Shown here: positions 1-64,000 of the stretch, in pieces | How the letters are laid out: every line of letters starts with the position of its first letter | How positions within the stretch are numbered: position 1 is the first letter of the stretch | From: an uncultured bacterium | GTDB lineage: Bacteria > Patescibacteriota > Minisyncoccia > Phycocordibacterales > PALSA-1337 | Direction of reading: 5' to 3' | DNA: 64,000 nucleotides | Assembly (NCBI GenBank): GCA_963848635.1 | Contig: CAWKEA010000005.1 | Location: 111,341-175,340, forward strand | Made by a program: the position numbers and the translations under genes | The notes under the pieces: generated by a model | Database searches by the model: none | What the model was told of the DNA's origin: nothing | What the model saw: the letters and a program-made list of their open reading frames with translations, nothing else

Positions 1-14
1 TTTCAATTATATAC

Positions 15-1670
15 ATGAACAATTTCTTTCTAAAAATAAAAGCCTTCGTGGTCGGGCATAAAGTCTGGAGCGCATTGATAGTCGTCGTTATAGTCGGTGG
101 CGGATATTATCTCATACAAAAGGAGAAGTCGGCTCAGACAACGACGACGTATACTCTTTCGACCGCATCAAAAGGCACCGTCATCACTACGATCACCGGA
201 ACGGGACAGGTTTCGGCAAAAAATGAGGCTATCGTCGATGCCCAAACCGCGGGCACTATCGATGCGATCGATGTCGCAGTCGGTCAAAATGTCAGAGCTG
301 GGCAGACATTGGCCCATATAGATTCGACGAGCGCGCAACAAGCCCTGGCGAGCGCACAGATCACCTATGATCAATTGGTACAGCCGCCTACTACGGGGAA
401 TGTGCTGAACGCGCAAAATTCTCTGACGCAAGCCTACAGTAGCGCGTTTAGCTCGGTTGCGAGCACGTTCACGGATCTGCAGACCATCATGCCGGGCCTC
501 CATGACATGCTCTATGGCCAAAGCGGTTTTTTGAGCGATCAGCATTCTTCCTATTTGACGACGACCGGGCAAACATACCGCGACACAGCTGGACAAGAGT
601 TCGACAAAGCTAACGCTGAGTATCAGGCAACCTTGGCCGAATACAAGGGAGTATCGCTCACGAGCGCGACATCAAGCATCGCACAGCTCTTGAACGACAC
701 TCAGATGATGGCGGCAGACGCCGTCAAGGCATTGAAAGACGTCCAAAACACCATCACCTTCATCGTCCAAAGCCAACCAAGCTATGACACGAAAGACGTC
801 TCCACAGCCGAGTCCAGCGTGACAAGCTGGCTCAGCCCGGCAACCTCCGATAATTCGTCCTTGGTGTCATCCCAAAGCAATATCGCCACGAACGCCAATA
901 ATTTGAACACCCTCCTTACGGGACCCGACGCGCTCCAAGTGCAAGCACAGCGATTGTCATTGAGTGAAGCGCAACAGAATTACGCCTACGAAGATGTCAT
1001 GGCGCCATTCGATGGAACGGTTGCGCTCATAGACGTCACCCCGGCGGAGCAAGTATCCAATGGCGCGGCGATCGCGACCGTCGTCACATCGAACGAATAC
1101 GCGACGATCTCCCTCAACGAAGTCGATGCGGCAAAAGTATCAGCCGGTCAAAAAGCGACTCTCACCTTTGACGCGATAAACAACCTTTCGATCGCCGGCA
1201 CGGTCAGCGAGATCGATGGCGTCGGAACGGTCAGCCAAGGCGTCGTCACGTATAACGTCAAGATTGCCTTTGACAGCGAGGACAGCCGTATCAAGCCGGG
1301 AATGAGCGTCAATGCGACCATCATCACGGCGGCGGATCAAGACGTCATCATCGTCCCTTCTTCGGCAGTAAAAACCCAAGGAAATATCTCATACGTGCAA
1401 GAGCTCGGCCAGAAGTATTCAGCCGCACAAGAAGCCGCTGGTATCACCTCGATTACGGCTCCAAAAAACGTGCCTGTCACGACAGGCCTGTCAGACGATA
1501 CGAATACTGAGATCGTCTCGGGCTTGTCCGTCGGAGATCAAGTCATAACAAAGACCGTTGTCACGACCGGCGCGACGGCAAGCACAAAAACCGCGGCGAC
1601 AGCGGCCACGACGCGCACGGGCGGCGGAGGTTTCGGCGGCGGCGGCGCGAGCGTATTAAGGGCGCTTTGA
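15..1670 (+). CDS. HlyD-family periplasmic adaptor of a MacA-like efflux system; N-terminal TM anchor, Ser/Thr-rich body, C-terminal Gly-rich tail
   Basis: ORF-track protein has a signal-anchor, long coiled/beta adaptor-like sequence and ends in GGGGFGGGG; it sits directly upstream of the ABC ATPase and FtsX permease. Confidence 0.7.
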   Translation: MNNFFLKIKAFVVGHKVWSALIVVVIVGGGYYLIQKEKSAQTTTTYTLSTASKGTVITTITGTGQVSAKNEAIVDAQTAGTIDAIDVAVGQNVRAGQTLAHIDSTSAQQALASAQITYDQLVQPPTTGNVLNAQNSLTQAYSSAFSSVASTFTDLQTIMPGLHDMLYGQSGFLSDQHSSYLTTTGQTYRDTAGQEFDKANAEYQATLAEYKGVSLTSATSSIAQLLNDTQMMAADAVKALKDVQNTITFIVQSQPSYDTKDVSTAESSVTSWLSPATSDNSSLVSSQSNIATNANNLNTLLTGPDALQVQAQRLSLSEAQQNYAYEDVMAPFDGTVALIDVTPAEQVSNGAAIATVVTSNEYATISLNEVDAAKVSAGQKATLTFDAINNLSIAGTVSEIDGVGTVSQGVVTYNVKIAFDSEDSRIKPGMSVNATIITAADQDVIIVPSSAVKTQGNISYVQELGQKYSAAQEAAGITSITAPKNVPVTTGLSDDTNTEIVSGLSVGDQVITKTVVTTGATASTKTAATAATTRTGGGGFGGGGASVLRAL

Positions 1671-1676
1671 TTCAAA

Positions 1677-2426
1677 TTGAAAAGTAAAAATGCAAAAGCT
1701 AAAGTCAAAAAACAGTATCTGATGATCGATATACGAAACATAACAAAGACATACGTTGATGATAGCGGAGGCTATCAGGCCTTGAAAGGCGTCAGCTTCA
1801 CCATAAAGGACGGCGAATTCGTGGCGATCATGGGGCCGTCAGGCTCAGGCAAGTCGACGCTCATGCATATTCTCGGCTGTCTCGACACGCCGACATCAGG
1901 AGAGTATTTTCTCGATGAAAAAGACGTTTCGAAGCTGACCGACGAGGAGCTTGCCGACATACGCCGAGAAAAGATAGGTTTCGTTTTCCAATCCTTCAAT
2001 CTTCTGCCGCGAGCCACGGTGCTTCGCAACGTAACCTTGCCCCTCATCTACGCGGGAGTCGAGGAAAAAGAACGTGAAAAACGCGCAGTCGCTTCCCTGC
2101 TTGCTGCTGGCATGGTCGAGACGCATTTCATGCACAAGTCGAACCAGCTCTCAGGCGGCCAAATACAGCGCGTGGCCATAGCAAGGGCCCTCGTCAATAA
2201 TCCGACGCTCATTCTAGCTGATGAGCCTACGGGCAACCTCGATACAAAAACAAGCGAAGTCGTTTTGGCCACTTTCCAAAAGCTGAACGAGGAGCAAGGG
2301 AGAACGATAGTATTGATCACGCATGAGCCTGACATCGCTCTCCATGCTAAACGAATCATCATGATACGCGATGGGCTCATCGTCGAAGACAAAACGTCGC
2401 ATACGCAAAAAGTGATAAAATCATGA
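1677..2426 (+). CDS. ABC transporter ATP-binding protein, MacB/LolD-like
   Basis: Walker A GPSGSGKST, ABC signature LSGGQ, Walker B ILADEPTG; 4-bp overlap with the permease gene. Confidence 0.9.
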   Translation: MKSKNAKAKVKKQYLMIDIRNITKTYVDDSGGYQALKGVSFTIKDGEFVAIMGPSGSGKSTLMHILGCLDTPTSGEYFLDEKDVSKLTDEELADIRREKIGFVFQSFNLLPRATVLRNVTLPLIYAGVEEKEREKRAVASLLAAGMVETHFMHKSNQLSGGQIQRVAIARALVNNPTLILADEPTGNLDTKTSEVVLATFQKLNEEQGRTIVLITHEPDIALHAKRIIMIRDGLIVEDKTSHTQKVIKS

Positions 2427-3646
2427 CTACTAAAGACATATTCCATGAAACATATTCTGCCCTGTCCGCGAACAAAGTGCGGTCTGGTTTGACGATACTT
2501 GGCATCGTGATTGGCATCGGTTCGGTAATCGCCATGATTTCGATCGGCCAAGGAGCTCAGGGCTCGATCCAGTCGAGCATCCAATCGATCGGCTCGAACC
2601 TCATAATGGTCATGCCGGGCGCCCAACGAACGCCAGGCGTAACTGTCTCTACTGGCCGTGGCGCGGCGCGCACTCTCACCAACGAGGACGCGGCGGCTGT
2701 CGTAGCTGGCGTCAGCAATGTCACAGCTGTAGCCCCCCAGCTTTCTGGCCGCTATCAGATCACGGCAAAAGGCACCAACACGAACACTTCAGTGGACGGA
2801 GTGACTTCAGCCTATCCGCAGGTGCGCGCTGTCGCGATAGCCGAAGGAACATTTATCACTGACCAGCAAAATACGAGCCTAGCCAAAGTCGCCGTGCTCG
2901 GACCGACGACCGCAAGCGATCTTTTTGCCACAGGCACCGATCCTGTCGGACAGACCATTACGATCAAAAGCCTCGAATTCAAAGTCATCGGCGTCACGGT
3001 GGCCAAGGGCGGGTCCGGCTTTAACAATCAAGACGACATGGTCTACATACCTCTTACATCCGCGCAGAGATATCTCGCCGGAGCTGATTATCTTTCAGAG
3101 CTCGATATTGAAGCGGACAGCCAGACAGATATGACGCAAGTGCAAAATGACACTACCAGTTTGCTCCTTTCTCGCCACAATATCTCCGACCCGACCCTGG
3201 CCGACTTTACCACCCTAAACCAGGCTGACATAGTCGCTGCTGCGTCCTCTGTGACAAGCACATTTACTGTCCTCCTCGCCGCAGTGGCCGGCATCTCGCT
3301 CGTCGTTGGCGGCATAGGCATCATGAACATGATGCTGACGACGGTCACCGAACGCACGCGCGAGATCGGCTTGCGCAAAGCCATCGGCGCGAAAAAGAAA
3401 GACATATCGACGCAATTTTTGGCAGAAGCTGTCATGTTGACATTCGTTGGCGGCATCGTCGGCATTCTCCTTGGTATCGGCATCGCTTACGGTATCTCAT
3501 ATTTAGGCCTGATCCAGACGCAGATAACTTGGGAGCCAATAGCTCTCGGCTTCGGCGTTTCTGCCGTCATCGGCATTGTTTTCGGATATTATCCGGCCCA
3601 GCGCGCCGCTCGGCTCAATCCGATAGAGGCTTTGAGGTATGAATAA
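2423..3646 (+). CDS. ABC transporter permease, FtsX/MacB family
   Basis: N-terminal TM, large periplasmic domain, three C-terminal TM helices; third member of the adaptor-ATPase-permease operon. Confidence 0.85.
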   Translation: MTTKDIFHETYSALSANKVRSGLTILGIVIGIGSVIAMISIGQGAQGSIQSSIQSIGSNLIMVMPGAQRTPGVTVSTGRGAARTLTNEDAAAVVAGVSNVTAVAPQLSGRYQITAKGTNTNTSVDGVTSAYPQVRAVAIAEGTFITDQQNTSLAKVAVLGPTTASDLFATGTDPVGQTITIKSLEFKVIGVTVAKGGSGFNNQDDMVYIPLTSAQRYLAGADYLSELDIEADSQTDMTQVQNDTTSLLLSRHNISDPTLADFTTLNQADIVAAASSVTSTFTVLLAAVAGISLVVGGIGIMNMMLTTVTERTREIGLRKAIGAKKKDISTQFLAEAVMLTFVGGIVGILLGIGIAYGISYLGLIQTQITWEPIALGFGVSAVIGIVFGYYPAQRAARLNPIEALRYE

Positions 3647-3769
3647 AACAGGTATAAGCGGAAGAGTCTACGCTCAATTTCCAGCTAAAAATATCTCAAA
3701 TATCTAAGAGAATCATGTTCAAGATGCGAATGGGAAGCATAAGATATAATGTTTTTTGCACATATCTGC

Positions 3770-3843
3770 AATTGCGAATCGTTTGCAATTAGTTGACGAA
3801 AGTAAGCCATATAATCGTACCTAATTGCGAATCATTCGCAATT
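3770..3843. promoter_or_regulatory. Two 21-bp palindromes AATTGCGAA-N3-TT(C/T)GCAATT, 53 bp apart, flanking a TTGACG/TATAAT-like element
   Basis: 3770-3790 aattgcgaatcgtttgcaatt and 3823-3843 aattgcgaatcattcgcaatt read directly from the sequence, in the gap between convergent genes. Confidence 0.4.
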
Positions 3844-3953
3844 ATAAAAAATTCAAAAACGACTTCCTCGTAGCAAGACGTAGCGACATGCGCGGCATAT
3901 AGTTAGTCAATCCCCCTATCGACCGTCATCCGCCGAGAATATCAAAATCAAGT

Positions 3954-4967
3954 TTATTTTTTCGCTATGATAGTCTTTTTATACACATCCAAATGCTCCA
4001 TAGCGATGCCGGTTCCTTTCGCGACGCAGAACAGCGCATCCTCGGCGAGGACCGCCTTGACTCCCGTCCGACGGTAGACAAGCTCGGGAAAATTGCGGAG
4101 CATGGACGAGCCGCCCGTCATGATGATGCCATGGTCGATGATGTCTGAAGCGAGCTCGGGCGGCGTTTCCTGAAGGACGTCCTTCATGGCTTTTATCATG
4201 TCGCGCAGTTCTTTGACGATGGCTTTTGTGATCTCGTTCGTGCGCAATTCGACGGAACGCGGCAGACCAGTGATGAAATCGCGGCCTTTGACCGTCATGA
4301 CGAGCTCCTCATCGAGGGGCACGGCAGAGCCGATCTTGATCTTTATGTCTTCGGCCATCTGATCGCCGATACCGAGGTTGTGGGTCTTTTTTATATAATC
4401 AGCTATAGCCGCATCGATCTTATTGCCTGCTACTTTGACCGAAGCAGACGAAACAATGCCGCCAAGCGAGATGACGGCCACGTCGGTCGTTCCGCCGCCG
4501 ATATCAACGACCATATGCCCGCGAGCTTCATGGATAGGAATGCCCGCGCCGATGGCAGCAAGAACTGGTTCCTTGACAACATAGGCATTGCGAGCGCCAG
4601 CGCGCAGAGCGGCCTCGACAACGGCGCGACGCTCTGTCGATGTGATCGATGCCGGTACAGATACGATGACGTCCGGTTTCCAAATATTCCATTTTCCGAG
4701 AGCCTTGTCGATAAAATAGCGGAGCATCGCTTCTGTTACGCGATAATCCGCGATGACGCCGTCACGCATCGGCTTGTAAGCGATGATGGTGTCAGGCGTG
4801 CGTCCGACCATTTCCTTTGCTTCTATGCCGACAGCGAGGACTTTTTTGTCGATTTGGGAAATAGCAACGACTGAAGGCTCGTTCAAAACGATGCCTTTGC
4901 CGGGCACAAAAACGAGCGTATTGGCCGTGCCAAGGTCGATACCGAGCTGTTTAGAGAAGAAAGCCAT
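3954..4967 (-). CDS. mreB: Rod shape-determining protein MreB, actin homolog (paralog 1)
   Basis: GIDLGTANTLVFV phosphate-1 motif, DIGGGTTD, actin-fold conservation throughout; likely real start MAFFSKQLGIDLG at 4967 rather than the track start 5063. Confidence 0.85.
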   Translation of the reverse strand: MAFFSKQLGIDLGTANTLVFVPGKGIVLNEPSVVAISQIDKKVLAVGIEAKEMVGRTPDTIIAYKPMRDGVIADYRVTEAMLRYFIDKALGKWNIWKPDVIVSVPASITSTERRAVVEAALRAGARNAYVVKEPVLAAIGAGIPIHEARGHMVVDIGGGTTDVAVISLGGIVSSASVKVAGNKIDAAIADYIKKTHNLGIGDQMAEDIKIKIGSAVPLDEELVMTVKGRDFITGLPRSVELRTNEITKAIVKELRDMIKAMKDVLQETPPELASDIIDHGIIMTGGSSMLRNFPELVYRRTGVKAVLAEDALFCVAKGTGIAMEHLDVYKKTIIAKK

Positions 4968-5040
4968 TTGTGGATGGACTATATCACAAAATAGCCATGA
5001 ATCAAAGAATATAATCGATAAAAAATAAAAGAAAAAGCCC

Positions 5041-6378
5041 TCAATCCATGACTTCTTCACCATGAACTCTCCTTATATCAACGCCGAGAGCAGTCAAAGT
5101 CTCTTCGAGCGATTCATAGCCGCGATCTATGAGATGAACGTTATGTACAACAGAATTTCCTTTTGCAAGGAGGGCTGCGAGAACTATTGCAAAGCCCGCG
5201 CGGATGTCGTGGGCTGTGAGCTCTTGGCCGGCGGACAAAGCTTTGTATGAGGTCGGACCAGTGACAAGGATCTCGCGAGAATTCATGACTTTAATATTTG
5301 CACCAAGATTGTTTAAATCGTCGACATACTTGAACCTTCCCTCGAAGATAGTTTCAAAGACGATACTCTCGCCTTTTATTTGGGACAAGTAGACTGCGGC
5401 GATCGGCTGGAGGTCGGTCGGAAAGCCTGGATATTCGTGCGTGCGAATGCTTGCAGATTTAAAAGAAGAATTCTTAAGTTTACCGTTCCCCTTTACCCTA
5501 ATAAAATCTTTTCCTATTTCAAGGGGTACGCCGGAGCTTGCAAGAAAATTTGTCGTCGCTTCCAAATGCTTTGGCTCGCATTTTGAGACGAGGAGGTCGT
5601 CCGCGCACAGAGCTCCGAGAAAAAGAAAGCTGGCCGCTTCGATCCGATCTGGAATCGCTCTATATGATTTTTTGGCCTTTAATGGTTTTCCGCCGCGAAT
5701 CGTCATCGTCGTCGTACCTGCACCATCGATTTTTGCTCCGCATTCATTCAGCCATTTTGCGACGCTCTCGATCTCTGGCTCCATGGCGCAATTCTTGAGA
5801 GTTGTTGTCCCCTTTGCCAAAACAGCCGCCATCATTAGGGTTTCTGTGCCAGTGACAGTCTGGATCGGAAAGAAGATATCCGCCCCTCTCAAGCCGTCTT
5901 TCGGCGCGGTTATCTTGAACATGCCGTCTTTTTCAAGAACGATCGCGCCCATTTTCTTGTATGCTGTGATAAAGAGATCGACTGGTCGCGCGCCGATGAC
6001 ACAGCCGCCAGGCGACGGAAAAGAGACCTCGCCGTAACGCGCGAGTATAGGACCGGTCGTTACAATAGACGAGCGCATGCTCTGCGAGATAAGAGGATCG
6101 AGATCGGCAGAAGAAAGATCCGAGGCATCGATCGAAAGCATATCCCTGCCGCCGCTTTTTCGCTTTTCCACCTTCGCGCCAAGTCCTACGAGCAGGTCAG
6201 ACATGCTATCGATATCGGCTGTGAGGGAAATATTTCGGATATCGATCGCGTCTTTAAAAAGGATGCTCGCCGCCATCGCCTTCAAAATAGCGTTTTTCGC
6301 GCCCTTGATTCGCACTTCGCCGCGCAAGGCCTTCTTGCCCGCGAGGCCTTTTACGACGAATGAGTCAGTTTGGGACAT
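5041..6378 (-). CDS. murA: UDP-N-acetylglucosamine 1-carboxyvinyltransferase MurA
   Basis: VKGLAGKK...RIKGAKNAILKAMAASIL N-terminus, conserved along the whole length; probable start MSQTDS at 6378. Confidence 0.9.
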   Translation of the reverse strand: MSQTDSFVVKGLAGKKALRGEVRIKGAKNAILKAMAASILFKDAIDIRNISLTADIDSMSDLLVGLGAKVEKRKSGGRDMLSIDASDLSSADLDPLISQSMRSSIVTTGPILARYGEVSFPSPGGCVIGARPVDLFITAYKKMGAIVLEKDGMFKITAPKDGLRGADIFFPIQTVTGTETLMMAAVLAKGTTTLKNCAMEPEIESVAKWLNECGAKIDGAGTTTMTIRGGKPLKAKKSYRAIPDRIEAASFLFLGALCADDLLVSKCEPKHLEATTNFLASSGVPLEIGKDFIRVKGNGKLKNSSFKSASIRTHEYPGFPTDLQPIAAVYLSQIKGESIVFETIFEGRFKYVDDLNNLGANIKVMNSREILVTGPTSYKALSAGQELTAHDIRAGFAIVLAALLAKGNSVVHNVHLIDRGYESLEETLTALGVDIRRVHGEEVMD

Positions 6379-6501
6379 AAGCACAGTATATATTTTTTTA
6401 GGGAAAAGAAAAGGCAAAAATCTCTTGAGAAAGCCGATAGATAAATGGTTTTCAATATATGAAATTCCCTAATCAGGGGCGGTTTTGTATACCCAGCTTG
6501 A

Positions 6502-6870
6502 GTGTTGCGCTTCAAAGTCGTATCTGCCATAATTTCGATTATGACATTCATTAAAAAACACAAATATGCTCTAACCTCTTTGCTTGTCAGTATTCTCTTG
6601 ATCTTTTATTGGGTATCATTGTCCGCAGTAGTTCCTGTGGTCTATCCAGGATATGAATCATTCCAATGGGTAATATTCATGAATCTACCACTACCGATTA
6701 CTTCAATTTTAATTATCGTCGCGATATTATTTGGTATCCTAAGTATTGTGAAAAAAGAACCTAGAAGGTTAGGATATATGTCTACTATAATAGGAATAGT
6801 ACCGCTAGGAATGATGATTCTTTATTTTTTAGCTGTAAATTTGATCTGTACTGGCGGATCGGGTTGTTGA
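6502..6870 (+). CDS. Small multi-TM membrane protein, hypothetical, in an AT-rich segment
   Basis: Three or four hydrophobic helices; GC content far below the neighbours. Confidence 0.4.
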   Translation: MLRFKVVSAIISIMTFIKKHKYALTSLLVSILLIFYWVSLSAVVPVVYPGYESFQWVIFMNLPLPITSILIIVAILFGILSIVKKEPRRLGYMSTIIGIVPLGMMILYFLAVNLICTGGSGC

Positions 6871-6930
6871 AATCCATTAATATAATTTGATTGTTTAATA
6901 TCAACTTCGTTTCAGACAGAATTCTGTTCA

Positions 6931-6962
6931 TAATAAAAAAGGGCCCATCTTTCGATGTGCCC
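6931..6962 (-). terminator. Rho-independent terminator downstream of the HAF-repeat gene
   Basis: On the minus strand agggcacatcgaaagatgggccct followed by tttttt. Confidence 0.6.
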
Positions 6963-6981
6963 TGTGATAACCAAAGAACTG

Positions 6982-9696
6982 TTACTGCGCCACTGCCCTA
7001 TAGAAACGTATAGGATAGTTCGTTGCACTCGGATCCATGAATTCGGCTGTCCCCGTAATATTTTGGAGAATAGCGATGTTCACCCAATTCGTGCCAATGA
7101 GGTTAGTCGTGGCTTGGATGTAATAACTGTCAGGCTGACCGACGAGTTGATAGACCCGACCACTCGCTGTATTTGTCACAGAGAGTACAGGCTGTTGAGT
7201 GATTCCTGAAGCATCCACTTCGATATTTGTAATTGTGGTATTCGGATCTGCTGAGGTGAAGGGATCAAGATGGAATCCAAGCACATGGCTCGTACCCACA
7301 GTCGATATCGGCATAGGTAGACTATAGTGTTGGAGACCTGTATTGACGGCGGCTTCATCAATGAGACCGAGCAGATTCGTATCCCAATATACCGACAAGA
7401 GTCCACGACCACCCTCAACACTCGCAAAATCAGCGTCGAATGACAAGAGGTTGACGCTATTTGTTGGAGTAACCACAATTGAAACCCATGCCGGCGTCGA
7501 ATCAGCCGTCAGCCCCGCGAATCCAGAAGACGTCGTTACTGTCCCGTTCTGGCTTTGCCACGTCGAGGACGCAGAGAAGTCGGGAACGATTACTTTTATG
7601 GCATCAGCTAAGATACGCGAGATACAGGACGAATATACGGGACCCAGATTTGTCATTGATCCATAGGATACACCGTCGCCAATCTTATAGAGATTAATAG
7701 CCTTGGCCCAACCACCGCCTTCCATACTCAAAGGAAAGCCGAAGCCGTCGTATGACGGTGGATTCGTGATCGAGTTTTGGTAGAACGTCACCGGCCAACC
7801 GTGGCTCGATTCCACTTGATAGCAGGGACTCGTCAGGTCAGATGACGAGACATATCCAGGAACTTGCTTAGCGGCGCTCGGGTCGAGCGTCGTCACGTTA
7901 ACATTGTAAGCGTTGGCGAGAGGCATGCCGGTCCAATTGCCGGTCCAATCGTCAGCCAGGTAACAGTCAGACCAGTCGGCCGCTTGACCATATGAATTGG
8001 CTTCTTCATATGTCGATCCTACATACGGGTCGAGGAAGGTGCATTGGATAGTTAATGGCGTAGACGCGATGAGCGAGCTAATCCTCATCTCTTCCGCCGC
8101 CGACTCTATGAGCTCTGATCCAGCGCTGTGGGCGATGAAGTGGACATTCGTCCAGCCCTTCGCTGTGATGTCGTTTCCGAGTATCTTTCCGATCTGATTG
8201 GCATTATTGAGGGCAGTCCCTGGGTTTGGTGTGAATGCTCCCGCTATCCATTTTATGCCGATAACTCGCCAATTGTTCAATCCATTGTTATGCAGATACT
8301 GAGCAATCGAATTCGACATCGTATCGACCCATGTAGTGCTTGCCTCGGGTTTTGAATAATCAGCGGGATAAATGATACCGTGAGTAATAACCACCAATCC
8401 TTCATCGGACGTACCCTTGATCGGCGCTTTCGGATACACAGGCAGGTTTGTCTGCACAGCGGTAGCAGCTGTCACTGACCCAAATGGTAATGGATTGAGA
8501 AGGAAGGCGTGGTCCTGACCAGCTGGATTTATTCCGCCACCAACAATTTGTCCAGAATTATTTATACATTCAGCTGATACAAGTATCCAACCAGAGTTGG
8601 TCACAATCAGGTTATTCAGATCATACATGACTGTTCCGTAATATAGCAGTGGGTGGAAACTATTGTTTGCATAAGCATAGCCAACTATTTGACCGCTGTC
8701 ATTAATTGAGCAAGCAATATTTTCAGTACTACCTGGGAACCTTCCTAGATCTTGCATTGAACCATTTTGATAAAGAAAGGCGTCATCAGCAACATTGTTA
8801 CTTGTAAGTGAATCTCCAACTATCTGACCGTTATTGTTTATGGCCCATGCACTACTAGTATCACCTCCCAATGTTCCGATATCATGCATTGAACCATTCT
8901 GATATAAGAATGCGTGAAGAGGAAAAGGGACTTTGGCTGATAATGATGCCCCGACAACTTGAGCCTTATTATTGATGCCATAAGCGAGGCTAAAACCACT
9001 CGACCCCAACAATGTGCCAAGATCTTGCATTGAACCGTTCTGCCACAAGAATGCATGTTCAGATCCACCACTATTAGGTGAGTACCCAACAATTTGACAA
9101 TTATCGTTGATACTATAAGCTACAGTCCAATTAGTGCCTCCTAAAGTGCCTAGACTTTTCATTGAACCATTTTGATAAAGGAAAGCACGTGGGATACTAT
9201 CACCGTTTGTGGATGAGTATCCTACGACTTGACCGTTATTATTGATCCCATTAGCATAACCGAAACTACTACCTGGTAAAGTACCGATGTCTCGCATTAT
9301 TCCGTTCTGCCACAAGAATGCATGTCCTGAATTACCGACTACCTGTCCAGTATTATTTATTCCAGAAGCCGAACTTACATAGCCGCTTAATGCTCCAAGA
9401 TCAATCACTGCATACGTTGGTGGCAATCCTTGTTGACTATCCATCGGAGACACACCGCCATCCATCGGACTTGCTTTTGCAAGTTTCGCCTTATTCGCTT
9501 GTATCCTGGCAGTAATTGCCGGAGATATCGGCGGAGGCATGATGAGCTGTATATTTTGCTCCAATTGTGCCTGTCGTGCGGCAATCTGCGCAGGGGTGAG
9601 CTTGCTGACGCTCGTCTGTCCAATCATATTTCCAACTGACAATAAGGCCGTGAACAGGATCACAACCACAGTTTTAAGGATTACATTTATTTTCAT
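6982..9696 (-). CDS. Large secreted protein: signal peptide, Q-rich linker, about eight HAF-family extracellular repeats, lipase/esterase-like alpha/beta-hydrolase domain, C-terminal beta-rich domain
   Basis: Repeated HAFLWQNGSMQDLGTL-type units; VVITHGI...HFIAHSAGS (GxSxG-like) hydrolase motif; start MKINVILKTVVVILF at 9696. Confidence 0.7.
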   Translation of the reverse strand: MKINVILKTVVVILFTALLSVGNMIGQTSVSKLTPAQIAARQAQLEQNIQLIMPPPISPAITARIQANKAKLAKASPMDGGVSPMDSQQGLPPTYAVIDLGALSGYVSSASGINNTGQVVGNSGHAFLWQNGIMRDIGTLPGSSFGYANGINNNGQVVGYSSTNGDSIPRAFLYQNGSMKSLGTLGGTNWTVAYSINDNCQIVGYSPNSGGSEHAFLWQNGSMQDLGTLLGSSGFSLAYGINNKAQVVGASLSAKVPFPLHAFLYQNGSMHDIGTLGGDTSSAWAINNNGQIVGDSLTSNNVADDAFLYQNGSMQDLGRFPGSTENIACSINDSGQIVGYAYANNSFHPLLYYGTVMYDLNNLIVTNSGWILVSAECINNSGQIVGGGINPAGQDHAFLLNPLPFGSVTAATAVQTNLPVYPKAPIKGTSDEGLVVITHGIIYPADYSKPEASTTWVDTMSNSIAQYLHNNGLNNWRVIGIKWIAGAFTPNPGTALNNANQIGKILGNDITAKGWTNVHFIAHSAGSELIESAAEEMRISSLIASTPLTIQCTFLDPYVGSTYEEANSYGQAADWSDCYLADDWTGNWTGMPLANAYNVNVTTLDPSAAKQVPGYVSSSDLTSPCYQVESSHGWPVTFYQNSITNPPSYDGFGFPLSMEGGGWAKAINLYKIGDGVSYGSMTNLGPVYSSCISRILADAIKVIVPDFSASSTWQSQNGTVTTSSGFAGLTADSTPAWVSIVVTPTNSVNLLSFDADFASVEGGRGLLSVYWDTNLLGLIDEAAVNTGLQHYSLPMPISTVGTSHVLGFHLDPFTSADPNTTITNIEVDASGITQQPVLSVTNTASGRVYQLVGQPDSYYIQATTNLIGTNWVNIAILQNITGTAEFMDPSATNYPIRFYRAVAQ

Positions 9697-9788
9697 ATCT
9701 ATCTTCTCTTTCTTTTTGTATTTTGTGTATTTTATTTTCAAAGACGACATACAGCAGGTATATCGTCGGGCTAGCAACTAGAACTTAA

Positions 9789-10852
9789 GTTTTAATAATT
9801 CTCGAGGAATATTTTGATATAATTTGCACATGAAAAAAAGAAACAAAAAAGACTCACAAATTGTGACCGTCATGAGATTCATATATTAATCAGAAAGGGA
9901 TATACTCAAAGTGAGATTGCTGACAGAATTGGAGTAACACAAGGTGCGATCTCATATGAAATCAATCAGAAGACAAGAGATGATCGTTTGTACGATTCAG
10001 AATACTCAAGACACGTCACATACGTTCGTAAGCATCACAAACGTACTCGTGGCAATACGATTGCAGAACACCCAGATCTTCGAAAGACAGTAACCGAATA
10101 TCTAATGGACGACCAATCACCAGAACTGCTCTCTGGAAGGCTTAGAAAGCTTCATGCAGATATTCCATACGTATCAGGCAGAACGATCCGTAAATTCATC
10201 AAAAGTCCATATGGAAGAAGAATCAAAGCAAAGAGAAACAAAATCCACAGAAGAAGAGGTAAAAGAAGGTTGAAATTTGAAATCACTAACAAACGTATGA
10301 TCGACAAAAGACCAAAGTATATCAAGGACAGAAAGAGAATCGGTGATACCGAGGGTGACTTCATTGCTTCAGGTAAAACTGGTCTGGGTATGCTTCTAGT
10401 TGTAACTGACAGAAAGAGTCGTGCACCATTCCTTGAGAAGATATGTCCTGTATCAATCAGGACGATGGAAAATGGTTTCAGAAGAATCAAAAGACGTTTT
10501 CCTGAGTTAAAAACAGTAACTCTCGACAATGATATCTTGTTCATCCACCACAAAGAGCTCGAGAGGAAATTCCATATCAAAATCTACTTCTGTCACAAGC
10601 ACTCACCTTGGGAAAAACCACTAGTGGAGAACAGAAACAAACTGATTAGAAGATACATTCCTAAAGGATCTGACATTTCAAGATATACACGCTATTACAT
10701 TCAAAAATTGGAAGCAAAATTGCAGAGACGCATCATGAAATGTTTAGACTACAAATTACCCAAGGAAATACTCGAAGAACATCGTAAACGAAAAAAGAAG
10801 CCCTAATCGCTTCCTTTCTGTTAGATTTTCCTTCTTAGAAAAATATTAAAAC
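9789..10852 (+). mobile_element. IS30-family insertion sequence, about 1064 bp, with imperfect terminal inverted repeats (gttttaata...)
   Basis: Left end gttttaataattctcgagga at 9789; right end reverse-complement gttttaatatttttctaaga ending at 10852, about 16/21 identical; encloses the IS30 transposase. Confidence 0.65.
9830..10806 (+). pseudogene. IS30-family DDE transposase, split by a 1-nt frameshift in an A7 run right after the ATG
   Basis: N-terminal HTH KRLTNCDRHEIHILIRKGYTQSEIADRIGVTQGAISYEI lies in a different frame from ATG 9830; one extra A in run 9833-9839 would restore MKKKKQKRLT...; downstream GDTEGDF catalytic region is intact. Confidence 0.7.
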
Positions 10853-10933
10853 GTGGGGTGTGGGTGCCGCTAATGCCTACACTGAGGTATACTATAGTAA
10901 ATAAGTTCTGTCAACCACTCAAAATCTGCTATA

Positions 10934-12862
10934 ATGGCAGACATGAACATCCTCGAGATAATACCGATCGCCCGTGGCACGCGCGTCGAGACGCTGTCGT
11001 ATTTTACCAGTGAGAATCCGCCATTAGGCGCTATCGTCGACATCCCTCTGCGCGGCAAGACTGTCCACGGAGTAGTCGCGGCCGTGCGGTCAGCGGCCGA
11101 GATGAAAGCCGACTTGAAGACTGCCCCGTTTTCCTTGAAAAAGATCGAAAAAGTAAAGTCACGGGATTTCTTGCCCGCGGCTGTCATCGAAGCCGCACGG
11201 CTCGAAGCCGATTATGCAGGCGCGACCGTCGGCGCCGTGCTGAAATCGATGGTGCACGAGAGCATCTTTGCGGCAAGCGGAAAATTGGTGAATGCCCGTG
11301 CTGTGGGACAGAAAGCACCCGAGGGCGAGGCCTCAAAGCCGTCTGTCCATGTCCTCCAGGGCGATGACGACGACCGTTATGGGGCATATCGCAGTATGAT
11401 CCGCCAGGAATTTGCCCGAAAGAAGTCGCTTTTCTTTATGGCACCGACAGTCGAAGAAGCCATCTATTTGAATGCTATTCTTGAGAAAGGCATCGAGAAA
11501 TATATATTTCTCATCCATCAAGGGATGACGGCGAAAAAGATATGCGAACAATGGAACAAGGCGGTCCGAGAAGATCATCCTATAGTCATGATCGCGACCG
11601 GAAGCTTTATGGCGTTTTGGAGGGACGACCTTGAAACGCTGGTCGTAGAGCGCGAGAGCATGCGCGGCTGGAAAAGTCAGCGCAGACCGTATATCGACTT
11701 GCGCCATGCTATCGAGACATATGCCAAAAAAGCTGGCCTTAGGCTTTATATCGGCGATCTAGCCGTGCGGGTCGAGACGTCGCGCAGGCAGGACCAAGGG
11801 GAGATCGAAGCTGGATCCCTCTTCAAGTCCCGTTCAGTCTCGATGGCGCATGACGCCGTGATAGATATGAAACAATACAAGGGCGGCTCATCATTCCGCA
11901 TATTCTCGGAGCTTGCCGAGGCTTTACTGCAAAGGACGATCGAAGAAAACGCCCATATGGTCATCATTGCGGCGCGCAAGGGCCTTGCGCCTTCGACCGT
12001 CTGCGGCGACTGCCATTCGATCGTCGTCTGCAATAGTTGCGGCGCGCCCGTTGTCCTCCATGAGAGCAAAAAAACGGGCAAGGCAGAAGAAAGCGGCCTG
12101 ACATATTTTCTGTGCCACCATTGCGGCGAACGGCGACGGACCGAAGAATATTGCAAAACGTGCGGCTCGTGGAAGCTCGGCACGGTCGGCATCGGTATCG
12201 ATCTGGCACGGAAAAAGATCTTTGACCTTTTCCCCGGCGCCAACGTTTTTCAGCTCGATTCTGACAGCGCTCCGACGCCGAAAAAGATCAGGGAAACTAT
12301 CGAAAAATTCAAAGGAACGCCCGGTTCGATCCTTCTCGGAACCGAACTGCTCGTGAACCACTTGCACGAGAAGATACCCTATGCGGCGGTTGTGACGCTC
12401 GATTCGCTCCTTTCCTTGCCCGATTTCCGCATCAGCGAGCGCATCTTCTACATGCTCCTGCGATTGCGCGCCCTGACCGAACGAGAGCTCGTGGTACAGA
12501 CGAGAAAACCCGAAGAAAAGACGTTCGAATTCGCCGGCAAAGGCAATATAACCGATTTTGTCCGCCATACCCTCGGTGAGCGAAAGCAATTCGATTGGCC
12601 GCCATACTCCATTCTGATCAAGCTCTCGATCGAAGGCAAGCGCGACGAGATAGCGGCTGAGATGGAAAAGATAAAAAATCTCATCGCGCCTTTCGAGATA
12701 GACATCTTCCCATCATTCACTGCCGGTATCCGCGGAAATTCCCTACTTCATGGGGTTATGAGACTGCCAAGCGGCTCGTGGCCGCACCACGGCCTTCTTG
12801 CCAAATTGCGCGATCTCCCGCCTGCTGTCTCTGTGAATGTCGATCCGGAGAGCTTATTATGA
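10934..12862 (+). CDS. priA: Primosomal protein N' (PriA) homolog with degenerate ATPase/helicase motifs
   Basis: PriA-like N-terminus and Cys-rich zinc-binding region CGDCHSIVVCNSCG...CHHCG...CKTCGS, but Walker A replaced by GDDDDRYG, DEEH by VERE, and GRAGR by LRLRAL. Confidence 0.6.
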   Translation: MADMNILEIIPIARGTRVETLSYFTSENPPLGAIVDIPLRGKTVHGVVAAVRSAAEMKADLKTAPFSLKKIEKVKSRDFLPAAVIEAARLEADYAGATVGAVLKSMVHESIFAASGKLVNARAVGQKAPEGEASKPSVHVLQGDDDDRYGAYRSMIRQEFARKKSLFFMAPTVEEAIYLNAILEKGIEKYIFLIHQGMTAKKICEQWNKAVREDHPIVMIATGSFMAFWRDDLETLVVERESMRGWKSQRRPYIDLRHAIETYAKKAGLRLYIGDLAVRVETSRRQDQGEIEAGSLFKSRSVSMAHDAVIDMKQYKGGSSFRIFSELAEALLQRTIEENAHMVIIAARKGLAPSTVCGDCHSIVVCNSCGAPVVLHESKKTGKAEESGLTYFLCHHCGERRRTEEYCKTCGSWKLGTVGIGIDLARKKIFDLFPGANVFQLDSDSAPTPKKIRETIEKFKGTPGSILLGTELLVNHLHEKIPYAAVVTLDSLLSLPDFRISERIFYMLLRLRALTERELVVQTRKPEEKTFEFAGKGNITDFVRHTLGERKQFDWPPYSILIKLSIEGKRDEIAAEMEKIKNLIAPFEIDIFPSFTAGIRGNSLLHGVMRLPSGSWPHHGLLAKLRDLPPAVSVNVDPESLL

Positions 12863-12894
12863 CGAGACATCGTCGCAGGTTTCATCTGTTTCAT

Positions 12895-13623
12895 CTATTG
12901 AACGATCTTGCGAGCATTGCCCTCCTTCTTGCGTTCAAGGAAAAAAAGACCCATGATAAATGAGATCAGGTACTTGAATTCAAGGTTGAGGATGCCTTCT
13001 TTTTTAAACCTCCGTGCTGACGTCTTTATAGTGAGATGAGGGCTGAATATGACTTTTCCGACTTTCGTCAATCGTCTTGCCGTATCTGTGTCGTCTCCGT
13101 AAAACACTATATCTGTATTGAAACCTCCGACCGCTTCGAGCGAGCTTGCGCGCATGAAGCTGTTTCCGCCATTCATGATCGCCCCCGCACCGAAAAATTG
13201 CGCAATCGCGCTGATGGGCGTATATATCCATTTCTGGACTTGCAAAGAAAGATACCTGAACAACGTCCCGTAATCATAATAATCGTATGGACCGCCGGCA
13301 CCGGACACTTTTGGATCGTTAAAAAAGGCGGCCCCTTTCGACAACCAGTCTTTGTCCGGCACGCAGTCGGCATCCATACGAACGAGTATATCCCCTTTTG
13401 ATTCCGTTCTTCCTCTCTCACAAGCTGACATCGTTCCCTTCCTACTTTCAGAAACGAGCTTGGCCTTTTGAAAGGATCGAGCGATCTTGGCAGTGCCGTC
13501 AGTGCTCGCGTTATCCACGACAATAACCTCGAAATCAGGATAATCTTGGGCAAGGACTGCCTCGAGAGTCTTTCCCAAGTATTGTTCTTCATTGTATGCG
13601 GGGATTATGACTGATATTTTCAT
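12895..13623 (-). CDS. Family 2 glycosyltransferase
   Basis: MKISVIIPAYNEE...VIVVDNASTDGT...DADC, the GT-A fold signature. Confidence 0.85.
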   Translation of the reverse strand: MKISVIIPAYNEEQYLGKTLEAVLAQDYPDFEVIVVDNASTDGTAKIARSFQKAKLVSESRKGTMSACERGRTESKGDILVRMDADCVPDKDWLSKGAAFFNDPKVSGAGGPYDYYDYGTLFRYLSLQVQKWIYTPISAIAQFFGAGAIMNGGNSFMRASSLEAVGGFNTDIVFYGDDTDTARRLTKVGKVIFSPHLTIKTSARRFKKEGILNLEFKYLISFIMGLFFLERKKEGNARKIVQ

Positions 13624-13705
13624 ATAATGTGTTGTGGATTGAATAAAATCTGTGGAATCATGGGACCAGAATGATCCGCATGCGCCGTATGGATTTTATA
13701 GGCTG

Positions 13706-14432
13706 TCATCGTATCACCTTCCATTCCTTGACATATGCTCTCTTGAACAAGAACATCCAGACGGTATTCATGAACCAGAGCGACAAAAGCCGCGTCCAGC
13801 CCGTCTTATGAGCGCGCCGGCCGGTATGAAAGACCTTGAGCCTCGGATCAAGCCTGACTTTGCCCAACTTTGAAAGGCGCGAGAACAATTCTATGTCTTC
13901 GGCCGCGACGAGCTTTGGGTCATAGCCGCCTGCCTTTTTGAAGACGCTCGTCCTCATCATCTGGAATTCGCCGCCGGGCGATACCCCATAGCAGAGGACG
14001 TTGTTCAAGAAGCTCATCCATATATTCTGGGATATGAATATGATCTTATCGGCCAACGTCTCTGATTCCGGTAAGACGCGGAGCCATCCAGTGAGGGCCA
14101 CGAGCTTTTTTTCTTTAGTTAAAATCTTCGAGAGCAGTCGCAAAGAATTCTCCAGAATGAGTGACACTACAATCAGCATCCATGAACGCCAAAAAATCGC
14201 CTGCCGCCACGGCTGCTCCGGCATTGCGGCCCGCCGCTATCGTCTGGCGCTCCGGCCCCGCATGCTCGACAACCTTGTCGGCATATTTTTTGGCGATCTC
14301 GACTGTCTTGTCAGTGCTTGCTCCATCCGTGACGATGATCTCGTGCGGCAGAGATAGATTATTTTTGAGCGACGTCAAAGTCTTTTCGATGACGCTTTCC
14401 TCGTTTTTAGTCGGAATGATGATGGATATCAT
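13706..14432 (-). pseudogene. Family 2 glycosyltransferase split into two frames (105-aa N-terminal part and 172-aa C-terminal part)
   Basis: N-terminal part MISIIIPTKNEE...DADCSVTHSGEFFATALEDF ends at TAA 14115 and continues in the +1 frame as ...KLVALTGW; shift next to a T4/A7 run around 14105-14135. Confidence 0.7.
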
Positions 14433-14453
14433 GATGAATTATGATGCGTTCAT

Positions 14454-15053
14454 TTATTTTACCGTCTCCGCCATCCTTGCCTTCATATACTTGCCCCATC
14501 CTCCAAGGCCAAAGAAAAATACGACAACGAGCGCGATGACGAAGAGCGCGCCGAGGACTCCATTGATCTTTATATAAAGGTCGCCCAAAAAGTAGCCGAC
14601 GACTATGAGGAATCCTGTCCAGAAGAATTGGCCAAGAAAATTAAGCGATATATAGCGCTTGAACGGGATCTTGACGATGCCGGCTGTCACGAGAGTGACA
14701 AGAGCGAATCCGAAGCCCATAGTCACTTTTGATATGATCAAGATAGAATTCTGATGCTTGTGGAATATGCGCGTGACCGAGGTCACGCCGGATTCGGTGA
14801 TGCTGAAATATTTTCCAAAACGCTTGATGAAAGGATAGCCGAAGCGATAGCCGATCGTATACCAGAATGTATCGCCTAAAAGGTCGCCGACCATAAGAGC
14901 GATATATATCGGCGTAAATGGGACGAGACCGAGCTTGTAAAGAACGCCGCAGAGCATTGCCAAGATCGGTCCTTCGGCAAAAGACGCGACGGCGATGATG
15001 GCATATGTCCAATAATCGTGATTTTGGACAAAGCCGATGAGTAATTGCTCCAT
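14454..15053 (-). CDS. DedA/VTT-family membrane protein
   Basis: Length, TM pattern and G-rich DedA core; sequence-based family guess. Confidence 0.7.
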   Translation of the reverse strand: MEQLLIGFVQNHDYWTYAIIAVASFAEGPILAMLCGVLYKLGLVPFTPIYIALMVGDLLGDTFWYTIGYRFGYPFIKRFGKYFSITESGVTSVTRIFHKHQNSILIISKVTMGFGFALVTLVTAGIVKIPFKRYISLNFLGQFFWTGFLIVVGYFLGDLYIKINGVLGALFVIALVVVFFFGLGGWGKYMKARMAETVK

Positions 15054-15099
15054 AGGTCTTTATTGTACAATCAAATCGTCTGTAAGCCCAGGAACAGCG

Positions 15100-15286
15100 A
15101 ATATCTCGATATGCTCATAAAAGCCTTGAATGACCTCCTCCCCGGGTTCTCGCTTCGCTTCACCCGGGGTTTCCTTGGGAAGGCGCAGAAGCGTGACTAG
15201 CTCCGCTCGTCGGGCTCGCTTCGGTTCCATTCATCCCCGGACTGCGGAAGCCCCGTGTCTTCCTTGCCCGGGGTTTCCTGGTATAT
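15100..15286. other. GC-rich structured intergenic segment with nested inverted repeats (ccccggg N16 cccgggg; repeated cccggggtttcctgg)
   Basis: Seen directly: ccccgggttctcgcttcgcttcacccgggg and a second copy of cccggggtttcctgg 100 nt away; lies upstream of dedA on the minus strand. Confidence 0.4.
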
Positions 15287-15317
15287 AAAAAAAATCGGCA
15301 GGTTTCTGCCGATTTTA
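15287..15317 (-). terminator. Rho-independent terminator (bidirectional form) downstream of the pilin-like gene
   Basis: aaaaaaaatcggcag gttt ctgccgatttt: 8-bp perfect stem with A-run and T-run. Confidence 0.8.
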
Positions 15318-15353
15318 TGCATAAGCTCTCTCAACCTTGGCAAATAAAACCTA

Positions 15354-15866
15354 TCATCTCGTCACAGAAATAGGACCTTTACTGTCGGGAAGCTCGCTTT
15401 GTGCGTCAACCGTTATATGGCCGTTCGCGTCTTTGAGTATCGTATATCCTGTATCGTATGTTGAAGGGTCTGTGTAAGAGCCCTTTGTCGGATCATATGG
15501 CAGTGACGAGATATAATTCGGCACAAGGCAGGCCGCCAGATCGCCGCCATTCACGTCGCCGCTTTTTATCTCGGTAAAATTAGGGTTGATTCCAAGAATG
15601 GAAGCAGTGCCGTTACATGTCAGAACGCCTTGGTGCTCAGCCATATTTTCATCGACTCCGTTCAATATCGCGGCTATGTTAGCCATGCGTTGCGTATCTC
15701 TGGCCAATGCGAACTGCCGGGATGGATTGATGGCTACGATGACTACGGCCGCCAAAATAGCGATGATGCCGATGACGACGAGCAGTTCGATCAACGTGAA
15801 GCCTCGAGCGAATGTCCGCTGATTGAATACGCCCTTGATCGACTTGGCATATGCTTTGCCGGCCAT
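15354..15866 (-). CDS. Type IV pilin-like protein (prepilin with N-terminal methylation motif)
   Basis: ...RG FTLIELLVVIGIIAILAAVV cleavage and methylation motif; the track ORF extends to 15947, likely start M at 15866. Confidence 0.8.
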   Translation of the reverse strand: MAGKAYAKSIKGVFNQRTFARGFTLIELLVVIGIIAILAAVVIVAINPSRQFALARDTQRMANIAAILNGVDENMAEHQGVLTCNGTASILGINPNFTEIKSGDVNGGDLAACLVPNYISSLPYDPTKGSYTDPSTYDTGYTILKDANGHITVDAQSELPDSKGPISVTR

Positions 15867-16261
15867 GCGGCGGACAGACGTATCCTCCGGCCTATATTTC
15901 GACTGACGAGAGCCTTTGTTAATGCTGGCGAAATATTTTTTCTTCATATTTTTATCAAATAATTACCATTAATGACAAAATTATACGCGCCAGACATTAA
16001 GAAAAGTTAAAATAAATATAAAGAATATTTTAACTTCAATAATTATTTTAATTTCATGATGTTTAACCAGCCGAGTGAGTGAATCCTTTTCTAAAAAGCA
16101 CCAAAAAAATCCGTATAATCATACGATTATGAGATGTTTTCTACGAGGTTTAGCCACAAAATTGATCATTTTTGGACTCAATCTTAGAATTATACGACTC
16201 AAAAACACGTGATTTTAAAAATGACATACCCCTTGTTTCAAAGATTGACACTAAATGCGAC

Positions 16262-16488
16262 ATTAGTGATAGTCCTGCTTGCCGTTCAAGATCAAGTTCG
16301 CTTCGGTCATTGCTTCTTCAGGGGCAAGCTCGTCTTTTTCCATCTTTTCAATAATTTGGTCGAGTGACCCGAATTCGCTCGTCGTTCGCGCCCATCAGAG
16401 CTATGCACTGACGTATCTCTTCGATCGACGTAAAAGCAGAATCTTTGGTTATTGGCGTCGTTTCGATATGTGGATGGATATGTTCCAT
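16262..16488 (-). CDS. Small hypothetical ORF coupled to the upstream ATPase, apparently frameshifted (MEHIHPHIETT... then ...DQIIEKMEKDELAPEEAM...)
   Basis: ATG three nt after the ATPase stop; two consecutive frames each look protein-like; the C-terminal part has a weak XseB-like LExGDLPLEEA resemblance. Confidence 0.3.
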
Positions 16489-16491
16489 GTT

Positions 16492-19268
16492 TTATTTTTT
16501 ATACTTCTCGTTTATCTGCGCTTCTATCTCCGCGCGATCCTTGCCATAGGTCAAGTATGATAATTCTTTCAGCTTGCCTGCGATATCGCGATCGCCTTTT
16601 GGAATGTTCGGCACTGCTATATTGAATGGCTTCACAGGAATGCCTTTTGCGAGGATCTTTACATATGCGTTGAAGTTGTCGATATTGAGAATATCTTTTT
16701 GGGTAAAGACGGGCTCGAATTGCTTTGCAAGGAATTCAGCGTCTTCGGTGCCGACGCGGAAGATGGCCATGGATCCGACGTTGCCGAAGACGGCGTTCTT
16801 TATCTTTTCATCGAGCTGTTTGATGAATTGGTGCGCGATGTTAAGCGACAATTTATATTTGCGCGCTTCGGACAAGATCGTCGAGATGGAATCGGTGGTG
16901 ATATTCTGGAATTCATCGACATACAGATAGAACGGCGGCAGATCCTTGCCCAATCGAATCGACGCGCGACAGAGCAGCCATGAGGATCTTGCCGATCAAA
17001 ATGAGGCCGATGAGGTTCGCGTTGATGTCGCCAAGGCGGCCTTTGGACAGATTGACGAGCAGGATCTTCTTATTGTCCATGATGTCGCGGAAATTGAAGG
17101 TCGATTTTTCCTGGGCGATGACCGGGCGCATGATATCGTTGGCCAGGAAATTGTCGAATTTGGAGACGATGTACGGCACGATGTTGGCGAGCGACGCCTC
17201 ACCGCCAGCTTTGTCCGCCACCTCGCGCCAGAACTGGATGACAAGCGGATTCTTGCACGTGGCCAATTTCGATTCGCGGAAAGCCTTGTTTGAAAGGACG
17301 CGCGAAACGTCGATGAGCGTGTTATTTGACGAAGGGTCATCAATGGTAAGGAGGACCGCATTGCGGAAATATTGCTCGAACATAGGCCCGCCTGCGGTCT
17401 TCATATCAAAAAGCTTGTTGAATATTGAGAGCATCTCGTTCACGACGAAGGTCTTTTGCTCGGGATAGCGAGTATCATATTCGAGCATGTTCAAGCGCCA
17501 TCGGCCGCGCAGTATAGGCAGGATCGAAATAGATGACGTCCTCGAACCGGTTCGGCGGCACGAGGGAAAGGATGTCTTCGACGTCGGATCCGTGCGGGTC
17601 GATAAAACAGAGGCCATTCCCTTTTTGCATGTCCTGAAGGATCATGTCCTTGAGGAGAGTCGTCTTGCCGGTGCCTGTCTGGCCGATGACGTAAAAATGG
17701 CGCAAGCGGTCTTCGTCGGTCGTGAACACCTTTGTCTCGCGGCCTCGGTCGCTGTTTTTGCCGAGATAGGTGCCCGATTGCGGCAAGTCCATCGGCGCGG
17801 GAGCAGAGCCTGATTTCGTCAATTTGACCTGCGATGTCGAAATGCGGCCAGCGACCGGCAAATGCATGACGGTGGCCAACTCGCGGAGAGAAAGCGGGCA
17901 ATCGTAATCGCCATCGAATCGCCGATATGTGAAGGTATCGAGCTCTTTTTCGAGCTTGCCCTTTGTCGCGCGCGCGAATTCAAAGCGATTGCCAAGCGTA
18001 TTCTCGAACTGGCTGAAAGAGGCCTCGAGGTCGGTCAAGATCGCATCTGCCTTCTCTTGGCTTTCCGCCGAAGCGACGATGCGGATGTTGGTCGACAGAA
18101 TAGGCGAAGCGAGCTTGCTCTGTATCTCTTTCATCCCGAGCTCGTCCTCTGGACGCGGCCCTTTCTGAGACTTTTTTTCTTCTTTTTTCTTTTCCTTGTC
18201 CTCCTTGCTCGTCGTAAGATTGTTCAAAAGGCCGACCATGCCGGAAGCGGCGCCCTTTATAGCCTTGTGGCCGAGAGAATAGGCGATATCGATCGCTTCG
18301 CTGAGCTTTTCGCCTTTTTGTATCTTCTCAAGCGCTTTCCTATATTTATCTGAAAAAAATCCGCCGACAGGATTGAAAACGATCTGAATGCATCCTCCTT
18401 CGCCGTCCTTGTCGATCTTTGAGAAACTGTTCAAAAGCGCATTGATCGGGTCATGGTCGAACTGCTCATATGTCTTTATGGGAAAGATATGATTCCGCGC
18501 CTGCCGTGCATATGAAGCCGCCACAGCCCCTTTTTCATTGAAGATATTGAAATCGTCCTTGTGCTCGGTTATTTTCGCGTCGGGAAATATCGAAAGGATC
18601 TGCTTTTCGAAAAGATTGCGCTTCTCGTCTGGCACGGCGGCATAAAAGACAAAATCGTCGCTGTGATTGGCCACGGCGATCTCAAAGGCAAAGATGCTGT
18701 TCACGCCGCCGCTATTGACTGACATTCCCGCGTAGAACTGTTCCATGGATGAAAGGAGCTCTTTGAGCGGCTTCTGCGTCCCGTCTTTCTTTTCATTTTC
18801 CGGCACAAGGATCTCGAACAGCGACATCTTGAGAGAGCTCCACAGATCGTCTTTCTCTTTCAAGCCGCCGATGATAAAGCCGGATTTTATATATTGCACG
18901 AGCAATCGATGGAAGTCGTCGGAGACGTGCGGGTCATCCATCTTTTCGACGACGGAAAGGGTCGCATGGATGCCTTTCGTCTCAAGCATGCCGAGAAGCT
19001 CGTTCATCTTTCCATCGTGCGCTTCCGGCGCGAGGTCGAGCACGACGGCCTCCATCTCCGGCGTCGGCACGATGTATTTTTCGTGCAAAACCTCGTCAGG
19101 CTTTTTCTCGGCATATTTCACGACTTCCTCGCGCGCCACATGCTCGACGCTCCCATCTGGCGTCTTTTCGAGCAGGTCGCGCTCGCGCCTTGCGATCATC
19201 TCGCGCAGATATGCGATCTCCTCCTGCGGATTGGTGAATTTTTCCTGCGTGCCTGTTAGGTTTTCCAT
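16492..19268 (-). pseudogene. VirB4/TrbE/CagE-family type IV secretion ATPase with a 440-aa N-terminal domain, split into three frames (two frameshifts near 17490 and 16935)
   Basis: Walker A GQTGTGKTT, then in the next frames ...LLVNLSKGRLGD...ILMAALSR and ...PPFYLYVDEFQNI...EARKYKLSLNIAHQFIKQL, the VirB4-type Walker B and RK..QS motifs. Confidence 0.65.
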
Positions 19269-19290
19269 GGATGGATTATATCAAACCTAT

Positions 19291-19593
19291 CTATATCCCC
19301 AACCCTGCCTTCAAATCCTGCTTTTTCTTTTCGGCAGTGAGAGTCTTCTCGGCATCCTCGATCTCGGCAAAAGCGGCGAGCGCCTCTTTTTGCAGAGCGG
19401 CCTTTTTCTCAACCTCGTCAGCCTCTTTCTCGAGCGCATCAAAGAAGAAAGCGGAAATGATCCTCACCTGAGTCTGTTCAGGAAACTCTTTGAGATGGTC
19501 TATGATGAAATCCTTTGCCGCTCGCTCGTCGCCGGTATCGACTACCCTCATGAATTGATCGCGGATTGATTTTGTAGCGTCAGTTGTGCTCAT
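19291..19593 (-). CDS. Hypothetical alpha-helical protein, 100 aa
   Basis: ORF lies between the 366-aa protein and the ATPase in the same orientation with short gaps. Confidence 0.5.
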   Translation of the reverse strand: MSTTDATKSIRDQFMRVVDTGDERAAKDFIIDHLKEFPEQTQVRIISAFFFDALEKEADEVEKKAALQKEALAAFAEIEDAEKTLTAEKKKQDLKAGLGI

Positions 19594-19612
19594 AGTAGTA
19601 TAAGTTTAATGG

Positions 19613-20713
19613 TTAATTGAGGGTGCTCTTGTCGAAGCCGGCGAACATCGTGTCGAACAGAGCGCTGAATATAGACGCCCAAAAGCCGCCTTTTGCGGCG
19701 ATCGCCCCTTTCCTTTCATTCACTCGTTCTCTCATAAATCCATCGCGGTGAAGACCTTTTTCTTGATCAGTCAATTGATTCCATATAGCATCATCTAGAT
19801 TATTTGTTGCATTGCTTCTCCATTTTTTAAAATCAGCCTTTATTGTCGCCTCATCGACCACTTCTTTCTTGATGTCATTCATTCCAAAGACTTCTTTCTT
19901 TTTCGGTTCCCCGGCCATCTCGCGGTTGAGCGCCTCCAGCATGTCTTGGTTCCCTTTTATGCTGAGAGCCAATACAGATCCGATCTCTCTTTTCCAATGG
20001 TCAAGCTCGGCAAACGCCGCCTCCAAATCTGTCTTCATCTCGACGAGCTGTCGGATCCTCTTGCCTGAAGTGAGCGCCTTCCAAAAGCCTGCATTTTCCA
20101 CGGCCAGCTTGTTGATGGCTTTTTTGCGTTCGACATCGTCGGATATCGCCGCGGCTTTCAGATATTTTTCTGGATTGATGCCTTGTTTTTTGCACAGATC
20201 TTCGACTTTGTCATTGAGCTCCTTGAATTGGCCATTCCTTGAATTCTGAAGGACTTTGACGCTGAGAGATATCTCTCTGAACCTGCTCGGATCGCTGACC
20301 GCTATCTTTTTGATCGTTTCATGGGATATCTTGACGATACCATCGGCGCCGACCTCCTGCATGATCCTTTGGATATCGGGATTATTTTTTGCTATCTGCT
20401 GTACCAGTTCAGGCGTCAGCTCGCTTTTTATGGCCTCCGCTTCACGCATTTTCTCGGAAAACGCGTCACGCGCTTCAGCTATCTTTTTCACATCGTCGGC
20501 CTCCATTTTTCCAGAAACCAGCCTGGCGAGCATTTCCTTGTCGTCAGGGTCTCCCGACTGTTCGATCATCTCGCCGAAAAGAGCGCTCGATTCCTTGCCG
20601 CTCAATATTTCCTTGACCGTGAGCGTATCCACCGGCTCTTCCGGTATGCCAGCCTTCTCTCGTCTGTCTTTTTCGAGCCTATCCTTCTCTTCGCTGAATA
20701 TGTCGATTTTCAT
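19613..20713 (-). CDS. Hypothetical coiled-coil-rich protein, 366 aa, first gene of the ATPase operon
   Basis: Charged helical sequence with no recognisable catalytic motifs. Confidence 0.5.
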   Translation of the reverse strand: MKIDIFSEEKDRLEKDRREKAGIPEEPVDTLTVKEILSGKESSALFGEMIEQSGDPDDKEMLARLVSGKMEADDVKKIAEARDAFSEKMREAEAIKSELTPELVQQIAKNNPDIQRIMQEVGADGIVKISHETIKKIAVSDPSRFREISLSVKVLQNSRNGQFKELNDKVEDLCKKQGINPEKYLKAAAISDDVERKKAINKLAVENAGFWKALTSGKRIRQLVEMKTDLEAAFAELDHWKREIGSVLALSIKGNQDMLEALNREMAGEPKKKEVFGMNDIKKEVVDEATIKADFKKWRSNATNNLDDAIWNQLTDQEKGLHRDGFMRERVNERKGAIAAKGGFWASIFSALFDTMFAGFDKSTLN

Positions 20714-20792
20714 GGTAGTGCTGTATTAGTAGTATAAATAAAAGGACGTCCTAATCATATAATGCTTGCGCCTTCTTGTGAAGCCGTCTTCT

Positions 20793-22472
20793 TCACAGCT
20801 CCCTCGGCTCTGGAACGACGATCTTTGCCTTCCATATCTTTGAATGGAGCGTGCGCCAGACCTCTGATATCTCGGGGTTTTTCATCATGATGAAAATACC
20901 TGCGCAGACCGCAATGCCGAATAATCCAGCCAGAAATCCTTGCATGAAGACGTTGAATGTCGTAGTCAAGGGGAAGAATATATTAAAGAATCGCAGGCCG
21001 AGGTATGCGGCGTAGCCGCCTATCACGGCTGACGATAGGCTTTGGAAAAAGACGTCGCCGAGGCGCCGGGAAAAGCCCGGGAAGTCACGATCGAAGATAT
21101 ACCAATGGAGAAAGGTGTTAACGATCGCACCGATGGAAAAAGCCAAGGGCAACATGAGCACTCCGACGCCGACCTGGTCGGAGACCTTGAGGAGCGATTG
21201 GATGAAATACTGGAACATGGGCCATGCATAATATGCTTTGTCGAGAAAATACCCCATACCCGCGATGAGCAGTGCGGAAAATATATTGACGATGAGCGGC
21301 TTCCTCGTCAGGCCTTGGGAATAATACGCGCGCACATAGAGGAGGATAAGCCCCTGGCCGACGATGGAGATGATAAAGAGGGCGAGGGCGGCGGCGGTAA
21401 GGCGCGTGTCGTTCCAGTCGAAAGCTCCCGCACCGAGGATGACACGGACGATATTGGCTCGCAGGACGATGAAGAGCGCCGTGACTGGCAGTGACCAAAA
21501 TATGATATGGCGCGCCGAAGTGGCCATCTCTGTGAGGAATTCTTCTCGTTTGCCGCTTGAAAATAATTTTGACAGCGTCGGAAATGCGGCCGAAGAATAG
21601 CTGACGCCGATGATGGTGAGCGGCACTGACTCGATAGAATTAGCGAAATTGAAGATAGAAATCGATCCTCCTGCCATGAACGACGCCAATGCTATGAGAA
21701 AAAACGAGGCCAGCTGGTTAGCTGAAAGGGTCAACGTCCGCGGCAAAGACAAGAAGAACACCTTGCGTATGCTGGGCCAATCTACCGCCCAGGTGAAATG
21801 CGGGAAGACCCGCGTCCGCACGATGAATGGGATCTGCACTGCCATATGCATGCACGCACCGAGGGCGACGCCCCAGACTAATCCAGCGAGACCAAGATAG
21901 CGGTAAAAGACCACCGCACCGATTATCATGCCGAGATTGTAGAGGATCGGCGACAATGAATAGATCAGGAAGCGCCGATTCATCTGCGTCACGCTCGAAA
22001 AAAAATTCGATAGGCCAAGAAAGAACGGCGAAAGCAACATGATGCGCATCGCGGCGACGAGAGACGAAAAATCGGCGTCATGGGCAAAGCCTGGCAGAAA
22101 CGTCCGCACAAGCCATGGCGCCAGGATATAGGCGACGATGGAGACGACGACGATAGCCGCAAAAAAGACAGTGAAGACTGAATCGATGAATTTCTTGCCC
22201 TTTTCATCGCTCTCGTCGAAATATCCGATCAGAAAAGGGATAAGCACAGAGGCAGAGACGGTCGAGGCGATAGTGGTATAGATGAGGTCTGGTATGCGGA
22301 AAGCCGCATAAAAGAGGTCAAGGGTGTGCCCCGCTCCGAACATGAATGCCAGTATCCGATCGCCGACCAGGCCAAGGACTTGCGAGGCAAGAGCAAAAAA
22401 AGCGAGAAGATATGCGGCCTCATGAAGGCCGCGTATCTCACTGCCGAGGGCCGCAAAGAACTTTTTGACCAT
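20793..22472 (-). CDS. murJ: Lipid II flippase MurJ (MviN)
   Basis: Fourteen-TM MOP-family profile; N-terminal RGLHEAAYLLAFFALASQVLGLVGDRILAFMFGAG...DLFYAAFRIPDL. Confidence 0.8.
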   Translation of the reverse strand: MVKKFFAALGSEIRGLHEAAYLLAFFALASQVLGLVGDRILAFMFGAGHTLDLFYAAFRIPDLIYTTIASTVSASVLIPFLIGYFDESDEKGKKFIDSVFTVFFAAIVVVSIVAYILAPWLVRTFLPGFAHDADFSSLVAAMRIMLLSPFFLGLSNFFSSVTQMNRRFLIYSLSPILYNLGMIIGAVVFYRYLGLAGLVWGVALGACMHMAVQIPFIVRTRVFPHFTWAVDWPSIRKVFFLSLPRTLTLSANQLASFFLIALASFMAGGSISIFNFANSIESVPLTIIGVSYSSAAFPTLSKLFSSGKREEFLTEMATSARHIIFWSLPVTALFIVLRANIVRVILGAGAFDWNDTRLTAAALALFIISIVGQGLILLYVRAYYSQGLTRKPLIVNIFSALLIAGMGYFLDKAYYAWPMFQYFIQSLLKVSDQVGVGVLMLPLAFSIGAIVNTFLHWYIFDRDFPGFSRRLGDVFFQSLSSAVIGGYAAYLGLRFFNIFFPLTTTFNVFMQGFLAGLFGIAVCAGIFIMMKNPEISEVWRTLHSKIWKAKIVVPEPREL

Positions 22473-22477
22473 GCCGT

Positions 22478-24934
22478 TTATTGTCCTGCCGTGTTGCTTG
22501 TGCCTGAGTCGGCAGAAGTCTTGCCTTCGACCGGTGGAGAAGTCCTTTTTTCTGGGGTCGAGACAGGGGGAGCCTGATTTGCAAACGCGCTCTTGCCGCC
22601 CTTTAGGTTCGACAGGATGCCAGCGACGTCCGCATTGTCTGGATTTGTCTTTGACAATTGCTCGAATTGCGCGATCGCATCGGCGTTATCCCCTGTCTTT
22701 GAATATGAGAGCCCGAGGAAATATTGGGCATTAGCATAATTAGGACTCAAGGAGACAGCTTGGGAGAGAGACGCGACGGCGTCGGAATACTCTCCGGCAT
22801 TGTATTGCAAAAGGCCGAGCTCGAAGAATGCTGTCGGATCATTTGGAGTCAATTGGGTAGCGAATTTGACCGAAGTGATAGCGTCTGCAGTATTGCCTTC
22901 TGCCACTTGGATCTGCGACAAAAGATATACCGCATCAGTGTAATTATTTTTGAGCTGAAGGGCTCGAACCAATATAGCTTGTCGCATCGCTGTATTTGCT
23001 CTGTCCGGCGGCTGTTTGGGCAAGGTCGAGGTACAGCAAAGGGCTATACGGATTATACTTGAGAGCATTGGTATACGCGGTGACGGCCGCGGCATAGGCG
23101 CCATTGATCTGGAGCCCCGCAGCTATTGAGTAGACCTGCGCTTCGGACAGATAATTATGGTAATCCGATGGATCGTGCTTGACCGCATCGACTGCGTTAG
23201 CGGCTCCTTCATTGACGAGAGCCCCTATCTGCTGGATTTGTGCCTGTGTCGGCTTTGCGCTCGAGCCAGCGGAATATATCGTTGTGCGATCATGCGCACC
23301 GCTGTGAGATCCGTTTGAGCCAAGGCCTGATCGTATATGTCTTCATGGTCCAAAGCCAAAGCTTTGTAAAAGTAGTTATGGGCTTTGGACATGCCAACAG
23401 ACGACAATGGAGAAGCGGAAATGTCAGCGACCCCGGCGGTAAAGTATCCGAAAGCAGTAGCCCTCATCGCATATACGACGAAGCCCGCGATCAGCACAAG
23501 AAGGATGATCGCTCCAAAAGACCTACCATAGAGCCTCGTTTTCCCTTCCCACTTGGAAGGAAGCGCGACCAGCCTCATATCTCCGGACCGAATGCATGAA
23601 CCGAAAAAGATTCCAATAAAGACGAATGTCAGAAAGAAATTGACGTACGAAGGGACATATACCAGATCGATATAAAGCAGGAATGCTCCCGCAAAGAACG
23701 ATGAGAAAGAGATAAAGGGCAAGAATATGCCGTTTCCCTGATCATCTGATGATTTGTCCGCCCGGACAGCAGGGCCTTTGCGGAGTACCTTCACGCCTGT
23801 ACGGATAAAGTAGACGTACAAGAGGCATAGGAGCACAATGCCTGACAAGCCGAGGGAAAGGGCTGTGGTCAGAACGATGCTTGAGCCATTTGAGAATTCA
23901 GTGGACCACAATTGGGTCAGATTTATAGCCAAAGGCTTGTACAGGAGATATTCCTTGGCGAACGTGTTTGGACCAGAGCCGAGAATAGGAGACACGTTCA
24001 TGATGCTTGTGCCGATGTTGAGAGTCGTCTGCCACGACAGAGGCGTCTCAGAATATCCTACCTTCAAAGCGCTGGCGAGAGGGTTCGTGACGCTGTTTCC
24101 TTGCCATACCATAAATACTGCCACGATGAAGACGATGCCGGAAAAGACTGGCAGGCGTTTGCTGACCGGAATGTCCTTTTTCTCATTGAAAAGCCTATGG
24201 AAAATGAGGGCAAGGAAAACCAGGGCGATGCCGAGCCAAACCGACGGCAAGCCAGCAATCAAGAGAAAGAAGAATGGGACTGCGAACAAAACGCCTGCCG
24301 CGCATTTGACGGCCTTGCTCATCGGAAAATACAGGAACGCAATGCCGAGAAGTATAAATATGATGCCGGAGAATATACCTAGGTTGTACCACGTGCCGAG
24401 GGGCGTAGTAGCGGCTCCGATAAATAGGCCGAAAGAGAGCGCCGATGGGTCTGCCAGCTTTATGATCTGGAAAAGGGTTACAACCAAGAAGCTAGAGAAT
24501 AGCGCTGTATATATCGTTAGCGCGCGAGACGAGCTACGCGAGGAATAAAGAGCCGTCAAGAGGAGAGCAATGCCCAGTATGATCATGAAGGCCGCTGTCG
24601 GATATTCGAATCCTTGGCCGAAAAAATATTTCAGGAAATCACCGCTCCAAGCGGAGGATAGCGCGAGAAGGACAACAAAAATGACGCTGATATACGATAT
24701 TGGATTGGCTATCCATTCAAAGGACTTTATCTTCCAGCGGGAGATAGCATACAGTATCGCCGAAACAAGAACGCCGAATGCAAGGAGATAGCCTTTGACT
24801 GCATTCTGTTCCAAATATGGAATAGGAATGACCACGATTGGTGCAAGAAAGATAAGAGCTGTCAAGATGCCATAGCCCCAAGATTCGAGCTTCGAGCTTG
24901 GTACTGCTTGGGCTGGTATTTGTTCTGGATTCAT
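22478..24934 (-). pseudogene. O-antigen-ligase-like (Wzy_C-type) polytopic membrane protein with a long C-terminal TPR domain, interrupted by at least two frameshifts (about 23250 and 22950)
   Basis: A 569-aa 12-TM ORF ends in a TPR-like tail; TPR-like reading continues in a second frame (..AYAAAVTAYTNALKYNPYSPLLYLDLAQTAAGQSKYSDAT) and then in the 22478-23104 ORF frame. Confidence 0.55.
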
Positions 24935-25204
24935 AGTTGTTATGCAGATTACTAGTTAATAATTGTTAATAAAAACTGCATTCAGCGCCTTATACTTATA
25001 AATCAACCGACTTATTTTATGCGTATGACGGAAAGTATATCATGGCTCAACAAGAAACATATGCACATAATCGGTCAGACTGTGGAAATCATATATCGAT
25101 CCCCTGTTGTAAATCCGCTTTTCGTCATCATGACATTTGGTATTGCTTGAGAAATATCAATGAACAAGCACATATAAAAACCCCTTCGTGCGAAGAGGTT
25201 TTTA

Positions 25205-25622
25205 TATGCCCTGCCGATAAGCCGAATTTTGTCATGCCTGCCTTAACGGCAGACAAGGACGGTCATCTATCTAGGACGCGCGTCGCCGCGCGCCTCAAGC
25301 GACTCTCTCTGCTTTGCGCGAAGCTCTGCAGAGTGCGGTCTTGCACCGAAGTAAGGATTTAGCCGTTGCACTTCCGCATCTCTGCGGAATTCATCCGCCA
25401 CTGCTCGCACGCGAGCTTTGGCGGATGCCTTCACCTTTCGGATCAGGCGTCACTGTTCGCACCTCGCACATTGCTGTGTACAGGCGTTACCTGTTACCCT
25501 TGTGCTCCCTTGAACGACATGGATGCCATTCGCCGCTTTCGCGGCCGGAAGCCGGTGTTCGGACTTTCCTCACTCGCTCCAAACCAAGGTCTGGACCAAG
25601 CGCGATCGTCTGGCAGGGCAAA
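25205..25622 (-). ncRNA. rnpB: RNase P RNA, bacterial type A
   Basis: Minus strand reads ...GAGGAAAGUCCGAACACC (P4 5' strand), AAGGGUAACAGGUAACGCCUG (GGUAAG-type module), GACAAAAUUCGGCUUAUCGG (P4 3' strand ACAnAAnnCGGCUUA), and P1 ends UGCCCUGCC/GGCAGGGCA. Confidence 0.85.
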
Positions 25623-25657
25623 ATAACTATACCATGCTGACGCGTATTTGGCTATAT

Positions 25658-25686
25658 ATAGAAAGCGCCGACCTGTGAGGGCGGCG
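25658..25686 (-). terminator. GC hairpin (gcgccg N9 cggcgc) downstream of ORF 25707-26213
   Basis: agcgccgacctgtgagggcggcgcgct read from the sequence. Confidence 0.4.
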
Positions 25687-25706
25687 CGCTGAAGGATTTT
25701 GATTGA

Positions 25707-26213
25707 TTAGAAGCGTACCGGTTCACGAGATACAAGGGCCGGGTGCGTACAGCGCATATATTCCATGTATTCGACCCACTTGTCTCTGTATTTGACTTCG
25801 GTATGTTGGACGATCTGGCTCTGTTTCAACAGATCCTTGACACATCCCTCATTCATCCCGAGCTTCAACAAAACCACAAAAGCCAGGGTGATCGACGACT
25901 CACAAAACGGCTTACCTGGTAAAAGCCTGAAGCGCAATTCGACATTGTCACGATGGGAGATGGTCGAAACTATGTTCGATCCCCCGATAGTCGCCAAGAT
26001 GTCTCTGATCTGAAGATGTTCAACTTGGCCTGCCATCCCTCCAGACGGTAAACAGGCCTTGATGATCGCCACATTCGTTCTTCCATCCGATTGGCACAAG
26101 AACGAATACAGATTGCAGTGATCACCATCCCCTGGCGAACTCTTGAGCCTGACAAACGGTCGGTATGTGTTGTGACCGATGATGCTCACTGTCGTACAAG
26201 TACGTCTTTTCAT
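25707..26213 (-). CDS. Hypothetical protein, 168 aa (IIGHN...GDGDH motifs)
   Basis: ORF with protein-like composition; no confident family assignment. Confidence 0.45.
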   Translation of the reverse strand: MKRRTCTTVSIIGHNTYRPFVRLKSSPGDGDHCNLYSFLCQSDGRTNVAIIKACLPSGGMAGQVEHLQIRDILATIGGSNIVSTISHRDNVELRFRLLPGKPFCESSITLAFVVLLKLGMNEGCVKDLLKQSQIVQHTEVKYRDKWVEYMEYMRCTHPALVSREPVRF

Positions 26214-26460
26214 AGCTATAACAGCTGTCTACTGAACTCAGGATTTTATATCAAGAGTGATTGGAATTCTAACCAATTCTTTTAAAGAACAGCTGAACGT
26301 AAATTACCATACAAATATTGTATTGTCCACTCGACGTTCTTTTTCTCAAAAGGCAACGCTTGCGCTAATATCAGCATCAGCACGGGTTCTATTCTTTTTC
26401 CTTTTACATATTTTTGATTGCCGCTTTCCCATCCCAGCCTCCTCATATTCCTAATACATA

Positions 26461-26652
26461 AAAGTTGACAAGAAAGTTGTCAACTTTTATGGACAAGAAA
26501 AAAACGCCTCACAGGAAGCGTTTGAAACGGTCATGGGAAACTACATCATACTGAGTGGATTCCCTTCAATTTCCTTGGCAACAAAAAGTTGACAAGAATC
26601 TTGCCAACTTTCAACGGCAAGAAAAAAGCGCCGGCCGGGTGACGGCTGGCGC
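26461..26652 (-). repeat. Two tandem copies, 122 bp apart, of a module consisting of a minus-strand terminator hairpin with T-run plus a TTGACA-containing palindrome (agttgacaa N5 ttgtcaact)
   Basis: Unit 1 at 26461-26523 and unit 2 at 26583-26652 share aaagttgacaagaa..ttg.caactt...caagaaaaaa plus a GC hairpin. Confidence 0.6.
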
Positions 26653-26673
26653 GATGTGAATACCGATTACACG

Positions 26674-27105
26674 TTAACCTTCCATCCCAAACGAATCTGG
26701 ATAATGACGTATCGGTTCGAGCCTGGCATATTCGCGATCAGCGTGCCGTCGGCCGATAATGATTTTGTCGCCTTTCTCTTTCTGGCCAAGAATCCATCGA
26801 CAATAGAGCACTTTGCCGCTCTGATCGGTCGAATCATATCCGACCTTGACAGCGCAGTATCCGAGCAAGGATCGCACATTGTTGCCTCTGATGAACAAAG
26901 TTGCTGGTCCGAGTCCACTCAAATACGTCCACTCGCTACTTGCACCGTCCTTGTTTTTTGTGCCGCCCCATGACGAACCACCGAAGCCCCAGCCAAACGT
27001 GTTCGAGATAACGCGGCATACGTGTCCACAGATTTTTTGAATGAGCATAATTTCCTTTCTTTTGGAATTTAAACCAAGGATATGATTGATTTGGGTAATT
27101 GTCAA
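26674..27105 (-). CDS. Hypothetical secreted protein, possibly an RlpA-like double-psi beta-barrel
   Basis: Weak resemblance only (GYDSTDQSGKVLYCRWILG...IIIGRRHADREY); overlaps the rarA stop by 4 nt. Confidence 0.35.
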   Translation of the reverse strand: MTITQINHILGLNSKRKEIMLIQKICGHVCRVISNTFGWGFGGSSWGGTKNKDGASSEWTYLSGLGPATLFIRGNNVRSLLGYCAVKVGYDSTDQSGKVLYCRWILGQKEKGDKIIIGRRHADREYARLEPIRHYPDSFGMEG

Positions 27106-28274
27106 GATTTCCTCTTCAGGTATTTCTTCCCTTTCAATTTCTCCGGCAGGTAGCCGCTCTTGTCGTATTTTTCATAGCCTTTGCCATAATTCAGATCTTT
27201 CATCAATTTCGTCGGCGCGTTGCGGATGCGGAGCGGAATGGGCAAGTTCCCTGTCTTCTTTACATCAGACAAAGCCTCCATGTAGGCGTCGTAGGCACTG
27301 CGGTCTTTGGCGGCGAGGGCAAGGTAGGCCACGCCGTGCGCGAGGTTCTCGCGGCATTCGGGCAGCCCGATATATTCGACAGCGGCAAAGACGGCGTTGG
27401 CGACGACGAGGGCTGTCGGCTGGGCGAGGCCGATGTCTTCGCTGGCGAACACGACCATGCGGCGGGCGATGAACTTGGGGTCTTCGCCGCCTTCGAGCAT
27501 GCGGGCCAGATAGTATATGGCGGCGTCAGCGTCGCCGGCGCGCATGCTTTTGATGAAGGCGCTGATGGTGTCGTAGTGCTCTTCTCCTTTTTTATCGAAA
27601 CGGATAAAGGAATGCTCGAAGGTGTTCTTGAGATTCTCCAGCGTTATCGGCCCGTAGAGGCGCTGGCAATTCTCGATAGCGGTGATGGCGATGCGCGCGT
27701 CGCCGTTCGACAGTGCCGCCAGCCATTCGAGGGCGTCCTTGCCTACTTTTATCTTGGTCCTCTTTACGATGGCCTTGATATCCGCCTCGGTCAGCGGTTG
27801 CAGGACAAAGACCCTGCAGCGCGACAGGAGCGCGGGGATGACCTCAAAGCTGGGATTCTCCGTCGTCGCGCCGATGAGGGTGAGCCGGCCGGACTCCACA
27901 TAGGGCAAAAGAAAATCCTGCTGGGCCTTGTTGAAGCGGTGGATCTCGTCGAGGAATAGCACTTTTGGGCGGCCTTCGAGCAAGGTGTCCGGTTCGTCGA
28001 TGATCTTCCTTATGTCTTCTTTCCCTGCCGAAACAGCAGAGAGCTCATATATCCTGGCATTGACCGCCTTCGCATAGATCCTGGCAATCGTCGTCTTGCC
28101 AGTGCCGGGTGGGCCCCACAATAGAAAAGAAAACAGATGCTTGTCATCAATGGCTTTGCGGAGCGGTTTTCCTTGGCCCACTAAATGCTCTTGACCGACA
28201 AAGTCTTTGAGAGTTTGAGGCCGAATCTTGTTTGCGAGGGGTTCCATGACGTAAGTATACGCTTTTTTGTGCAT
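27102..28274 (-). CDS. rarA: Replication-associated recombination protein A (RarA/MgsA), AAA+ ATPase
   Basis: [16 protein letters not shown] Walker [11 protein letters not shown] Walker B, sensor motifs and C-terminal MgsA helical domain. Confidence 0.9.
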
Positions 28275-28322
28275 GAAAAAAGAGCCACTCGTGAGAGCGG
28301 CCCTTGAAACTAACGTGGAGGG

Positions 28323-29054
28323 TTACCGAGGAACCAGAACGGCAGCAAAGCAATGTTCAGGCCAGGGACCGACAGGAATAGGCTTGAGGCCGAGTGTGAT
28401 CAAACCTTTCTTGTTTGATGTCAAAGCTGGCGCAAGCACGTATTTCTTATCCAAGGAATTGCCTAAAAAGACAGTCCCGAGAAAGAAAAGCGTCTCGTTA
28501 GCCCATTCATCTGAGAACGGCGGTCCTGAAAAGACGCCTTGAGCCCGGAAATTTTCTCCTGTGAGCCATCGAGCTGCCGCCAAATTCAGATCATAGTAGT
28601 GAGGTGCTGGACTGTCGAGACGATCTCGCGAATACATTCCGTCCACAATACATGAGCCAGTCGGTTGGTAAACTGCGACCTTCATGTCGCCGAGAATGAG
28701 GCCACCCCCTTCGCACTCGAGAGTCCATATTCCCAAACCGATATCCGAAATGGCTTTGCTGATGCTGACATCCTCCGGAGCGATAACCGGTTCCAGGTGA
28801 TTGATATTCCAACCGCGATCCAAATTGACCGTCTCCCAGTCTTGTTCTGGAAGAGGAATCGTACCGCGGAGAGCGCCGAGGAACTGCTCGAGGATCCTGT
28901 CGTTGACAGTCCGCATGCAGACCAAGTCATATTGTGTAGCGCCCACCTCACGCAGCTTGCAGAGGAATTTGTGAAGGTGTCCTGCTTCTCTGCCGAGCTC
29001 ATTGGTATTGTCGTGAGCGTTTACCTTAACCGTAGTGTTTGGCTTACCATTCAT
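28323..29054 (-). CDS. Hypothetical protein, about 243 aa
   Basis: ORF with a likely start at MNGKPNTT; flanked by a diverged duplicate of the rarA 5' end, so probably an inserted gene. Confidence 0.45.
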   Translation of the reverse strand: MNGKPNTTVKVNAHDNTNELGREAGHLHKFLCKLREVGATQYDLVCMRTVNDRILEQFLGALRGTIPLPEQDWETVNLDRGWNINHLEPVIAPEDVSISKAISDIGLGIWTLECEGGGLILGDMKVAVYQPTGSCIVDGMYSRDRLDSPAPHYYDLNLAAARWLTGENFRAQGVFSGPPFSDEWANETLFFLGTVFLGNSLDKKYVLAPALTSNKKGLITLGLKPIPVGPWPEHCFAAVLVPR

Positions 29055-29179
29055 GGTATTTGCCTTTCTTTTTTGCGGCGTATCCCTGAGGGAAATGCCT
29101 TTGTTAATGAGCAATCAAGCCCTTGAAATCACACGATTCCAAGGCTGGTCACTTCGTGATCTACTATACCACGATTTGT

Positions 29180-29270
29180 ATGTATTTGCAAGATACCGCC
29201 TGCCCGACGAATTCAGCCAGATTTTGCTGGCGAATTTTTGAGGCGAGGGGTTCCATGGCGTAAGGATACT
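29180..29270 (-). repeat. Diverged duplicate of the rarA promoter and 5' coding end (MEPLASKIRQQNLAEFVGQAV... then stop)
   Basis: gcgaggggttccatggcgtaaggatac at 29239-29268 matches gcgaggggttccatgacgtaagtatac at the true rarA start, 28233-28259; translated similarity continues for about 20 aa. Confidence 0.6.
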
Positions 29271-29304
29271 CTCAAAAATAAGAAATCTATACTATAATTA
29301 TTCC

Positions 29305-30582
29305 TTATTTTTCCATCTCTTCCTTTAAAAATTCTCGCGCACCGGGTGTAGTCATCCATATATTGCCTTGAGCTTGCCAGTATAGCCATGCCTCGTCTTC
29401 GCCACCGACTCTTACTCGGCCAGGGATAAGTTCAGGTTGTGGATGTTCTATTTTTAATATCTCCTTGAATACATGCAAGTTATATTTTTTATGCATTTTT
29501 ATAGCCGCCTTGACTTCATCGAGCCGTCCAAGCTTGTACAGAGCCAGAATTTTTCCTGTAACAAGTTCTTGTACCATATCTTCGGGATATTTCTCCGATA
29601 AAACCAGAAGCTTTTCGAGCTTGCCAGTCTTGAGGTAAGCTGTAGCCAGAAAAGCGCGCATCCCTTGATTGTCATTCGGATTGAGAGCGATCATCTCTTC
29701 GTAGAGCGGTATTGCCTGCAATGGGCCATCCTCGGTATCGACAAAAGTTGCGTACTCTCCCAGCAAAAGCATAAACGGCCTATTTTCAAGCATTGCCCAC
29801 ATTAAAATATCTTTACCTAACTTGAAATCTTTAGGCAATAAAGCTCGACCTGCAGTAATTGAGTTTTCTAAAACATTCCTTGCGCTCTTCGCATCTCCTC
29901 TCATAAAAGCGTTCTTGGCAATGCGAATCGCTCCTTCAAAAAATAAAGGATGCTTTTCAACAGCAATCTTCATCATCTCGACTATATCTTCTGCATTATC
30001 TAAAAGCATCCTATCCTCCATGAGCTGTTCATCGAGTTCTTCACCGATATCTTCATCAATAGCATCTAAATCACGGATCATGCTACGCAACATTTGAATC
30101 TCGATTGGATACTCAAATTCCCATTCATTTTTTGCTCTTTTCACGATTCGAACATCTTTCGGAAATCGTTTTGAAAATATTTCATAAAAATTGCGGCGAT
30201 ATTTCAACGGCAGATCGGCTGCTGTATTTTTTTCTCCTTTGCTCTCTTTCCTACTGCGTTCAACCATCTCGCGCGGAGATAGACCGTTCAATGAATTGTG
30301 CGGAAAATGATTCCAGGCCTCCATAACAAGATCTGCTCCTTTTTGAAAGTCTTTTTGAGATGCATTTTCAAGAAGAAACGTGATCATTCGTGATGGCAAC
30401 TTTATATCATCATCGTTCCAAATCATATCTTTCATATCGTCTACTGTCAATTTCTCGTGGATATTCAACGTGGAAAGAAAGCGGCCTAATCTTTCCTCAA
30501 ACTCCATGAGATCGAAATAAATATCGCTCTTCAACAAATGAATATCAGGTATAACTTTTTTTGTTTTGATGATTTTTTTCAT
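29305..30582 (-). CDS. Hypothetical protein, 425 aa, with TPR-like helical repeats in the C-terminal half
   Basis: Helical-repeat sequence; no catalytic motifs seen. Confidence 0.5.
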   Translation of the reverse strand: MKKIIKTKKVIPDIHLLKSDIYFDLMEFEERLGRFLSTLNIHEKLTVDDMKDMIWNDDDIKLPSRMITFLLENASQKDFQKGADLVMEAWNHFPHNSLNGLSPREMVERSRKESKGEKNTAADLPLKYRRNFYEIFSKRFPKDVRIVKRAKNEWEFEYPIEIQMLRSMIRDLDAIDEDIGEELDEQLMEDRMLLDNAEDIVEMMKIAVEKHPLFFEGAIRIAKNAFMRGDAKSARNVLENSITAGRALLPKDFKLGKDILMWAMLENRPFMLLLGEYATFVDTEDGPLQAIPLYEEMIALNPNDNQGMRAFLATAYLKTGKLEKLLVLSEKYPEDMVQELVTGKILALYKLGRLDEVKAAIKMHKKYNLHVFKEILKIEHPQPELIPGRVRVGGEDEAWLYWQAQGNIWMTTPGAREFLKEEMEK

Positions 30583-30604
30583 GATTCGATGATATCATAC
30601 ACCC

Positions 30605-30643
30605 ATCCCAGCTGCCATTTGAAGTGTGTGGTGACGAGCTCTA
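30605..30643. repeat. Direct repeat A: copy of the last about 36 bp of the histidine phosphatase gene (encodes ..LVTTHFKWQLGW)
   Basis: gctgccatttgaagtgtgtggtgacgagct is 29/30 identical to 32030-32059. Confidence 0.8.
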
Positions 30644-30653
30644 ATAATGGCCG

Positions 30654-30941
30654 TTATGATTCTTGCATATAATCTATCACGATTTCGATTATTTTTTTGA
30701 CGGTCTCATTGCAGTTCTTGAATGAAATCTTATCTATGATCTCACCGCCAAGGACTCGAATGACATCGCTTATGAGCGCGTGTACGAATGATTGCGTCGC
30801 TGAATCGACGCCGACAAAATCTAAAGTCACTTCCTCGCCTTTTTCTAAAGCAGGGATTATCTTCTCTTTTCGTAAAGATTGTGCGATGTCTTTATTTTCT
30901 GCAAATGAGCCGACATGATCGATGAGTTTTATTATTAGCAT
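30654..30941 (-). CDS. STAS-like small protein (DUF4325-like), predicted partner of the upstream GHKL ATPase
   Basis: 95 aa; ..IIPALEKGEEVTLDFVGVDSATQSFVHALISDVIRVLG.. resembles STAS-like single-domain proteins encoded next to HATPase_c proteins. Confidence 0.55.
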   Translation of the reverse strand: MLIIKLIDHVGSFAENKDIAQSLRKEKIIPALEKGEEVTLDFVGVDSATQSFVHALISDVIRVLGGEIIDKISFKNCNETVKKIIEIVIDYMQES

Positions 30942-30968
30942 GATATTTTTTGTATACTATTGGATGGA

Positions 30969-31931
30969 TTAAATAAATTTTGGTTTGCGGTATCGTTCAA
31001 CCCGTCTTTCCCTGACTGCCTTTCTGTAGGTATCTCTGATAAGGTCAAGCAAAGCATTGAATTCATTCGTTGAGTCGAGCGATATGTCTATCCCGATTAC
31101 GGTTCCCCGCCAAACAGGCATATCTGGACTTTCCGAGTGCCTATCAAATACAGGATCTGCATGCAGCATCAACTCCTTTTCCTCCTTTCTACGTAATAGT
31201 TTATACATACCCATGCCACTATATATGACAAAAAAATCCCGATTAGTATAAGCGATAGATTTTATGAAGAATAGACCAGCACCAGCATTCTGAGCAGTAC
31301 CACCACCACGCGACGTTGTACCAGTAACCCCCGGCATCATTGCAAGTTTGATCGCATCGATATCGTCACTCGTCGCATGCGCACGGCTCAAACTCTTTCG
31401 TATGCCGATGCCAGTGTCAGCGATGCCGATACGGATCGAGTTGCTTTTCTTAAAGTATTGAGCGCATAGGATCGCGCCGTCTTTCGTCTCCGCGTGCTCC
31501 AAAACATTTCGAACGAGCTCACTGACGATATATCTGATAGGTTCTGCCTGTTGTGGCGCTAGATGCAGCATTGGTATCATCTCTGTGATAAATCTCGTCA
31601 ACTGATCCGAGTTCGTTATTTGCGTTAACGGCACGAATCTGCCTGACGGATCATGCTCGGTGATTTTCATGCCAGATTCAACTCCTAAAAAATTGAATAG
31701 GCCCATTCTTTCGAGGTAATGTCCTGATCTTGCGGTGATTTTTTGGCATTCAATATTTTTCTTACCTAATTTTACGGCAAGAGAAGCGATCATACTCAAA
31801 GCAACAGGATGTAGCCATATCCATTTATCGGCAGCCGTTATCGAAAGCCTATAGGAATCACTAGGATCAAACCCTGTAATGAATTGGTCTATGTTTCCCA
31901 GAAAAGCACCGTGTGGTAAATGTATCTTCAT
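30969..31931 (-). CDS. GHKL-superfamily ATPase (histidine-kinase/anti-sigma-kinase-like HATPase_c) with a 130-aa N-terminal extension
   Basis: N-box SELVRNVLEHA, G1 box IADTGIGI, G2 box GGGTAQNAGAGLFF; no HisKA/phosphoacceptor domain. Confidence 0.7.
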   Translation of the reverse strand: MKIHLPHGAFLGNIDQFITGFDPSDSYRLSITAADKWIWLHPVALSMIASLAVKLGKKNIECQKITARSGHYLERMGLFNFLGVESGMKITEHDPSGRFVPLTQITNSDQLTRFITEMIPMLHLAPQQAEPIRYIVSELVRNVLEHAETKDGAILCAQYFKKSNSIRIGIADTGIGIRKSLSRAHATSDDIDAIKLAMMPGVTGTTSRGGGTAQNAGAGLFFIKSIAYTNRDFFVIYSGMGMYKLLRRKEEKELMLHADPVFDRHSESPDMPVWRGTVIGIDISLDSTNEFNALLDLIRDTYRKAVRERRVERYRKPKFI

Positions 31932-32003
31932 ACCGGGAATTCTACATTATACACGAAAATTAGCAATTTTCTATAATTCCCGGTGATTTAAGCCATAATT
32001 TAA

Positions 32004-32582
32004 CTACTTCATATCGTAACACCACCCTGGCTGCCATTTGAAGTGCGTGGTGACGAGCTTTTCATACGGCGTGCCCTCGAGGATATGCTGGATGGCGTAC
32101 TGGGTGGCGCGGTGGCCGATGATCATGACTCTCTTGCCGGAATAGTCGCGGGCGAGGTCATCGAGAAAGGACTTCATGCGCGCCAGGGTTTGGTCATAGC
32201 TCTCGCCATTCGGGAACGGGACATGGAGGCGGCCGGGCTTTTCCGCGTCGACGACTTCGCTCGGCTTTTGGGTCAGGTCGCCATAGTCGCATTCGCGTAG
32301 ACGTTTATCGCGGATTATAGGCCAACGATTTCCAAAGCCGATCTCTGCCGAACGATAGGCGCGAGCCAGGTCCGAGGTGAAGACCGCGTCGAAATGGTCG
32401 TCCTTGTACCTCTCGCCCATCTCGCGCGATTGCTGCTCGCCGAGTGGCGACAAAGCCACGTCGTTCCAGCCCGAGGAAAGGTGGGCTTCATTGTCGAACG
32501 TCGTGCCGTGCGCTTCAAAGATGAGGCCTACGGCTCTCTGAGCCTCAGGCTCGAATGAGGTGAGGGGTTTGGGCATGTGCAA
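32004..32582 (-). CDS. Histidine phosphatase superfamily protein (phosphoglycerate-mutase-like); catalytic RHG appears as AHG
   Basis: GLIFEAHGTTFDN...SPLGEQQSREMG...DAVFTSDLARA follows the branch-1 histidine phosphatase layout. Confidence 0.65.
   Translation of the reverse strand: MHMPKPLTSFEPEAQRAVGLIFEAHGTTFDNEAHLSSGWNDVALSPLGEQQSREMGERYKDDHFDAVFTSDLARAYRSAEIGFGNRWPIIRDKRLRECDYGDLTQKPSEVVDAEKPGRLHVPFPNGESYDQTLARMKSFLDDLARDYSGKRVMIIGHRATQYAIQHILEGTPYEKLVTTHFKWQPGWCYDMK
32024..32061. repeat. Direct repeat B: the native 3' end of the histidine phosphatase gene, partner of repeat A
   Basis: Same as repeat A; the two repeats bracket 30644-32023. Confidence 0.8.
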
Positions 32583-32715
32583 AGTATATACCAGACCCCT
32601 TGATTTTCAAGCTGCTTTGATGTATATTCTTAGAGTCTTTCGGTCGTACCATTTGACCGAAAGGGTTTTACATCCAAGGGCAGTCCTCCTCGCGGAGGGC
32701 TGCTTTCGTTACTGC

Positions 32716-33282
32716 CTATTCGAGCTGTTGTCGACGCTTTAACTCCCTGCCCCAGATATCATCTGTAATGTCGAGCACATCGAAATATCCGTCTGTTCCT
32801 GTCTTTAATTCTTGTGAGATATTGTTCTTTGAGGAGAATACGAAGACTTTCTTGCCGCCGTTGCGGACATACGAGACGAGCGCCAAGAAATCAGAATCGC
32901 CGGAGAATAGGACTGCTGTGTCGTATTTTTTCATATGAGTGATCACATCTATAGTTATTTCAACGTCCATGTTGCCTTTTTCTTCGATAGCTTCTCCGGT
33001 CGATGTCGTTACGGTTATCCGCTTCAGCTCTTTTTTGCGAACGGTTATGCCCAGTCCTTTTTTCATATAGGTGAAGAATTTATGCTTGCCATCGAGGTCA
33101 TAATCCCTCGTGCCTTCTTTTGGATAGGCTGTGTAATAGAAGAACTCGACAGATGAACCCTCGAGCTTTGTCTTGAGCACCTCCTTCAACTTTGCATAAT
33201 CAAAAAAGCGACCCTTGGTCTTCTGGGCTTGCCAAACGTTCGATGCGTCTATGAATACCGAGATCCTGTTTTTACTGGACAT
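32716..33282 (-). CDS. NYN/LabA-like (PIN-fold) nuclease domain protein
   Basis: ISVFIDASNVW...FSGDSDF acidic NYN motifs. Confidence 0.7.
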   Translation of the reverse strand: MSSKNRISVFIDASNVWQAQKTKGRFFDYAKLKEVLKTKLEGSSVEFFYYTAYPKEGTRDYDLDGKHKFFTYMKKGLGITVRKKELKRITVTTSTGEAIEEKGNMDVEITIDVITHMKKYDTAVLFSGDSDFLALVSYVRNGGKKVFVFSSKNNISQELKTGTDGYFDVLDITDDIWGRELKRRQQLE

Positions 33283-33448
33283 TCTGACAATTATACCATT
33301 TTCTTTGTTTCAGCTGAAATAAATACAAATTGACGGCCTAATGATTACACCGAAATGATCTCGAACTTATCATCTATGACCAAAACGGCTTAATGGTACT
33401 TTTGTGAGGCTGTATCGGAATGTATAACAAAATATACACTCTAAATTG

Positions 33449-33491
33449 AATGTATAAAAATACTTGACTTTTTTATACATTCGTATATGAT
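33449..33491 (+). promoter_or_regulatory. fic promoter (TTGACT, 16-nt spacer, TATGAT) embedded in a perfect 12-bp inverted repeat operator AATGTATAAAAA-N9-TTTTTATACATT
   Basis: Inverted repeat 33449-33460 and 33470-33481, both read directly; -35 at 33464-33469, -10 at 33486-33491, ATG at 33515. Confidence 0.6.
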
Positions 33492-33514
33492 TGTATTATT
33501 AACTAACATAAACA

Positions 33515-34630
33515 ATGCCTAATTTCATTGGAGAGAAGGAAATATTCGATATCAAAATCAAATCCACCTTAGAAAACATGGAGGTTCTAAAGAAACTTGA
33601 GACGGCGTCACGCTGTATAGGAGAGGTCAACAACATCGTCTCAAATGTTCTAGAATTTGATTTCATCATTTCAGCCCTAAAAAATATAGAGGCTCTTAAT
33701 AGTGCCCGCATAGAGGGAACGACTGGAAATCTCAAGGATCTATACCTTGAAGAGTCTCTCGATTTCGAAAAGAAGAAACGCCTGAAGCTTTTTAGCGCTG
33801 TAAACTACAAGCTCACAATGAGCGAGCTAGAAGACATCGTCAAAGGACACAAGGTTGTCGATTTGTCCTTGATCCGACATTTGCATAAACTTCTCACCGA
33901 AAATGATCCATCGACCCAAGGAACTCCGGGTAGCTTTAGAAATGTTGAGGTAAAGATACAAAACAGTAAGCTGGGAGATTTTTACCCCGTGCATCCAACA
34001 AAAATGCAGGATTTCACGTCAAGGCTGGTGGCTGAGATTGATTCCAGATCTGCTTTCCCTTCTCTGTTGCAAACGGGAATAACCCACTATCAATTTGAAT
34101 CTATACATCCATTTGAGGATGGAAATGGTAGGACTGGCAGATTGCTCATCATCGCGCAATTGCTTATCGATAAATCTCTCATATCTGCAGTATTGAATTT
34201 GAGTCAGTACTTTGATACTCATCGAGAAGAATACGTCGCTGCGCTAAGATCTGTGAGCGATAAAGCTGATTTCACTGATTGGATACTATTCTTTCTTGAA
34301 GCAATCATATGCCAGACTGTGCATAATATTGACCTTATTAAAAAACTAAGATCTCTAAAAGAGAGCAACGAAATGCTCATAAATGAAAATACCCGTTCTT
34401 CGGCGGCTTTGCACGTGTTGAACCATTCTCTCAATGAGCTATATATCACGATAACGAGCGCGGAGGCATTTCTTCGAAAGAAAAAAGTTAAGGGTGATTT
34501 GAGACAAATGGCAAGAAATAATATCTTATTGCTCAAAAAAATTGGCATCCTAGACATAACTACTTACAAAAAAGGCCGTTCTCAAGCTTATGTGCATAAG
34601 CAGCTTAAAGATATGTTGATGAGACCATAG
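33515..34630 (+). CDS. Fic/Doc-family protein (Fido), class II, with N-terminal inhibitory helix
   Basis: Active-site HPFEDGNGRTGR; inhibitory motif SARIEG ((S/T)xxxE(G/N)) near the N-terminus. Confidence 0.85.
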   Translation: MPNFIGEKEIFDIKIKSTLENMEVLKKLETASRCIGEVNNIVSNVLEFDFIISALKNIEALNSARIEGTTGNLKDLYLEESLDFEKKKRLKLFSAVNYKLTMSELEDIVKGHKVVDLSLIRHLHKLLTENDPSTQGTPGSFRNVEVKIQNSKLGDFYPVHPTKMQDFTSRLVAEIDSRSAFPSLLQTGITHYQFESIHPFEDGNGRTGRLLIIAQLLIDKSLISAVLNLSQYFDTHREEYVAALRSVSDKADFTDWILFFLEAIICQTVHNIDLIKKLRSLKESNEMLINENTRSSAALHVLNHSLNELYITITSAEAFLRKKKVKGDLRQMARNNILLLKKIGILDITTYKKGRSQAYVHKQLKDMLMRP

Positions 34631-34721
34631 TCATATTGATATCGATCAATGTATACTATAGATATGTCTGCGGGTCGTCAGACCTATCTGGCTTATATTA
34701 AAGTCGGAGACAGGCATACTA

Positions 34722-34750
34722 AAGGGCGTCACTTATGGTGGCGTTTTTTA
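34722..34750 (+). terminator. Probable rho-independent terminator for fic
   Basis: gggcgtcacttatggtggcg followed by tttttt. Confidence 0.5.
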
Positions 34751-34854
34751 GTGTGTCTTCGTTGTTAATAAATGTGATATAATATTTTTGAGTAACCTCG
34801 CCGGACTATATGTCCGGTTTTTCCGTCTTTACCTTAATACATATCCAGCACTTT

Positions 34855-35643
34855 TCATTTAATTATCGGAAACAATGCTTCCTTCCCTTCGGTCCATTCT
34901 TTGTAGAGATGCTTGTTCGCAGCGATGAAATCGAGGTTGTTGAAATCATACTTCGTGCTGCCGATATTGGCGACGATGCCGCCCGCTTCGGAAACGAGGA
35001 GCGAGCCGGGAGCGTAATCATAATCCTCTCCATATGGATTTAAGCAAATCCTTCCCTCGAGCTTGCCGGTGGCCACGAGGACGTATTCATATCCCGAGGT
35101 CACAGCCCTGAAGAATTTCGTCTTCTGTGAAAATTTGAGGAACTTCTCCATATTTTCCGGCCTGTCTCGCTTTTCGATCTGCGACTCATACGCCGCATAT
35201 GAATTGGATACCGGGCGCTCGCTCACATGGATACGCTCGTCGTTCATATAGGCACCCTCGCCGCGCCGCGCGTGATAGACGACATCATTGATGAAGTCGT
35301 AGATGATGCTGAAATTGACCCGGGCCTCCTCGATGAGAGCGAGCATCGTCGTGCAGAACGGCAAGCCACGGATATAATGCGCAGTGCCGTCTATCGGATC
35401 GGCTATCCAAAACCGCTTGGCCTTCCTGTTGCCGCCAAACTCCTCGCCGACAAAGTCCGCTTCCGGATCGATCTTCTTTAGCTCTCTCGCATAATACCGT
35501 TCGATCTCCTCGTCGAGCTCTGTCACGACATTGGCCGCAGAGCTGTCTTTTTGCTTCGTCGCCTCAATCTTGCCCCAGTGCGGCAAGAGCATGGCTCGCG
35601 TGCCGCGAACCATTCGTATCACCTGTTCGTCTTTTGTTTTCAT
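34855..35643 (-). CDS. Inositol monophosphatase family protein (SuhB/CysQ-like)
   Basis: WIADPIDGTAHYIRG metal-binding motif and the IMPase fold pattern. Confidence 0.8.
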   Translation of the reverse strand: MKTKDEQVIRMVRGTRAMLLPHWGKIEATKQKDSSAANVVTELDEEIERYYARELKKIDPEADFVGEEFGGNRKAKRFWIADPIDGTAHYIRGLPFCTTMLALIEEARVNFSIIYDFINDVVYHARRGEGAYMNDERIHVSERPVSNSYAAYESQIEKRDRPENMEKFLKFSQKTKFFRAVTSGYEYVLVATGKLEGRICLNPYGEDYDYAPGSLLVSEAGGIVANIGSTKYDFNNLDFIAANKHLYKEWTEGKEALFPIIK

Positions 35644-35843
35644 GCCTTTATCCTACTACCACCAGATTTTTTGTCTATTGGAGAAAGAAAAGTCCCACAC
35701 CGCTCTTTTCAGGGAGTGCAGGACATATGAACTGGCAAGAGCGGTCAGAACCTGAGCGAAACATTCGCCGTGTAGAGAATGAAATCCTTGTACACGACGC
35801 CACCGAACGATTACGAACGACCTGTTGACTTTTCTAGTTTATT

Positions 35844-36782
35844 ATGTTAAGATTGAATCAGAAACACCGAACAGCTTTCATAAACAAACAAAGGCTGAAC
35901 AGAGTCTTTGACAACAAAAAAAGGAATCATATGAGTCTATTATTCGCATTGCTTGGCATGGTCATAGGGGCGTTGTACACATGGTGTATATGCCCCACCA
36001 ACTACATAGCCATGGTTATCGGCGCGGTCATCTTCGGCACGATAACATTGTGCCTGTATAAAATGCAGCGCACCAGGATTTGGTTTGCTTTGTTCGTACG
36101 GAGACATCCTTGGACATTGCCTGTATTTTTTTTCCTGGTCTTGCTCGTGCCCATAGTCAGTTTGGGAATAAGCCACCGGCACAATGGAGGAAGCGACAAG
36201 AACCAGCCAACTGTCCTGTCGAAAACCGAGACCAATGATCTCTCGGTCGCAGTTGCGTCGACGAATGTCACCGCCATCGCGGCTCCCCTGCCGAAAAACT
36301 CGATCATCATAAATATCGGCGGCGGAAGCATCGGATCGGCCATCGCGACGATCATGCAGAACCGTCAGCTATCGCAACCCCAACAGTTACAACAGCCGCA
36401 ACCGCCGACCGTGATCATCGTGACGAACACGGTCATCTACAGGACGGAAGAAAAAGCCGCCTTGGACGACCAACAATCCGCGATACCGTTGCCGGAGCCT
36501 AATCCGAACGGGTATGTTGAGAGAGAATACGTGATCCCGCCGAACGGATATCAGACCTTCTCAACTTCACCAAATACAGTCGTCTGCGCCTACTGCCCAT
36601 ATGCTGACAGCGACCGCGACGCGATCAGACTGTACTACGACGGCAAACCAGCGTCAGAATATCCTGAATACAGGAATTATGGTTCAGTCCAGGGGTTCAG
36701 CAGGTATGGGTTTCAAAACCAGGGCCAGCGGAGTATCCCGATAAGGATCAGGACCTCGTCTTCCGGACAAAGAAGGCGATGA
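35844..36782 (+). CDS. Hypothetical membrane protein with a Q/P-rich linker (the start may be the internal Met near 35931)
   Basis: Two or three TM helices then a low-complexity region. Confidence 0.45.
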   Translation: MLRLNQKHRTAFINKQRLNRVFDNKKRNHMSLLFALLGMVIGALYTWCICPTNYIAMVIGAVIFGTITLCLYKMQRTRIWFALFVRRHPWTLPVFFFLVLLVPIVSLGISHRHNGGSDKNQPTVLSKTETNDLSVAVASTNVTAIAAPLPKNSIIINIGGGSIGSAIATIMQNRQLSQPQQLQQPQPPTVIIVTNTVIYRTEEKAALDDQQSAIPLPEPNPNGYVEREYVIPPNGYQTFSTSPNTVVCAYCPYADSDRDAIRLYYDGKPASEYPEYRNYGSVQGFSRYGFQNQGQRSIPIRIRTSSSGQRRR

Positions 36783-36886
36783 TGGTAACAGAATACACAA
36801 AAGAGGGACGCTCGCGCTTCCCTCTTTTTTTCTTGCACCATTCTCTCTTTGCTTGATCTATATCTGTCTTTCTGTATACCGATCGG

Positions 36887-37153
36887 CTACAGCGGCGACG
36901 AGATATTCAGCGTATTCGCGATGAGCCGGATTATTCCATAGGCCCCCAACATGATGAACATGCCGATCGCAGAGTACAGTATATGCATCTGGCCGGTCGC
37001 GCGCCCTTCTGGGCTATCGGCACTTCTTATGAGCTTGTATACTCCCCAGATAAAGTAGACGAAAGCCAGTCCGAACAATAAAAGCAATCCTGGCTCGATT
37101 ATATTCGAAATGATCGGCGCAAGAATGGTTGACAGAGTGGAATTCGAGTTCAT
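36887..37153 (-). CDS. Small two-TM protein, paralog P1 of a five-member family with VirB2/TrbC-like topology
   Basis: Helix, short G/E/K loop, helix, then TxTF-like end, shared with the four upstream genes. Confidence 0.55.
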   Translation of the reverse strand: MNSNSTLSTILAPIISNIIEPGLLLLFGLAFVYFIWGVYKLIRSADSPEGRATGQMHILYSAIGMFIMLGAYGIIRLIANTLNISSPL

Positions 37154-37184
37154 GTGAGGACTATGATGGCGTTCTGCCTACAGG

Positions 37185-37565
37185 CTACTGGATTTGCGGA
37201 ACGGTCGGAATCTCGTTGGCATTGAGACCGTTGTTCGCGGTATTGAATGTCGAAGTCAAAAGATGCACAAGACCCCAGATACAGAGAATGATGGCGAGAC
37301 CGCCGATGCCCCAGAGAGCATTGTTGCGCCATTTCTTTGCGTTTTCGCCTCCGCTATCGACGATCCACACGACGACGCTGACGATGATCCATAGCACAGC
37401 CAGAGCTATCAAGACATCGATTGCTACATCGAACAGATACGTGAGACGTTGAGCCAACGTAGTGGCATCACTGATAGAACTCGGATTGACGCCTGACGGA
37501 GCGATAGACTGGGCAAAAGCGACTGACGGACCAAAAGAAACGAGTGCGATTATGAATTTTTTCAT
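37185..37565 (-). CDS. Secreted two-TM protein, paralog P2 (signal peptide plus C-terminal TM hairpin)
   Basis: MKKFIIALVSFGPSVAFAQ signal peptide; ..LIALAVLWIIVSVVVWIVDSGGENAKKWRNNALWGIGGLAIILCIWGLVHLLTSTF. Confidence 0.6.
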   Translation of the reverse strand: MKKFIIALVSFGPSVAFAQSIAPSGVNPSSISDATTLAQRLTYLFDVAIDVLIALAVLWIIVSVVVWIVDSGGENAKKWRNNALWGIGGLAIILCIWGLVHLLTSTFNTANNGLNANEIPTVPQIQ

Positions 37566-37696
37566 AGTTATTGGTTAATTCGATTAACTGCTCAAGTATA
37601 CCAGATTCAAGAGGTTTCAAGTATTGCGGCTGTGGATTATCGTATGGACGGGTTCGGTGCCGATTTTATTGTACGGATCAGCTGTTAAAGGATTAT

Positions 37697-38134
37697 TTAG
37701 TGAACAGTGATCGTATTGTTCGCGGTCGGCTGAGAGGCGGCGCCAGACGAGCCCGACGACGTGCATGAGGAGGCATTACTGCCGAACATATTGCCGAACG
37801 TCGTAGGCGCGGAATTGTTGAGGCTGAACGTATTCGTCACCAGATTGACGAGGCCCCAGAAGCAGACGATGACGGCGAATCCGATGATCCCCCAAAGGAT
37901 ATATGTCCCGCGCTCCTTGGTCTCTTTTTCAGTAAAGAAATACCGGAAGACATTGAAGATGAAGACGACCATCGCCAGGCCGATGATTATCTTGATGGCG
38001 GTGTTGAAATATCCGAGGGCTGACTGAGATATGGTGCAGAGCGTGACTGTCTGCGCCAAAGCGAACGAAGGGGCAACAGCGAGAGAGATGACTGCTATCG
38101 CTTGGGCGGTCTTTCTTTGAAAAAAATATTTCAT
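37697..38134 (-). CDS. Secreted two-TM protein, paralog P3
   Basis: Signal peptide; ..IIIGLAMVVFIFNVFRYFFTEKETKERGTYILWGIIGFAVIVCFWGLVNLVTNTF. Confidence 0.6.
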   Translation of the reverse strand: MKYFFQRKTAQAIAVISLAVAPSFALAQTVTLCTISQSALGYFNTAIKIIIGLAMVVFIFNVFRYFFTEKETKERGTYILWGIIGFAVIVCFWGLVNLVTNTFSLNNSAPTTFGNMFGSNASSCTSSGSSGAASQPTANNTITVH

Positions 38135-38191
38135 GGTTGTTTTATTATATCGATTTCTATTGTAATGGGCATGCTTTGTTCTGTCCGCGAT

Positions 38192-38599
38192 CTATTGCGT
38201 CGGGAGAAGCCCCGTTTGCACGACCCCGGCCGAAGTCAACGTGCTCTCAATGACCGAGACGATGACTTTTGCCCCGATGAGTATGGCCGTGCCGACCGAA
38301 ACCCATATGAACCAGCTCCATGCTTTATTGATCTCTTCTGGCTTGCCTTGGGCAAATATGAATTTAAAGCCGACATAGACATACATAATGACGGCTATGA
38401 CGGCGCCGATCGGAATGGCGATATTGACCGCGCTTGTGAGAAGCGTAGTGATGCTCGTCGCCTGGAGCGGATTACAGATCGCGGCAGAGCCGGACGAGCA
38501 CGGAACTGATGTCTGTGCGGAGGCGGCGAATGGCGCGCACGTGGCTAGAGCATTCAAAACAAGAGCGCTGACATAGAAAGCTGTGATTATTTTTTTCAT
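38192..38599 (-). CDS. Secreted two-TM protein, paralog P4
   Basis: Signal peptide; ..IPIGAVIAVIMYVYVGFKFIFAQGKPEEINKAWSWFIWVSVGTAILIGAKVIV. Confidence 0.6.
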   Translation of the reverse strand: MKKIITAFYVSALVLNALATCAPFAASAQTSVPCSSGSAAICNPLQATSITTLLTSAVNIAIPIGAVIAVIMYVYVGFKFIFAQGKPEEINKAWSWFIWVSVGTAILIGAKVIVSVIESTLTSAGVVQTGLLPTQ

Positions 38600-38600
38600 A

Positions 38601-39728
38601 TTATTGTCCTAAAAATGTGGTAATGCCTGTCTGATTCGTCGAACTGCCATTCGTGCCGGTCGTGAGCCAGCTGACGATAGTATACACCGAAACCCACGCA
38701 ATGAGCATGATACCGAAACCGATTCCAGCGGCCGTGAAGATGCCGTTCGCCTTGCTACGATTGCCCGGCGTGCCTAATATGTAGAGAACCCCACCATAAG
38801 CGAATAGGACGATCGCTATAGGGATGGCTATGGCGAAAAGCCAATTGACAATAGTACGGCCCTCGATCAAGAGCTCGCTAAAATCACAGGTAGGAAGGCT
38901 ATTGTCCGTATTGTTCGGATTCGAAAGGTCGGTCGCGCCCTTGCATTTGACGAGACCCGTAGGGCCGGTGGCATTTGTGTTCGTGTTCGTGTTTGTGTTC
39001 GCCGATGCTGAAGTATTCGCAGTTCCATTCGTGTTTCCAGAAGTTGAAGGACCTGTGCCGACATTCACAGTAGGAGCGTTGACGATATTTTGGCCGCAAA
39101 AACCTGTGTTTGGGTTATAGGTATAGCCTGACTGGCAGTTTGTAGTGCTGTTCATAGGTAGAGCGCAATATCCAAGAACTGAATTATAGACATAGCCATA
39201 GGAGCAACTATTGTTGCTGGTATTTGAATTTGAAGAAGAAGTGCTTGGGGCAGGGACTATAGTCAAGAGGACCGGAGAATCAGTGACATACGTTTCGAGC
39301 GACGGATTATCGGTCGTATAGTCCAAGATAAGCCCATATGTTCCCTGGTGAGATCCGATACTGCTCGGGTTGATCGCATAGGTCGTAGTGGCTCCGGTCG
39401 TCGGAACTCTCTGGAGAAGGAGCGTGCCGGTAGCGAATGTCGACGGATCGGCCAAATATATCTCAATAGAAGGGTTAGACTGATTTGAAAACGAGGGCAA
39501 GGATCCGACCAGGACATAGCCGCTCTGCCCTATCTGCCATGTCGCCGAATTGTTATTGGTGCCGGTGCCATCGTAGTTGAGCGGATAGAACGGCACCTCT
39601 TGCGCACTGCTCTGGGCGATGTTCTGCGCATAAGCAGTCGACGCGACAGGCGCAGTGGAGATGGCGACGAGCGCAATTGCCGCGACAATGAAATAGCTTG
39701 CTAGAGAGATTTTTCTGATATGTTTCAT
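38601..39728 (-). CDS. Large S/T/N-rich, Cys-containing extracellular protein with the same C-terminal two-TM hairpin (paralog P5); contains an (NT)n repeat
   Basis: Signal peptide, low-complexity ectodomain, C-terminal ..NWLFAIAIPIAIVLFAYGGVLYILGTPGNRSKANGIFTAAGIGFGIMLIAWVSV. Confidence 0.6.
   Translation of the reverse strand: MKHIRKISLASYFIVAAIALVAISTAPVASTAYAQNIAQSSAQEVPFYPLNYDGTGTNNNSATWQIGQSGYVLVGSLPSFSNQSNPSIEIYLADPSTFATGTLLLQRVPTTGATTTYAINPSSIGSHQGTYGLILDYTTDNPSLETYVTDSPVLLTIVPAPSTSSSNSNTSNNSCSYGYVYNSVLGYCALPMNSTTNCQSGYTYNPNTGFCGQNIVNAPTVNVGTGPSTSGNTNGTANTSASANTNTNTNTNATGPTGLVKCKGATDLSNPNNTDNSLPTCDFSELLIEGRTIVNWLFAIAIPIAIVLFAYGGVLYILGTPGNRSKANGIFTAAGIGFGIMLIAWVSVYTIVSWLTTGTNGSSTNQTGITTFLGQ
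38974..39000. repeat. Hexanucleotide microsatellite (ttYgtg) x4-5 inside P5, encoding NTNTNTNTN
   Basis: gcatttgtgttcgtgttcgtgtttgtgttcgcc read directly. Confidence 0.7.
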
Positions 39729-41017
39729 TGGCTTTGCAATGACAGATTATATTGGCCGTCAGCGTCCTGTATCGCTTGATGGACGCTTTTTGATCCGCTT
39801 GTCACCGATTCTACCATAGCTTCAAATATAGCACTCGACTGCGTCGGGTCAATGTCAGCCCACGATCTCGTTATCAATGCGGCATTATAAAAGATAGACA
39901 GATACGGATCGGTCGTACCGGCGGCTATCAGATCGCGGCGCGCGGGCGGCAGATATGTCAAGCTGACGAGCATCGAGAGATTCGAAGGGTCCGTGAGGAC
40001 CTGAATGACGTTATACGTGTTCGTCGGGTTGCTCGAGCTCTTGACGATGGACAAGCCGTATATCGTTCCGTATTCGGTCCTTATGGAACCGTTTTTGACC
40101 TGCGGCAAAGGCGCGGCATCGAAATTGATGTTCGGATTCTTGTTCCGCAGTTGGTTTATCTCCGAGGCGAATCCAAAATAGACAGCCAGATTGCCAGAGA
40201 GGAAATCAGTGTCTGCGGAAGGCAGAGCGCGATTCCATGAATAGTCGGGCGACGTAGGATCGGTGAATTGAGTGAAGAAATCCAATACTTGCGTCGTCGA
40301 ATCCTCGCCTTGAAACGCCGAGCTGTTGCCAAGCGCGCTCGAAATACCGCCAGAAGCGGAAACCGTCACTGGATTGCCGAGCTGAAGCAAAAGACTGCCT
40401 AATATCTCGCGGGCATGCGGAATGTTCGCGAATTCGCCCAGTGCGACGAGGCTTTTCTGTATATTGCTATTCGAGTCTTTTACCGTTAGCTGAGAGACAA
40501 GCCCTGGAAATTGATCCCAGTATTGAGGATAGGTCGCTTGACCGGCATTCGTGAATGAGTCTTTGTTCCAGTACATGACCAAAGGATCGATGAGAATAGG
40601 CAATCCGAGAACGCCTTGAGCGCCGAGATACAATTGCGTCCCGCCGACATACGTATCCATGAACGTCCTCTGTGAAAGGACGTTGTAAGGTATCGGGACT
40701 ATCTTGCCGGCATAGCGTGAAAGGAGGTCTTGCGGAAGGAGAACAGCATCAGGGCCTGAACCAGAAGCCAAAGCATTGATGAACTCCGTATTGAAGCTCG
40801 TCGGATCAACTTGAACGTAATTTATCTGGAGCTGTTGCGCGCGCGCCAGATTGATTTCTTGAACATATTTTTCGATCGCGGCGGCTGGCAAAGTCCCCCA
40901 TATCGTCACCGATGGCAATGTGGTGCTTTGACCGCCTTTGTAGGTGGCAAAGGCGACAGCGCCGCCGATGATAGCGACGATGAATAGTGCAAGGACGATG
41001 ATCTGGAATTTTGTCAT
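39725..41017 (-). CDS. ABC transporter extracellular solute-binding protein (family 1-like) with N-terminal TM anchor
   Basis: Anchor helix followed by a periplasmic-binding-protein-like sequence of about 400 aa. Confidence 0.6.
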   Translation of the reverse strand: MTKFQIIVLALFIVAIIGGAVAFATYKGGQSTTLPSVTIWGTLPAAAIEKYVQEINLARAQQLQINYVQVDPTSFNTEFINALASGSGPDAVLLPQDLLSRYAGKIVPIPYNVLSQRTFMDTYVGGTQLYLGAQGVLGLPILIDPLVMYWNKDSFTNAGQATYPQYWDQFPGLVSQLTVKDSNSNIQKSLVALGEFANIPHAREILGSLLLQLGNPVTVSASGGISSALGNSSAFQGEDSTTQVLDFFTQFTDPTSPDYSWNRALPSADTDFLSGNLAVYFGFASEINQLRNKNPNINFDAAPLPQVKNGSIRTEYGTIYGLSIVKSSSNPTNTYNVIQVLTDPSNLSMLVSLTYLPPARRDLIAAGTTDPYLSIFYNAALITRSWADIDPTQSSAIFEAMVESVTSGSKSVHQAIQDADGQYNLSLQSQ

Positions 41018-41062
41018 AAAAAATTATAGGATAGGATTTATTTTCTTCATGGCAAGCGTCTT

Positions 41063-41590
41063 TTATTGATTTCTGACAAAAACCAGCCCGTAATGATGGT
41101 CTCCTGCTGTAAATGTCTTTTCCAAGGCAAACCCGCTTTTATTGAAAAGATCTTCAGCGACACTGCGAGCAAGACAGTTCTTTGGGCTCAAGGGACTGCC
41201 CGGCAACCAATCAACCACAAGGAGCTTTCCGCTGGGTTTGAGGATGCGCTTTATCTCGAGAGCAAGATTGTCCCGATCTTTCTGCTCTATCTGGAAGAGC
41301 GTATTCGCGAGAACCGCCCTGTCGACCAATCCTTCGCGGAGCTTTGTGCCGCCGATCGTGTCGATCGAGCCCCATATGGCCTCAATATTATGAACTTTCC
41401 CGGCTGAAGCGCTCGATTTGATCAAGCCGAGAAGGTCTTTTTGAACCTCGACGGCGTAGACCCGGCCGCTCGTTCCGACGCGTCGCCCGGCGGCGATCGA
41501 ATAGTACCCCGCTCCGGCGCCCAAGTCGGCTATTTTCATCCCTTCGACAAGCCCAAGCTGTGCCAGATTTTTGTCAGGATCGGAGAACAT
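41063..41590 (-). CDS. Class I SAM-dependent methyltransferase
   Basis: Motif I ADLGAGAGYYS; acidic motif II VYAVEV. Confidence 0.8.
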   Translation of the reverse strand: MFSDPDKNLAQLGLVEGMKIADLGAGAGYYSIAAGRRVGTSGRVYAVEVQKDLLGLIKSSASAGKVHNIEAIWGSIDTIGGTKLREGLVDRAVLANTLFQIEQKDRDNLALEIKRILKPSGKLLVVDWLPGSPLSPKNCLARSVAEDLFNKSGFALEKTFTAGDHHYGLVFVRNQ

Positions 41591-41764
41591 AGGTGCATTA
41601 TAGCGCGTAATGGCGACAAATGTGCGCTCGTTTGGGGATAATTTTGCGAGAGGATACTATAAATAACGCCCTATGACCGAGACAATATCTCATCGATATT
41701 TTTTGAATAAATTGCAAGTATAAAAATTTTTGTTTTTGAGCCGTCTCGTGGGACGCTTGACTTG

Positions 41765-41783
41765 GCGGGCGATCGAGGAATCG
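41765..41783 (-). repeat. 19-nt direct duplicate of the tRNA-Trp 3' end (T-loop 3' part, T-stem, acceptor 3' strand)
   Basis: gcgggcgatcgaggaatcg is identical to 41935-41953 inside the tRNA gene. Confidence 0.8.
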
Positions 41784-41893
41784 GTCACAGGTCTCGCCGA
41801 CATGCGGCTCGCCTGCGACCCCGCCTCCTTTGCCGCGGTTCGCTACGCTCACATCGCGGCTTCAGTCCGGCTTTCTCATCCTCTCGTCTGCAG

Positions 41894-41933
41894 AAATCAA
41901 AACAGCACAGCAGAAGCCGTACTGTTTTGATTT
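41894..41933 (-). terminator. Strong hairpin terminator immediately 3' of tRNA-Trp
   Basis: aaatcaaaacag N16 ctgttttgattt: 12-bp perfect inverted repeat. Confidence 0.7.
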
Positions 41934-41935
41934 TG

Positions 41936-42006
41936 CGGGCGATCGAGGAATCGAACCTCGGAATGCGGTTTTGGAGACCGCCGGTATGCCACTTACCTAA
42001 TCGCCC
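41936..42006 (-). tRNA. tRNA-Trp (anticodon CCA)
   Basis: GGGCGAT acceptor, D-arm GGTA/TACC, anticodon stem GCGGT/ACCGC with loop CTCCAAA, T-arm CGAGG TTCGATT CCTCG, acceptor ATCGCCC, discriminator G. Confidence 0.85.
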
Positions 42007-42102
42007 ATTGTTTAGACCCTTAAACGAAAAAGAGAGCAGTTCAATACTACCCTCTTTTTCCCGGCGATGCAAAATGCCTTATTGCTTCGACAAGCGGCTT
42101 CT

Positions 42103-42258
42103 TTATTTCTTGGCCTCTTTGAAGACGACGTGCTTGCGCAGTTTCTTGCTGTATTTCTTGAGCTCGATCTTCTTTTCAACTTTCTTCTTGTTCTTGCGCG
42201 ACCAATAGACCTCGCCGGTAGCCTTGTTCTTGAGCTGTATGAGTTGATTTTGTGACAT
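42103..42258 (-). CDS. rpmG: 50S ribosomal protein L33
   Basis: 51-aa ORF MSQNQLIQLKNKATGEVYWSRKNKKKVEKKIELKKYSKKLRKHVVFKEAKK; below the ORF-track length cutoff. Confidence 0.7.
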   Translation of the reverse strand: MSQNQLIQLKNKATGEVYWSRKNKKKVEKKIELKKYSKKLRKHVVFKEAKK

Positions 42259-42367
42259 GATTATATTGAGACTTGTGCTAGCAATCTAACAAATAGAGCG
42301 CTTTTTGGCAAGTCTCACGAGGTCTCACGAGGTCGGACCTTGGTAAAAACATAGGTCGGACCTTGTA

Positions 42368-44107
42368 CTATTTGAAATACTCCGGCGTGTTCGCGTTCAT
42401 CCAATCGAGCGTATATCTCATGACCGCCGCGCCGCCAATCTCGTTCGCGATCGGCCCGCGCTCCATGACGACGGCAAAGGCATACTCCGGATTGTTATAG
42501 GGCCAAAAGCCCGTGATCCATGCGTTATCAGTGAGCTTCGTCGTGCCGAGTTCGGCTGTGCCTGATTTTGCGGCGATATCGACGTACGGAACGTTCAAAG
42601 CGCCGTCCGTGCCATTAGAGCTATCGACACCCTGACGAAGACCTTCACGAACGATCCTGAAATCTGCCGCTGGCAGATCGACATTGCGCAGAACGGTCGG
42701 AGCCGTATCGACGCCAATAGGAGCTGTGCCGAGCTTTAGTATGGTCGGATTAAGGAGATCTCCGCCGTTCGCGATGGCCGCCACGGCCCGGACCATCTGG
42801 ACGGGCGAGACTTGGAAGCCGTATTGACCGATGGCCGTATGATACGTATCGCCGATACGCCAGGTGCTATCATCAGGAAATGTCGCCGCTTTCCATGTGG
42901 GCGAAGGGACAAGGCCTGCCGCACCGCTGAAAAAGGAATCATCGATCGCCTGGCCAAAGCCGAACAAAGAAAAATATTGGTCGAGCTTTGTTATGCCGAG
43001 GCCTTTTTGGTTTTGGTAACCGCCGCCGACTTCATAGAAATAGACGTCGGAAGAGACAGAGAGTGCATCTTCCATATCCACCCAGCCTTGCGGCCTCCAG
43101 TCATGGAAGACGCTCGATTGGCTCGGATCATACGGATTTGGTATCGAGATAGAACCGGTCGAAAGGATCTTTGTCAATGGATCGATGACATGCTCGTTCA
43201 AAGCGCCCATCGCCACGTACGGCTTGACCGTAGATCCTGGAGCATAAAGCCCGTCTATGGCGCGATCGAGAAATGGGTTCTGAGGATCATTGAGAAAAGA
43301 ATCTATTGCTGATGCGTCAGTCTTGTCGGTCATGATCTGCGAATCATATTCGGGGTAGCTCGTCATGGCTATGACTTCGCCTGTATGGACATTCATGATG
43401 ATGCCGGAGCCGCCCTGAAAGCCATGGGCTGTCGCGACAGCTTCGATGTTTCGATAGAGATCATTCTGGACGCGTGAATCGATCGAAAGGGTCACATTCT
43501 GCCCGGCTATGGCGGGTCTGACGACATTTTGTGACTGCAGAGCGCCCCTTGCATCGACTTCGACGAGACGTAGTCCGTTCTCTCCTTGCAAGACATTGTT
43601 GAAGTATTTTTCCGCGCCGTCTTCCCCGGTAAAATCTTCCTGATAGTAAAACCCGGAGCTGTCTTTCGATGGGTATTGGATGTAGCCGAGGGTCTGCGAT
43701 AGACCCGTCGATGTGGCATATTCTCGCTGTGGCACGTCGGGGTCGCCTGCGGAGCCCGGCACATTCCAAGCTAGCTCGATGCCGTTCCTATCATAGATGA
43801 GGCCGCGCGTCGCGAACAACGGAGTCGAGTGGAGCGTGTTATCAACCGCTTCTGCAGCATAGACCGTCCCCTCGAATATCTGGAGGAACAATGCTCGACC
43901 AGCGAATAAAGCAAGGATGAGAGCCGTTATGCCGCCCAGTATGAAAAGATTGGCTGTCGAAATCGGCCTTTCCAATCGGCCTTCGAATTGATCGGTATCG
44001 AAATGCGGTATGTTCCTCGAGTCAGCCAAAATCTCCTCGGGAAATATCTCGCCGCGGTTATGCCTCTGCCTTTTGTTGAGCGAACGTCTTTTGATGAAGT
44101 TAATCAT
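42368..44107 (-). CDS. mrdA: Penicillin-binding protein 2 (MrdA-type class B transpeptidase)
   Basis: SxxK APGSTVKP, KSGT box KSGTAELG; start ATG 44107 overlaps the mreD stop (ATGA). Confidence 0.85.
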   Translation of the reverse strand: MINFIKRRSLNKRQRHNRGEIFPEEILADSRNIPHFDTDQFEGRLERPISTANLFILGGITALILALFAGRALFLQIFEGTVYAAEAVDNTLHSTPLFATRGLIYDRNGIELAWNVPGSAGDPDVPQREYATSTGLSQTLGYIQYPSKDSSGFYYQEDFTGEDGAEKYFNNVLQGENGLRLVEVDARGALQSQNVVRPAIAGQNVTLSIDSRVQNDLYRNIEAVATAHGFQGGSGIIMNVHTGEVIAMTSYPEYDSQIMTDKTDASAIDSFLNDPQNPFLDRAIDGLYAPGSTVKPYVAMGALNEHVIDPLTKILSTGSISIPNPYDPSQSSVFHDWRPQGWVDMEDALSVSSDVYFYEVGGGYQNQKGLGITKLDQYFSLFGFGQAIDDSFFSGAAGLVPSPTWKAATFPDDSTWRIGDTYHTAIGQYGFQVSPVQMVRAVAAIANGGDLLNPTILKLGTAPIGVDTAPTVLRNVDLPAADFRIVREGLRQGVDSSNGTDGALNVPYVDIAAKSGTAELGTTKLTDNAWITGFWPYNNPEYAFAVVMERGPIANEIGGAAVMRYTLDWMNANTPEYFK

Positions 44108-44355
44108 ATTCTCGTCTTCTCTTTTACTATCTCGATCGCGATAAAGAGGATAAGGGAGGTAATTATACCGTACATCGAGTGAAGCCCATACAGCGAATCG
44201 AACGCAAGCCCCCAGATGACGATCTCGTAATACGGAGCGAAAATACAGGCGCATGCGACCGCAAGGATGATCACGGACCATGAGGACGACCATGCGATCA
44301 AAAAGACCATGAGAACATCCGCCGCTAGTCTTCCGATGAGTGCATATTTATTCAT
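44104..44355 (-). CDS. mreD: Rod shape-determining protein MreD
   Basis: 83-aa polytopic membrane protein between mreC and PBP2. Confidence 0.65.
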   Translation of the reverse strand: MNKYALIGRLAADVLMVFLIAWSSSWSVIILAVACACIFAPYYEIVIWGLAFDSLYGLHSMYGIITSLILFIAIEIVKEKTRI

Positions 44356-44371
44356 ATTTGTCTCTTTGAGG

Positions 44372-45247
44372 TCAGCGGCCTTTCGGAGAAGTCGGAGAAG
44401 TCGTAGAAGTCGACGAGGCGGTCATGACAGAACCGGAAAAAGGCTTGGGCCGTGGAACATTCGTCCCGACGAGCATAAAAAGCGATTGATACGGATTTAT
44501 GCCTTCGCTGAATAATATCCTTTCAAAGGGCTGTTCGGGATTTGAAATGACAGCGTCGACAGCGCCAAACGGCGAAGAAGAAACTGCCGGGATGATCACC
44601 TCGTCACCCATGGATACGCCCGATTCACGGGAGACCGATGCGGAAAAGAATCCGCCGCCTTGCCCGGCCGCCGTCGCCGGTACATGGGCTGAACCGACAA
44701 GGACATCGTAGCTCGTTCCCGGCGAGGAATAAAGCTCGGCCTTTGAAGAATGTGCATCGGCTTCGACGATCTGACCGACGGGGATAGATCCTACAGAATA
44801 TACCGAATCGCCAATTGACACGCCAAGAGTCGAACCGATATCCAAGATGAGATAATCGTAGCCAGAGCCCGGAGGTCTGCGCAGGACATCGGCCAGAACA
44901 AGATCGTTCGTACCGCCAGACCGGCCGAGGAGAGACCTCAGTTCATTTACCTCGTCCAACAAGGCTTTCGAGCTTGATGCTGTGGCTTGGTCCTGTGCAA
45001 GCTGTTCCTGAAGAGCCTGATTCTCTTGCTCTAATTGCGTCTCCGATGTCATGCCGGAAACAGCGGAATCTTTGCCTGACCACAACGGCAAAAAAAGATG
45101 CGAGAAAGCCGAAGAAAGCGTGCGAGGAGATGCTAATTGGATGATCAGAACGATAAGGACGAAGGCAACGGCAAAAGCGATCGGCCGAGAGATCATCCGG
45201 CCGCTCTTCTGCCGACGTGAAAAATTATTTTGGTCGCGCGATCTCAT
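44372..45247 (-). CDS. mreC: Rod shape-determining protein MreC
   Basis: N-terminal TM, coiled coil (QLEQENQALQEQLAQ), beta-rich C-terminal domain; directly downstream of mreB. Confidence 0.8.
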   Translation of the reverse strand: MRSRDQNNFSRRQKSGRMISRPIAFAVAFVLIVLIIQLASPRTLSSAFSHLFLPLWSGKDSAVSGMTSETQLEQENQALQEQLAQDQATASSSKALLDEVNELRSLLGRSGGTNDLVLADVLRRPPGSGYDYLILDIGSTLGVSIGDSVYSVGSIPVGQIVEADAHSSKAELYSSPGTSYDVLVGSAHVPATAAGQGGGFFSASVSRESGVSMGDEVIIPAVSSSPFGAVDAVISNPEQPFERILFSEGINPYQSLFMLVGTNVPRPKPFSGSVMTASSTSTTSPTSPKGR

Positions 45248-46283
45248 CTTCGTTTTGTATGAGGACGTCTTTGTATTTGTCGAGATCCTCGAGGATTATG
45301 CCCGTGCCGCGCGCGATGGCCGTCAATGGGTCGTCAGCGATATGGACGGGGATCTGCAGAGTGTGCGCGATGAGCTCATCAAGTCCTTTTATGAGCGCGC
45401 CGCCGCCGACAAGATATGCTCCGCGGCGCATGACATCGGACAGAATCTCCGGCGGAGTCGTTTCCAGGACTTCTTGGGCCGCCTGCACGAGCACGTCAAT
45501 GCTCGCGCCCATGGCTTCTCGTATATCAGAATCAGTGATGACGACCTCCCGCGGCAAACCAGTGATGAGATCACGACCGCGAATGGGGATCTCGAGCGCC
45601 TCCTTTGGGACGACGGCGCCGACGGCGATCTTTATCTCTTCTGCTGTCTTTTCGCCGATGAGGATCTTGAATTCGTTCCGTATATAGGAAATGATGTCGG
45701 TATTGAGCTTGTCTCCGGCGATCTTGATGTTCTTTGAACGGACGATGCCGCCGAGCGAGATGACGGCAATGTCGGTGGTGCCGCCTCCGATATCGATGAC
45801 CATAGAACCGATAGGCTCATGTATAGGAAGGCGTATGCCGATGGCGCCAGCCATAGGCTCTTCGACGATATAGACTTCACGTGCGCCCGCATTCCTCGTG
45901 GCGTCGCGGACGGCGCGGACCTCGACGTTCGTCACGCCCGAGGGAACTCCAACGACGACGCGCGGGCCGAGCGTTTTCTTTGAGAATTCTTCTGCCTTGC
46001 GCACGAGATACGAGATCATCTCTTCAGTTATCTCGAAATCAGAGATGACGCCGTCGACCAAGGGACGGACCGCTTTTATATGCGCCGGAGTGCGGCCGAG
46101 CATGTCTTTTGCTTCCCTGCCTACGGCTACGACACGGCCGGTCTTTTCATTGACGGCGACGACCGAAGGCTCATTGACGACGATTCCATGGCCCGCCAAA
46201 TACACGAGGGTATTGGCAGTGCCGAGGTCTATGCCTATATCATTGGAAAAACGGCCGTATATTTTTTGAAGGAAATCATTCAT
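45225..46283 (-). CDS. mreB: Rod shape-determining protein MreB (paralog 2, head of the mreBCD-mrdA operon)
   Basis: IGIDLGTANTLVYL, DIGGGTTDIAVISLGG; start MNDFLQKIYG at 46283. Confidence 0.9.
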   Translation of the reverse strand: MNDFLQKIYGRFSNDIGIDLGTANTLVYLAGHGIVVNEPSVVAVNEKTGRVVAVGREAKDMLGRTPAHIKAVRPLVDGVISDFEITEEMISYLVRKAEEFSKKTLGPRVVVGVPSGVTNVEVRAVRDATRNAGAREVYIVEEPMAGAIGIRLPIHEPIGSMVIDIGGGTTDIAVISLGGIVRSKNIKIAGDKLNTDIISYIRNEFKILIGEKTAEEIKIAVGAVVPKEALEIPIRGRDLITGLPREVVITDSDIREAMGASIDVLVQAAQEVLETTPPEILSDVMRRGAYLVGGGALIKGLDELIAHTLQIPVHIADDPLTAIARGTGIILEDLDKYKDVLIQNEDEIARPK

Positions 46284-46371
46284 GAGTGAAAGGTAGCTGT
46301 ATCCTATCACCAGTCCTGAAAATGGCAAATTTTCGATGCGTTCACAGCCGGCAATCATGCACGCCGACCCG

Positions 46372-46968
46372 TTATCCTGCATTAAAAACGCTCATGGCCT
46401 TTTCTCGGCCTTCCTTTACGATCATCTCGATCGCCTCGGAGGATTTTTTTGCCGCTTTTTTGATCTCCTTGATCTCATCGTCTTTGTATTTTCCTAGAAT
46501 GAATTTGAGGACCTTTTCATCGCCGTGCGGGACTTTGGCGTTTCCCTTGGCGTTTTCGGCGGCCGTGCCGATGCGGATGCGGATGAAGCCTTCGGTCCCG
46601 AGCGCTTTGATGATAGATTCGAGGCCGTTATGTCCGCCAGAGCTTCTGTTGAAAGAGATCTTGATGCGGCCGATCGGCAGTTGGAAATCATCATATATGA
46701 CGACCAGCTTTTCGGCCGATTTCTTGCTTTTGACGAGACGGGCGAGAGCCGAACCGCTCTTGTTCATGAATGTCTCCGGCTCGACGAATATGATCTTTTC
46801 CTTGCCGATCTTTCCGTTTGAGACGAGCGCATTGACTTTCTTGTCAAAAGAAAGCTCGTCGGCATCAAACTGCTCCCGAACAGCGTCAAGGACGATACGG
46901 CCCGTATTGTGCCGCGTCATCTCATATTCTTCTCCAGGATTTCCGAGGCCTGCGATTATGTATGGCAT
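46372..46968 (-). CDS. pth: Peptidyl-tRNA hydrolase
   Basis: MPYIIAGLGNPGEEYEMTRHNTG N-terminal signature with catalytic His. Confidence 0.9.
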   Translation of the reverse strand: MPYIIAGLGNPGEEYEMTRHNTGRIVLDAVREQFDADELSFDKKVNALVSNGKIGKEKIIFVEPETFMNKSGSALARLVKSKKSAEKLVVIYDDFQLPIGRIKISFNRSSGGHNGLESIIKALGTEGFIRIRIGTAAENAKGNAKVPHGDEKVLKFILGKYKDDEIKEIKKAAKKSSEAIEMIVKEGREKAMSVFNAG

Positions 46969-47073
46969 AGTATGGTACAAGTATAAAATCGAACGGCCGT
47001 AAAGTCAAAAGCGCCTTTCCGGCGCCTTGAGCAAAGATCGGCAAAGGGTCTCCCTTGCGCTTCTTTTAAATTT

Positions 47074-48205
47074 TTAAACCGTGGCTTTTTCTCCGGCGAC
47101 GCGATAGCGGTTGTCTTTGTCTTTCTTGAAATATTTCGAGTTCTGGAGATTGACGGCAATAGTGTTCTCCTTGACATAGCGCTCCTTCAAGACTTTTGTG
47201 ATGATCTCGTCTTTGGTGAGCGGGCCGTTCTTTTCGATGATCTTTCTGATGACGTCCTTTACGACGCCCGACATATAGCCCCATTCTGACAGAGCATAGA
47301 GGCCGCGGCCGACGAGGACGAAACGAGGGTCTTTGATGAGCTCGTTATGAGTCGTGGCGACATGAGCCTTTTTCTTGAAAATTTTTGTGATCTGGTTGGC
47401 GACTTCGCGGAAATGTATCGGCGAACCGTGCTTTCGGATGACGAGGAACGCGTAATCTCGCACGCCCTTGGTCTTTATGTTCGGAGAATGAGCGACGCCC
47501 CATTCGCCGAGAGCGTTCTTGCCGATCTTCTTTGAGAGGTTGAGCCAGCGCTTGATGATCTCCTGATTCTTGTATTTTTCCGAAACATCGCCGAGGTGCT
47601 CGATGAATTTGTTCACCATCTCCGATTCAGGGAGGAGGTCGTCGTTCGAGAGACTGCCATAGAGCTTCTTGAGCGATCCCTCGACGTCTCCGGCGAGCTT
47701 CTCGTCGACATGCCAACGATGATGGAATTCATCGTCTTCCTTGCGCTTGCGGAAAGCCGTCGCCAAGGACAAGGAGAAAATACACATGGTTCTGAAGGCT
47801 CTGGTCTTTTGAGGCCGAGCCCAAAAAATCGTCTTCGACGACGATGCCGCCGAGCGAACGGAGCAGGTCTTCGAGCTCGATGAACGTCTTGGACTCGCTC
47901 TTGTAGGCGTCTGATTTGCGCACAACGTCGAGAGCGTAGTTCTCTATCTGACGGACGCGCTCGCGAGTGATGCCGTATTTTTTGCCGATAGCGTCGAGCG
48001 TCAGCTTGTCAGTCGACTTGCCGAGGCCGAAGCGTCCGACGACGACATCCCGTGCGCGGTCAGGCAGAGCCGCCAGAAGCTTCTTGACTACGATTTTCGG
48101 CTTGAACGTTGTGTTTGATGATGGCATGGATAAAAATGGGTAAATATGCGCTTGGCTTATTTGATAAGTAGTATATGTTCTATCATCTCCTTGTATGAAA
48201 GTCAA
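47074..48205 (-). pseudogene. Protein with N-terminal sigma-70 region-4-like HTH and an uncharacterised C-terminal domain; reading frame switches around 47800
   Basis: LTLDAIGKKYGITRERVRQIENYAL in the 47729-48205 frame; the protein-like sequence continues in the overlapping 47074-47925 frame. Confidence 0.45.
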
Positions 48206-48300
48206 TTCTTTGGGCTAATGATGATTTTGTTGAACTATAAATATACATTAACCTAATTACAATGTCAATCGAATAGCCCGTCGATTCCTGTCGGGAGCGG

Positions 48301-51300
48301 CTATGCGAGAGGGATATTTGGGCAGACGATATTGATCAACCTTCCTTTTACAAGGATGATCCTTGATGGCGTCCCTCCATTGAGCCATTTTTTGACTGAT
48401 TCGAGCGCCAGTGCGGCGGTTTTGACGGCCTCATCAGAAGCATCGGCACTGACGTCCATTTCAGCCCTGGTTTTGCCGTTTATCTGCACGGCAATCTTGA
48501 TGCTTGACCCGACCAAGAGCGCCGGATCATATGCTGGCCAGGATTGCGCATGGATCGAGCCTTTGTTTCCAAGCACGCTCCAAAGCTCTTCGGTGATATG
48601 CGGCGCGAATGGCGCGAGAAGTTGCAAGAAAATGCCATAATTTTCTTTCGACACGGTTCCTTCGCCTGCAGCAGCTTTCTTGTCCTCCGTAGCTTTAGCG
48701 GAGGAGGATTCAAACTCGTTCAAGAGGATCATGAGAGCCGAGACGGCGGTGTTGAAGCGCATTGATTCGATGTCCTCGGAGACTTTTTTGATCGTTTTGT
48801 GGACAAGGGGGATGAGCTTTGGGTTTTCATTTTTGAGTTTTGCATTTTGAGTTTTGCATTTTTCTTGCAGTTTCCACACACGTTCAAGGAAACGGCGACA
48901 GCCGACGATGCCGTTCTCGTCCCAACTGATCGCCTGATCGAACGGACCCATGAACATCTCGTAGAGGCGCAGTGAATCGGCGCCGACGTTTTTGACGATT
49001 GCGTCGGGATTGATGACATTGCCGCGGGATTTCGACATCTTTTCTCCGCCGGGACCGAGGACGAAACCGTGCGCAGGTGCGCTTTGATATACGGTTCGGA
49101 TGTCGGAACGAGCCCTTGATCAAAGAGGAATTTGTGCCAGAAGCGCGAATAGAGGAGGTGCAAAGTGACGTGTTCCATGCCGCCGTTGTACCAATCGACC
49201 GGCGTCCAATGCTTCAATTTTTTCATATCAGCGAATTTCGTCGCGTTCTTTGGATCTGTATAGCGCAGATAATACCAGCTCGAGCCTGCCCAATTCGGCA
49301 TAGTGTCCGTTTCGCGCTTTGCTTTACCTTTACATTTAGGACATTTTACATTCACCCACTTTGAAATAGCCGCAAGCGGCGATTCGCCTGTTTCGGTCGG
49401 CTTGTAGTTTTTGACCGGCGGCAATTTGACCGGCAAGTCTTTTTCAGGAACCGGCACGATGCCGCATTTTTCGCAGTGAACGACGGGAATCGGCTCGCCC
49501 CAATATCGCTGGCGCGAGAATATCCAATCGCGCAGTTTGAACCTGTTCACCCATTGGCCGCAGGCGTATGCAGTGATCTCTTTCCTTATTTCGGCGCTTT
49601 TCTTGTCATTGAAACTGCCAGAATTTATGAGCAATCCTTCGCCGATGAAAGCGATATCAGTCTCGGAATGCAATCGAGCGAGCCAGAGCGGCAATTCCGA
49701 ATTGACCATCTTGCCGGGGATGAAATCAGCGGGGTCAATCCAGAGTATCTGGTTGCCTTCGCCGTTCTCGTCCGTTATCGGCACCCGCGCGTCGCTCTTC
49801 AATTCAAAGTAAAGGCCTGTGGCGATGGCGATCCTGTTCTCATCCTTGTGCTTGGCGAAATATTCGGCGCGCACCGGAGAGCCGAGCTTCTTCTTGAACT
49901 CGATATCGGTGTAGCCTGTCTCCTCCCTGACTTCCCTTTTTGCCGCTTCCACAAAATCCTCGCCAGCCTCGACACCGCCGATGACGACGGTATCCCAGCC
50001 ATGCTTGTCGTTTCGTATGATCAAATATTTTTTCTTGAGAGGGTCAAAGACGATCGCGTGCACGTTCGTCCGTATCTTGGACGGCTTGTCCGCGCGCGGC
50101 GGGTTCACATGGTCGACGATGCACGGCATTATGGCTTCCTTTATCGGTAAATCATATTTCTTGGCAAAGGCAAGATCACGGTCGTCGTGCGCTGGCACGG
50201 CCATCACGGCGCCGGTGCCGTAATCGGCAAGTACGTAGTCGGCGATGTATACGGGCACTTCTTCGCCGTTAACGGGATTTATCGCTTTGACTCCTTTCAA
50301 TTCGACGCCCATTTTTTCGCGGGTTGCATCGGTGCGTTCGATATCGCTTTCTTTCTTTGTCCTCGTTATATAGATAAGAGCCTCGCTCCTGTTTTTAATC
50401 AAAGGAAGAAAATCGCGGACCAGCGGATGCTCGGGAGCGAGCACGAGATATGTCACGCCGAACAAAGTGTCTGGGCGGGTAGTGAAGACCGTGATCGATG
50501 GCACGACGGCTTTCAATATTTCAGGTTCTTGATCTGCACGAAAATGCTCTCCATTGCTCTTTGTCTCTATGAGGCGAGCTTTCAAATTATTCGAAAGATG
50601 GCGAATATATTCGATTCTGAATTCTTCTTTAAGATCAGAGAGGATCGATATCTTTCCATTGGCCAAGCGTCGAATGAGATCATAATCTATATTCCAAGTA
50701 AAATTCTTCCAGTATGGTCTAGATTCAGCTTTGGGAAAAGAAGGATCGATTGCAGGAGAAACAAGAACAAGCCCAAAGATCGGTTTGTTCAACTTCATCA
50801 ATGCTTTCATCGCAACTACAGAGCCAAGCGAATGAGCGACGATGACGGTATTTTCATCGATCTTGCAATTTTGCAACACATATTCGACTTGTTCCGATTC
50901 TCTTGGATCCTCTGTGTTTGGAAGTTCGGGGATCTCAACTTCGTGACCGCGGCTTTCAAGTTCTGACTTGAGCCAGGCCCGAAAACTTCCTTTGGCGCTT
51001 CCTCTAAAACCATGAAGCAAAATGTATTTTAGTTTTTGCGGGCTCTTGAGTTCAAAGCTTATCTCCGCGCCTTCGCTCTTTCCGATCCAATTCCTCTGTT
51101 GGGCCTTGATCTCCGGCAAGTAATTCACCAGATCGAGGTCTTTGTCGAGGCGGTCGGCATATTTCGTGATGGCGAGCATCCACTGCTCCTTCTCGCGCTT
51201 TTCGACCGGCGTGCCGCAACGCTCGCATTTGCCGTCGACGACTTCCTCGTTGGCAAGGCCGATCAGGTCTTTCGGGCACCAATTGATGGCCATTTTTTTC

Positions 51301-51752
51301 TTGTAAGCGAGGCCATTCTTCAAGAATTGAAGGAAGATCCATTGCGTCCATTTATAGTAGTTCGGATCGGTCGTATTTATCTCGCGCGACCAATCAAAGG
51401 AAAAGCCGAGCGATTTCAATTGCTTGCGAAAAATAGCGGTGTTTTTCTTTGTGACGACGGCTGGCTGTATGCCGGTCTTGATCGCATAGTTCTCTGTCGG
51501 CAAACCAAAGGCATCCCAACCGATTGGATAGAGGACGTTGTAGCCTTCGCGGCGGCGCTTGCGCGAGATGATGTCCATGGCCGTGTTGCTCCTGATGTGC
51601 CCGACATGAAGGCCGTCGCCGGATGGGTATGGAAATTCGATGAGCGAATACCATTTCGGCTTCTTGGACGTGTCGCTCGCGACAAAAGCCTTTTTCTTGT
51701 CCCATTCCTTTTGCCATTTCGGCTCGATTTTTTTGTGGTCGTAGGGTTTCAT
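48301..51752 (-). CDS. leuS: Leucyl-tRNA synthetase with two in-frame inserted domains (alpha/beta-hydrolase at about 50499-51035, NUDIX at about 49659-50123) and an apparent frameshift at about 49069-49082 before the KMSKS motif
   Basis: HIGH-region PYPSGDGLHVGHIR, CP1 editing motifs TTRPDT and GTGAVMAVPAHD, KMSKSRGN in the downstream frame; inserted HGFRGS..VAHSLGS..D..H serine-hydrolase unit and Nudix box GGVEAGEDFVEAAKREVREETG. Confidence 0.85.
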
Positions 51753-51774
51753 GTGAGATTATATTAGATAAGAT

Positions 51775-52482
51775 TTACTGCTTCTTTTCAAAAGTAAATA
51801 TTGTACAAACATATTCATCACTATTTATCTTGTCCTTTTTGACTAGCTTCAATCCATTGTCTTCGAGGAGATCCTTATAATAATCTTCCTCTCTATCGTA
51901 ATCGATAACGGTGCCCATATCAGGAATCTCAACATAATGGAGATATTCTTTGTATTCCTTGCCTTTGAAATCAATGACATTTTTTTCTATAAAAAGATCT
52001 TTTTGAGTTTCAAGCTTGTTTCTTAGATATTCTTCGCTCGAGACTACCATGATCAACTTCCCGTTTTCATTGAGCATCGCCGATATCTTCTGAGCGACAT
52101 TGCTTAAATCGGCTTCTATGAAATGAGGAAAGACATATATAGCAGTGACGAAATCAAACTTTTCGCTTATCTTTAAATCCTGAAATGTATCTGGATATAT
52201 TTTTACATTGTTCTTGCTTATATCGCTTTTTGAGAAGTAGTCGAGACTCTTTTTTGAAGGCTCACAACCAGTAATAAAGACGTCATCGCCATATCTTTTC
52301 TTTAACATTCTTATAAAAAAACCGATTCCAGAGCCAATATCAAATAGCTTGAAGGGCGCTTTCTTATTTGAAATTATCTCATCAAGAATGAATTTGTTTA
52401 CAGCGACATTCAAGTGAGTCTTGTCCTGATTCACCCAGTTGATTTTGTTGTATTGCTGAAAGAAAAAGTTACGATTTTTCAT
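51775..52482 (-). CDS. Class I SAM-dependent methyltransferase in a strongly AT-rich segment
   Basis: Motif I LFDIGSGIGFF; AT content clearly higher than the flanking leuS and secA. Confidence 0.65.
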   Translation of the reverse strand: MKNRNFFFQQYNKINWVNQDKTHLNVAVNKFILDEIISNKKAPFKLFDIGSGIGFFIRMLKKRYGDDVFITGCEPSKKSLDYFSKSDISKNNVKIYPDTFQDLKISEKFDFVTAIYVFPHFIEADLSNVAQKISAMLNENGKLIMVVSSEEYLRNKLETQKDLFIEKNVIDFKGKEYKEYLHYVEIPDMGTVIDYDREEDYYKDLLEDNGLKLVKKDKINSDEYVCTIFTFEKKQ

Positions 52483-52520
52483 CTTTGAGATATTAACACG
52501 GAAATTGTTTGCATCAAACC

Positions 52521-53102
52521 TCAATCTTTTATCTTCTTTATCCCAAGAATAACCAAGATAACGAGAGCAACCGCGAGGACACCAAATCGCAGATAATCGT
52601 TCATATCCGACCAATAGCGGACCGAAGCGACGACGAGCGCGAGCACGCCGCCGAGCGAAAGGCCGAGCGAGACTGCGGCAGACTTTTGGATGAAGAAGCC
52701 GACAATGAGCGAGATCACTCCCAAAATAACGAGGACGACGAACACATTGCGATTATATACGCTATCTGCAGTAGTGAAATTCTTTTGGCAGGTAAAGTTG
52801 ACGTCGCAGTAGCCAGCAGGTTGTTCGATTACAACTTTGGAAAGTGTTCCTTGCGGCGTTGGAGCTGGAACGGCATAAGCGGCATTGCTCGTCCAACCGC
52901 CGCCGACAGCAACGCATTCGGCCTGTGTTGAGGGCGGCGTTGTCACTTGGGCAACCGGACAGAAATTCTCGAACGTTGGCACGTTATAAAAAACCTTTAT
53001 GCCATAGACGAAAAAGAGGTTGAGCACAATGACGATTCCAAGAATCAAAAGCCATTTCAAGACTTTACTTGGCTGAGAGAATGATGTGTTTTGTATTTCC
53101 AT
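52521..53102 (-). CDS. Hypothetical membrane protein (start MEIQNTSF at 53102)
   Basis: N-terminal TM, Cys-containing ectodomain, C-terminal TM helices. Confidence 0.5.
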   Translation of the reverse strand: MEIQNTSFSQPSKVLKWLLILGIVIVLNLFFVYGIKVFYNVPTFENFCPVAQVTTPPSTQAECVAVGGGWTSNAAYAVPAPTPQGTLSKVVIEQPAGYCDVNFTCQKNFTTADSVYNRNVFVVLVILGVISLIVGFFIQKSAAVSLGLSLGGVLALVVASVRYWSDMNDYLRFGVLAVALVILVILGIKKIKD

Positions 53103-53214
53103 GATAGATATATGATACGCCGATATCCCCTCTTGCACAAATACGAGATCAGATCTAGTGCAAGAAAAAAGCCCTCGATCTTTTTGAGATCGCAGGCTTT
53201 TTAGGAAACTACGT

Positions 53215-53415
53215 CTATATTGACGACGCTGACGACGCACCACGCACAATCGTAATGACAAGAATAAGCACGATGGCCAGGATGATCCAAGCAAGAAAAC
53301 TAAAGCCTTTGTGCTCTGCAGAACCAGAACCACTATGGTTATGGTCGAGGATCATTCCACGTGATGTGTCGATGTCAAGGAATCCGAAATGTACACGGCG
53401 ACGGAAACGATTCAT
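53215..53415 (-). CDS. Small membrane protein with C-terminal TM helix, hypothetical
   Basis: 66-aa ORF ending in AWIILAIVLILVITIV. Confidence 0.4.
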   Translation of the reverse strand: MNRFRRRVHFGFLDIDTSRGMILDHNHSGSGSAEHKGFSFLAWIILAIVLILVITIVRGASSASSI

Positions 53416-53584
53416 ATAATGCCTTTCTGTTTATTTTTTGAAGAACCGCAAAAACTCTATCGCCATCGATACTACCATACAACACAGTTGACGTCAAGGT
53501 ACCGCTCGTGATGTGATGTATCTGTCATATTCTATATAGTTTGACGAAACTCGGCTTTACAAAACCAAACGATAGCGCTCTTCT

Positions 53585-56326
53585 TTATTTACCCGCCGTC
53601 AATTTCTGATGCTCTTCGGTATTTTTTAGCCCGCAATTCTTGTATTTCTTGCCACTGCCGCACGGACATAGGTCATTACGACCGATTTCAGGCTTCTTTT
53701 GAGCAAGCGAGCCCCCCGAAGCCGGACTTTCGGCATGAGTGATAGCATCAGCGTCTGAACGGACTTCCTGCAATTTGGGAGCTTGCGGCGTGATGACGCC
53801 GCCAGCGACATGTGGCAAGAGCTCAAGGATCTTGTTGTTGATGGCGTCCTGCATCTCACGGAAAAGGCGAAGGCCCTCTTTTTTATATTCAACCAAAGGA
53901 TCGCGCTGGCCGTAAGCGCGCAAGTTGACGGATGACCGCGTATAATCCATGAGCTCGAGATGCTCGACCCAGAACATATCGATGACCTGGAGCATGAGCT
54001 GACGGACGACCTGTAGGAAGCGCTCGCGTCCGATATCGGCGATCTTTTTGTCGACGATCGAATGCATTTGAGAAGATCCATCCAAGGCGCTCACGAGACC
54101 CCCTCGATCTTTTGGAGTCGCTCCGCTTGTGATCTCAATGACCTCATCCAATTTCTCCTCGACCACATCTGGTGTGCCGGTCAAAAGAGCGCGGCGGCGA
54201 TCATAGACTGCCTTTCTCTGCGTATTCAAAACGTCGTCGTACTGGAGGATGTTCTTGCGCGAATCGAAATTGAAGCCTTCTATCTTTGTCTGAGCGCTCT
54301 CGAGGGCGCGGCTGACGATGGAATTCTGTATCGGCTCGTCTTCGGGCATGCCGAGGCGGTTCATGAGGCCTTTTATCTTGTCGCCAGCGAAGACGCGCAT
54401 GAGCGAATCTTCGAGAGAGACCATGAACTGCGTCTTGCCAGGATCGCCCTGACGGCCGGAACGGCCGCGGAGCTGATTGTCGATGCGACGCGCCTCGTGG
54501 CGCTCGGTGCCGAGGACGAAAAGGCCGCCGATGCTTTTTACTTTTTCATATGCATCTGTCGAGCCAGGATTGCCGCCAAGCTTGATATCGACGCCGCGGC
54601 CCGCCATATTCGTGGCGATAGTAACGCCGCCAGGGCGGCCTGCCTGGGCGATGATCTCGCCTTCGCGCTCGTGGTTCTTCGCGTTCAAAATCTCGTGCTG
54701 TATGCCTTCTGCTTTTAGAAATTGCGACAGAACCTCGTTTTTCTCGATGGAAACCGTGCCAACGAGCACCGGCTGGCCCACAGCATTCAGCTCTTTTATC
54801 TTGCGGGCGATGGCCTTGAATTTGCCCATCTCCGTACGGAACATGAGATCAGTCTCGTCGATGCGGGCAGTCGGTCTGTTCGGCGGCACTACGACCACAT
54901 CGAGGCCATAGACCTTGTAGAATTCCTCGCCGGAAGTGGCCGCAGTCCCTGTCATGCCAGCGAGCTTTTTATAAAGCCTGAAATAATTCTGGAACGTAAT
55001 GGAGGCGAACGTGCGCGACTCTTTTTGAACGGCTACGCCCTCTTTTGCCTCGATGGCCTGATGCAAGCCTTCCGACCAACGGCGGCCTGGCTGTAGGCGG
55101 CCGGTGAACGTATCGACTATGACTATCTCGTTGTTCTTTACGACATAATCCTGGTTGAGATGATAGAGGCCTTTGGCTTTGATGGCAGTCTCGAGATGAT
55201 GGACGTATTTGATGCCTTTGTCAGTATATATGTTGTCTATGCCGAGCTTCTTCTCGGCTTTTTCTATGCCAAGAGGGGTAAGGGTGACCGCGCGATGCTT
55301 TTCCTCGACGATGTAGTCTTCGTCTTCCTTGAAAGAAGAGACCATGCCGGCGAATATCTGGTACAAGTTCTCCGATTCGGCCGCGGGAGCCGAGATGATG
55401 AGCGGCGTACGCGCCTCGTCTATGAGGATGGAATCGATCTCGTCGACGATGGCGAAATTAAACGGGCGCTGGCGCAGTCTGGCTGGGTCATATTCGAGAT
55501 TGTCGCGCAAGTAATCAAAGCCGAACTCGTTGTTCGTGCCATACGTGATGTCGGCATTATATGCTTCCTGGCGCGTGCACGGACGGAGGAATTCATGGAC
55601 GACTTTGAATGAGCCGATCTGGTCGACTTCTTTGATTAAAGAGTCATTTGCATTGCTTCGCGGAACCGAAGCATTCGGGAGCACGGATATTTTCTTGCTA
55701 GAAAATTCCTCGTGCTCGCTCCGTCGAGCTCGCAAGGCTCCCTCATTGCTTGGTTCCGCTTCGCCCTGCCTATGCTTTGGATCATATATAAAAGAAGCCT
55801 CGTGGTTCACCACGCCGACCGAAAGTCCGAGCGCATTGTAGATCTGTCCCATCCAGACAGCGTCGCGGCGCGAGAGGTAGTCGTTCACGGTGACAACATG
55901 CACGCCGCGGCCAGTGAGCGCATTCAAATAGACCGGCAAGGTGGCCACGAGCGTCTTGCCTTCGCCTGTGCGCATCTCTGCGATATTGCCATTATGAAGA
56001 ATCGCTCCGCCCATGATCTGGACATCGAAATGCCTCTGTCCGAGCGTCCTTTTTGCCGCTTCGCGAACGCAGGCGAAAGCTTCCGGCATGATCTCATCAA
56101 GGATCTCTTTTTCAGCCTGCAGTCTCTCTCCCTCGGCGGCCGCCAGCAATCTTTCACCGGCCATCTTTGCCGTTATCCGGTCTTTGAAATGGGAGGTTTT
56201 AGCCTTGAGCTGTTCATCAGATAACGACGAGATGGCACTTTCAAGCTCGTTCGTCTGCGCCACGACAGGCTCATACGCCTTTATCTTGCGGCTTTGACCA
56301 TTGAAAATAGTGTTTAAAAACGACAT
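53585..56326 (-). CDS. secA: Preprotein translocase ATPase SecA
   Basis: 913 aa; DEAD-like motor motifs, C-terminal zinc finger CPCGSGKKYKNC. Confidence 0.95.
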   Translation of the reverse strand: MSFLNTIFNGQSRKIKAYEPVVAQTNELESAISSLSDEQLKAKTSHFKDRITAKMAGERLLAAAEGERLQAEKEILDEIMPEAFACVREAAKRTLGQRHFDVQIMGGAILHNGNIAEMRTGEGKTLVATLPVYLNALTGRGVHVVTVNDYLSRRDAVWMGQIYNALGLSVGVVNHEASFIYDPKHRQGEAEPSNEGALRARRSEHEEFSSKKISVLPNASVPRSNANDSLIKEVDQIGSFKVVHEFLRPCTRQEAYNADITYGTNNEFGFDYLRDNLEYDPARLRQRPFNFAIVDEIDSILIDEARTPLIISAPAAESENLYQIFAGMVSSFKEDEDYIVEEKHRAVTLTPLGIEKAEKKLGIDNIYTDKGIKYVHHLETAIKAKGLYHLNQDYVVKNNEIVIVDTFTGRLQPGRRWSEGLHQAIEAKEGVAVQKESRTFASITFQNYFRLYKKLAGMTGTAATSGEEFYKVYGLDVVVVPPNRPTARIDETDLMFRTEMGKFKAIARKIKELNAVGQPVLVGTVSIEKNEVLSQFLKAEGIQHEILNAKNHEREGEIIAQAGRPGGVTIATNMAGRGVDIKLGGNPGSTDAYEKVKSIGGLFVLGTERHEARRIDNQLRGRSGRQGDPGKTQFMVSLEDSLMRVFAGDKIKGLMNRLGMPEDEPIQNSIVSRALESAQTKIEGFNFDSRKNILQYDDVLNTQRKAVYDRRRALLTGTPDVVEEKLDEVIEITSGATPKDRGGLVSALDGSSQMHSIVDKKIADIGRERFLQVVRQLMLQVIDMFWVEHLELMDYTRSSVNLRAYGQRDPLVEYKKEGLRLFREMQDAINNKILELLPHVAGGVITPQAPKLQEVRSDADAITHAESPASGGSLAQKKPEIGRNDLCPCGSGKKYKNCGLKNTEEHQKLTAGK

Positions 56327-56349
56327 TAGGATGATATTCTAGCACATTC

Positions 56350-57495
56350 TTAGTAAATATAAATGACTTCCCTCTCGATATCGATACCCGTTTTCTCTTT
56401 AACCGCTTTTTCGACCTCTCGTGCGACTTTTTCCACATCATCAAAGCTCGCGCCGCCATAGTTAACGATGACCAGGGCCTGTGTCTCGTGGATGCCTGCC
56501 GCGCCAAATCGTTTTCCCTTCAATCCGCAGACTTTGTCGATGATCCAAGCGAGCGGCACTTTTACACGCTCATCTGTGCCCTCGGCAGTTTCGGGAAAAC
56601 CTGGAAGCTCTGGATATTTTTCCTTTAGTTCCTTGAATTTCTTGTTTGAAATGATCGGGTTTTTGAAAAAAGAGCCTGCTGTGCCGACTTTTTTCACATC
56701 AGGCAATTTTGCCATGCGGATAGCGATGACTGCATCGCGCACCTCGGATATCGAAGGAATAGCCTTTGAAAATTTAGACTTGGAATTTATCTGGAGCTTG
56801 GGATTTTGCGCTTGGGATTTTCTTTGGCTACCGACCATTCTGCCTTGACCATTTTTATCGAAGTATTCCGACAGATCTCTGTATGAGATGTCAGGCTCAG
56901 CATTTTTCATTAACTTAAAGAGGACTGAGACGATGACATATCTGCCCTTTTTATGCTTGAAGATGCTGTCGCGGTAAGAAAAACCGCATTCTTCTTTTGA
57001 TATGGTCTTGAGACTGCGAGCTTTGGTATCAAAAACTTCGACGCTCTCGATCATGTCGCCCGCTTCGACTCCATACGCGCCGATATTCTGCACAGGCGCC
57101 GCCCCGACAGTGCCGGGAATGAACGAGAGATTCTCAAGGCCGCCGTAATTCCTCTCGACGCACCATGCGACAAAGCCGTCCCAATCTTCCCCTGCGCCGG
57201 CGCGGATATGGACAAAATTCGGATCACGAAGGCTTCGAGCGGCGCTTTCGACTTCTATCCCCTTTATCTCCATCTTTATCACAAGGCCGTCGAATTCTTT
57301 GTCCGAGACGAGGATGTTCGATCCGCCGCCGAGAATGCAGATTTTGAGCGACTTTTCTTTTACAAAATCAGCTGCCGTTTTGAGTTCTTCCTTTTCCCTT
57401 ATCACAGCGAAAAACCGCGCCGGACCGCCGATGTGGAATGTCGTCAGGTCTTTGAGGGACTGCCCATGGAGCATCTTCATGAGAGAAGTATACAT
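56350..57495 (-). CDS. murB: UDP-N-acetylenolpyruvoylglucosamine reductase MurB (with an internal insertion of about 35 aa)
   Basis: FAD-binding LKDLTTFHIGGPARFF...ILGGGSNIL and C-terminal MurB domain. Confidence 0.85.
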   Translation of the reverse strand: MYTSLMKMLHGQSLKDLTTFHIGGPARFFAVIREKEELKTAADFVKEKSLKICILGGGSNILVSDKEFDGLVIKMEIKGIEVESAARSLRDPNFVHIRAGAGEDWDGFVAWCVERNYGGLENLSFIPGTVGAAPVQNIGAYGVEAGDMIESVEVFDTKARSLKTISKEECGFSYRDSIFKHKKGRYVIVSVLFKLMKNAEPDISYRDLSEYFDKNGQGRMVGSQRKSQAQNPKLQINSKSKFSKAIPSISEVRDAVIAIRMAKLPDVKKVGTAGSFFKNPIISNKKFKELKEKYPELPGFPETAEGTDERVKVPLAWIIDKVCGLKGKRFGAAGIHETQALVIVNYGGASFDDVEKVAREVEKAVKEKTGIDIEREVIYIY

Positions 57496-57679
57496 CTAAT
57501 CAAGTAATCAGGAGAGACGAAAAAAATTGACCGATGCCGAAAATGCGCACGAAACGCATTTCCATGCATCGACGAGATGATTGCACCGAATGTCGGCGAA
57601 CGGGTGTTGTCTCCAAAATAAAATGTGTATAATTTATGTGAGTACAGCCGTCCGCCGGCATTTGGAACAATCCTCTGAA

Positions 57680-57708
57680 ATTATAGCTTAGACCTGGAGC
57701 GTAGACAA
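57680..57708 (-). promoter_or_regulatory. Sigma70-like promoter on the minus strand (TTGTCT, 17 nt, TATAAT) about 180 nt upstream of murB
   Basis: Minus strand reads cttgtctacgctccaggtctaagctataat. Confidence 0.5.
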
Positions 57709-57768
57709 GCAGAAATCAGGAAGACTGCTGGATATTGGCATTGGAATCATCAGCGAAGCGAGCAACGC

Positions 57769-59217
57769 TTATTTTGTCTCGGTGCTTGTGGATACTGCAA
57801 CGGAGATATGGGCGGACGAGGACGGGATAGTGTGGATCCAGAACGGCACGATCGAGATCTGTGCGCTTGATATGACTGAGCTATATTGGTTGAAGATGGA
57901 ATTGCTGGTGGACAACGGTTTTCCTTCCAATTGCGCCTTTATCTTGTCTGGATCGAGAGCGCCGTCGATACTGAGATCGCCGGAAAGAGCGAACTCGATC
58001 GATTTTGCGGACGAAGACAATGCCTGCCCGGCGGTCGGCGTAAAAACAAGGGATGAAAGGCCGTTGATCGTATAATCATCAGCAGGAAATCGAGCGATCT
58101 CGCTCTTTGCAAGGGTGTTTTCGAGATCGGTCTCCTTGAAGATGATGCCGGTGGCGATAGCTTGCATCGACGCATCCGCTACGCTTGAACTAGCGCTTGA
58201 CGACTGGGCTATCGAGCCTATCGTCGTCGATGAAAGCGCGATGCTGGCCGCCTTTGGATACAAGATATAGCCCGACGGCACCATGCCAACGAGCGCATTT
58301 TGGGCCGCCGACATAAGATTCGACGACAGCGTCGCAGTTACAGCGTTCAATGCCGCGCTCGGCACGATCATCTTCGGTCCGGATGATCCGCCGGTCGCAT
58401 CGGTCGTCATATGGCTATAAAATATGCTCGCCTTTGCAGTTCCTTGCCATGCAACTATCGTCAAGTCGCCTTTAAGGCTGGAAAGAGAAAGATCATAAGC
58501 TGGTCCAGGAGCGCTCGCGATGATTTTCACCCCAACAGTGCCAATTGATTTTGAAGAGGCGGCCGGGATGACGACGGTCGAGACAGTCTTGTAGACGAGG
58601 CCTCTGCCGTCCTCGAGCCGTGTGCCAGCGATTATCTTTTGAGGCGAAGGGCTCGCCGCGTTTATGAGCACGGCCATTGCCGTGGCGTATGTACTCACCG
58701 TTCCGCCTAGAGTAGCCTGCACTGACGTATGAGCAATCGTGGTCGTCGAGATCGTTTCAAAAGAAAGGTCGGGCGATTCGGCGTTTTGAACTGCCGTGAA
58801 CGTCCCGTTGATTGGCACGTCCTCCGATTGCAGAGTTATGATGACATGAGCCCGAGCCATAAAAACCGAAATAGCATAGACAATGGCAATGCATGAGATA
58901 ATGACGACTCCGCCTATGATCCATTTCCAATTCCGACCAGACGCGGATTTCTTTGGATTTTGGGGCGGTCTTGGTCCGTCAATAGCAGGCTCTTGTGGTG
59001 CGGCTGGAACCGAAGCAGAAGGAGCGGGAAAATCACGTTTCTCTTGCCCAGTATGATCCAAATGAAGAGGGACTCGTATGCCTATATCTTCACGGCTGAT
59101 GCCTGCGTATGCGGTATTTTGTGGATTTTTTTCTTCTGGTCCTTCGCTCAAATTGACTTCGCGTATAGATCGACGCTTTGAAGAGACTATGTCTTGAACG
59201 ATTTTTTTTGAAACCAT
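57769..59217 (-). CDS. Hypothetical membrane-anchored protein with Pro-rich linker and S/T/A-rich ectodomain
   Basis: Single TM WKWIIGGVVIISCIAIVYAISVF then low-complexity beta-rich sequence. Confidence 0.5.
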   Translation of the reverse strand: MVSKKIVQDIVSSKRRSIREVNLSEGPEEKNPQNTAYAGISREDIGIRVPLHLDHTGQEKRDFPAPSASVPAAPQEPAIDGPRPPQNPKKSASGRNWKWIIGGVVIISCIAIVYAISVFMARAHVIITLQSEDVPINGTFTAVQNAESPDLSFETISTTTIAHTSVQATLGGTVSTYATAMAVLINAASPSPQKIIAGTRLEDGRGLVYKTVSTVVIPAASSKSIGTVGVKIIASAPGPAYDLSLSSLKGDLTIVAWQGTAKASIFYSHMTTDATGGSSGPKMIVPSAALNAVTATLSSNLMSAAQNALVGMVPSGYILYPKAASIALSSTTIGSIAQSSSASSSVADASMQAIATGIIFKETDLENTLAKSEIARFPADDYTINGLSSLVFTPTAGQALSSSAKSIEFALSGDLSIDGALDPDKIKAQLEGKPLSTSNSIFNQYSSVISSAQISIVPFWIHTIPSSSAHISVAVSTSTETK

Positions 59218-59252
59218 GATGGCTAAAGTTATTCTTTCTTGCTCTGATTATA

Positions 59253-60437
59253 CTATAATCTCCGTGCCAACGGCAATGCCGCAACATAGAGGCTCGTGGA
59301 CAGATCGACGGAGACAGCCGGGATAGGTTCGACGTACAAAGCCATGATGCCAGCGTCAGCGCGCATCACTGAAACTGCCGACGCGGATTTCTTGAGGGCC
59401 TCCACAAAAGCGGAGCAGAGATGCCCTGCCGATATATATATGACGGACGGCAATGCCAATTCGCCTCCTTCAGAGATTATATTGATGATTCCATGCGTCC
59501 ATTCGGGCATGATCTGTTCGAGGAAAGATCTTGCCATATCCTCCGCATGGCTGTCATTTGCATTGCTATCCAAAAGCGTCAAAGTCGAAACAGCCGCGGC
59601 CTCGCCTGCTTCACGGGCAAAATCGCGCACAAGAGTGGCGGTGCCAAAAGGCAATGAGCCGCTGGTCACGCAGACTCCTTGTCGGACGACAAGGATATCG
59701 GTCAGCTCCCCGTGGATCTGCAACCAAACGTAATCGACATGTTGCGGCATGGCCGAACGCAACGCAAGGTAGCGCAAGATGACCGCTGAATGAAAGATCT
59801 CGTCCCCAGCTCGGATAGATCTGTTGATGCATGATTTTATGTCATTCAGCAATTTGCGCGAAGCGAATGAAAAGACCATGGTGCCTTGGAGCGACCGCGC
59901 GCGTTTGCCTTCATAATCGACTACTGGATAGCCGTTTATTTTGATCTCGAATATTTTAGCATCGATCACGACGCTATCGCCCGCGCTAAAGATCTTTGCC
60001 GAAGCTGTTTTCTCGTCAAGAAGGAGATTCGTCACGGTCGACTGCCGCATGACGGTCTCTTGCTCGAATTTTTTCTCGACACAGGACAATTTCGAGATTA
60101 TCCACGGAGAGGACAAAACGACATGGATGCGGTCGAAGCGCATCTGATCGATCAGCTTTTTCTCCATGAGGCCGACCATCGAAGCTTGGGCTTTCGAAGC
60201 GGCTTGCTCGAGCATCTTCAGCATCGCCCTTGTCAGATGCGGACCCCTATATACGCCATCGACATGGATCTTGTGCTCGATCTCGCTTTCGGCATGATAG
60301 ACGACGCGAGGCGTCTTGCCTGTCTCATAGACGATGATCGAAGCGGAGACTGAGTCGCTCTCGATGTCGAAGACGATCTCGGTCGAGATGGGAGATTTCT
60401 TGGTAAAGAAAGACATGGGTGAATTATAGCATGGCAC
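59253..60437 (-). CDS. Hypothetical protein, 394 aa (possibly an actin-like ATPase fold; weak)
   Basis: ORF with balanced composition; no confident motif. Confidence 0.4.
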   Translation of the reverse strand: MPCYNSPMSFFTKKSPISTEIVFDIESDSVSASIIVYETGKTPRVVYHAESEIEHKIHVDGVYRGPHLTRAMLKMLEQAASKAQASMVGLMEKKLIDQMRFDRIHVVLSSPWIISKLSCVEKKFEQETVMRQSTVTNLLLDEKTASAKIFSAGDSVVIDAKIFEIKINGYPVVDYEGKRARSLQGTMVFSFASRKLLNDIKSCINRSIRAGDEIFHSAVILRYLALRSAMPQHVDYVWLQIHGELTDILVVRQGVCVTSGSLPFGTATLVRDFAREAGEAAAVSTLTLLDSNANDSHAEDMARSFLEQIMPEWTHGIINIISEGGELALPSVIYISAGHLCSAFVEALKKSASAVSVMRADAGIMALYVEPIPAVSVDLSTSLYVAALPLARRL

Positions 60438-60473
60438 AAAACCATAGATGTGGAAATTGACGGGTCCGAAGCC

Positions 60474-62453
60474 TTATGCGAGCGCCGCCTTTATCCTCCG
60501 CACCCCTTGCGAGCTGGCTTCTTCTTTTTGGATCTTGAAGCGCCATTTCCCTTCGGGACCGGCCAGTTCGGACGTATTTTTGACATGAGGGCCGCCGCAG
60601 AATTCTTTTGAATACGCGTTCTTTAGATCGTCGATCGTTGGAGGGTTCGATGCAGGGCCGATAAAGTAGATCGAGATCCGATCTCCGTATTTTTCGCCGA
60701 AGAAATGCCGCGCGCCTGTTTTTTCGGCTTCCGCTCGAGGCACGATGATCTGGTTCACCGGCAGAGCGGCCTTGATCTTTTCATTGACGATCTCTTCCAC
60801 TTTTTTCTTTTGCTCGTCAGTGAGCTTTACGCCGTTAAAGTCATAGCGCAGACGTTCGGCCGTGATATTCGAGCCTTTTTGGCTTCCTGATTCCTCACCC
60901 AAAACATCATGGAGAGCCTGTTGAAGGAGGTGCGTCGCGGTATGATATCGGACCACCATCGGATCGTTCGCGTCAGCGAGGCCGCCCTTGAATTTTTGTT
61001 CGGCGCCGGCGCGCGAGAGGTCTTGGTGCTTTTTGAATTCTTCATGAAAGCCTTTCTCATCGACGTTAATTCCCTTCTCTTTTGCGATATCGACGATAAG
61101 TTCAAGCGGTAAGCCGTAAGTTTGAAATATCTTGAAAGCGGCCAATCCTGGCATTATTTTCGGCATTTTTTCTAAATTTGACTGAGTTTCAACATCAGAG
61201 CTTCCTGTTAAAGCCGGGCCTCGAGTCCACAGATCAAATTCTTTTATCATCTCTTTATCAAGTTCCTTCGTTCCAAGCACGAGCGCCTCTGCGAACTTTT
61301 CCGATTCCTCGATGAGAACCTTCTTTATCAAAGCCGACTTCTCCACAAGCTCCGGATAGCTCTCCTTATATATCGAAATAAACGTATCGACGAATTTCGA
61401 TATTTCAGCCGCAGGGAGCTTTTTTGCCGCAGTATTCATGACAGCGCGGCGGATGAAGCGGCGGAGGATGTAGCCGCGATCGGTGTTCGACGGAATGACG
61501 CCATCTGTTATAAGGAAAATACTTGCCCGCAGATGGTCGGCAACGATGCGCTTGCTTCGGAGAGGCGTTTTCTCATCATTCAAAAGATCCATGACCGGCT
61601 TGAACAAATCAGTGTCGTAGGTATTGTCAGAACCGCTCAATGTGATCGTGAGCCGTTCAAGACCGGCGCCGGTGTCGACGGACGGCTTTGGGAGCTTGCC
61701 GACGATCTTGCCGTCTTTCTTTTCATATTGCATAAAAACGTCGTTCCACACTTCGACCACCTCTTGCGCGGCGTCAGCCTTTGCGTAATCCTCATGCGTC
61801 AAAAGCGCGCCTTTGTGCGTGTTCTTTATGTCATAGAACATCTCGGTATCGGGGCCGCACGGGCCGTTGTCGCCCGCTTCCCACCAATTGTTTTCCGCGG
61901 GCAGATAGAAGATACGACCAGCCTCGCCTTTGCTCGTATCGCCGCCGGCTTCTACTTTATTTTTCTTGAAAACATCGCGCCAGATGTCGGCGGCCTCGTC
62001 ATCGCGCGGGGCATTCTCATCGCCTGCAAAGACGCTGACATAGAGGCGCGTCGGATCGAGCCCGAGGCCTTGATCGCCTTTTGGCGCGTCGATCGGATTC
62101 GTCAGGAATTCAAAGCTCCAGCCGATAGCCTCGCGCTTGAAGTAATCGCCGAGAGACCAATTGCCGAGCATCTGGAAAAAAGTATGATGAGTCTTGTCGC
62201 CGACTGTGTCGATATCGACCGTGCGCAGACATTTCTGGATGTCTACAAGGCGAGCGACTCGCGCGCCATCCGCTGAAGCATACGGCTTGCCGAGCAAATA
62301 CGGCACCAAGGGCTGCATGCCGGCAGTATTGAAAAGCGTCGCGTTCGTCAGGCCTTTTTCGTCAGGCGTAACGAGCGAAGCCGACTGGATGACGGTGTGT
62401 CCCCTCTTCTCAAAAAAAGAAAGGAACCTCTGGCGTATTTCCGATGATTTCAT
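60474..62453 (-). CDS. alaS: Alanyl-tRNA synthetase, short form lacking the C-terminal C-Ala domain
   Basis: Class II catalytic core, editing-domain motifs HTATHLL and CGGPHV; 659 aa. Confidence 0.85.
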   Translation of the reverse strand: MKSSEIRQRFLSFFEKRGHTVIQSASLVTPDEKGLTNATLFNTAGMQPLVPYLLGKPYASADGARVARLVDIQKCLRTVDIDTVGDKTHHTFFQMLGNWSLGDYFKREAIGWSFEFLTNPIDAPKGDQGLGLDPTRLYVSVFAGDENAPRDDEAADIWRDVFKKNKVEAGGDTSKGEAGRIFYLPAENNWWEAGDNGPCGPDTEMFYDIKNTHKGALLTHEDYAKADAAQEVVEVWNDVFMQYEKKDGKIVGKLPKPSVDTGAGLERLTITLSGSDNTYDTDLFKPVMDLLNDEKTPLRSKRIVADHLRASIFLITDGVIPSNTDRGYILRRFIRRAVMNTAAKKLPAAEISKFVDTFISIYKESYPELVEKSALIKKVLIEESEKFAEALVLGTKELDKEMIKEFDLWTRGPALTGSSDVETQSNLEKMPKIMPGLAAFKIFQTYGLPLELIVDIAKEKGINVDEKGFHEEFKKHQDLSRAGAEQKFKGGLADANDPMVVRYHTATHLLQQALHDVLGEESGSQKGSNITAERLRYDFNGVKLTDEQKKKVEEIVNEKIKAALPVNQIIVPRAEAEKTGARHFFGEKYGDRISIYFIGPASNPPTIDDLKNAYSKEFCGGPHVKNTSELAGPEGKWRFKIQKEEASSQGVRRIKAALA

Positions 62454-62472
62454 GGGTGAAATATAGCAGATT

Positions 62473-63990
62473 TCATGTCAAGATGTCATCTTGACATGGG
62501 AGATTCAATCCTTGGGAAATCATTTTTCTCGTCAATTTTTCGAGCCTTGCGATATCGTCCTCGATCTCCTTGAGCCCTTCCTTCCAAAAGCCCGGCTTCG
62601 AGACGTCGATGCCGATCTCTTTCAAGATGTTTTCCGGCGAATCCTTGCCGCCAGCGGAAAGGAATTGTTCGATCTTTGACCAAAATGACTTGTCTTGCTT
62701 GTAGCGGCGCAAAAGCGCTTTCGACACGAGCATCCCGTAAGCATACGTATAGACATAAAAGAAGCGACGGATATGAGACCACTGCACGAACATATAGCCG
62801 TCATCTATCTTCATATCAAAAACAGGTCCCAAGTACGCCGACATGTGCTTGTTGTGCATTTCGGCTAGCTTTTCAGCGCCGACGAAGCCTTCTTTACGAA
62901 TGCTGTCATGGATATCTTTTTCATAATTAAAGGCAGCGATCTGGCGCATGATCGTCGATATCTCGTCGTTTATCTTTTCCTGAAGGACGATAGTCTTTTC
63001 TTTATCGGACAGCTTGTCGAATACGGCTTCAAAGGCGATTGCTTCAAAAAGCGTGCTGGCGGTTTCAGCCAAGGCTGTGGAATAGTGGCAATACATCGGG
63101 CCTTGTGCTTTTGAGAATTGGGTATGGAACGAATGGCCCATCTCATGGGCAAAGGTCGTCAAAGAATGCAGATCTCCGACATGATTCAAGAGGACGAATG
63201 TCGGCAACGAGTAATGCCCCCAGCTATATGCTCCGCCGCTCTTGCCGATACGAGGAAAGACATCGATCTGACCGTTATCGACGAATGATTGCAACATATC
63301 AGAGTACTTCGGATCGATGGCTCCAAACGTCTTTTTCAAGATATCGAGGGACTCATCGAAAGAAAATTTTTCATGTATCGCTCCAATTTTTACATTGCGA
63401 TCGCAATACGACAGATGTTCCAGACCGAGAAGTTTCGCCTTGAGCTTGTAGAACCTATGAGCCGTCGGAAACGATTCAGTGACAGTACGGACCAGCGTCT
63501 CGACGACTTTGGGGTCATTGTGATAACCCTTGACTGTATTTTCGTGCGGATATGAATAACGGCGCAATTCATCGTTTATTTTTTTGTTCGTCACCACAGC
63601 ATTGATCTCAGCCTCTGAAAAAGAAGAGACCGCTTTTAATTGCTCCGTGATGAGAGCATTCAGCCTGCGTCTTGATACGGCTTGTGCGATGTTTGGGATC
63701 TTGCCGCTAGCTCCAGCGACAGATATCTTCTTGCCCTCCCACTCGACCGAACGCAGATTCAGCATGCGCTCATTGCCATCGATCCACATATCATACGCTG
63801 GCAATGACTTCAGATTCATAATCTTTTCCTCTGGCACTGAAAGCTTGTGGAGAGACCCCTCAAATATCCTTCGCAAGAATACGCGGTATTTCGAGAACGA
63901 TGCATCTCTTAAAATAGTTTTTTGCCTGGTCGTATCTATGTCACCGAGCGAGTTTGTGAAGAACTCAAGCTTGTTCTCTGCCTGGGTCAA
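62473..63990 (-). CDS. pepF: Oligoendopeptidase F-like M3 metallopeptidase (N-terminus may run past the window edge)
   Basis: HEMGHSFH zinc-binding motif with the surrounding M3 fold pattern. Confidence 0.8.
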   Translation of the reverse strand: MTQAENKLEFFTNSLGDIDTTRQKTILRDASFSKYRVFLRRIFEGSLHKLSVPEEKIMNLKSLPAYDMWIDGNERMLNLRSVEWEGKKISVAGASGKIPNIAQAVSRRRLNALITEQLKAVSSFSEAEINAVVTNKKINDELRRYSYPHENTVKGYHNDPKVVETLVRTVTESFPTAHRFYKLKAKLLGLEHLSYCDRNVKIGAIHEKFSFDESLDILKKTFGAIDPKYSDMLQSFVDNGQIDVFPRIGKSGGAYSWGHYSLPTFVLLNHVGDLHSLTTFAHEMGHSFHTQFSKAQGPMYCHYSTALAETASTLFEAIAFEAVFDKLSDKEKTIVLQEKINDEISTIMRQIAAFNYEKDIHDSIRKEGFVGAEKLAEMHNKHMSAYLGPVFDMKIDDGYMFVQWSHIRRFFYVYTYAYGMLVSKALLRRYKQDKSFWSKIEQFLSAGGKDSPENILKEIGIDVSKPGFWKEGLKEIEDDIARLEKLTRKMISQGLNLPCQDDILT

Positions 63991-64000
63991 ACGATTAGAC

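Follow-up and report, generated by a model that had tools for sequence, protein, structure and literature searches.

A gene in this stretch of DNA raises the question of what is left of PriA when its motor is gone, and whether such a protein could still act at a replication fork. The initial annotation, made from the letters of the window (the whole 64-kb stretch analyzed here), described a PriA homolog that keeps its DNA-binding and zinc-finger modules and has lost every catalytic motif. We consider it probable, at roughly three chances in four, that this is the priA ortholog of Paceibacteria (CPR) and that it encodes a natural pseudohelicase, an ATP-independent scaffold for fork recognition and helicase recruitment.

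Descent from PriA: sequence and predicted fold

The gene and the domains of its product are laid out as follows.

10934..12862, + strand: priA gene, pseudohelicase form, 642 codons plus stop (ORF list)
10934..11272, + strand: 3'-end DNA-binding domain (3'BD), residues 1-113 (PF17764)
11273..11344, + strand: variable low-confidence linker, residues 114-137, at the position of the canonical winged helix (WH) (pLDDT, entropy, hhalign)
11345..11953, + strand: RecA-like helicase lobe 1, residues 138-340, with fold kept and catalytic motifs gone (AF2 pLDDT 91-98 over most of it)
11954..12598, + strand: RecA-like lobe 2 with predicted zinc-binding insertion, residues 341-555 (AF2, Foldseek)
12599..12859, + strand: probable PriA C-terminal domain (CTD), residues 556-642, ending V-D-P (full-length Foldseek alignment)

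The colinearity with E. coli PriA that had been claimed for this protein is borne out by HMMER, hhalign, TIGR00595 and Foldseek alike. In a profile search TIGR00595 matches residues 152-585 (E=1e-55), HMMER aligns residues 133-584 colinearly with Klebsiella PriA (4nl4; E=5e-29), and hhalign pairs the family profile with E. coli PriA at a probability of 99.9; homology thus holds under the profile alignment to the PriA family that had been proposed as a check. The TIGR00595 score of 189.3 bits lies under the equivalog cutoff of 230.35, so curated criteria would not automatically confer the name PriA, and with the NF0040xx and NF0114xx models the protein is far under every cutoff.

The predicted structure points the same way. 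An AF2 model (pLDDT 88.3, pTM 0.87) contains both RecA-like lobes of an SF2 helicase, as seen in the model itself and by Foldseek, and PriA chains fill the first nine places among its PDB matches (E=1e-39 to 1e-26; TM 0.67-0.74, with 8fak_H and 6dcr_A at 0.74); the SF2 helicases Mfd and DEAD-box proteins rank after them. Set against canonical PriA (TIGR00595; 4nl4, 6dgd, 8fak), the window protein shares the colinear domains, the 3'BD, the eight-cysteine, predicted two-zinc insertion in lobe 2, the probable CTD ending VDP, the DNA-contact motifs Ia, IV and V and, through its relatives, the priA-def-fmt neighborhood. It differs in being about 20% identical and under the equivalog cutoff, in lacking the NTP-binding and hydrolysis motifs and the WH, and in a middle zinc-finger loop that is 10 residues longer. 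Sequence, predicted fold and the priA-def-fmt order in relatives together establish that the gene is of PriA descent, and the orthologs, checked for an origin outside PriA, are all PriA-derived.

Loss of the NTP-binding and hydrolysis motifs

Four segments mark where catalytic motifs would be expected.

11357..11383, + strand: former motif I (Walker A), Q142-GDDDD-R148-Y-G (HMMER and hhalign alignments)
11645..11659, + strand: former motif II (Walker B, DEEH), V-E-R-E-S, residues 238-242, aligned to 'IDEEH'
11753..11779, + strand: former motif III (SAT), G-D-L-A-V-R-V-E-T, residues 274-282, aligned to 'GSATPALET'
12449..12505, + strand: former motif VI region, residues 506-524, a gap in the HMMER and hhalign alignments

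At motif I the original reading of Walker A as GDDDDRYG stands: 'GDD-DDRYG' (143-150) sits opposite 'GITGSGKT' in the HMMER alignment with Klebsiella PriA, and hhalign leaves the GVTGSGKT of E. coli PriA without a counterpart. The P-loop has been supplanted by a short acidic turn and a helix extended N-terminally (strand 138-142 and helix 145-161 by DSSP of the model). Across the family Q142 is conserved at 94% and R148 at 100%, and the loop carries three or four acidic residues, of varying identity, in 256 of the 319 pattern-matched sequences (375 scanned). At motif II, 'VVERES' (237-242) lies opposite 'VIDEEH'. DEEH is lost, as had been noted, but the register was one residue off: DEEH faces ERES (239-242) and not VERE, with E239 conserved at 85% and E241 at 93%. 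At motif III, 'IGDLA' faces 'LGSAT', with DLA in place of SAT and the downstream ET retained (D275 92%, E281 97%, T282 91%). The arginine-finger sequence GRAGR of motif VI is absent, although by a 5-residue deletion between 'LRL' and 'RALTERE' rather than by the substitution with LRLRAL first described; downstream of the gap Q522-T523-R524 is retained (95%, 92% and 96%), and R512 is conserved at 78%. The broader statement that every ATPase and helicase motif is lost is therefore right for the motifs of NTP binding and hydrolysis (I, II, III and VI) and too wide for motifs Ia, IV and V and the aromatic-rich loop, which are retained.

An intact P-loop elsewhere in the protein would have called for a realignment, and strict and relaxed regular expressions for [AG]x4GK[ST] found none in the whole of the window PriA. 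Its sole GKT, at residue 41, was considered as a hidden P-loop and rejected, as it lies inside the 3'BD hairpin. Canonical P-loops do occur in the same window, in MgsA, an ABC ATPase and a HerA-like ORF. The Pfam models DEAD, ResIII and Helicase_C match E. coli PriA and, in the same run, none of the family members scanned; nor do they match the window PriA.

Retention of DNA-binding and zinc elements

Further segments, within and beyond the zinc insertion, are kept.

11666..11704, + strand: loop resembling the aromatic-rich loop, G245-W-K-S-Q-R-R-P-Y-I-D-L-R257, aligned to E. coli 'SYKQQEGWRYHARD'
11969..11992, + strand: retained motif IV-like segment, A-A-R-K-G-L-A-P, residues 346-353, aligned to 'NRRGFAP'
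12002..12163, + strand: cysteine-rich region, CxxC pairs C357/360, C366/369, C394/397 and C407/410, predicted to hold two zinc ions
12329..12355, + strand: retained motif V-like segment, I-L-L-G-T-E-L-L-V, residues 466-474, aligned to 'ILIGTQMLA'

The initial annotation was correct in that the DNA-binding and zinc modules are present: the 3'BD is above the PF17764 cutoff (28.4 bits against 22.7, residues 27-107) and the eight cysteines form four CxxC pairs. PF17764 is precomputed for nearly all relatives, L21, Y23 and G32 of the 3'BD are at least 98% conserved, and AF2 models the domain at a pLDDT of about 73-94. Directly after former motif II the basic loop that resembles the aromatic-rich loop has been retained, with P252 at 99%, D255 at 98%, R257 at 95%, R251 at 86% and K247 at 76%; position 246 is Y in 79% of sequences and W in the window PriA. 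In PriA the aromatic-rich loop contacts fork DNA (PMC5175346). No region of the protein is conserved better than lobe 2 (entropy 3.7th percentile), which includes both the motif IV-like segment (R348 and G350 99%, P353 85%) and the motif V-like segment, the most conserved short stretch of all (0.5th percentile; G469 95%, T470 99%, E471 94%). DNA-binding elements are among the most conserved positions of the family.

The eight cysteines are invariant (8/8) in alignment A1 and 98-100% conserved in the wider set. Their pairs are spaced at 9, 28 and 13 residues, the middle spacing of 28 comparing with 18 in E. coli PriA (C436/439, 445/448, 463/466, 476/479), while PF18319 falls below threshold in the window PriA (E=0.54). 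For the CTD, PF18074 has no match in the window PriA, a sub-threshold match in the relative P0237 (E=0.0012) and precomputed matches in some relatives; the C-terminal 'VNVDP' aligns with 'VDVDP' of E. coli.

Absence of the winged-helix domain

The WH domain is absent, and only a 24-residue linker stands in its place. This linker drops below a pLDDT of 50 at residues 123-127 and has the highest entropy of any part of the protein (99.7th percentile); residues of about 110-200 of E. coli PriA go unmatched when hhalign compares it with the family profile. PF21213, which scores 105.6 bits in E. coli PriA, finds no winged helix in the window PriA or in three other family members. An E. coli PriA with its WH deleted (6dcr) has the same composition as the window protein (3'BD, two lobes with the cysteine-rich region, CTD) and the highest structural similarity to its model (TM 0.74/0.74). 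That protein was made in the laboratory and its ATPase is intact, whereas CPR PriA lacks both the WH and the ATPase. The WH loss went unmentioned in the initial annotation.

Motif loss across relatives, selection and gene neighborhood

The ortholog survey that had been suggested for the same motif loss gives a uniform answer: Walker A at the motif I position occurs in 0 of the 375 full-length relatives sampled, which belong to Paceibacteria/Parcubacteria (e.g., Taylorbacteria and Campbellbacteria) and range down to 32% identity. At the 50% identity level 1198 clusters were found (E<=1e-30), of which the nearest 149 were inspected directly, and a second homolog search was seeded with P0135, the most E. 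coli-like member, and read over its best 120 matches. The boundary to intact PriAs in other Patescibacteria classes does not fall among these best 149 and best 120 matches, all of which are pseudohelicases. Four P-loop and seven DEEH matches in relatives were rejected because they lie at non-homologous positions (e.g., DEEH at 'REDHP', 212-216). Among 113 sequences 69 columns are invariant, and dN/dS between the window priA and L001 is about 0.07. The motif loss is under purifying selection in a functional gene and is not decay.

Neighborhoods were read from the 64-kb window and from flanks of +-10 kb in relatives. Over 81 loci (those of 80 relatives plus the window), murA lies within four genes upstream of priA in 67, and def and fmt within four genes downstream in 59 and 67, respectively. 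Relatives retain the order murA-priA-def-fmt, the latter part of which we take to be classical, as in Bacillus, and their public annotation is primosomal protein N'. In the window itself, def-fmt is missing, and an IS30-like ORF and a 931-aa gene intervene between murA and priA; the IS30-like ORF is immediately upstream of priA, and a split GT2 gene lies downstream. A scan for partners found none of DnaB, DciA, SSB, PriB or DnaD/DnaI among the window ORFs of at least 150 aa scanned; MgsA/RarA (27102-28274) was its only replication-related ORF.

Natural and engineered precedents

The pseudohelicase concept is not new. It is already known from Deinococcus-Thermus, whose PriA proteins are pseudohelicases (Lopper, Boone & Morrow 2015, PMC4504706); that of Deinococcus radiodurans is without ATPase or unwinding activity and binds ssDNA, forks and DnaB (PMC4504706). 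This precedent was missing from the initial annotation and lowers the novelty of what it described. The defining trait of a PriA pseudohelicase, Walker A and B without catalytic residues throughout a lineage, is found in the CPR family as sampled. Both cases are natural orthologs with non-functional motifs I and II lineage-wide, and the Deinococcus-Thermus protein can serve as a model for the function of CPR PriA. They differ in degree: Deinococcus-Thermus PriA has a recognizable Walker A, in which Arg has replaced Lys, and a poor match to Walker B, whereas CPR PriA has an acidic turn for its whole P-loop and has lost SAT, the arginine finger (by deletion) and the WH. Different motif states in different phyla (Patescibacteria and Deinococcus-Thermus) most simply suggest independent loss.

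Engineered alleles provide a second comparison. The E. coli substitutions K230R (priA300) and K230A/D are ATPase- and helicase-dead, yet assemble primosomes and restart replication via the PriA-PriB pathway (PMC5778457). The compatibility with E. coli genetics that had been claimed for a helicase-dead PriA is thus real, and since priA300 still supports restart, scaffold function is separable from the motor. These alleles are point mutants with their other motifs intact and with PriB, DnaT and DnaC as partners, whereas neither PriB, DnaT nor PriC turned up as a partner of the CPR protein. The priA300 allele cannot sustain the PriA-PriC pathway or phage Mu transposition.

Proposed function and alternative readings

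A scaffold role would be in keeping with the retained DNA-binding elements and with the precedents of priA300 and Deinococcus. The protein would be unable to bind or hydrolyze ATP, to translocate or to unwind DNA. At an abandoned fork the 3'BD would take the 3' end of the nascent leading strand, while motifs Ia, IV and V and the aromatic-rich loop of a static helicase core would take the lagging-strand template; the resulting ATP-independent platform would then recruit the replicative helicase DnaB, directly or via a partner. As such a protein would not strip the nascent lagging strand, restart would be confined to forks with an exposed single-stranded lagging-strand template or would need other enzymes.

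The former active site invites other readings. Q142, R148, E241 and D275 are highly conserved there, an observation that hints at a remaining or new function beyond a simple scaffold. It is conceivable, if rather unlikely, that the nucleotide cleft has been repurposed, with the acidic turn, R148, E239/E241 and R510/R512 forming an inter-lobe salt-bridge latch (a built-in nucleotide mimic that holds both RecA lobes in a single conformation) or a dock for a partner such as DnaB, and the whole acting as a locked loader. Conservation at those four positions (94%, 100%, 93% and 92%) speaks for this, as do the three or four acidic loop residues in 256/319 matched sequences despite their varying identities, the conversion of the P-loop into a 2-residue turn and a longer helix modeled at pLDDT 91-98, and the changes of length on both sides (-1 residue at motif I, -5 at motif VI). 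Taken as whole segments, however, former motifs I and VI show middling conservation for this protein (41st percentile), and covariation gave phylogenetic signal only: when contacts among former motifs I, II and VI were sought (MI + APC; 370 sequences, effective 295), the top pairs were subclade markers. The same cleft might instead still bind or hydrolyze a nucleotide, as a hidden ATPase in which R148 does the work of the Walker lysine and E239/E241 that of a Walker B-like pair. If the alignment is shifted by one residue, the invariant R148 does land on K230, and acidic residues persist at former motif II, but K230R alone abolishes the ATPase of E. coli PriA (PMC5778457) and the same K-to-R state is found in the ATPase-dead Deinococcus PriA. 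The glycine-rich loop has given way to three or four acidic residues, SAT is gone, the arginine finger is deleted and the Pfam helicase models fail to detect the lobes, all of which makes this reading highly improbable.

A score under the equivalog cutoff would also suit a diverged PriA paralog with a role other than restart (for example, a zinc-finger DNA-binding factor) that exists beside a canonical PriA elsewhere in the genome. Relatives, though, carry the gene at the classical priA-def-fmt position under the public name primosomal protein N', and the pseudohelicase form is found at 80/80 loci, on contigs among which are a complete chromosome of 682 kb and pieces 300-600 kb long. Genomes so small rarely retain paralogs of replication genes. 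We give a paralog marginally poorer odds than a hidden ATPase. The disrupted surroundings of the window gene (the IS30-like ORF upstream, the split GT2 downstream, the lost def-fmt linkage) might in turn suggest a decaying gene or pseudogene, or a motif loss produced by assembly or sequencing. This is effectively refuted by an intact frame of 642 codons and a confident model, by a 100% identical protein (P0001) in an independent assembly, by the dN/dS value and by the same motif state in 375 relatives from many studies.

The preferred reading thus remains the orthologous, motorless PriA that acts as a scaffold. More tentatively, and with the odds clearly against it, one can envision that throughout the class Paceibacteria, and possibly more widely in CPR, PriA is now a conformationally locked ATP-independent loader, its cleft an acidic/arginine latch or docking site. 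Such a protein, which has shed its WH as well, may be the main or only factor to deliver DnaB to DNA in these minimal genomes and not just a back-up for restart.

Significance and annotation

After Deinococcus, the family would represent the second natural case and the more extreme one. It adds a very large and probably independent exception, since at least 375 relatives known from sequencing, all from uncultivated small-genome bacteria, lack both the motor motifs and the WH. It is in effect a natural combination of priA300 with the WH deletion, maintained by selection, and speaks for a PriA whose core function is to recognize forks and recruit the helicase, with the motor as an accessory. A PriA so compact and static could lend itself to structural studies of how forks are recognized and DnaB is recruited. 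Neither the lineage nor the extent of motif loss nor the WH absence appears to have been reported, as the searchable literature yielded no relevant earlier description of a CPR PriA pseudohelicase; a mention of priA in the Patescibacteria literature concerns UBP6, an unrelated phylum. For annotation, these proteins fall under the NCBI equivalog cutoff and are often named 'hypothetical protein' or, wrongly, 'superfamily II helicase'.

Probable start codon and candidate promoter

The true start of priA is probably the ATG at 10943 (M4), giving a product of 639 aa. It is favored because the family consensus begins there, as does P0001 (639 aa), the identical database protein, and because an extended -10 promoter-like site ends at 10935.

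10908..10935, + strand: promoter-like site, CTGTCA-16 nt-(TG)TATAAT, a consensus match only (10/12 positions with TG extension in a consensus scan)

The -10 box of this candidate overlaps the first ATG, so a transcript starting at about 10942-10943 would be leaderless.

Identity and start of the gene

The PriA reading frame is real and uninterrupted (642 codons in the ORF list), though the initial annotation probably placed its start slightly too early:

10934-12862 (+), PriA-like pseudohelicase (priA)

The true start is probably ATG 10943 (M4): this is where the family consensus begins, as does a 639-aa protein of 100% identity from a different assembly. A promoter-like CTGTCA-16-TG-TATAAT with an extended -10 (window 10908-10945, +; a consensus match only) ends at 10935, 7 nt 5' of ATG 10943, which suggests that the priA message would be leaderless.

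Profile searches assign the product to the PriA family. TIGR00595, "replication restart helicase PriA," matches residues 152-585 (E=1e-55), and 13 further NCBIfam PriA models match at E 3e-54 to 3e-5; the TIGR00595 score of 189 bits lies under the curated equivalog cutoff of 230. The proposed colinearity with PriA is borne out by HMMER against solved structures (residues 133-584 with Klebsiella and E. coli PriA, E=5e-29) and by profile-profile alignment of the family with E. coli PriA (hhalign, probability 99.9). In a Pfam scan of the protein, the PriA 3'-end DNA-binding domain (3'BD) alone passes threshold, with no match to DEAD, ResIII, or Helicase_C; E. coli PriA, as control, matches 3'BD, winged helix (WH), DEAD, ResIII, Helicase_C, PriA zinc ribbon, and PriA_C.

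Loss of the ATPase motifs

Every residue set known for ATP binding or hydrolysis is missing from the protein. HMMER alignment with PriA structures gives the following correspondence, with which hhalign agrees, leaving E. coli GVTGSGKT without a partner:

Motif I (Walker A): "GITGSGKT" opposite "GDD-DDRYG"
Motif II (Walker B): "IDEEH" opposite "VERES"
Motif III: "GSAT" opposite "GDLA"
Motif VI: arginine-finger segment inside a five-residue deletion

The replacement of Walker A by GDDDDRYG thus stands as first read, and a pattern scan of the whole protein found no P-loop elsewhere. Walker B is indeed lost, but DEEH pairs with ERES rather than VERE; likewise the arginine finger has gone by deletion, not by rewriting as LRLRAL. 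Poor sequence quality is not the cause of the missing P-loop, since canonical P-loops are present in three further ORFs of ATPase type in the window, namely MgsA, an ABC ATPase, and a HerA-like ORF. An AlphaFold2 model built from 113 family sequences (pLDDT 88.3, pTM 0.87) turns the strand-P-loop-helix unit into a strand (138-142), a two-residue turn, and a helix from residue 145, so that the phosphate-binding loop is predicted to be gone in structure as well as in sequence.

Retained fold and DNA-contacting elements

PriA chains account for all of the model's nine best PDB matches (E=1e-39 to 1e-26, TM 0.67-0.74). Among them is 6dcr, an E. coli PriA engineered to delete the WH (TM 0.74/0.74). 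The WH is missing here too: only a 24-residue linker, hypervariable in the family and of low confidence in the model, separates the 3'BD (residues 1-113) from helicase lobe 1 (from residue 138). E. coli PriA residues ~110-200 have no partner in hhalign, and the WH family PF21213 is absent from family members in a Pfam scan. The DNA-binding and zinc modules are kept, as had been claimed: all eight zinc cysteines are present, forming four CxxC pairs spaced as in E. coli apart from a middle loop longer by 10 residues. A probable C-terminal domain ends in the VDP signature.

The initial claim that every ATPase/helicase catalytic motif was lost holds for the ATP motifs but not for those contacting DNA, which remain and rank among the family's best conserved positions:

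Motif Ia: P171-T172
Loop after motif II, counterpart of the PriA aromatic-rich loop: Y or W at 246, K247, R251, P252, Y/F253, D255, R257
Motif IV: R348-x-G350-x-A-P
Motif V: G469-T470-E471

In SF2 enzymes, these are nucleic-acid-contacting elements of the helicase core. The aromatic-rich loop of E. coli PriA crosslinks to the fork junction (PMC5175346). The window protein is a PriA ortholog with its fold and its DNA-binding and zinc modules intact and its WH absent.

Gene neighborhood

Among 81 sequences (80 relatives' loci and the window), the usual order is murA 5' of priA and def-fmt 3', with murA in 67, def in 59, and fmt in 67 lying within four genes of priA; Pfam confirms these neighbor identities. 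Such an order favors positional orthology with canonical priA. In the rearranged window locus, two ORFs separate murA from priA, and glycosyltransferase genes stand in place of def-fmt, a pair absent from the 64-kb window:

5041-6417, murA (usually adjoining priA in relatives)
6982-9777 (-), 931-aa repeat-rich, secreted-looking protein with a weak DUF3466 match
9988-10806 (+), IS30-like ORF with no Pfam match at 1e-3
12895-13623, intact family-2 glycosyltransferase (GT2), adjoining the next
13706-14432 (-), GT2 apparently split in two overlapping ORFs

With its N-terminal domain in 14115-14432 and a remainder without Pfam match in 13706-14224, the second GT2 may be frameshifted or a pseudogene.

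Measured against canonical PriA, the protein agrees in homology, fold, 3'BD, the cysteine-rich region, and synteny, but falls short on two defining points, the equivalog score and the NTPase motifs, and it has no WH. "PriA ortholog, pseudohelicase form" is an accurate label.

A family trait under selection

Homologs number >1000 at the 90% clustering level, and 1198 clusters reach E<=1e-30 in a library clustered at 50% identity. The suggested ortholog survey found the same motif loss throughout, with Walker A at the motif I position in 0/375 full-length sequences among the matches listed (120 close homologs, the best 149 of the 1198 cluster representatives, to 32% identity, and a search seeded with the most E. 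coli-like member). The replacement has a pattern of its own: Q142 (94%) and R148 (100%) are conserved, and the turn between them usually carries 3-4 acidic residues. Against a 77%-identical ortholog in one relative (L001), dN/dS is ~0.07, with dS near saturation. Together with conserved synteny, these observations refute gene decay; motif loss is a family trait under selection. Named sources (Candidatus Taylorbacteria, Campbellbacteria, Paceibacter, Paceibacterota, Parcubacteria, and "Minisyncoccia") all fall in class Paceibacteria of the Patescibacteria (candidate phyla radiation, CPR).

Many of the relatives are GTDB representative MAGs (binchicken/TPA assemblies) whose record titles read "uncultured Candidatus Saccharibacteria bacterium." Since these genomes encode a PriA with 40-74% identity to proteins of Taylorbacteria and Parcubacteria, the taxonomy in the titles seems to be a placeholder, and the organisms not true Saccharibacteria.

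Possible function

From established PriA biology, the protein would serve as an ATP-independent platform for fork recognition and helicase recruitment; lacking a motor, it is predicted to leave the nascent lagging strand uncleared from the junction. Two precedents underlie this proposal. In E. coli, PriA K230R (priA300) is devoid of ATPase, helicase, and translocase activity but behaves nearly as wild type and supports restart in vitro, in line with what the initial annotation says of helicase-dead alleles; the motor is required only for the PriA-PriC route and phage Mu (PMC5778457). The D. radiodurans protein, in which neither ATPase nor unwinding activity could be measured, binds ssDNA and forks nearly as tightly as E. 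coli PriA does and also interacts with DnaB (PMC4504706). A cryptic ATPase is unlikely, given that K230R by itself inactivates the E. coli enzyme. The protein could instead be a paralog coexisting with an intact PriA elsewhere in the genome, but synteny with the canonical priA position and the uniform annotation of relatives speak against this. In an attractive rival reading, the conserved acidic and arginine residues where the cleft used to be may make up an inter-lobe latch or a docking site; covariation for such contacts was uninformative, giving phylogenetic signal only. No partner protein for PriA was identified among the ORFs of >=150 aa scanned in the 64-kb window.

The PriA pseudohelicase concept is already published for Deinococcus-Thermus (PMC4504706), and the main PriA review regards that phylum as the sole exception; a full-text literature search found no description in CPR organisms. 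The present case differs in lineage, in the degree of motif loss, and in the absence of the WH. In Deinococcus, Walker A has a K-to-R change and Walker B is weak, whereas here the whole loop is replaced, SAT is lost, and the arginine finger is deleted; unlike the Deinococcus-Thermus case, the protein also has no WH. We argue that motor loss in Paceibacteria was probably independent of that in Deinococcus.

Other genes of the window

27102-28274 (-), MgsA/RarA replication-associated AAA+ ATPase with intact GPPGTGKT P-loop, 14 kb from priA
48729-51752 (-), leucyl-tRNA synthetase (LeuRS) ORF, 1007 aa
3954-5063 (-) and 45225-46382 (-), full-length MreB paralogs
17475-19268, 19613-20713, 23225-24934, and 57769-60437 (all -), large ORFs of 366-597 aa with no Pfam family or a faint HerA/STAND P-loop match

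Besides priA, MgsA/RarA is the one gene with a link to replication-fork maintenance that was seen in the window. The LeuRS ORF has serine/alpha-beta hydrolase (residues 244-371) and NUDIX (561-681) Pfam domains embedded in its synthetase/editing architecture, while the anticodon-binding C-terminus is encoded by a second ORF that overlaps it (48301-49038, -). Possible explanations are a frameshift, gene splitting, and an unusual LeuRS with inserted domains. ORF 17475-19268 carries GQTGTGKT at residue 529. The window, from a CPR bacterium with a small genome, has two full-length MreB copies within 64 kb, the second belonging to an mreB-mreC-PBP2 cluster.

Follow-up and report, generated by a model that had tools for sequence, protein, structure and literature searches.

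A conserved histidine phosphatase gene (Phos) on a chromosomal stretch of 64 kb, hereafter called the window, has its 3' end represented twice, once as the functional end of the gene and once as a remnant, and the two copies flank a self-contained gene pair of about 1.34 kb that encodes a GHKL ATPase and a DUF4325 protein. The pair lies in an interval between Phos and the gene for the AAA+ ATPase RarA/MgsA, where foreign genes that are AT-rich and co-oriented gather in this clade, which makes the interval a hotspot. On balance, we regard as probable a joint explanation wherein DNA enters by homology-anchored insertion-duplication or exchange at conserved gene ends, the cassette occupies one position in the Phos-RarA hotspot, and the pair constitutes a putative conflict module of the partner-switch type.

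A hotspot between two conserved genes

The window comes from the MAG of a member of the Paceibacteria (Patescibacteria/CPR) and is an ordinary piece of its chromosome. Four cargo genes are found between the co-oriented Phos and RarA genes, in the order Phos, HATPase and DUF4325, a Phos remnant (p), a TPR gene of 425 codons, a RarA remnant (r), a 243-aa gene and RarA (Table 1). Orthologues of the phosphatase that are 60-84% identical occur in 80 Patescibacteria genomes and conserve a C-terminal HFKWQPGWxY motif. A preceding reading of the letters alone (the sequence-only reading) had placed the histidine phosphatase gene at 32004-32582; the family assignment stands, but the likely true start is the ATG at 32576 (MPKPL...), which a promoter scan places 6 nt downstream of a TATACT -10 box.

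Table 1. Features of the Phos-RarA interval, numbered by position in the window
Feature	Position	Strand	Description
Phos	32004..32576	-	Histidine phosphatase gene (His_Phos_1, Pfam E 2e-31); conserved host gene
Intact copy of p	32011..32059	-	Functional last codons of Phos, reading ...KLVTTHFKWQPGWCYDMK and stop
Cassette leader	31932..32001	-	Begins 3 nt past the Phos stop; conserved in five independent cassette copies
HATPase gene	30969..31931	-	320-aa GHKL ATPase; HATPase_c_2, 28.8 bits versus a cutoff of 27.4
DUF4325 gene	30654..30941	-	95-aa DUF4325 protein, STAS fold; E 1.5e-14
p	30579..30640	-	Phos 3'-end remnant; repeat copy (30592-30640) followed by the original tail; reads ELVTTHFKWQLGWVYDIIES and stop
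425-aa gene	29305..30582	-	TPR-containing cargo gene (Pfam TPR_19 / Tcf25); GC 40%; a remnant on either side
r	29164..29272	-	RarA 5'-end remnant; repeat copy at 29201-29272, 74% identical over 72 nt
243-aa gene	28323..29054	-	Cargo gene separating r from intact RarA; an upstream TTG start would give 263 aa
Intact copy of r	28192-28263	-	72-nt repeat copy; start region of the RarA gene, including promoter box GCGTATACT
RarA	27102..28247	-	RarA/MgsA AAA+ ATPase gene (Pfam MgsA_C, E 2e-50); conserved host gene

The order Phos then RarA recurs in 11 related species-representative genomes, where the RarA orthologues are 82-91% identical and the gap between the two genes ranges from 8 nt to about 4 kb. 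The shortest gap, in genome L031, represents an empty site at which the two genes are adjacent. Filled gaps in related Paceibacteria span 0.5-4 kb and contain unrelated AT-rich genes (GC 33-42% versus 43-57% for the flanking genes) that are mostly of toxin or defence type, including Zeta_toxin, GrpB, AAA_15 with OLD-TOPRIM, HerA-like, DUF4145, SocA_Panacea, NYN, DUF2726, pentapeptide and SET genes, together with XseAB-like genes that were assigned by eye from ORF size and sequence. Every cargo gene in these gaps is co-oriented with the flanking genes. As for the remaining cargo of the window, only distant homologues of the 425-aa protein (38% identity or less) are present in metagenomes, and no close relatives of its gene were found outside the lineage. 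The 243-aa gene, which is called at the same length in two other assemblies (L001 and L165), has no match in Pfam, PADLOC or NCBIfam.

Duplicated gene ends

The whole window was scanned for direct repeats that are dispersed and reach 30 nt or more. Apart from tandem-domain, intergenic and weak 30-34-nt (70-71%) matches, the only gene-end duplications returned were a 49-nt pair and one further pair within this locus. The first pair (30592-30640 / 32011-32059) has a start-to-start spacing of 1419 nt and is identical at 41 of 49 positions (84%), with blastn E-values of 3e-9 to 4e-11. A 29/30 match reported by the sequence-only reading is recovered as the 30-nt core of this pair (30611-30640 / 32030-32059), and the 36-bp length given there fits neither the core nor the full extent. 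Given that the p copy lacks a start codon and that its TGA is merged with the start codon of the 425-aa gene in an ATGA, we consider it a gene remnant rather than a motif common to two unrelated genes, just as had been proposed when one copy was read as the true phosphatase end and the other as a remnant abutting the next gene. The remnant starts just 13 nt past the STAS stop and holds a candidate promoter of the 425-aa gene (TG-n-TATCAT, 6 nt before the ATG; promoter scan). A Pro-to-Leu change in the WQPGW motif, which almost all intact phosphatases compared retain, identifies it as a decaying copy. The proposal that a cassette was inserted at the phosphatase 3' end, duplicating that end, is supported.

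The second scar, made from the RarA 5' end, is located 1 kb from p. It still has its ATG (29256), a degenerate -10 box and coding sequence for a 30-aa stub (MEPLASKIRQQNLAEFVGQ...). In the window p and r measure 49 and 72 nt. Equivalent scars in three related species-representative genomes include one p copy in L008 (48 nt, 87.5%), two p copies in L059 (21 and 26 nt) and two r copies in L049 (130 and 80 nt). A fourth genome, L002, has a whole-gene Phos duplicate (~600 nt, 92% identical) that is a pseudogene and flanks a Fic gene. Other gene ends are also represented, with a RarA 3'-end remnant after two inserted genes in L165 and, in L052, a single 129-aa gene followed by 84 nt that duplicate the 3' end of an unrelated gene. 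At least three gene ends (Phos 3', RarA 5' and RarA 3') have therefore been used, in addition to unrelated genes such as that of L052.

Across these cases the scars range from 21 nt to a whole gene, surround unrelated cargo and have variable boundaries: p copies begin at VPLEKL, ELVTT, HFKW or FKW, and r copies end after about 17, 22 or 36 codons. A repeat scan of 1.22 Mb of loci, which were picked around the phosphatase gene and scanned without a control phylum, yielded 19 dispersed repeat pairs in which a long ORF ends in one copy while its partner lies outside any long ORF.

By nucleotide homology to four independent copies, the HATPase-DUF4325 cassette extends from 32001, 3 nt past the phosphatase stop, to the STAS stop, and hence the 49-nt repeat lies outside it. 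In three other genomic contexts, no flanking gene-end repeats were found around the cassette. The gene-end repeats are a property of the locus and not of the cassette: a second scar comes from the RarA 5' end, and relatives have scars of 21-130 nt and one whole-gene duplicate around unrelated cargo at the same two genes. The picture of a small mobile cassette with a site-specific insertion of its own is not supported. An empty site with the phosphatase gene directly followed by the 425-aa gene, which had been suggested as a check, was not found; the deeper empty site of L031 is present instead.

Comparison with L165, a relative that is ~93% identical, reveals how the locus may be exchanged. 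The STAS part, the spacer, p and its tail are 100% identical to those of the window and the 425-aa gene is 99.2% identical, but from r onward identity drops to 83-96% (90.5% for RarA), with 12 mismatches and no indel in about 40 nt within r itself. We read this as direct evidence, at the level of aligned sequence, for a recent exchange with its breakpoint at the RarA remnant.

Proposed route of insertion

The best reading of the scars is that they fit homology-anchored insertion-duplication rather than att-specific integration. The duplicate is a stretch of the target gene, its length varies between events, and no recombinase was found in the 64-kb window, all of which agrees with insertion-duplication. 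Incoming DNA that carries cargo beside a homologous phosphatase (or RarA) end would recombine with the resident gene end, either by insertion-duplication, in which a circular molecule undergoes one Campbell-type crossover, or, after DNA uptake, through homologous recombination on one side and an illegitimate join on the other. Both routes would leave two copies of the gene end, with a length set by the homology common to donor and target. The copy attached to the gene would remain functional and the displaced copy would decay, and the variable scar lengths could derive partly from such decay rather than from differing original extents. In this compact genome, the 3' end of one gene also supplies its successor with a stop overlap and a leaderless-type promoter, and insertions would persist only where the duplication is retained. 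A cassette lying between a gene end and its remnant could then move by ordinary homologous recombination into any genome with that gene, and new cassettes would stack beside the intact gene while older ones are pushed inward.

A homology of 49 nt is short for a RecA-dependent crossover, which counts against insertion-duplication. No donor, circular intermediate or junction microhomology was identified for the first duplication event. There are precedents for parts of the scheme. In E. coli, single crossovers of circular molecules produce lacZ-end duplications of 109-950 bp that flank the insert (PMC3240628), and Saccharibacteria are naturally competent (PMC10633639).

A recombinase acting in trans would be the main alternative, wherein, much as for integrons or satellite elements, a tyrosine or serine enzyme encoded elsewhere in the genome or by a visiting element integrates circularised cassettes that bear an attP-like copy of the phosphatase 3' end or the RarA 5' end. 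Tandemly stacked cassettes with attL/attR-like repeats would result. Integrative elements at gene ends are classically marked by direct repeats through which the target gene is restored, and the arrays resemble tandem accretion, in that the two p copies of L059 and the two r copies of L049 each separate one or a few genes. The co-orientation of all Phos-RarA cargo could be cited as well, since an orientation-specific mechanism explains it as readily as selection for co-transcription does. All p copies also have a TTCAAATGGCAGC core in common, although this core simply corresponds to the most conserved codons of the protein. We nevertheless judge this alternative unlikely. Integrase, transposase and resolvase domains are missing from the gene-passing ORFs of at least 150 aa in the 64-kb window (the scan skipped shadow ORFs overlapping longer ones), tblastn of the window with Xer-like and large serine recombinases gave no match, and the cassette itself contains no integrase and has only 13 nt to spare; the sequence-only reading had likewise seen no integrase. 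Among the gap ORFs of 11 relatives no recombinase gene was seen either; Pfam scans covered about 20 of these ORFs, and the others were judged by size and sequence. The search covered 64 kb of a genome whose largest contig has about 516 kb, which leaves room for an enzyme encoded elsewhere. Yet scar boundaries that vary on both sides between events, a duplicate that comprises a whole gene in L002, the use of several different gene ends and the occurrence of the cassette elsewhere without such flanks all speak against a site-specific enzyme.

We give little credence to a second alternative, in which a single fragment (Phos 3' end, 425-aa gene, RarA 5' end), originating in a relative with the order Phos-425-RarA, was inserted once into a resident array of Phos, HATPase, DUF4325, the 243-aa gene and RarA. 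One event is more parsimonious than two, the 425-aa gene is exactly flanked by both remnants, and the ATGA overlap at p together with the position of r, ~33 nt past the 425-aa stop, is the layout expected between an intact Phos and an intact RarA. However, reinsertion of a fragment at its own locus without the use of homology would be an odd coincidence, the order Phos-425-RarA was found in no genome, the two scars have diverged unequally (84% versus 74%), and relatives have independent arrays with p only (L008, L059) or r only (L049). Moreover, in the comparison with L165 the STAS gene, p and the 425-aa gene travel together at 99-100% with r on the divergent side, and therefore p-425-r is not the unit currently exchanged. 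Finally, we assign a negligible probability to coincidence, to a motif conserved between two unrelated genes and to an error of metagenome assembly, since, even though the genome is a MAG and two other assemblies break within the STAS gene, the blastn E-values are low, the start-less remnant continues the phosphatase reading frame to its stop, other genomes carry equivalent scars, and the arrangement recurs in L001 (identical) and L165, such that the same structure is seen in three independent assemblies.

Beyond the preferred account of homology-anchored insertion-duplication, a wider reading is possible that we put forward tentatively. Paceibacteria, and perhaps Patescibacteria, might acquire genes in an integron-like but integrase-free manner, wherein gene termini are reusable landing pads, displaced copies serve as homology arms and promoters, and the HATPase-DUF4325 pair is an uncatalogued conflict system of CPR and DPANN organisms. 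Stacked arrays of mostly one- or two-gene defence or toxin cassettes may, on such a reading, cross species by plain homologous recombination.

The HATPase-DUF4325 pair

The two proteins had been described from the letters as a 320-aa HATPase_c protein with N, G1 and G2 boxes but no phosphoacceptor domain and a 95-aa STAS-like, DUF4325-like protein, both within 30644-32023. Both descriptions are borne out and the gene pair is present, with its coordinates corrected as in Table 1. Pfam finds no HisKA phosphoacceptor domain in the larger protein, and its N box (E138/N142), G1 (D172-G174-G176) and G2 (G217-G219) residues are invariant in 40 homologues. It consists of an N-terminal alpha/beta domain of ~95 aa that matches no assigned family, a Bergerat kinase domain (~aa 97-284) and a long C-terminal helix. 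The closest solved folds are those of SpoIIAB/RsbW; histidine kinases, GyrB and MutL are more distant from it than the anti-sigma serine kinases. For the DUF4325 protein, the best structural matches are STAS domains including RsbV (in the RsbV/RsbW complex entry 6m36), RsbS and SpoIIAA. Three of its residues, T49, Q50 and S51, never vary; they mark the N-terminus of helix 50-64, with T49 immediately preceding the helix in the model. We take T49 and S51 to be placed at the helix N-terminus that bears the phospho-serine of SpoIIAA, presumably in the place of Ser58.

The arrangement in the cassette leader is of the leaderless type, with a -10 box (TAGAAT/TATAAT) that the promoter scan places about 7 nt upstream of the ATG. 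A perfect 9-bp inverted repeat, CCGGGAATT (31933-31941) and AATTCCCGG (31975-31983), brackets the promoter; this repeat is conserved and overlaps the cassette promoter. The kinase has 2,996 homologues, and the kinase and DUF4325 are strictly paired. Homologues of the pair with 60-80% protein identity are found in Patescibacteria, Elusimicrobia, Omnitrophica, WOR-1 and DPANN archaea, in unrelated neighbourhoods. The GC content of the cassette, 38-44%, is below that of the window (49%) and of the genes on either side (56-59%), and a foreign origin for the cassette is supported by this composition and by the distribution of its homologues.

These characteristics make it likely, as far as sequence and modelled structure can indicate, that the pair is a partner-switch-type conflict module. 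The SpoIIAB/RsbW-fold serine kinase, with its extra N-terminal domain, would bind the STAS-fold DUF4325 protein and probably phosphorylate T49 or S51. The hotspot neighbours of the pair, its horizontal spread and its domain fusions suggest a conflict role of the toxin-antitoxin or abortive-infection type rather than control of a sigma factor. In PADLOC, the kinase matches positions 67-248 of the DrmA model PDLC02567 (E 2e-16) and the DUF4325 protein matches positions 321-390 (E 2e-4). No full catalogued system of PADLOC-DB v2 is present; apart from an insignificant hit to PDC-M65A, the matches all fall within the first 400 positions, at the N-terminal side, of a single DrmA model. No other DISARM genes, helicase or DUF1998 gene were found near the pair, and no effector domain was found within it. 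DUF4325 has been reported coupled to VapC-like PIN proteins in PIN.4 VapC-DUF4325 pairs (PMC5499597), and the Francisella prophage vB_FhiM_KIRK encodes a 293-aa hypothetical protein and then a DUF4325 protein, shortly after the CI repressor and a few genes before the integrase (PMC7924643). For a type II toxin-antitoxin module in particular, the coupling to VapC-like PIN proteins and the conserved inverted repeat at the cassette promoter offer indirect hints.

A housekeeping function, in which an anti-sigma kinase and an anti-anti-sigma factor form a stress-signalling switch that controls a host sigma factor or regulator, is in our judgement distinctly improbable. Its appeal derives from the nearest solved folds (the SpoIIAB/RsbW and SpoIIAA/RsbV/RsbS families), from the JGI label 'anti-sigma regulatory factor (Ser/Thr protein kinase)' on homologues, and from a weak NCBIfam spIIAB match (E 5e-4) that is far below its cutoff. 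Yet no sigma factor or PP2C phosphatase is located beside the pair in six contexts examined, and no third conserved gene accompanies it in the window and in L082-L093. The patchy, horizontal distribution across bacterial and archaeal phyla, the AT-richness relative to the host, and a place in a hotspot whose occupants elsewhere are of toxin, nuclease and defence types likewise argue against a housekeeping switch, as do the fusion of the pair's domains in a DrmA-type model, the pairing with PIN toxins, and the N-terminal domain and C-terminal helix of the kinase, which anti-sigma kinases lack.

Comparison with known systems

Patescibacteria, whose genomes are tiny, carry few recognised mobile elements, yet defence functions are enriched among the genes that they gained horizontally (PMC12455944). 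If the scars mark a general, recombinase-free mode of acquisition, they would provide a simple sequence signature by which recent gene acquisitions and defence hotspots could be recognised in lineages without cultured members, would explain how cassettes spread without an integrase, and would show how compact genomes with overlapping signals tolerate insertions. Because it is very widespread and strictly paired, the HATPase-DUF4325 pair is a candidate for a new kinase-based toxin-antitoxin or abortive-infection module.

The pair resembles SpoIIAB-SpoIIAA and RsbW-RsbV in its adjacent genes, its STAS partner and, in the model, an invariant Thr/Ser at a helix N-terminus. It differs from them in having neither a sigma factor nor a PP2C phosphatase as partner and in being horizontally mobile across phyla and domains. 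Its kinase is 320 aa rather than about 140 aa, the additional parts being a C-terminal helix and, at the N-terminus, a 95-aa domain of no assigned family, and its STAS protein, unlike SpoIIAA, belongs to DUF4325 by sequence. Both cassette proteins match parts of DrmA, although no helicase, DUF1998 or other DISARM component is present here. With PIN.4 VapC-DUF4325 pairs it has DUF4325 in common but not the PIN domain. No demonstrated function for DUF4325 exists in the DrmA, VapC-DUF4325 or Francisella prophage contexts, and we found no literature on the function of a HATPase-DUF4325 pair.

Campbell-type insertion-duplication and homology-facilitated illegitimate recombination (HFIR) likewise leave direct duplicates of the target gene flanking an insert, with variable length and no need for a dedicated recombinase. 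The duplicates described here are mostly shorter (21-130 nt) and, rather than recording a laboratory event, belong to natural, recurrent, multi-cassette arrays between conserved genes. Islands and prophages mobilised by integrases have in common with our arrays the direct repeats that rebuild the end of a target gene, the stacking of insertions and a cargo rich in defence and toxin genes, but the present cassettes comprise one or two genes and hardly any DNA besides, occur at several gene ends, and lack both an integrase and a constant att boundary. Integron arrays are similar in their co-oriented units of mostly one or two genes, their short intervening repeats and the apparent position of the newest unit beside a fixed site. 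The arrays reported here have no IntI, attI or attC hairpins, and their repeats are fragments of the flanking host genes that differ between the two sides of the array. There is a further resemblance to defence islands and hotspots exchanged by flanking homology, where two conserved genes similarly frame a variable, AT-rich, defence-type gene set that is subject to recent exchange. Flanking exchange alone leaves no gene-end duplicates, whereas in the Phos-RarA interval such duplicates are frequent and apparently act as internal recombination arms.

Gene order and gene-end remnants at the locus

All genes between 27.1 and 33.3 kb of the window are carried by the minus strand. A cassette encoding a GHKL-type kinase and a STAS-fold DUF4325 protein is followed by genes for a 425-aa TPR protein and a 243-aa protein, and this cargo lies between two host genes that code for a histidine phosphatase and the conserved AAA+ ATPase RarA/MgsA. 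The sequence-only reading had the anatomy of the locus right, including its proposal that the 3′ end of the phosphatase gene is repeated on the far side of the cassette. The repeat is real: its two copies match at 41 of 49 positions, and at 29 of 30 in the core (blastn E-values of 3e-9 to 4e-11). The length of 36 bp originally given is to be corrected to 49 nt for the full repeat or 30 nt for its core. One copy comprises the last codons of the intact gene, and the other is a stub that lacks a start codon, lies only 13 nt beyond the STAS stop, and ends in a TGA that shares bases with the start codon (ATG) of the 425-aa gene. A Pro-to-Leu change in a WQPGW motif that is kept in almost all intact phosphatases compared marks this stub as the decaying copy. 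The same structure is present in two further assemblies. The STAS stop codon is in frame with the stub, such that readthrough would add 25 residues, which is probably a coincidence.

A second scar was uncovered by a repeat scan of the window, in which the start of RarA, from its promoter box into the first codons, proved to be repeated over 72 nt (74%) in a stub located downstream of the 425-aa gene. The 425-aa gene therefore sits between a 3′ remnant of the phosphatase gene and a 5′ remnant of RarA. No further fragments of either host gene were found in the 64 kb, and these two pairs are the only gene-end duplications in the window when tandem-domain, intergenic and weak 30-34-nt (70-71%) matches are set aside.

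Features of the locus, and other features observed in the window
Feature	Position	Strand	Remark
Phosphatase (His_Phos_1)	32004-32576	-	Pfam
HATPase_c_2 protein, 320 aa	30969-31931	-	Pfam
DUF4325 protein, 95 aa	30654-30941	-	Pfam; TAA stop at 30654-30656
TPR protein, 425 aa	29305-30582	-	Pfam
243-aa protein	28323-29054	-	without family match
RarA/MgsA	27102-28247	-	Pfam
Phosphatase 3′ end, intact copy	32011-32059		...KLVTTHFKWQPGWCYDMK*
Phosphatase remnant	30592-30640		ELVTTHFKWQLGWVYDIIES*
RarA 5′ end, intact copy	28192-28263
RarA remnant	29201-29272		MEPLASKIRQQNLAEFVGQ...
Promoter regions	30589-30623; 32583-32610; ~28250-28263		first lies inside the phosphatase remnant
Leader inverted repeat	31933-31941; 31975-31983		CCGGGAATT / AATTCCCGG
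NYN-domain nuclease	32716-33282	-	AT-rich
SoFic-type Fic protein	33515-34630	+	AT-rich; PADLOC E 4e-69
Intergenic direct repeat, 49 nt	26460-26508; 26584-26632		84%; downstream of RarA; each copy with palindrome AAAAGTTGACAA..TTGTCAACTTTT
Leucyl-tRNA synthetase, 1007 aa	48301-51752	-	inserted alpha/beta-hydrolase (aa 244-347) and NUDIX (aa 561-681) domains
Leucyl-tRNA synthetase anticodon-binding domain	48301-49038		separate overlapping ORF
Three overlapping ORFs	16492-19268	-	type IV secretion-related; include a TraG-D_C protein
T4SS pilin domain protein	38601-39728	-	separate
931-aa ORF	6982-9777	-	tandem periodicity ~135 nt, five copies at 8540-9384; weak DUF3466 match

A variable-gene hotspot in related genomes

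By scanning species-representative genomes with the phosphatase, we collected 80 loci from Patescibacteria, mostly Paceibacteria, and in 11 of these the phosphatase gene is followed by RarA (82-91% identical). At one locus (L031) the two genes adjoin, with only 8 nt between TAG and ATG, and this arrangement is the empty site. Elsewhere among the 11, the gap spans 0.5-4 kb and has a GC content of 33-42%, as opposed to 43-57% in the phosphatase and RarA flanks. The gap genes are co-oriented yet unrelated, and code for Zeta_toxin, GrpB, an AAA_15 + OLD-TOPRIM nuclease, a HerA-like ATPase, DUF4145, SocA_Panacea, NYN, peptidase M23, DUF2726, pentapeptide and SET proteins, in addition to XseAB-like proteins that were identified by eye rather than by Pfam. 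The gap is thus a hotspot of variable genes, with a leaning towards defence and toxin functions. The four cargo genes of the window occur in none of the 11 loci, and the outer flanks are common among the relatives, with which the window has only the phosphatase and RarA in common. The idea that the phosphatase-RarA pair is itself mobile was set aside, since nearly every genome of the clade has the two genes, and their GC is high in most genomes compared.

A different empty site had been predicted, wherein the phosphatase gene would be followed directly by the 425-aa gene. No such site was found; a metagenome scan returned only C-terminal TPR relatives of at most 38% identity, none of them in a phosphatase context. 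Lookup of the 425-aa protein gave an identical 3-kb contig as its sole return, and the nearest phosphatase homologues (at most 90% identical) are on contigs too short to inform.

When the gene ends of each genome were searched against its own gap, scars were recovered at further loci, where one or a few genes lie between remnants. Locus L008 carries a phosphatase 3′ remnant (48 nt, 87.5%), L059 has two (21 and 26 nt), and L049 has two RarA 5′ remnants (130 nt at 87% and 80 nt at 86%). The first codons retained differ among the phosphatase remnants (VPLEKL, ELVTT, HFKW or FKW), and the RarA stubs end after approximately 17, 22 or 36 codons. At L002 the phosphatase duplicate is nearly full length (8389-8954 and 10004-10543, 92% identical), with the upstream copy made a pseudogene by two indels (24- and 29-nt insertions) and a reverse-oriented Fic gene located between it and the intact copy. 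Since the window also has NYN and Fic genes immediately upstream of its phosphatase gene, this side of the gene may be a hotspot as well.

Scars are also found at other gene ends. At L165 (assembly GCA_031291935.1), a 21-residue remnant of the RarA 3′ end (5790-5851), the third gene end with such a scar, is located 2 kb downstream of RarA and is preceded by inserted genes for a 126-aa protein and a 381-aa HD-domain protein. At L052, the last 84 nt of an unrelated 280-aa gene, stop codon included, are duplicated beyond a single 129-aa gene. Self-comparison of 1.22 Mb of these loci yielded 72 dispersed direct-repeat pairs, 19 of which couple a long-ORF terminus with sequence that belongs to no long ORF. 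The pattern extends beyond the phosphatase and RarA genes, and these loci suggest that it is general. Separately, L068 has a 25-105-nt repeat in five or six copies over 5.7 kb (2801-8489), the last of them located at the 5′ end of an ORF (8414-8788), and these may constitute another array separated by remnants.

Mosaic identity between lineages

The L165 assembly covers window positions 30906 to 26768 at 93% overall identity, and this figure conceals a sharp mosaic. Identity is 100% through the STAS part, the spacer, the phosphatase remnant and its tail, 99.2% in the 425-aa gene, and 100% again in the spacer that follows. It falls to 83% in the RarA remnant, and is then 96.5% in the next spacer, 94% in the 243-aa gene, 79% in the intergenic region before RarA, 90.5% in RarA, and 70% past this gene, after which homology ends. 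The switch in divergence occurs at the RarA remnant, in which 12 mismatches and no indel are clustered within about 40 nt (29215-29255) between otherwise identical flanks, and this cluster looks like a short conversion patch. On the basis of this mosaic, we conclude that the cassette block was exchanged recently between lineages whose RarA genes are about 10% apart. The L165 and L001 contigs both break off within the STAS gene, in its 5′ part (window 30906 and 30894). The cause may be heterogeneity among strains, or recombination with a breakpoint in the cassette.

Origin of the scars

Nucleotide alignment to four independent copies places the cassette between position 32001, which is 3 nt past the phosphatase stop, and position 30660 at the STAS stop. 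Other copies reside beside genes for UPF0102 and a CCA-adding enzyme, FtsA/PilM, or an HhH-GPD protein. We rejected the repeat as a part of the cassette because gene-end repeats are absent from the flanks in all three contexts tested (L082, L086 and L089). The original interpretation was right in part: the cassette is indeed foreign and inserted at a gene end as first proposed, but the scar belongs to a recurrent process of the locus and not to a site-specific mobile cassette. The reported lack of an integrase was also upheld: Pfam searches of every window ORF of at least 150 aa that passed as a gene revealed no integrase, transposase or resolvase domain, and tblastn of the window with Xer-like and large serine recombinases gave no match. 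The sole tRNA gene in the window is 10 kb away from the locus. No convincing microhomology was seen at cassette or remnant junctions, except for a duplication of TTCAAATG beside the second phosphatase remnant of L059.

Collectively, the variable lengths of the duplicates, the involvement of several gene ends and the absence of a recombinase argue against att-specific integration, and we judge it unlikely that a recombinase acted in trans. We give still less credence to a single-block origin of the 425-aa gene and its two bordering remnants.

Our preferred explanation, which we hold with modest confidence and with which these three observations agree, is homology-anchored recombination at conserved gene ends. 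Insertion could proceed through a single crossover with a circular molecule that contains part of the target gene, or through homology-facilitated illegitimate recombination during transformation. The former produced 109-950-bp duplications of the lacZ end in Escherichia coli, and the latter is described in the same report (PMC3240628); both are known to yield exactly such gene-end duplicates. Patescibacteria possess competence machinery, and natural transformation occurs in Saccharibacteria (PMC10633639; PMC12455944). Once flanked by a gene end and a remnant, a cassette could be placed beside the same gene in any genome by an ordinary double crossover. One arm of homology would be the body of the gene, and the second would form where the remnant pairs with the resident gene end. 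Transfer in this manner would account for the L165 mosaic as well as for the stacking of cassettes in arrays.

Insertions are probably subject to a selective filter as well. At the phosphatase, RarA, kinase and 425-aa genes the −10 box precedes the ATG by only 6-8 nt, a leaderless-type arrangement. For the 425-aa gene, the candidate promoter (TG-n-TATCAT) resides within the phosphatase remnant, a relic of coding sequence. An insertion without gene-end duplication would disrupt one of two things, the upstream gene or the promoter of the gene downstream.

Characteristics of the kinase-DUF4325 pair

The earlier view that the two proteins look like a partner-switch pair was right. Kinase and DUF4325 genes were paired in every context examined, and neither a sigma factor, a PP2C phosphatase nor any other conserved gene accompanied them. 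An exact-sequence lookup found no record of the kinase, which has 2,996 homologues. The best 120 of these (60-80% identity) derive from Zambryski-, Berkel-, Sung- and Uhrbacteria, Omnitrophica, WOR-1, Elusimicrobia, Nanoarchaeota and Woesearchaeota, and the pair is horizontally spread. The kinase family profile gave nothing significant against PDB sequences, and neither protein has an evident DNA-binding domain. We also considered the N-terminal domain of the kinase as a second STAS domain, and discarded this possibility when hhalign showed no relation between the kinase family and DUF4325.

The five cassette copies compared all have a conserved leader in front of the kinase gene. Its perfect 9-bp inverted repeat, with arms 33 nt apart around the kinase promoter, is kept among these copies, whose proteins are 64-83% identical, and could function as an operator or a 5′ hairpin.

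PADLOC holds no system for the pair, and one of its DrmA models has both domains fused at its N-terminus. DUF4325 receives only incidental mentions in the literature, where genes for this domain are coupled to a VapC-like PIN group (PMC5499597), and where, in a Francisella prophage, a 293-aa hypothetical protein and then a DUF4325 protein are listed soon after the CI repressor, with the integrase a few genes further on (PMC7924643). Given the strict pairing, the horizontal spread, the DrmA fusion, the PIN coupling, the prophage pair and the NYN and Fic neighbours, we favour a putative conflict module that would act as a kinase/antagonist switch, and that could be similar to toxin-antitoxin or abortive-infection systems.

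Comparison with known systems

No component of this locus is categorically new, as partner-switch folds, hotspots flanked by core genes, and insertion-duplication are all known. What is new is the combination of two elements: an ultrasmall bacterium whose stacked arrays lack an integrase and bear gene-end remnants, and an uncharacterised kinase-DUF4325 pair. This pair is very widespread, and the finding as a whole merits systematic follow-up.

Follow-up and report, generated by a model that had tools for sequence, protein, structure and literature searches.

In the 64-kb window, which is the whole stretch of DNA analyzed here and stems from an ultrasmall Patescibacteria bacterium of the Paceibacteria type, the listing of open reading frames (ORFs) contained five consecutive ORFs (P1 to P5) of the same orientation on the minus strand, spanning positions 36887-39728 (Table 1). 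The array lies directly downstream of a gene coding for a solute-binding protein (SBP), the stop codon of which overlaps the P5 start codon as ATGA, an overlap by which the SBP gene is predicted to be translationally coupled to P5. The spacer between P5 and P4 counts 1 nt and the remaining intergenic spacers are short. Furthermore, a terminator-like hairpin is located between the end of P1 and a convergent gene (35844-36782). This layout shows the SBP gene and P5 to P1 as a single predicted operon, the end of which is marked by the hairpin after P1. A consensus promoter and terminator scan missed this hairpin because of its loop of 10 nt; the scan, which returned 12 promoter-like sites versus 6.4 expected, was judged uninformative. 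Housekeeping genes (gyrA, MreBC, and PBP2) surround the array.

Table 1. Coordinates and properties of the genes and features of the SBP-pilin locus (nucleotide positions are those of the window; aa, amino acid residues of P5).
Feature	Position	Strand	Properties
P5, position-1 pilin	38601..39728	-	375 aa; PF18895 28.5 bits
P5 signal peptide	aa 1-34		Hydropathy and reading by eye
P5 Ig-like beta-sandwich	aa ~45-160, nt 39249-39596	-	AF2 model
P5 two 14-residue Cys loops	aa 175-211, nt 39096-39206	-	
P5 S/T/N-rich disordered linker with (NT)5	aa 214-258, nt 38955-39089	-	
P5 Cys-bridged hairpin	aa 262-281		
P5 VirB2-like helix hairpin	aa 284-357, nt 38658-38879	-	
P4, position-2 pilin	38192..38599	-	135 aa; signal peptide, Cys34/Cys42 loop, helix hairpin
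P3, position-3 pilin	37697..38134	-	145 aa; signal peptide, hairpin, Ser-rich C-terminal tail; PF18895 28.1 bits
P2, position-4 pilin	37185..37565	-	126 aa; signal peptide and hairpin; PF18895 23.4 bits
P1, last-position pilin	36887..37153	-	88 aa; bare two-helix hairpin without signal peptide; PF18895 28.7 bits
SBP, membrane-anchored, MalE/carbohydrate type	39725..41017	-	430 aa; N-terminal TM helix, residues 6-24 (hydropathy)
Class I SAM methyltransferase, upstream neighbour of SBP	41063..41590	-	175 aa; Pfam Methyltransf_31/25/11
Terminator-like hairpin	36799..36832	.	AGAGGGA-N10-TCCCTCT, T runs on both strands; read from the sequence

All five proteins share a C-terminal module of two hydrophobic helices, connected by a short loop of Gly, Pro, and charged residues and followed after helix 2 by a tail of the type [ST]-x-[TW]-[LF] (nTLn, sTFn, nTFs, sTLt, and sWLt). 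The pairwise identity of this module among the five paralogues amounts to 17-37%. In P2 to P5, the N-terminal hydrophobic segment ends in A-x-A, with Q as the next residue (VAFA/Q, FALA/Q, AASA/Q, and TAYA/Q), as found by hydropathy and reading by eye, which also revealed that P1 has no such signal peptide. Hydropathy, as well as the AF2 models of P4 (helices 48-82 and 87-123) and P5 (helices 284-318 and 321-357), gave the two helices and the short polar loop of Pfam family PF18895 (T4SS_pilin). Indeed, each of the five proteins independently matched this family (E 6e-5 to 9e-12). Its gathering score of 26.6 bits was passed by P1, P3, and P5 (Table 1) and by P4 (45.3 bits), with P2 remaining just under this cut-off, which counts against a reading of the array as coding for a type IV secretion system (T4SS) filament. 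Similarly, P4 passed the gathering score of the TrbC/VirB2 family PF04956 (31.6 versus 27.9 bits), P3 reached a sub-threshold 15.2 bits, and P1, P2, and P5 gave no match to this profile; by these scores, P4 is the most VirB2-like member of the predicted array. P1 aligned over its full length with NF045849 (Mbov_0395 pilin-like conjugal transfer protein), below the threshold of that model (29.3 versus 40). In addition, one P5 orthologue is annotated as 'pilin' by NCBI.

A comparison of the alignments A5 and A2 by hhalign was set aside as circular, P4 being present in both, and profiles of separate orthologue families were compared instead. These aligned mutually with 95.6-96.9% probability (E 1e-8 to 2e-10), the P2 family doing so with the P4 family at 96.9% (E 2e-10). 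Such matches bear on the possibility that the resemblance to pilins stems from hydrophobic composition only, the five ORFs being spurious or coding for unrelated small membrane proteins (holin-like proteins or fragments of transporters). Two-helix hairpins are simple in composition and all proteins but P4 have modest Pfam scores (23-29 bits). Furthermore, a Foldseek search with the P4 model against the PDB retrieved no solved conjugative pilin and nothing at E <= 1e-3, the best matches (E 2.1) being generic helical hairpins (ATP synthase subunit c and FadA), a fold too simple to inform, and the P4-family profile gave nothing below E 0.28 against PDB sequences. However, five independent matches to one family, a TrbC match for P4, the profile-profile alignments among orthologue families, the presence of PF18895 in more than 100 database homologues, and synteny over about 35 loci make this explanation very improbable, and it is already disfavoured; no holin or transporter family in Pfam reached its threshold for P1 to P5. 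The profile evidence shows the five proteins to be members of the PF18895/VirB2-type pilin family. In this respect, the earlier note on this DNA was right to describe five tandem paralogues with a common two-TM hairpin downstream of an SBP, four of them with signal peptides, and to expect similarity to pilin profiles, whereas the holin-like proteins and transporter fragments that it named as alternatives did not compete.

The conservation of the locus was assessed in 27 GTDB species-representative loci with downstream sequence and in six metagenome loci (L002, L004, L006, and L036-L038), the relatives being named Patescibacteria, Paceibacterota, Parcubacteria, or Zambryskibacteria. An SBP orthologue followed by four to eight pilin ORFs was found in 26 of the 27 representative loci, the exception (L022) being cut after its first pilin, and the same arrangement occurred in the six metagenome loci. 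This SBP-pilin unit is kept down to an SBP identity of about 36%, compared with 79-82% in close relatives. The gene immediately upstream of the SBP gene was the methyltransferase orthologue in 24 related loci, as well as in L036-L038.

Within the unit, the first pilin is the most changeable. In P5, the hairpin is preceded by an ectodomain of about 250 aa (residues ~35-283) that consists for 42% of Ser, Thr, and Asn, and that contains six Cys residues as three pairs (175/188, 198/211, and 262/281), as well as an (NT)5 tract, for which a 6-nt repeat at 38977-39001 codes. The Cys pairs and the (NT)n tract had been noticed before, and hold; the ectodomain length of about 300 aa given with them was too high. 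A Foldseek search with the P5 model retrieved Ig V-set domains as best matches (E 7e-4). As modelled, this ectodomain combines an Ig-like sandwich with Cys loops, and is a rare insertion. An exhaustive HMMER search with it among 1.84e9 representatives yielded only two other full-length homologues. The remaining HMMER matches were considered for a functional label and rejected, as they concerned only the Cys-loop repeat in giant DUF4215/EGF/CBM_14-like proteins. An identical P5 protein was present in an independent Logan assembly. Across the related loci, position-1 pilins range from about 111 to 689 aa, with a variable N-terminal ectodomain; the one of L037, for example, contains fn3/Ig repeats. 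In close relatives with an SBP that is about 80% identical, the P5 ectodomain is 37-38% identical or missing. This shows that position 1 carries a variable ectodomain.

Such hypervariability among close relatives, together with the low mutual identity of the paralogues, would suit a set of major pilins that are exchanged for one another in surface or antigenic variation or to switch the host range, as proposed for the VirB2 paralogue arrays of Bartonella and Anaplasma and suggested for Patescibacteria arrays (PMC12102498). However, in nearly every complete five-gene array the pilins correspond by position (P5=1, P4=2, P3=3, P2=4, and P1=5), each position having its own orthologue, with the order kept, even in relatives with an SBP that is only about 50% identical. 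P1-type orthologues, which are short (78-112 aa), close the array in most related loci, and P1 is the only member without a signal peptide. In addition, P2 (64-84% identity) and P1 (70-76%) are conserved in relatives to nearly the same extent as the SBP (about 80%), the divergence among the paralogues is far too large for gene conversion, and neither silent cassettes nor invertible elements were seen. Interchangeable pilins are therefore an unlikely explanation. By sequence comparison, the paralogues are old positional orthologues and not a fast-turnover repertoire, which speaks for subunits that have become differentiated and not for variants that can replace one another. Hence, of the 'diversified pilin repertoire' put forward in the earlier note, the pilin family and the divergence stand, whereas the notion of a repertoire gives way to an ancient, positionally conserved set.

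The constant partner of these pilins is a sugar-type binding protein. The SBP matched Pfam SBP_bac_1 (61.4 bits) and SBP_bac_8 (47 bits), and its closest solved structure is 4r9f (MBP1; E 1.8e-11). No BPD_transp_1 permease or ABC ATPase was found in the operon or in the flanks of the related loci with precomputed Pfam annotation. The combination of SBP, permease, and ATPase of an SBP-dependent ABC importer is thus absent here, the genes downstream of the SBP gene being pilins. This leaves room for a membrane complex centred on the SBP and independent of a T4SS, in which the hairpin proteins would remain membrane-embedded and form a hetero-oligomeric platform or pore, which anchors the MalE-type SBP or takes substrate from it, as a non-canonical uptake or sensing device, with the pilin homology reflecting ancestry only. 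The SBP without an obvious partner, its coupling to the array throughout the related loci, to SBP identities as low as about 36%, the ATGA coupling to the first hairpin protein, and the fact that no T4SS gene is syntenic with the SBP-pilin unit all speak in favour of it. Yet, the operon has no energizing component, an array size that varies from four to eight genes is more easily reconciled with a filament containing minor subunits than with a channel of fixed stoichiometry, the large variable Ig/fn3 ectodomains at position 1 resemble adhesins, and the match is to pilins, with no transporter family scoring. A membrane complex of this kind is consequently considered improbable.

As to the secretion machinery, the earlier note had linked the array to a 'VirB4-like' ATPase at 16.5-19.3 kb. 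The gene concerned consists of three ORFs, split by two frameshifts. The stitched ATPase (924 aa) passed the thresholds of T4SS-DNA_transf (25.2 versus 20.1), TraG-D_C (25.9 versus 22), and TrwB_AAD_bind (24.1 versus 20.5), all of which are VirD4/coupling-protein (T4CP) families. It matched no VirB4 family, as the NCBIfam VirB4 models aligned at the P-loop only, with 16-19 bits versus cut-offs of 590-643, and a search with it against PDB sequences gave no match. Pseudogenization of the ATPase gene was considered and rejected; assembly indels are the more likely source of its frameshifts, because the essential LeuRS gene is frameshifted too. The VirB4 assignment was thus mistaken. The proposed link with the array is not supported either, as the ATPase is VirD4-like and none of the related loci has a homologue of it within 10 kb of the array. 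Nearly all Patescibacteria contain such T4CP homologues, which are mostly unlinked to virB4 (PMC12102498). This VirD4-like ATPase, 17.6 kb from the array, is the sole T4SS-type gene among the scanned ORFs of the window. VirB4, VirB6, VirB3, and VirB8 were found neither among these ORFs nor within 10 kb of the array in about 35 related loci, and the mating-pair-formation genes with which PF04956 pilins are encoded were lacking over this same range. Similarly, a Pfam search of conserved downstream neighbours of the related loci (clusters c10, c11, c14, c15, c18, and c29) returned no families and no hidden T4SS genes; the conserved neighbour cluster c24 is Band_7. Since VirB4, VirB6, VirB3, and VirB8 were not found near the array, it is family homology that ties the array to a T4SS.

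The reading preferred here, with a probability of roughly 0.6, is that of a Paceibacteria VirB2-like pilin operon, coding for an SBP and five anciently diverged pilins that would build a T4SS-type surface filament, the one at position 1 serving host recognition. P1 to P5 would each be Sec-inserted in an N-out/C-out orientation with the basic inter-helix loop on the cytoplasmic side, P2 to P5 after cleavage between AxA and Q and P1 without signal peptide. From this membrane pool, the pilins may polymerize into a short surface filament or conduit, probably driven by MPF-FATA-like type IV secretion machinery of the cell, the genes of which would lie elsewhere in the genome. The genes at the five positions would code for non-redundant major and minor subunits, of which the position-1 subunit may show its variable ectodomain on the outside or at the tip of the filament and recognize the host-cell surface. 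The co-translated SBP would work at the filament site, where it may capture host-derived carbohydrate or be an assembly or docking partner. Besides the score of P2, the lack of VirB4, VirB6, VirB3, and VirB8 near the array, and the lack of PDB matches to solved pilins in the P4 searches, two further points count against this filament: no visualized filament of this pilin family was found in the literature searched, and a universal SBP coupling is not known from any described T4SS. More speculatively, and with little likelihood, the operon may form a self-contained host-interface organelle, namely a MalE-type SBP wired to a VirB2-like filament or conduit, in which the position-1 adhesin-pilin selects the host surface and the SBP, at the base or the tip of the filament, captures a ligand such as host-derived carbohydrate. 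A structure derived from a T4SS would then have been repurposed for acquiring nutrients, not for export, and, if true, this would give a concrete handle on what the essential T4SS and pilins of Patescibacteria do.

Compared with SBP-dependent ABC carbohydrate importers (MalE, MalF/G, and MalK), the locus likewise contains a bona fide SBP_bac_1/SBP_bac_8 protein with sugar-binding proteins as nearest solved relatives, but five pilin-like hairpin proteins occupy the usual place of the permease genes. With the TrbC/VirB2 pilins of diderm T4SSs (PF04956; Agrobacterium VirB2 and RP4 TrbC), the array shares the predicted AxA cleavage with N-terminal Gln and the hairpin of two helices around a short basic loop, and P4 even scores above the family threshold; it differs in that only P4 does so, in its monoderm host, in the lack of an adjacent virB operon, and in the lack of a structural match to solved pilins. 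For the TrbC/VirB2 pilins, cyclization and the architecture of a lipid-bound pilus are known. The Mbov_0395 family (NF045849) of Mycoplasma ICEs, of about 80 aa, likewise has two helices, no signal peptide, and a monoderm MPF-FATA-type system, P1 aligning to positions 4-79 of its 80; however, scores do not exceed 29.3 versus the cut-off of 40, and the present locus is not on an ICE and has no relaxase or VirB4 nearby. In the Ced/Ted systems, a two-helix VirB2-like pilin occurs in a cell without outer membrane, and sets a precedent for import, not export, by a T4SS-type filament; Ced systems have CedA/CedB partners beside the pilin and no SBP. These archaeal DNA-import pili are said to be built from VirB2-like subunits (attributed to Beltran et al. 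2023).

The nearest counterparts are the pilin arrays of Patescibacteria themselves. Tandem arrays of 2-11 divergent VirB2-like pilins have been reported from this group (441 arrays in 383 assemblies), an array being defined as at least two PF18895/PF04956 genes, in tandem or one gene apart, with a mean identity of about 25%, in a Patescibacteria genome (PMC12102498). The five adjacent genes with 17-37% identity fall within this definition and would be detected by that screen. As in Southlakia epibionticum ML1 (SEML1_0006-0019) and TM7x, they are small same-strand tandem genes with signal peptides and PF18895/PF04956 hairpins, of about 25% mutual identity, in a monoderm CPR host. In the T4SS cluster of Southlakia epibionticum, the pilin array is essential (PMC10633639, PMC12857230); the role of T4SS and pilin arrays in Patescibacteria has been called completely unknown, with essentiality for epibiotic growth resting on one tested species (PMC11665869, PMC10633639). 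In contrast with those arrays, the present one stands outside any virB4 cluster, amid housekeeping genes and always behind SBP_bac_1, its first member has a variable ectodomain, and it comes from Paceibacteria, whereas the published arrays are most abundant in Microgenomatia and Saccharimonadia. The papers and supplement text searched on Patescibacteria/CPR pilin arrays contained no SBP link or virB4-free housekeeping setting, and made no mention of a variable first-member ectodomain or of positional orthology. The locus adds no new class of array, as it is the Paceibacteria version of an already described kind of Patescibacteria gene array; new relative to that literature are the conserved unit of methyltransferase, SBP, and pilin array, the positional orthologues, and the variable position-1 ectodomain. 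Across a broad lineage of Paceibacteria, the subunits of the array thus form a fixed, positionally conserved set, always in one predicted operon with a sugar-type SBP and with predicted translational coupling to it, and the first of these subunits bears an Ig/fn3-type ectodomain that changes rapidly. Regularities of this type suggest host recognition by one subunit and ligand capture by a partner as roles, and speak against reading the arrays in terms of antigenic variation only.

The array of five consecutive minus-strand genes described in the earlier note was recovered by the ORF listing at 36887-39728, with P5 in the first and P1 in the last position (see table). All five proteins end in a shared module, consisting of two strongly hydrophobic 19-residue segments, a short Gly/Pro/charged loop between them, and an [ST]-x-[TW]-[LF] tail after the second segment. 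AlphaFold2 (AF2) predicted a helix-loop-helix for both P4 (helices 48-82 and 87-123) and P5 (helices 284-318 and 321-357). Likewise, the proposed four signal peptides agree with a heuristic reading of the sequence, as a hydrophobic N-terminal segment ending in A-x-A|Q is present in P2 to P5 and absent in P1. These features are compatible with Sec-inserted subunits of the VirB2 type, which would have both termini outside (N-out/C-out) and the basic loop inside.

Features of the pilin-like array and its flanks (window positions)
Feature	Position	Strand	Length	Remark
P1	36887-37153	-	88 aa	ORF listing
P2	37185-37565	-	126 aa	ORF listing
P3	37697-38134	-	145 aa	ORF listing
P4	38192-38599	-	135 aa	ORF listing
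P5	38601-39728	-	375 aa	ORF listing
Solute-binding protein (SBP)	39725-41017	-	430 aa	upstream of P5
Stem-loop	36799-36832			AGAGGGA-N10-TCCCTCT, flanking T runs; between P1 and convergent gene

All five proteins matched PF18895 (T4SS_pilin; gathering score 26.6 bits), namely P1 with 28.7, P3 with 28.1, P4 with 45.3, P5 with 28.5 and P2, below the gathering score, with 23.4 bits. P4 also passed PF04956 (TrbC/VirB2; 31.6 versus 27.9 bits). In addition, P1 (over its full length) to P4 gave sub-threshold matches to NF045849 of NCBIfam, the Mbov_0395 pilin-like conjugal transfer protein of Mycoplasma ICEs. Homology was tested without circularity by means of separate alignments of database orthologues for P1, P2, P4, and P5; with hhalign, the P1, P2, and P5 families each matched the P4 family at 95.6-96.9% probability (E 1e-8 to 2e-10). 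One P5 orthologue was already labelled 'pilin' by NCBI. A Foldseek search of the P4 model against the PDB returned generic helical hairpins alone, without a solved conjugative pilin, and a profile search against PDB sequences gave no match; neither is decisive, as would be expected of so simple a fold. No holin or transporter family came near threshold for P1 to P5 in Pfam, and the possibility that these are small membrane proteins unrelated to pilins, contradicted by the profile evidence, is very improbable.

The genes are tightly arranged. The TGA stop codon of the SBP gene and the ATG start codon of P5 overlap as ATGA, P5 and P4 are separated by a single base, and the other spacers, from P4 to P1, measure 57, 131, and 31 nt. 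The transcription unit ends at the stem-loop. The convergent gene downstream of P1 (35844-36782, plus strand) encodes 312 aa with TM helices, a Q/P-rich linker, and a C-terminal domain; it matched nothing in Pfam or NCBIfam, the related loci all lack a homologue, and hence it lies outside the conserved unit.

The SBP belongs to SBP_bac_1/SBP_bac_8, carries an N-terminal membrane anchor, and has sugar-binding proteins as its closest solved structures. When one genome from each GTDB species was scanned with an alignment made for this SBP, 29 loci were retrieved (36-82% identity). PF18895-like ORFs followed the SBP gene directly on the same strand in all 27 loci having downstream sequence, with four to eight ORFs per locus, except for L022, truncated behind its first ORF. 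Six metagenome loci showed the same arrangement. The gene before the SBP encodes a small SAM methyltransferase in 24 of the BLAST-compared loci and in three of the metagenome loci (L036-L038), and is itself usually preceded by gyrA. The MAGs that supplied the homologues and related loci carry the names Patescibacteria group, Candidatus Paceibacterota, Parcubacteria, and Zambryskibacteria; the contig to which the window belongs measures 515,952 bp. No recognisable T4SS gene and no homologue of the window ATPase occurred within 10 kb of the SBP-pilin unit in the related loci. A membrane complex centred on the SBP and independent of any T4SS would suit this neighbourhood, but with all five partners matching a T4SS pilin family it is considered unlikely.

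Pairwise identity of the module among P1 to P5 is 17-37%, in keeping with the diversified pilin set proposed earlier. An interchangeable repertoire, serving antigenic or host-range variation, is nevertheless an unlikely explanation, as it is weakened by positional orthology. Indeed, P5, P4, P3, P2, and P1 found their best matches at positions 1 to 5, respectively, in nearly all complete five-gene arrays (L004, L007-L010, L012-L016, L018, L020, and L021), where SBP identity is only about 50%. In distant arrays of six to eight genes, P5 nearly always matched the first and P4 the second gene, and P1 usually the last; a short terminal gene like P1 (78-112 aa) occurs in most related loci. In close relatives, identity was about 80% for the SBP, 64-84% for P2, 70-76% for P1, 63-70% for P4, 54-59% for P3, and 64-78% for the C-terminal module of P5. 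This pattern fits old paralogs, fixed in position, that act as differentiated, non-redundant subunits, such as one major and several minor pilins.

The position-1 pilin, P5, bears an ectodomain with 42% Ser+Thr+Asn, three Cys pairs, and an (NT)5 tract encoded by a hexanucleotide repeat (38977-39001); its length is about 250 aa instead of the 300 aa first estimated. All P5 orthologues share a Cys-bridged loop (GLVxCxG...RPICDF), the hairpin, and a conserved tail ending in TTFLGQ, and the segment from signal peptide to Cys-bridged loop is hypervariable. Close orthologues are mostly 152-196 aa long. An insertion of about 170 aa occurs only in the window P5 and in the homologues P0002 and P0003 (42-45% identical overall), beyond which no full-length homologue was found among 1.84 billion representative proteins. 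AF2 modelled this insertion as a beta-sandwich (residues ~45-160, pLDDT 70-88), followed by two small Cys-loop hairpins and a disordered S/T/N linker; the best Foldseek matches were Ig V-set domains, at a weak level (E 7e-4, target TM 0.5-0.6). Giant DUF4215/EGF/CBM_14-like proteins contain the Cys-loop motif too, in repeated form. In another Paceibacteria lineage, the position-1 pilin of L037 (6975-9044, plus strand; 689 aa) likewise carries the Cys loop and the VirB2-like hairpin (aa 613-675), and several fn3/Ig-like repeats come before them, apparently an independent expansion of the ectodomain. A variable, adhesin-like domain at the extracellular N-terminus of a pilin module would be expected of a host-recognition subunit.

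The ATPase had been described as VirB4-like and connected with the array; the first point did not hold, and the second found no support. Its ORFs (17475-19268, 16913-17617, and 16492-16953, minus strand) are one gene interrupted twice by single-base frameshifts, once near 17490 and once between 16955 and 16990. The stitched 924-aa protein passed T4SS-DNA_transf (25.2 bits versus a cut-off of 20.1), TraG-D_C (25.9 versus 22), and TrwB_AAD_bind (24.1 versus 20.5), which are VirD4/coupling-protein families, whereas VirB4 models reached its P-loop only. By its sequence it is VirD4/TraG-type-like, with no N-terminal transmembrane segment and with a soluble stretch of about 500 aa at its start that matched no known family. 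A Patescibacteria genome encodes about two T4CP homologues, which seldom lie close to virB4 and are dispensable in Southlakia (PMC12102498), so that an ATPase 17.6 kb from the array is weak evidence of a link. The scanned ORFs of the window matched no VirB4, VirB6, or VirB8 family; virB4 of Paceibacteria is usually near dnaA (PMC12102498), and dnaA is not in the window. The leucyl-tRNA synthetase gene (LeuRS; 48301-51752, minus strand) is frameshifted as well (between 48732 and 49119), making assembly indels likelier than pseudogenes; three frameshifts in 64 kb suggest such indels, probably of long-read origin. An origin in sequencing errors is supported by the same indel signature in L021 (OY969557.1, 10001-11279 and upstream), a complete-chromosome MAG with its gyrA and SBP orthologues each broken into several ORFs. 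The interior Pfam matches of LeuRS (serine hydrolase/alpha-beta hydrolase, aa 244-371; NUDIX, aa 561-681) look like real insertions, since the intact 1142-aa LeuRS of the relative L004 includes the NUDIX domain.

Among other minus-strand genes, 15354-15947, some 0.5 kb downstream of the ATPase, encodes a protein resembling type IV pilins, with a methylation motif at its N-terminus (Pfam N_methyl, 30.7 bits), belonging to a T4P system distinct from the VirB2-like array. Adjoining MurJ (20793-22472), the region 22478-24934 encodes a 569-aa polytopic membrane protein without Pfam match, which was not identified as VirB6 and may be an O-antigen-ligase-like or glycosylation protein, and then a 208-aa TPR protein. 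Two full-length MreB paralogs (3954-5063 and 45225-46382, the second alongside MreC and PBP2) are notable in an ultrasmall CPR cell. A large ORF (6982-9777; 931 aa) gave a weak DUF3466 match only.

The pilin interpretation thus stands at the level of the family, whereas the proposed connection with the nearby ATPase is not supported. With a probability of about 0.6, T4SS machinery of the cell encoded elsewhere would polymerise the subunits into a surface filament or conduit; position 1 would be the variable host-binding subunit, and the co-translated SBP would work at the same interface. Pilin arrays of this type are already published. Saccharibacteria contain arrays of four to six small VirB2-related signal-peptide proteins (2018 preprint, 10.1101/258137), and a screen with PF18895 and PF04956 retrieved 441 arrays of 2-11 pilin genes from 383 assemblies, with a mean identity of 25% (Quinonero-Coronel et al. 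2025, PMC12102498). In Southlakia epibionticum, one such array has been shown to be essential (PMC10633639). A 2025 review singled out the Patescibacteria systems as unique among monoderm T4SSs (PMC12857230). The papers and supplement text searched contained no mention of an SBP beside pilin arrays. The present locus is a further, ordinary but well-preserved example. What it adds is modest, namely a coupling to the SBP that is invariable, a constant order of the subunits, and an adhesin-like domain on the first of them, all of which could guide experiments on the role of these essential pilin structures.
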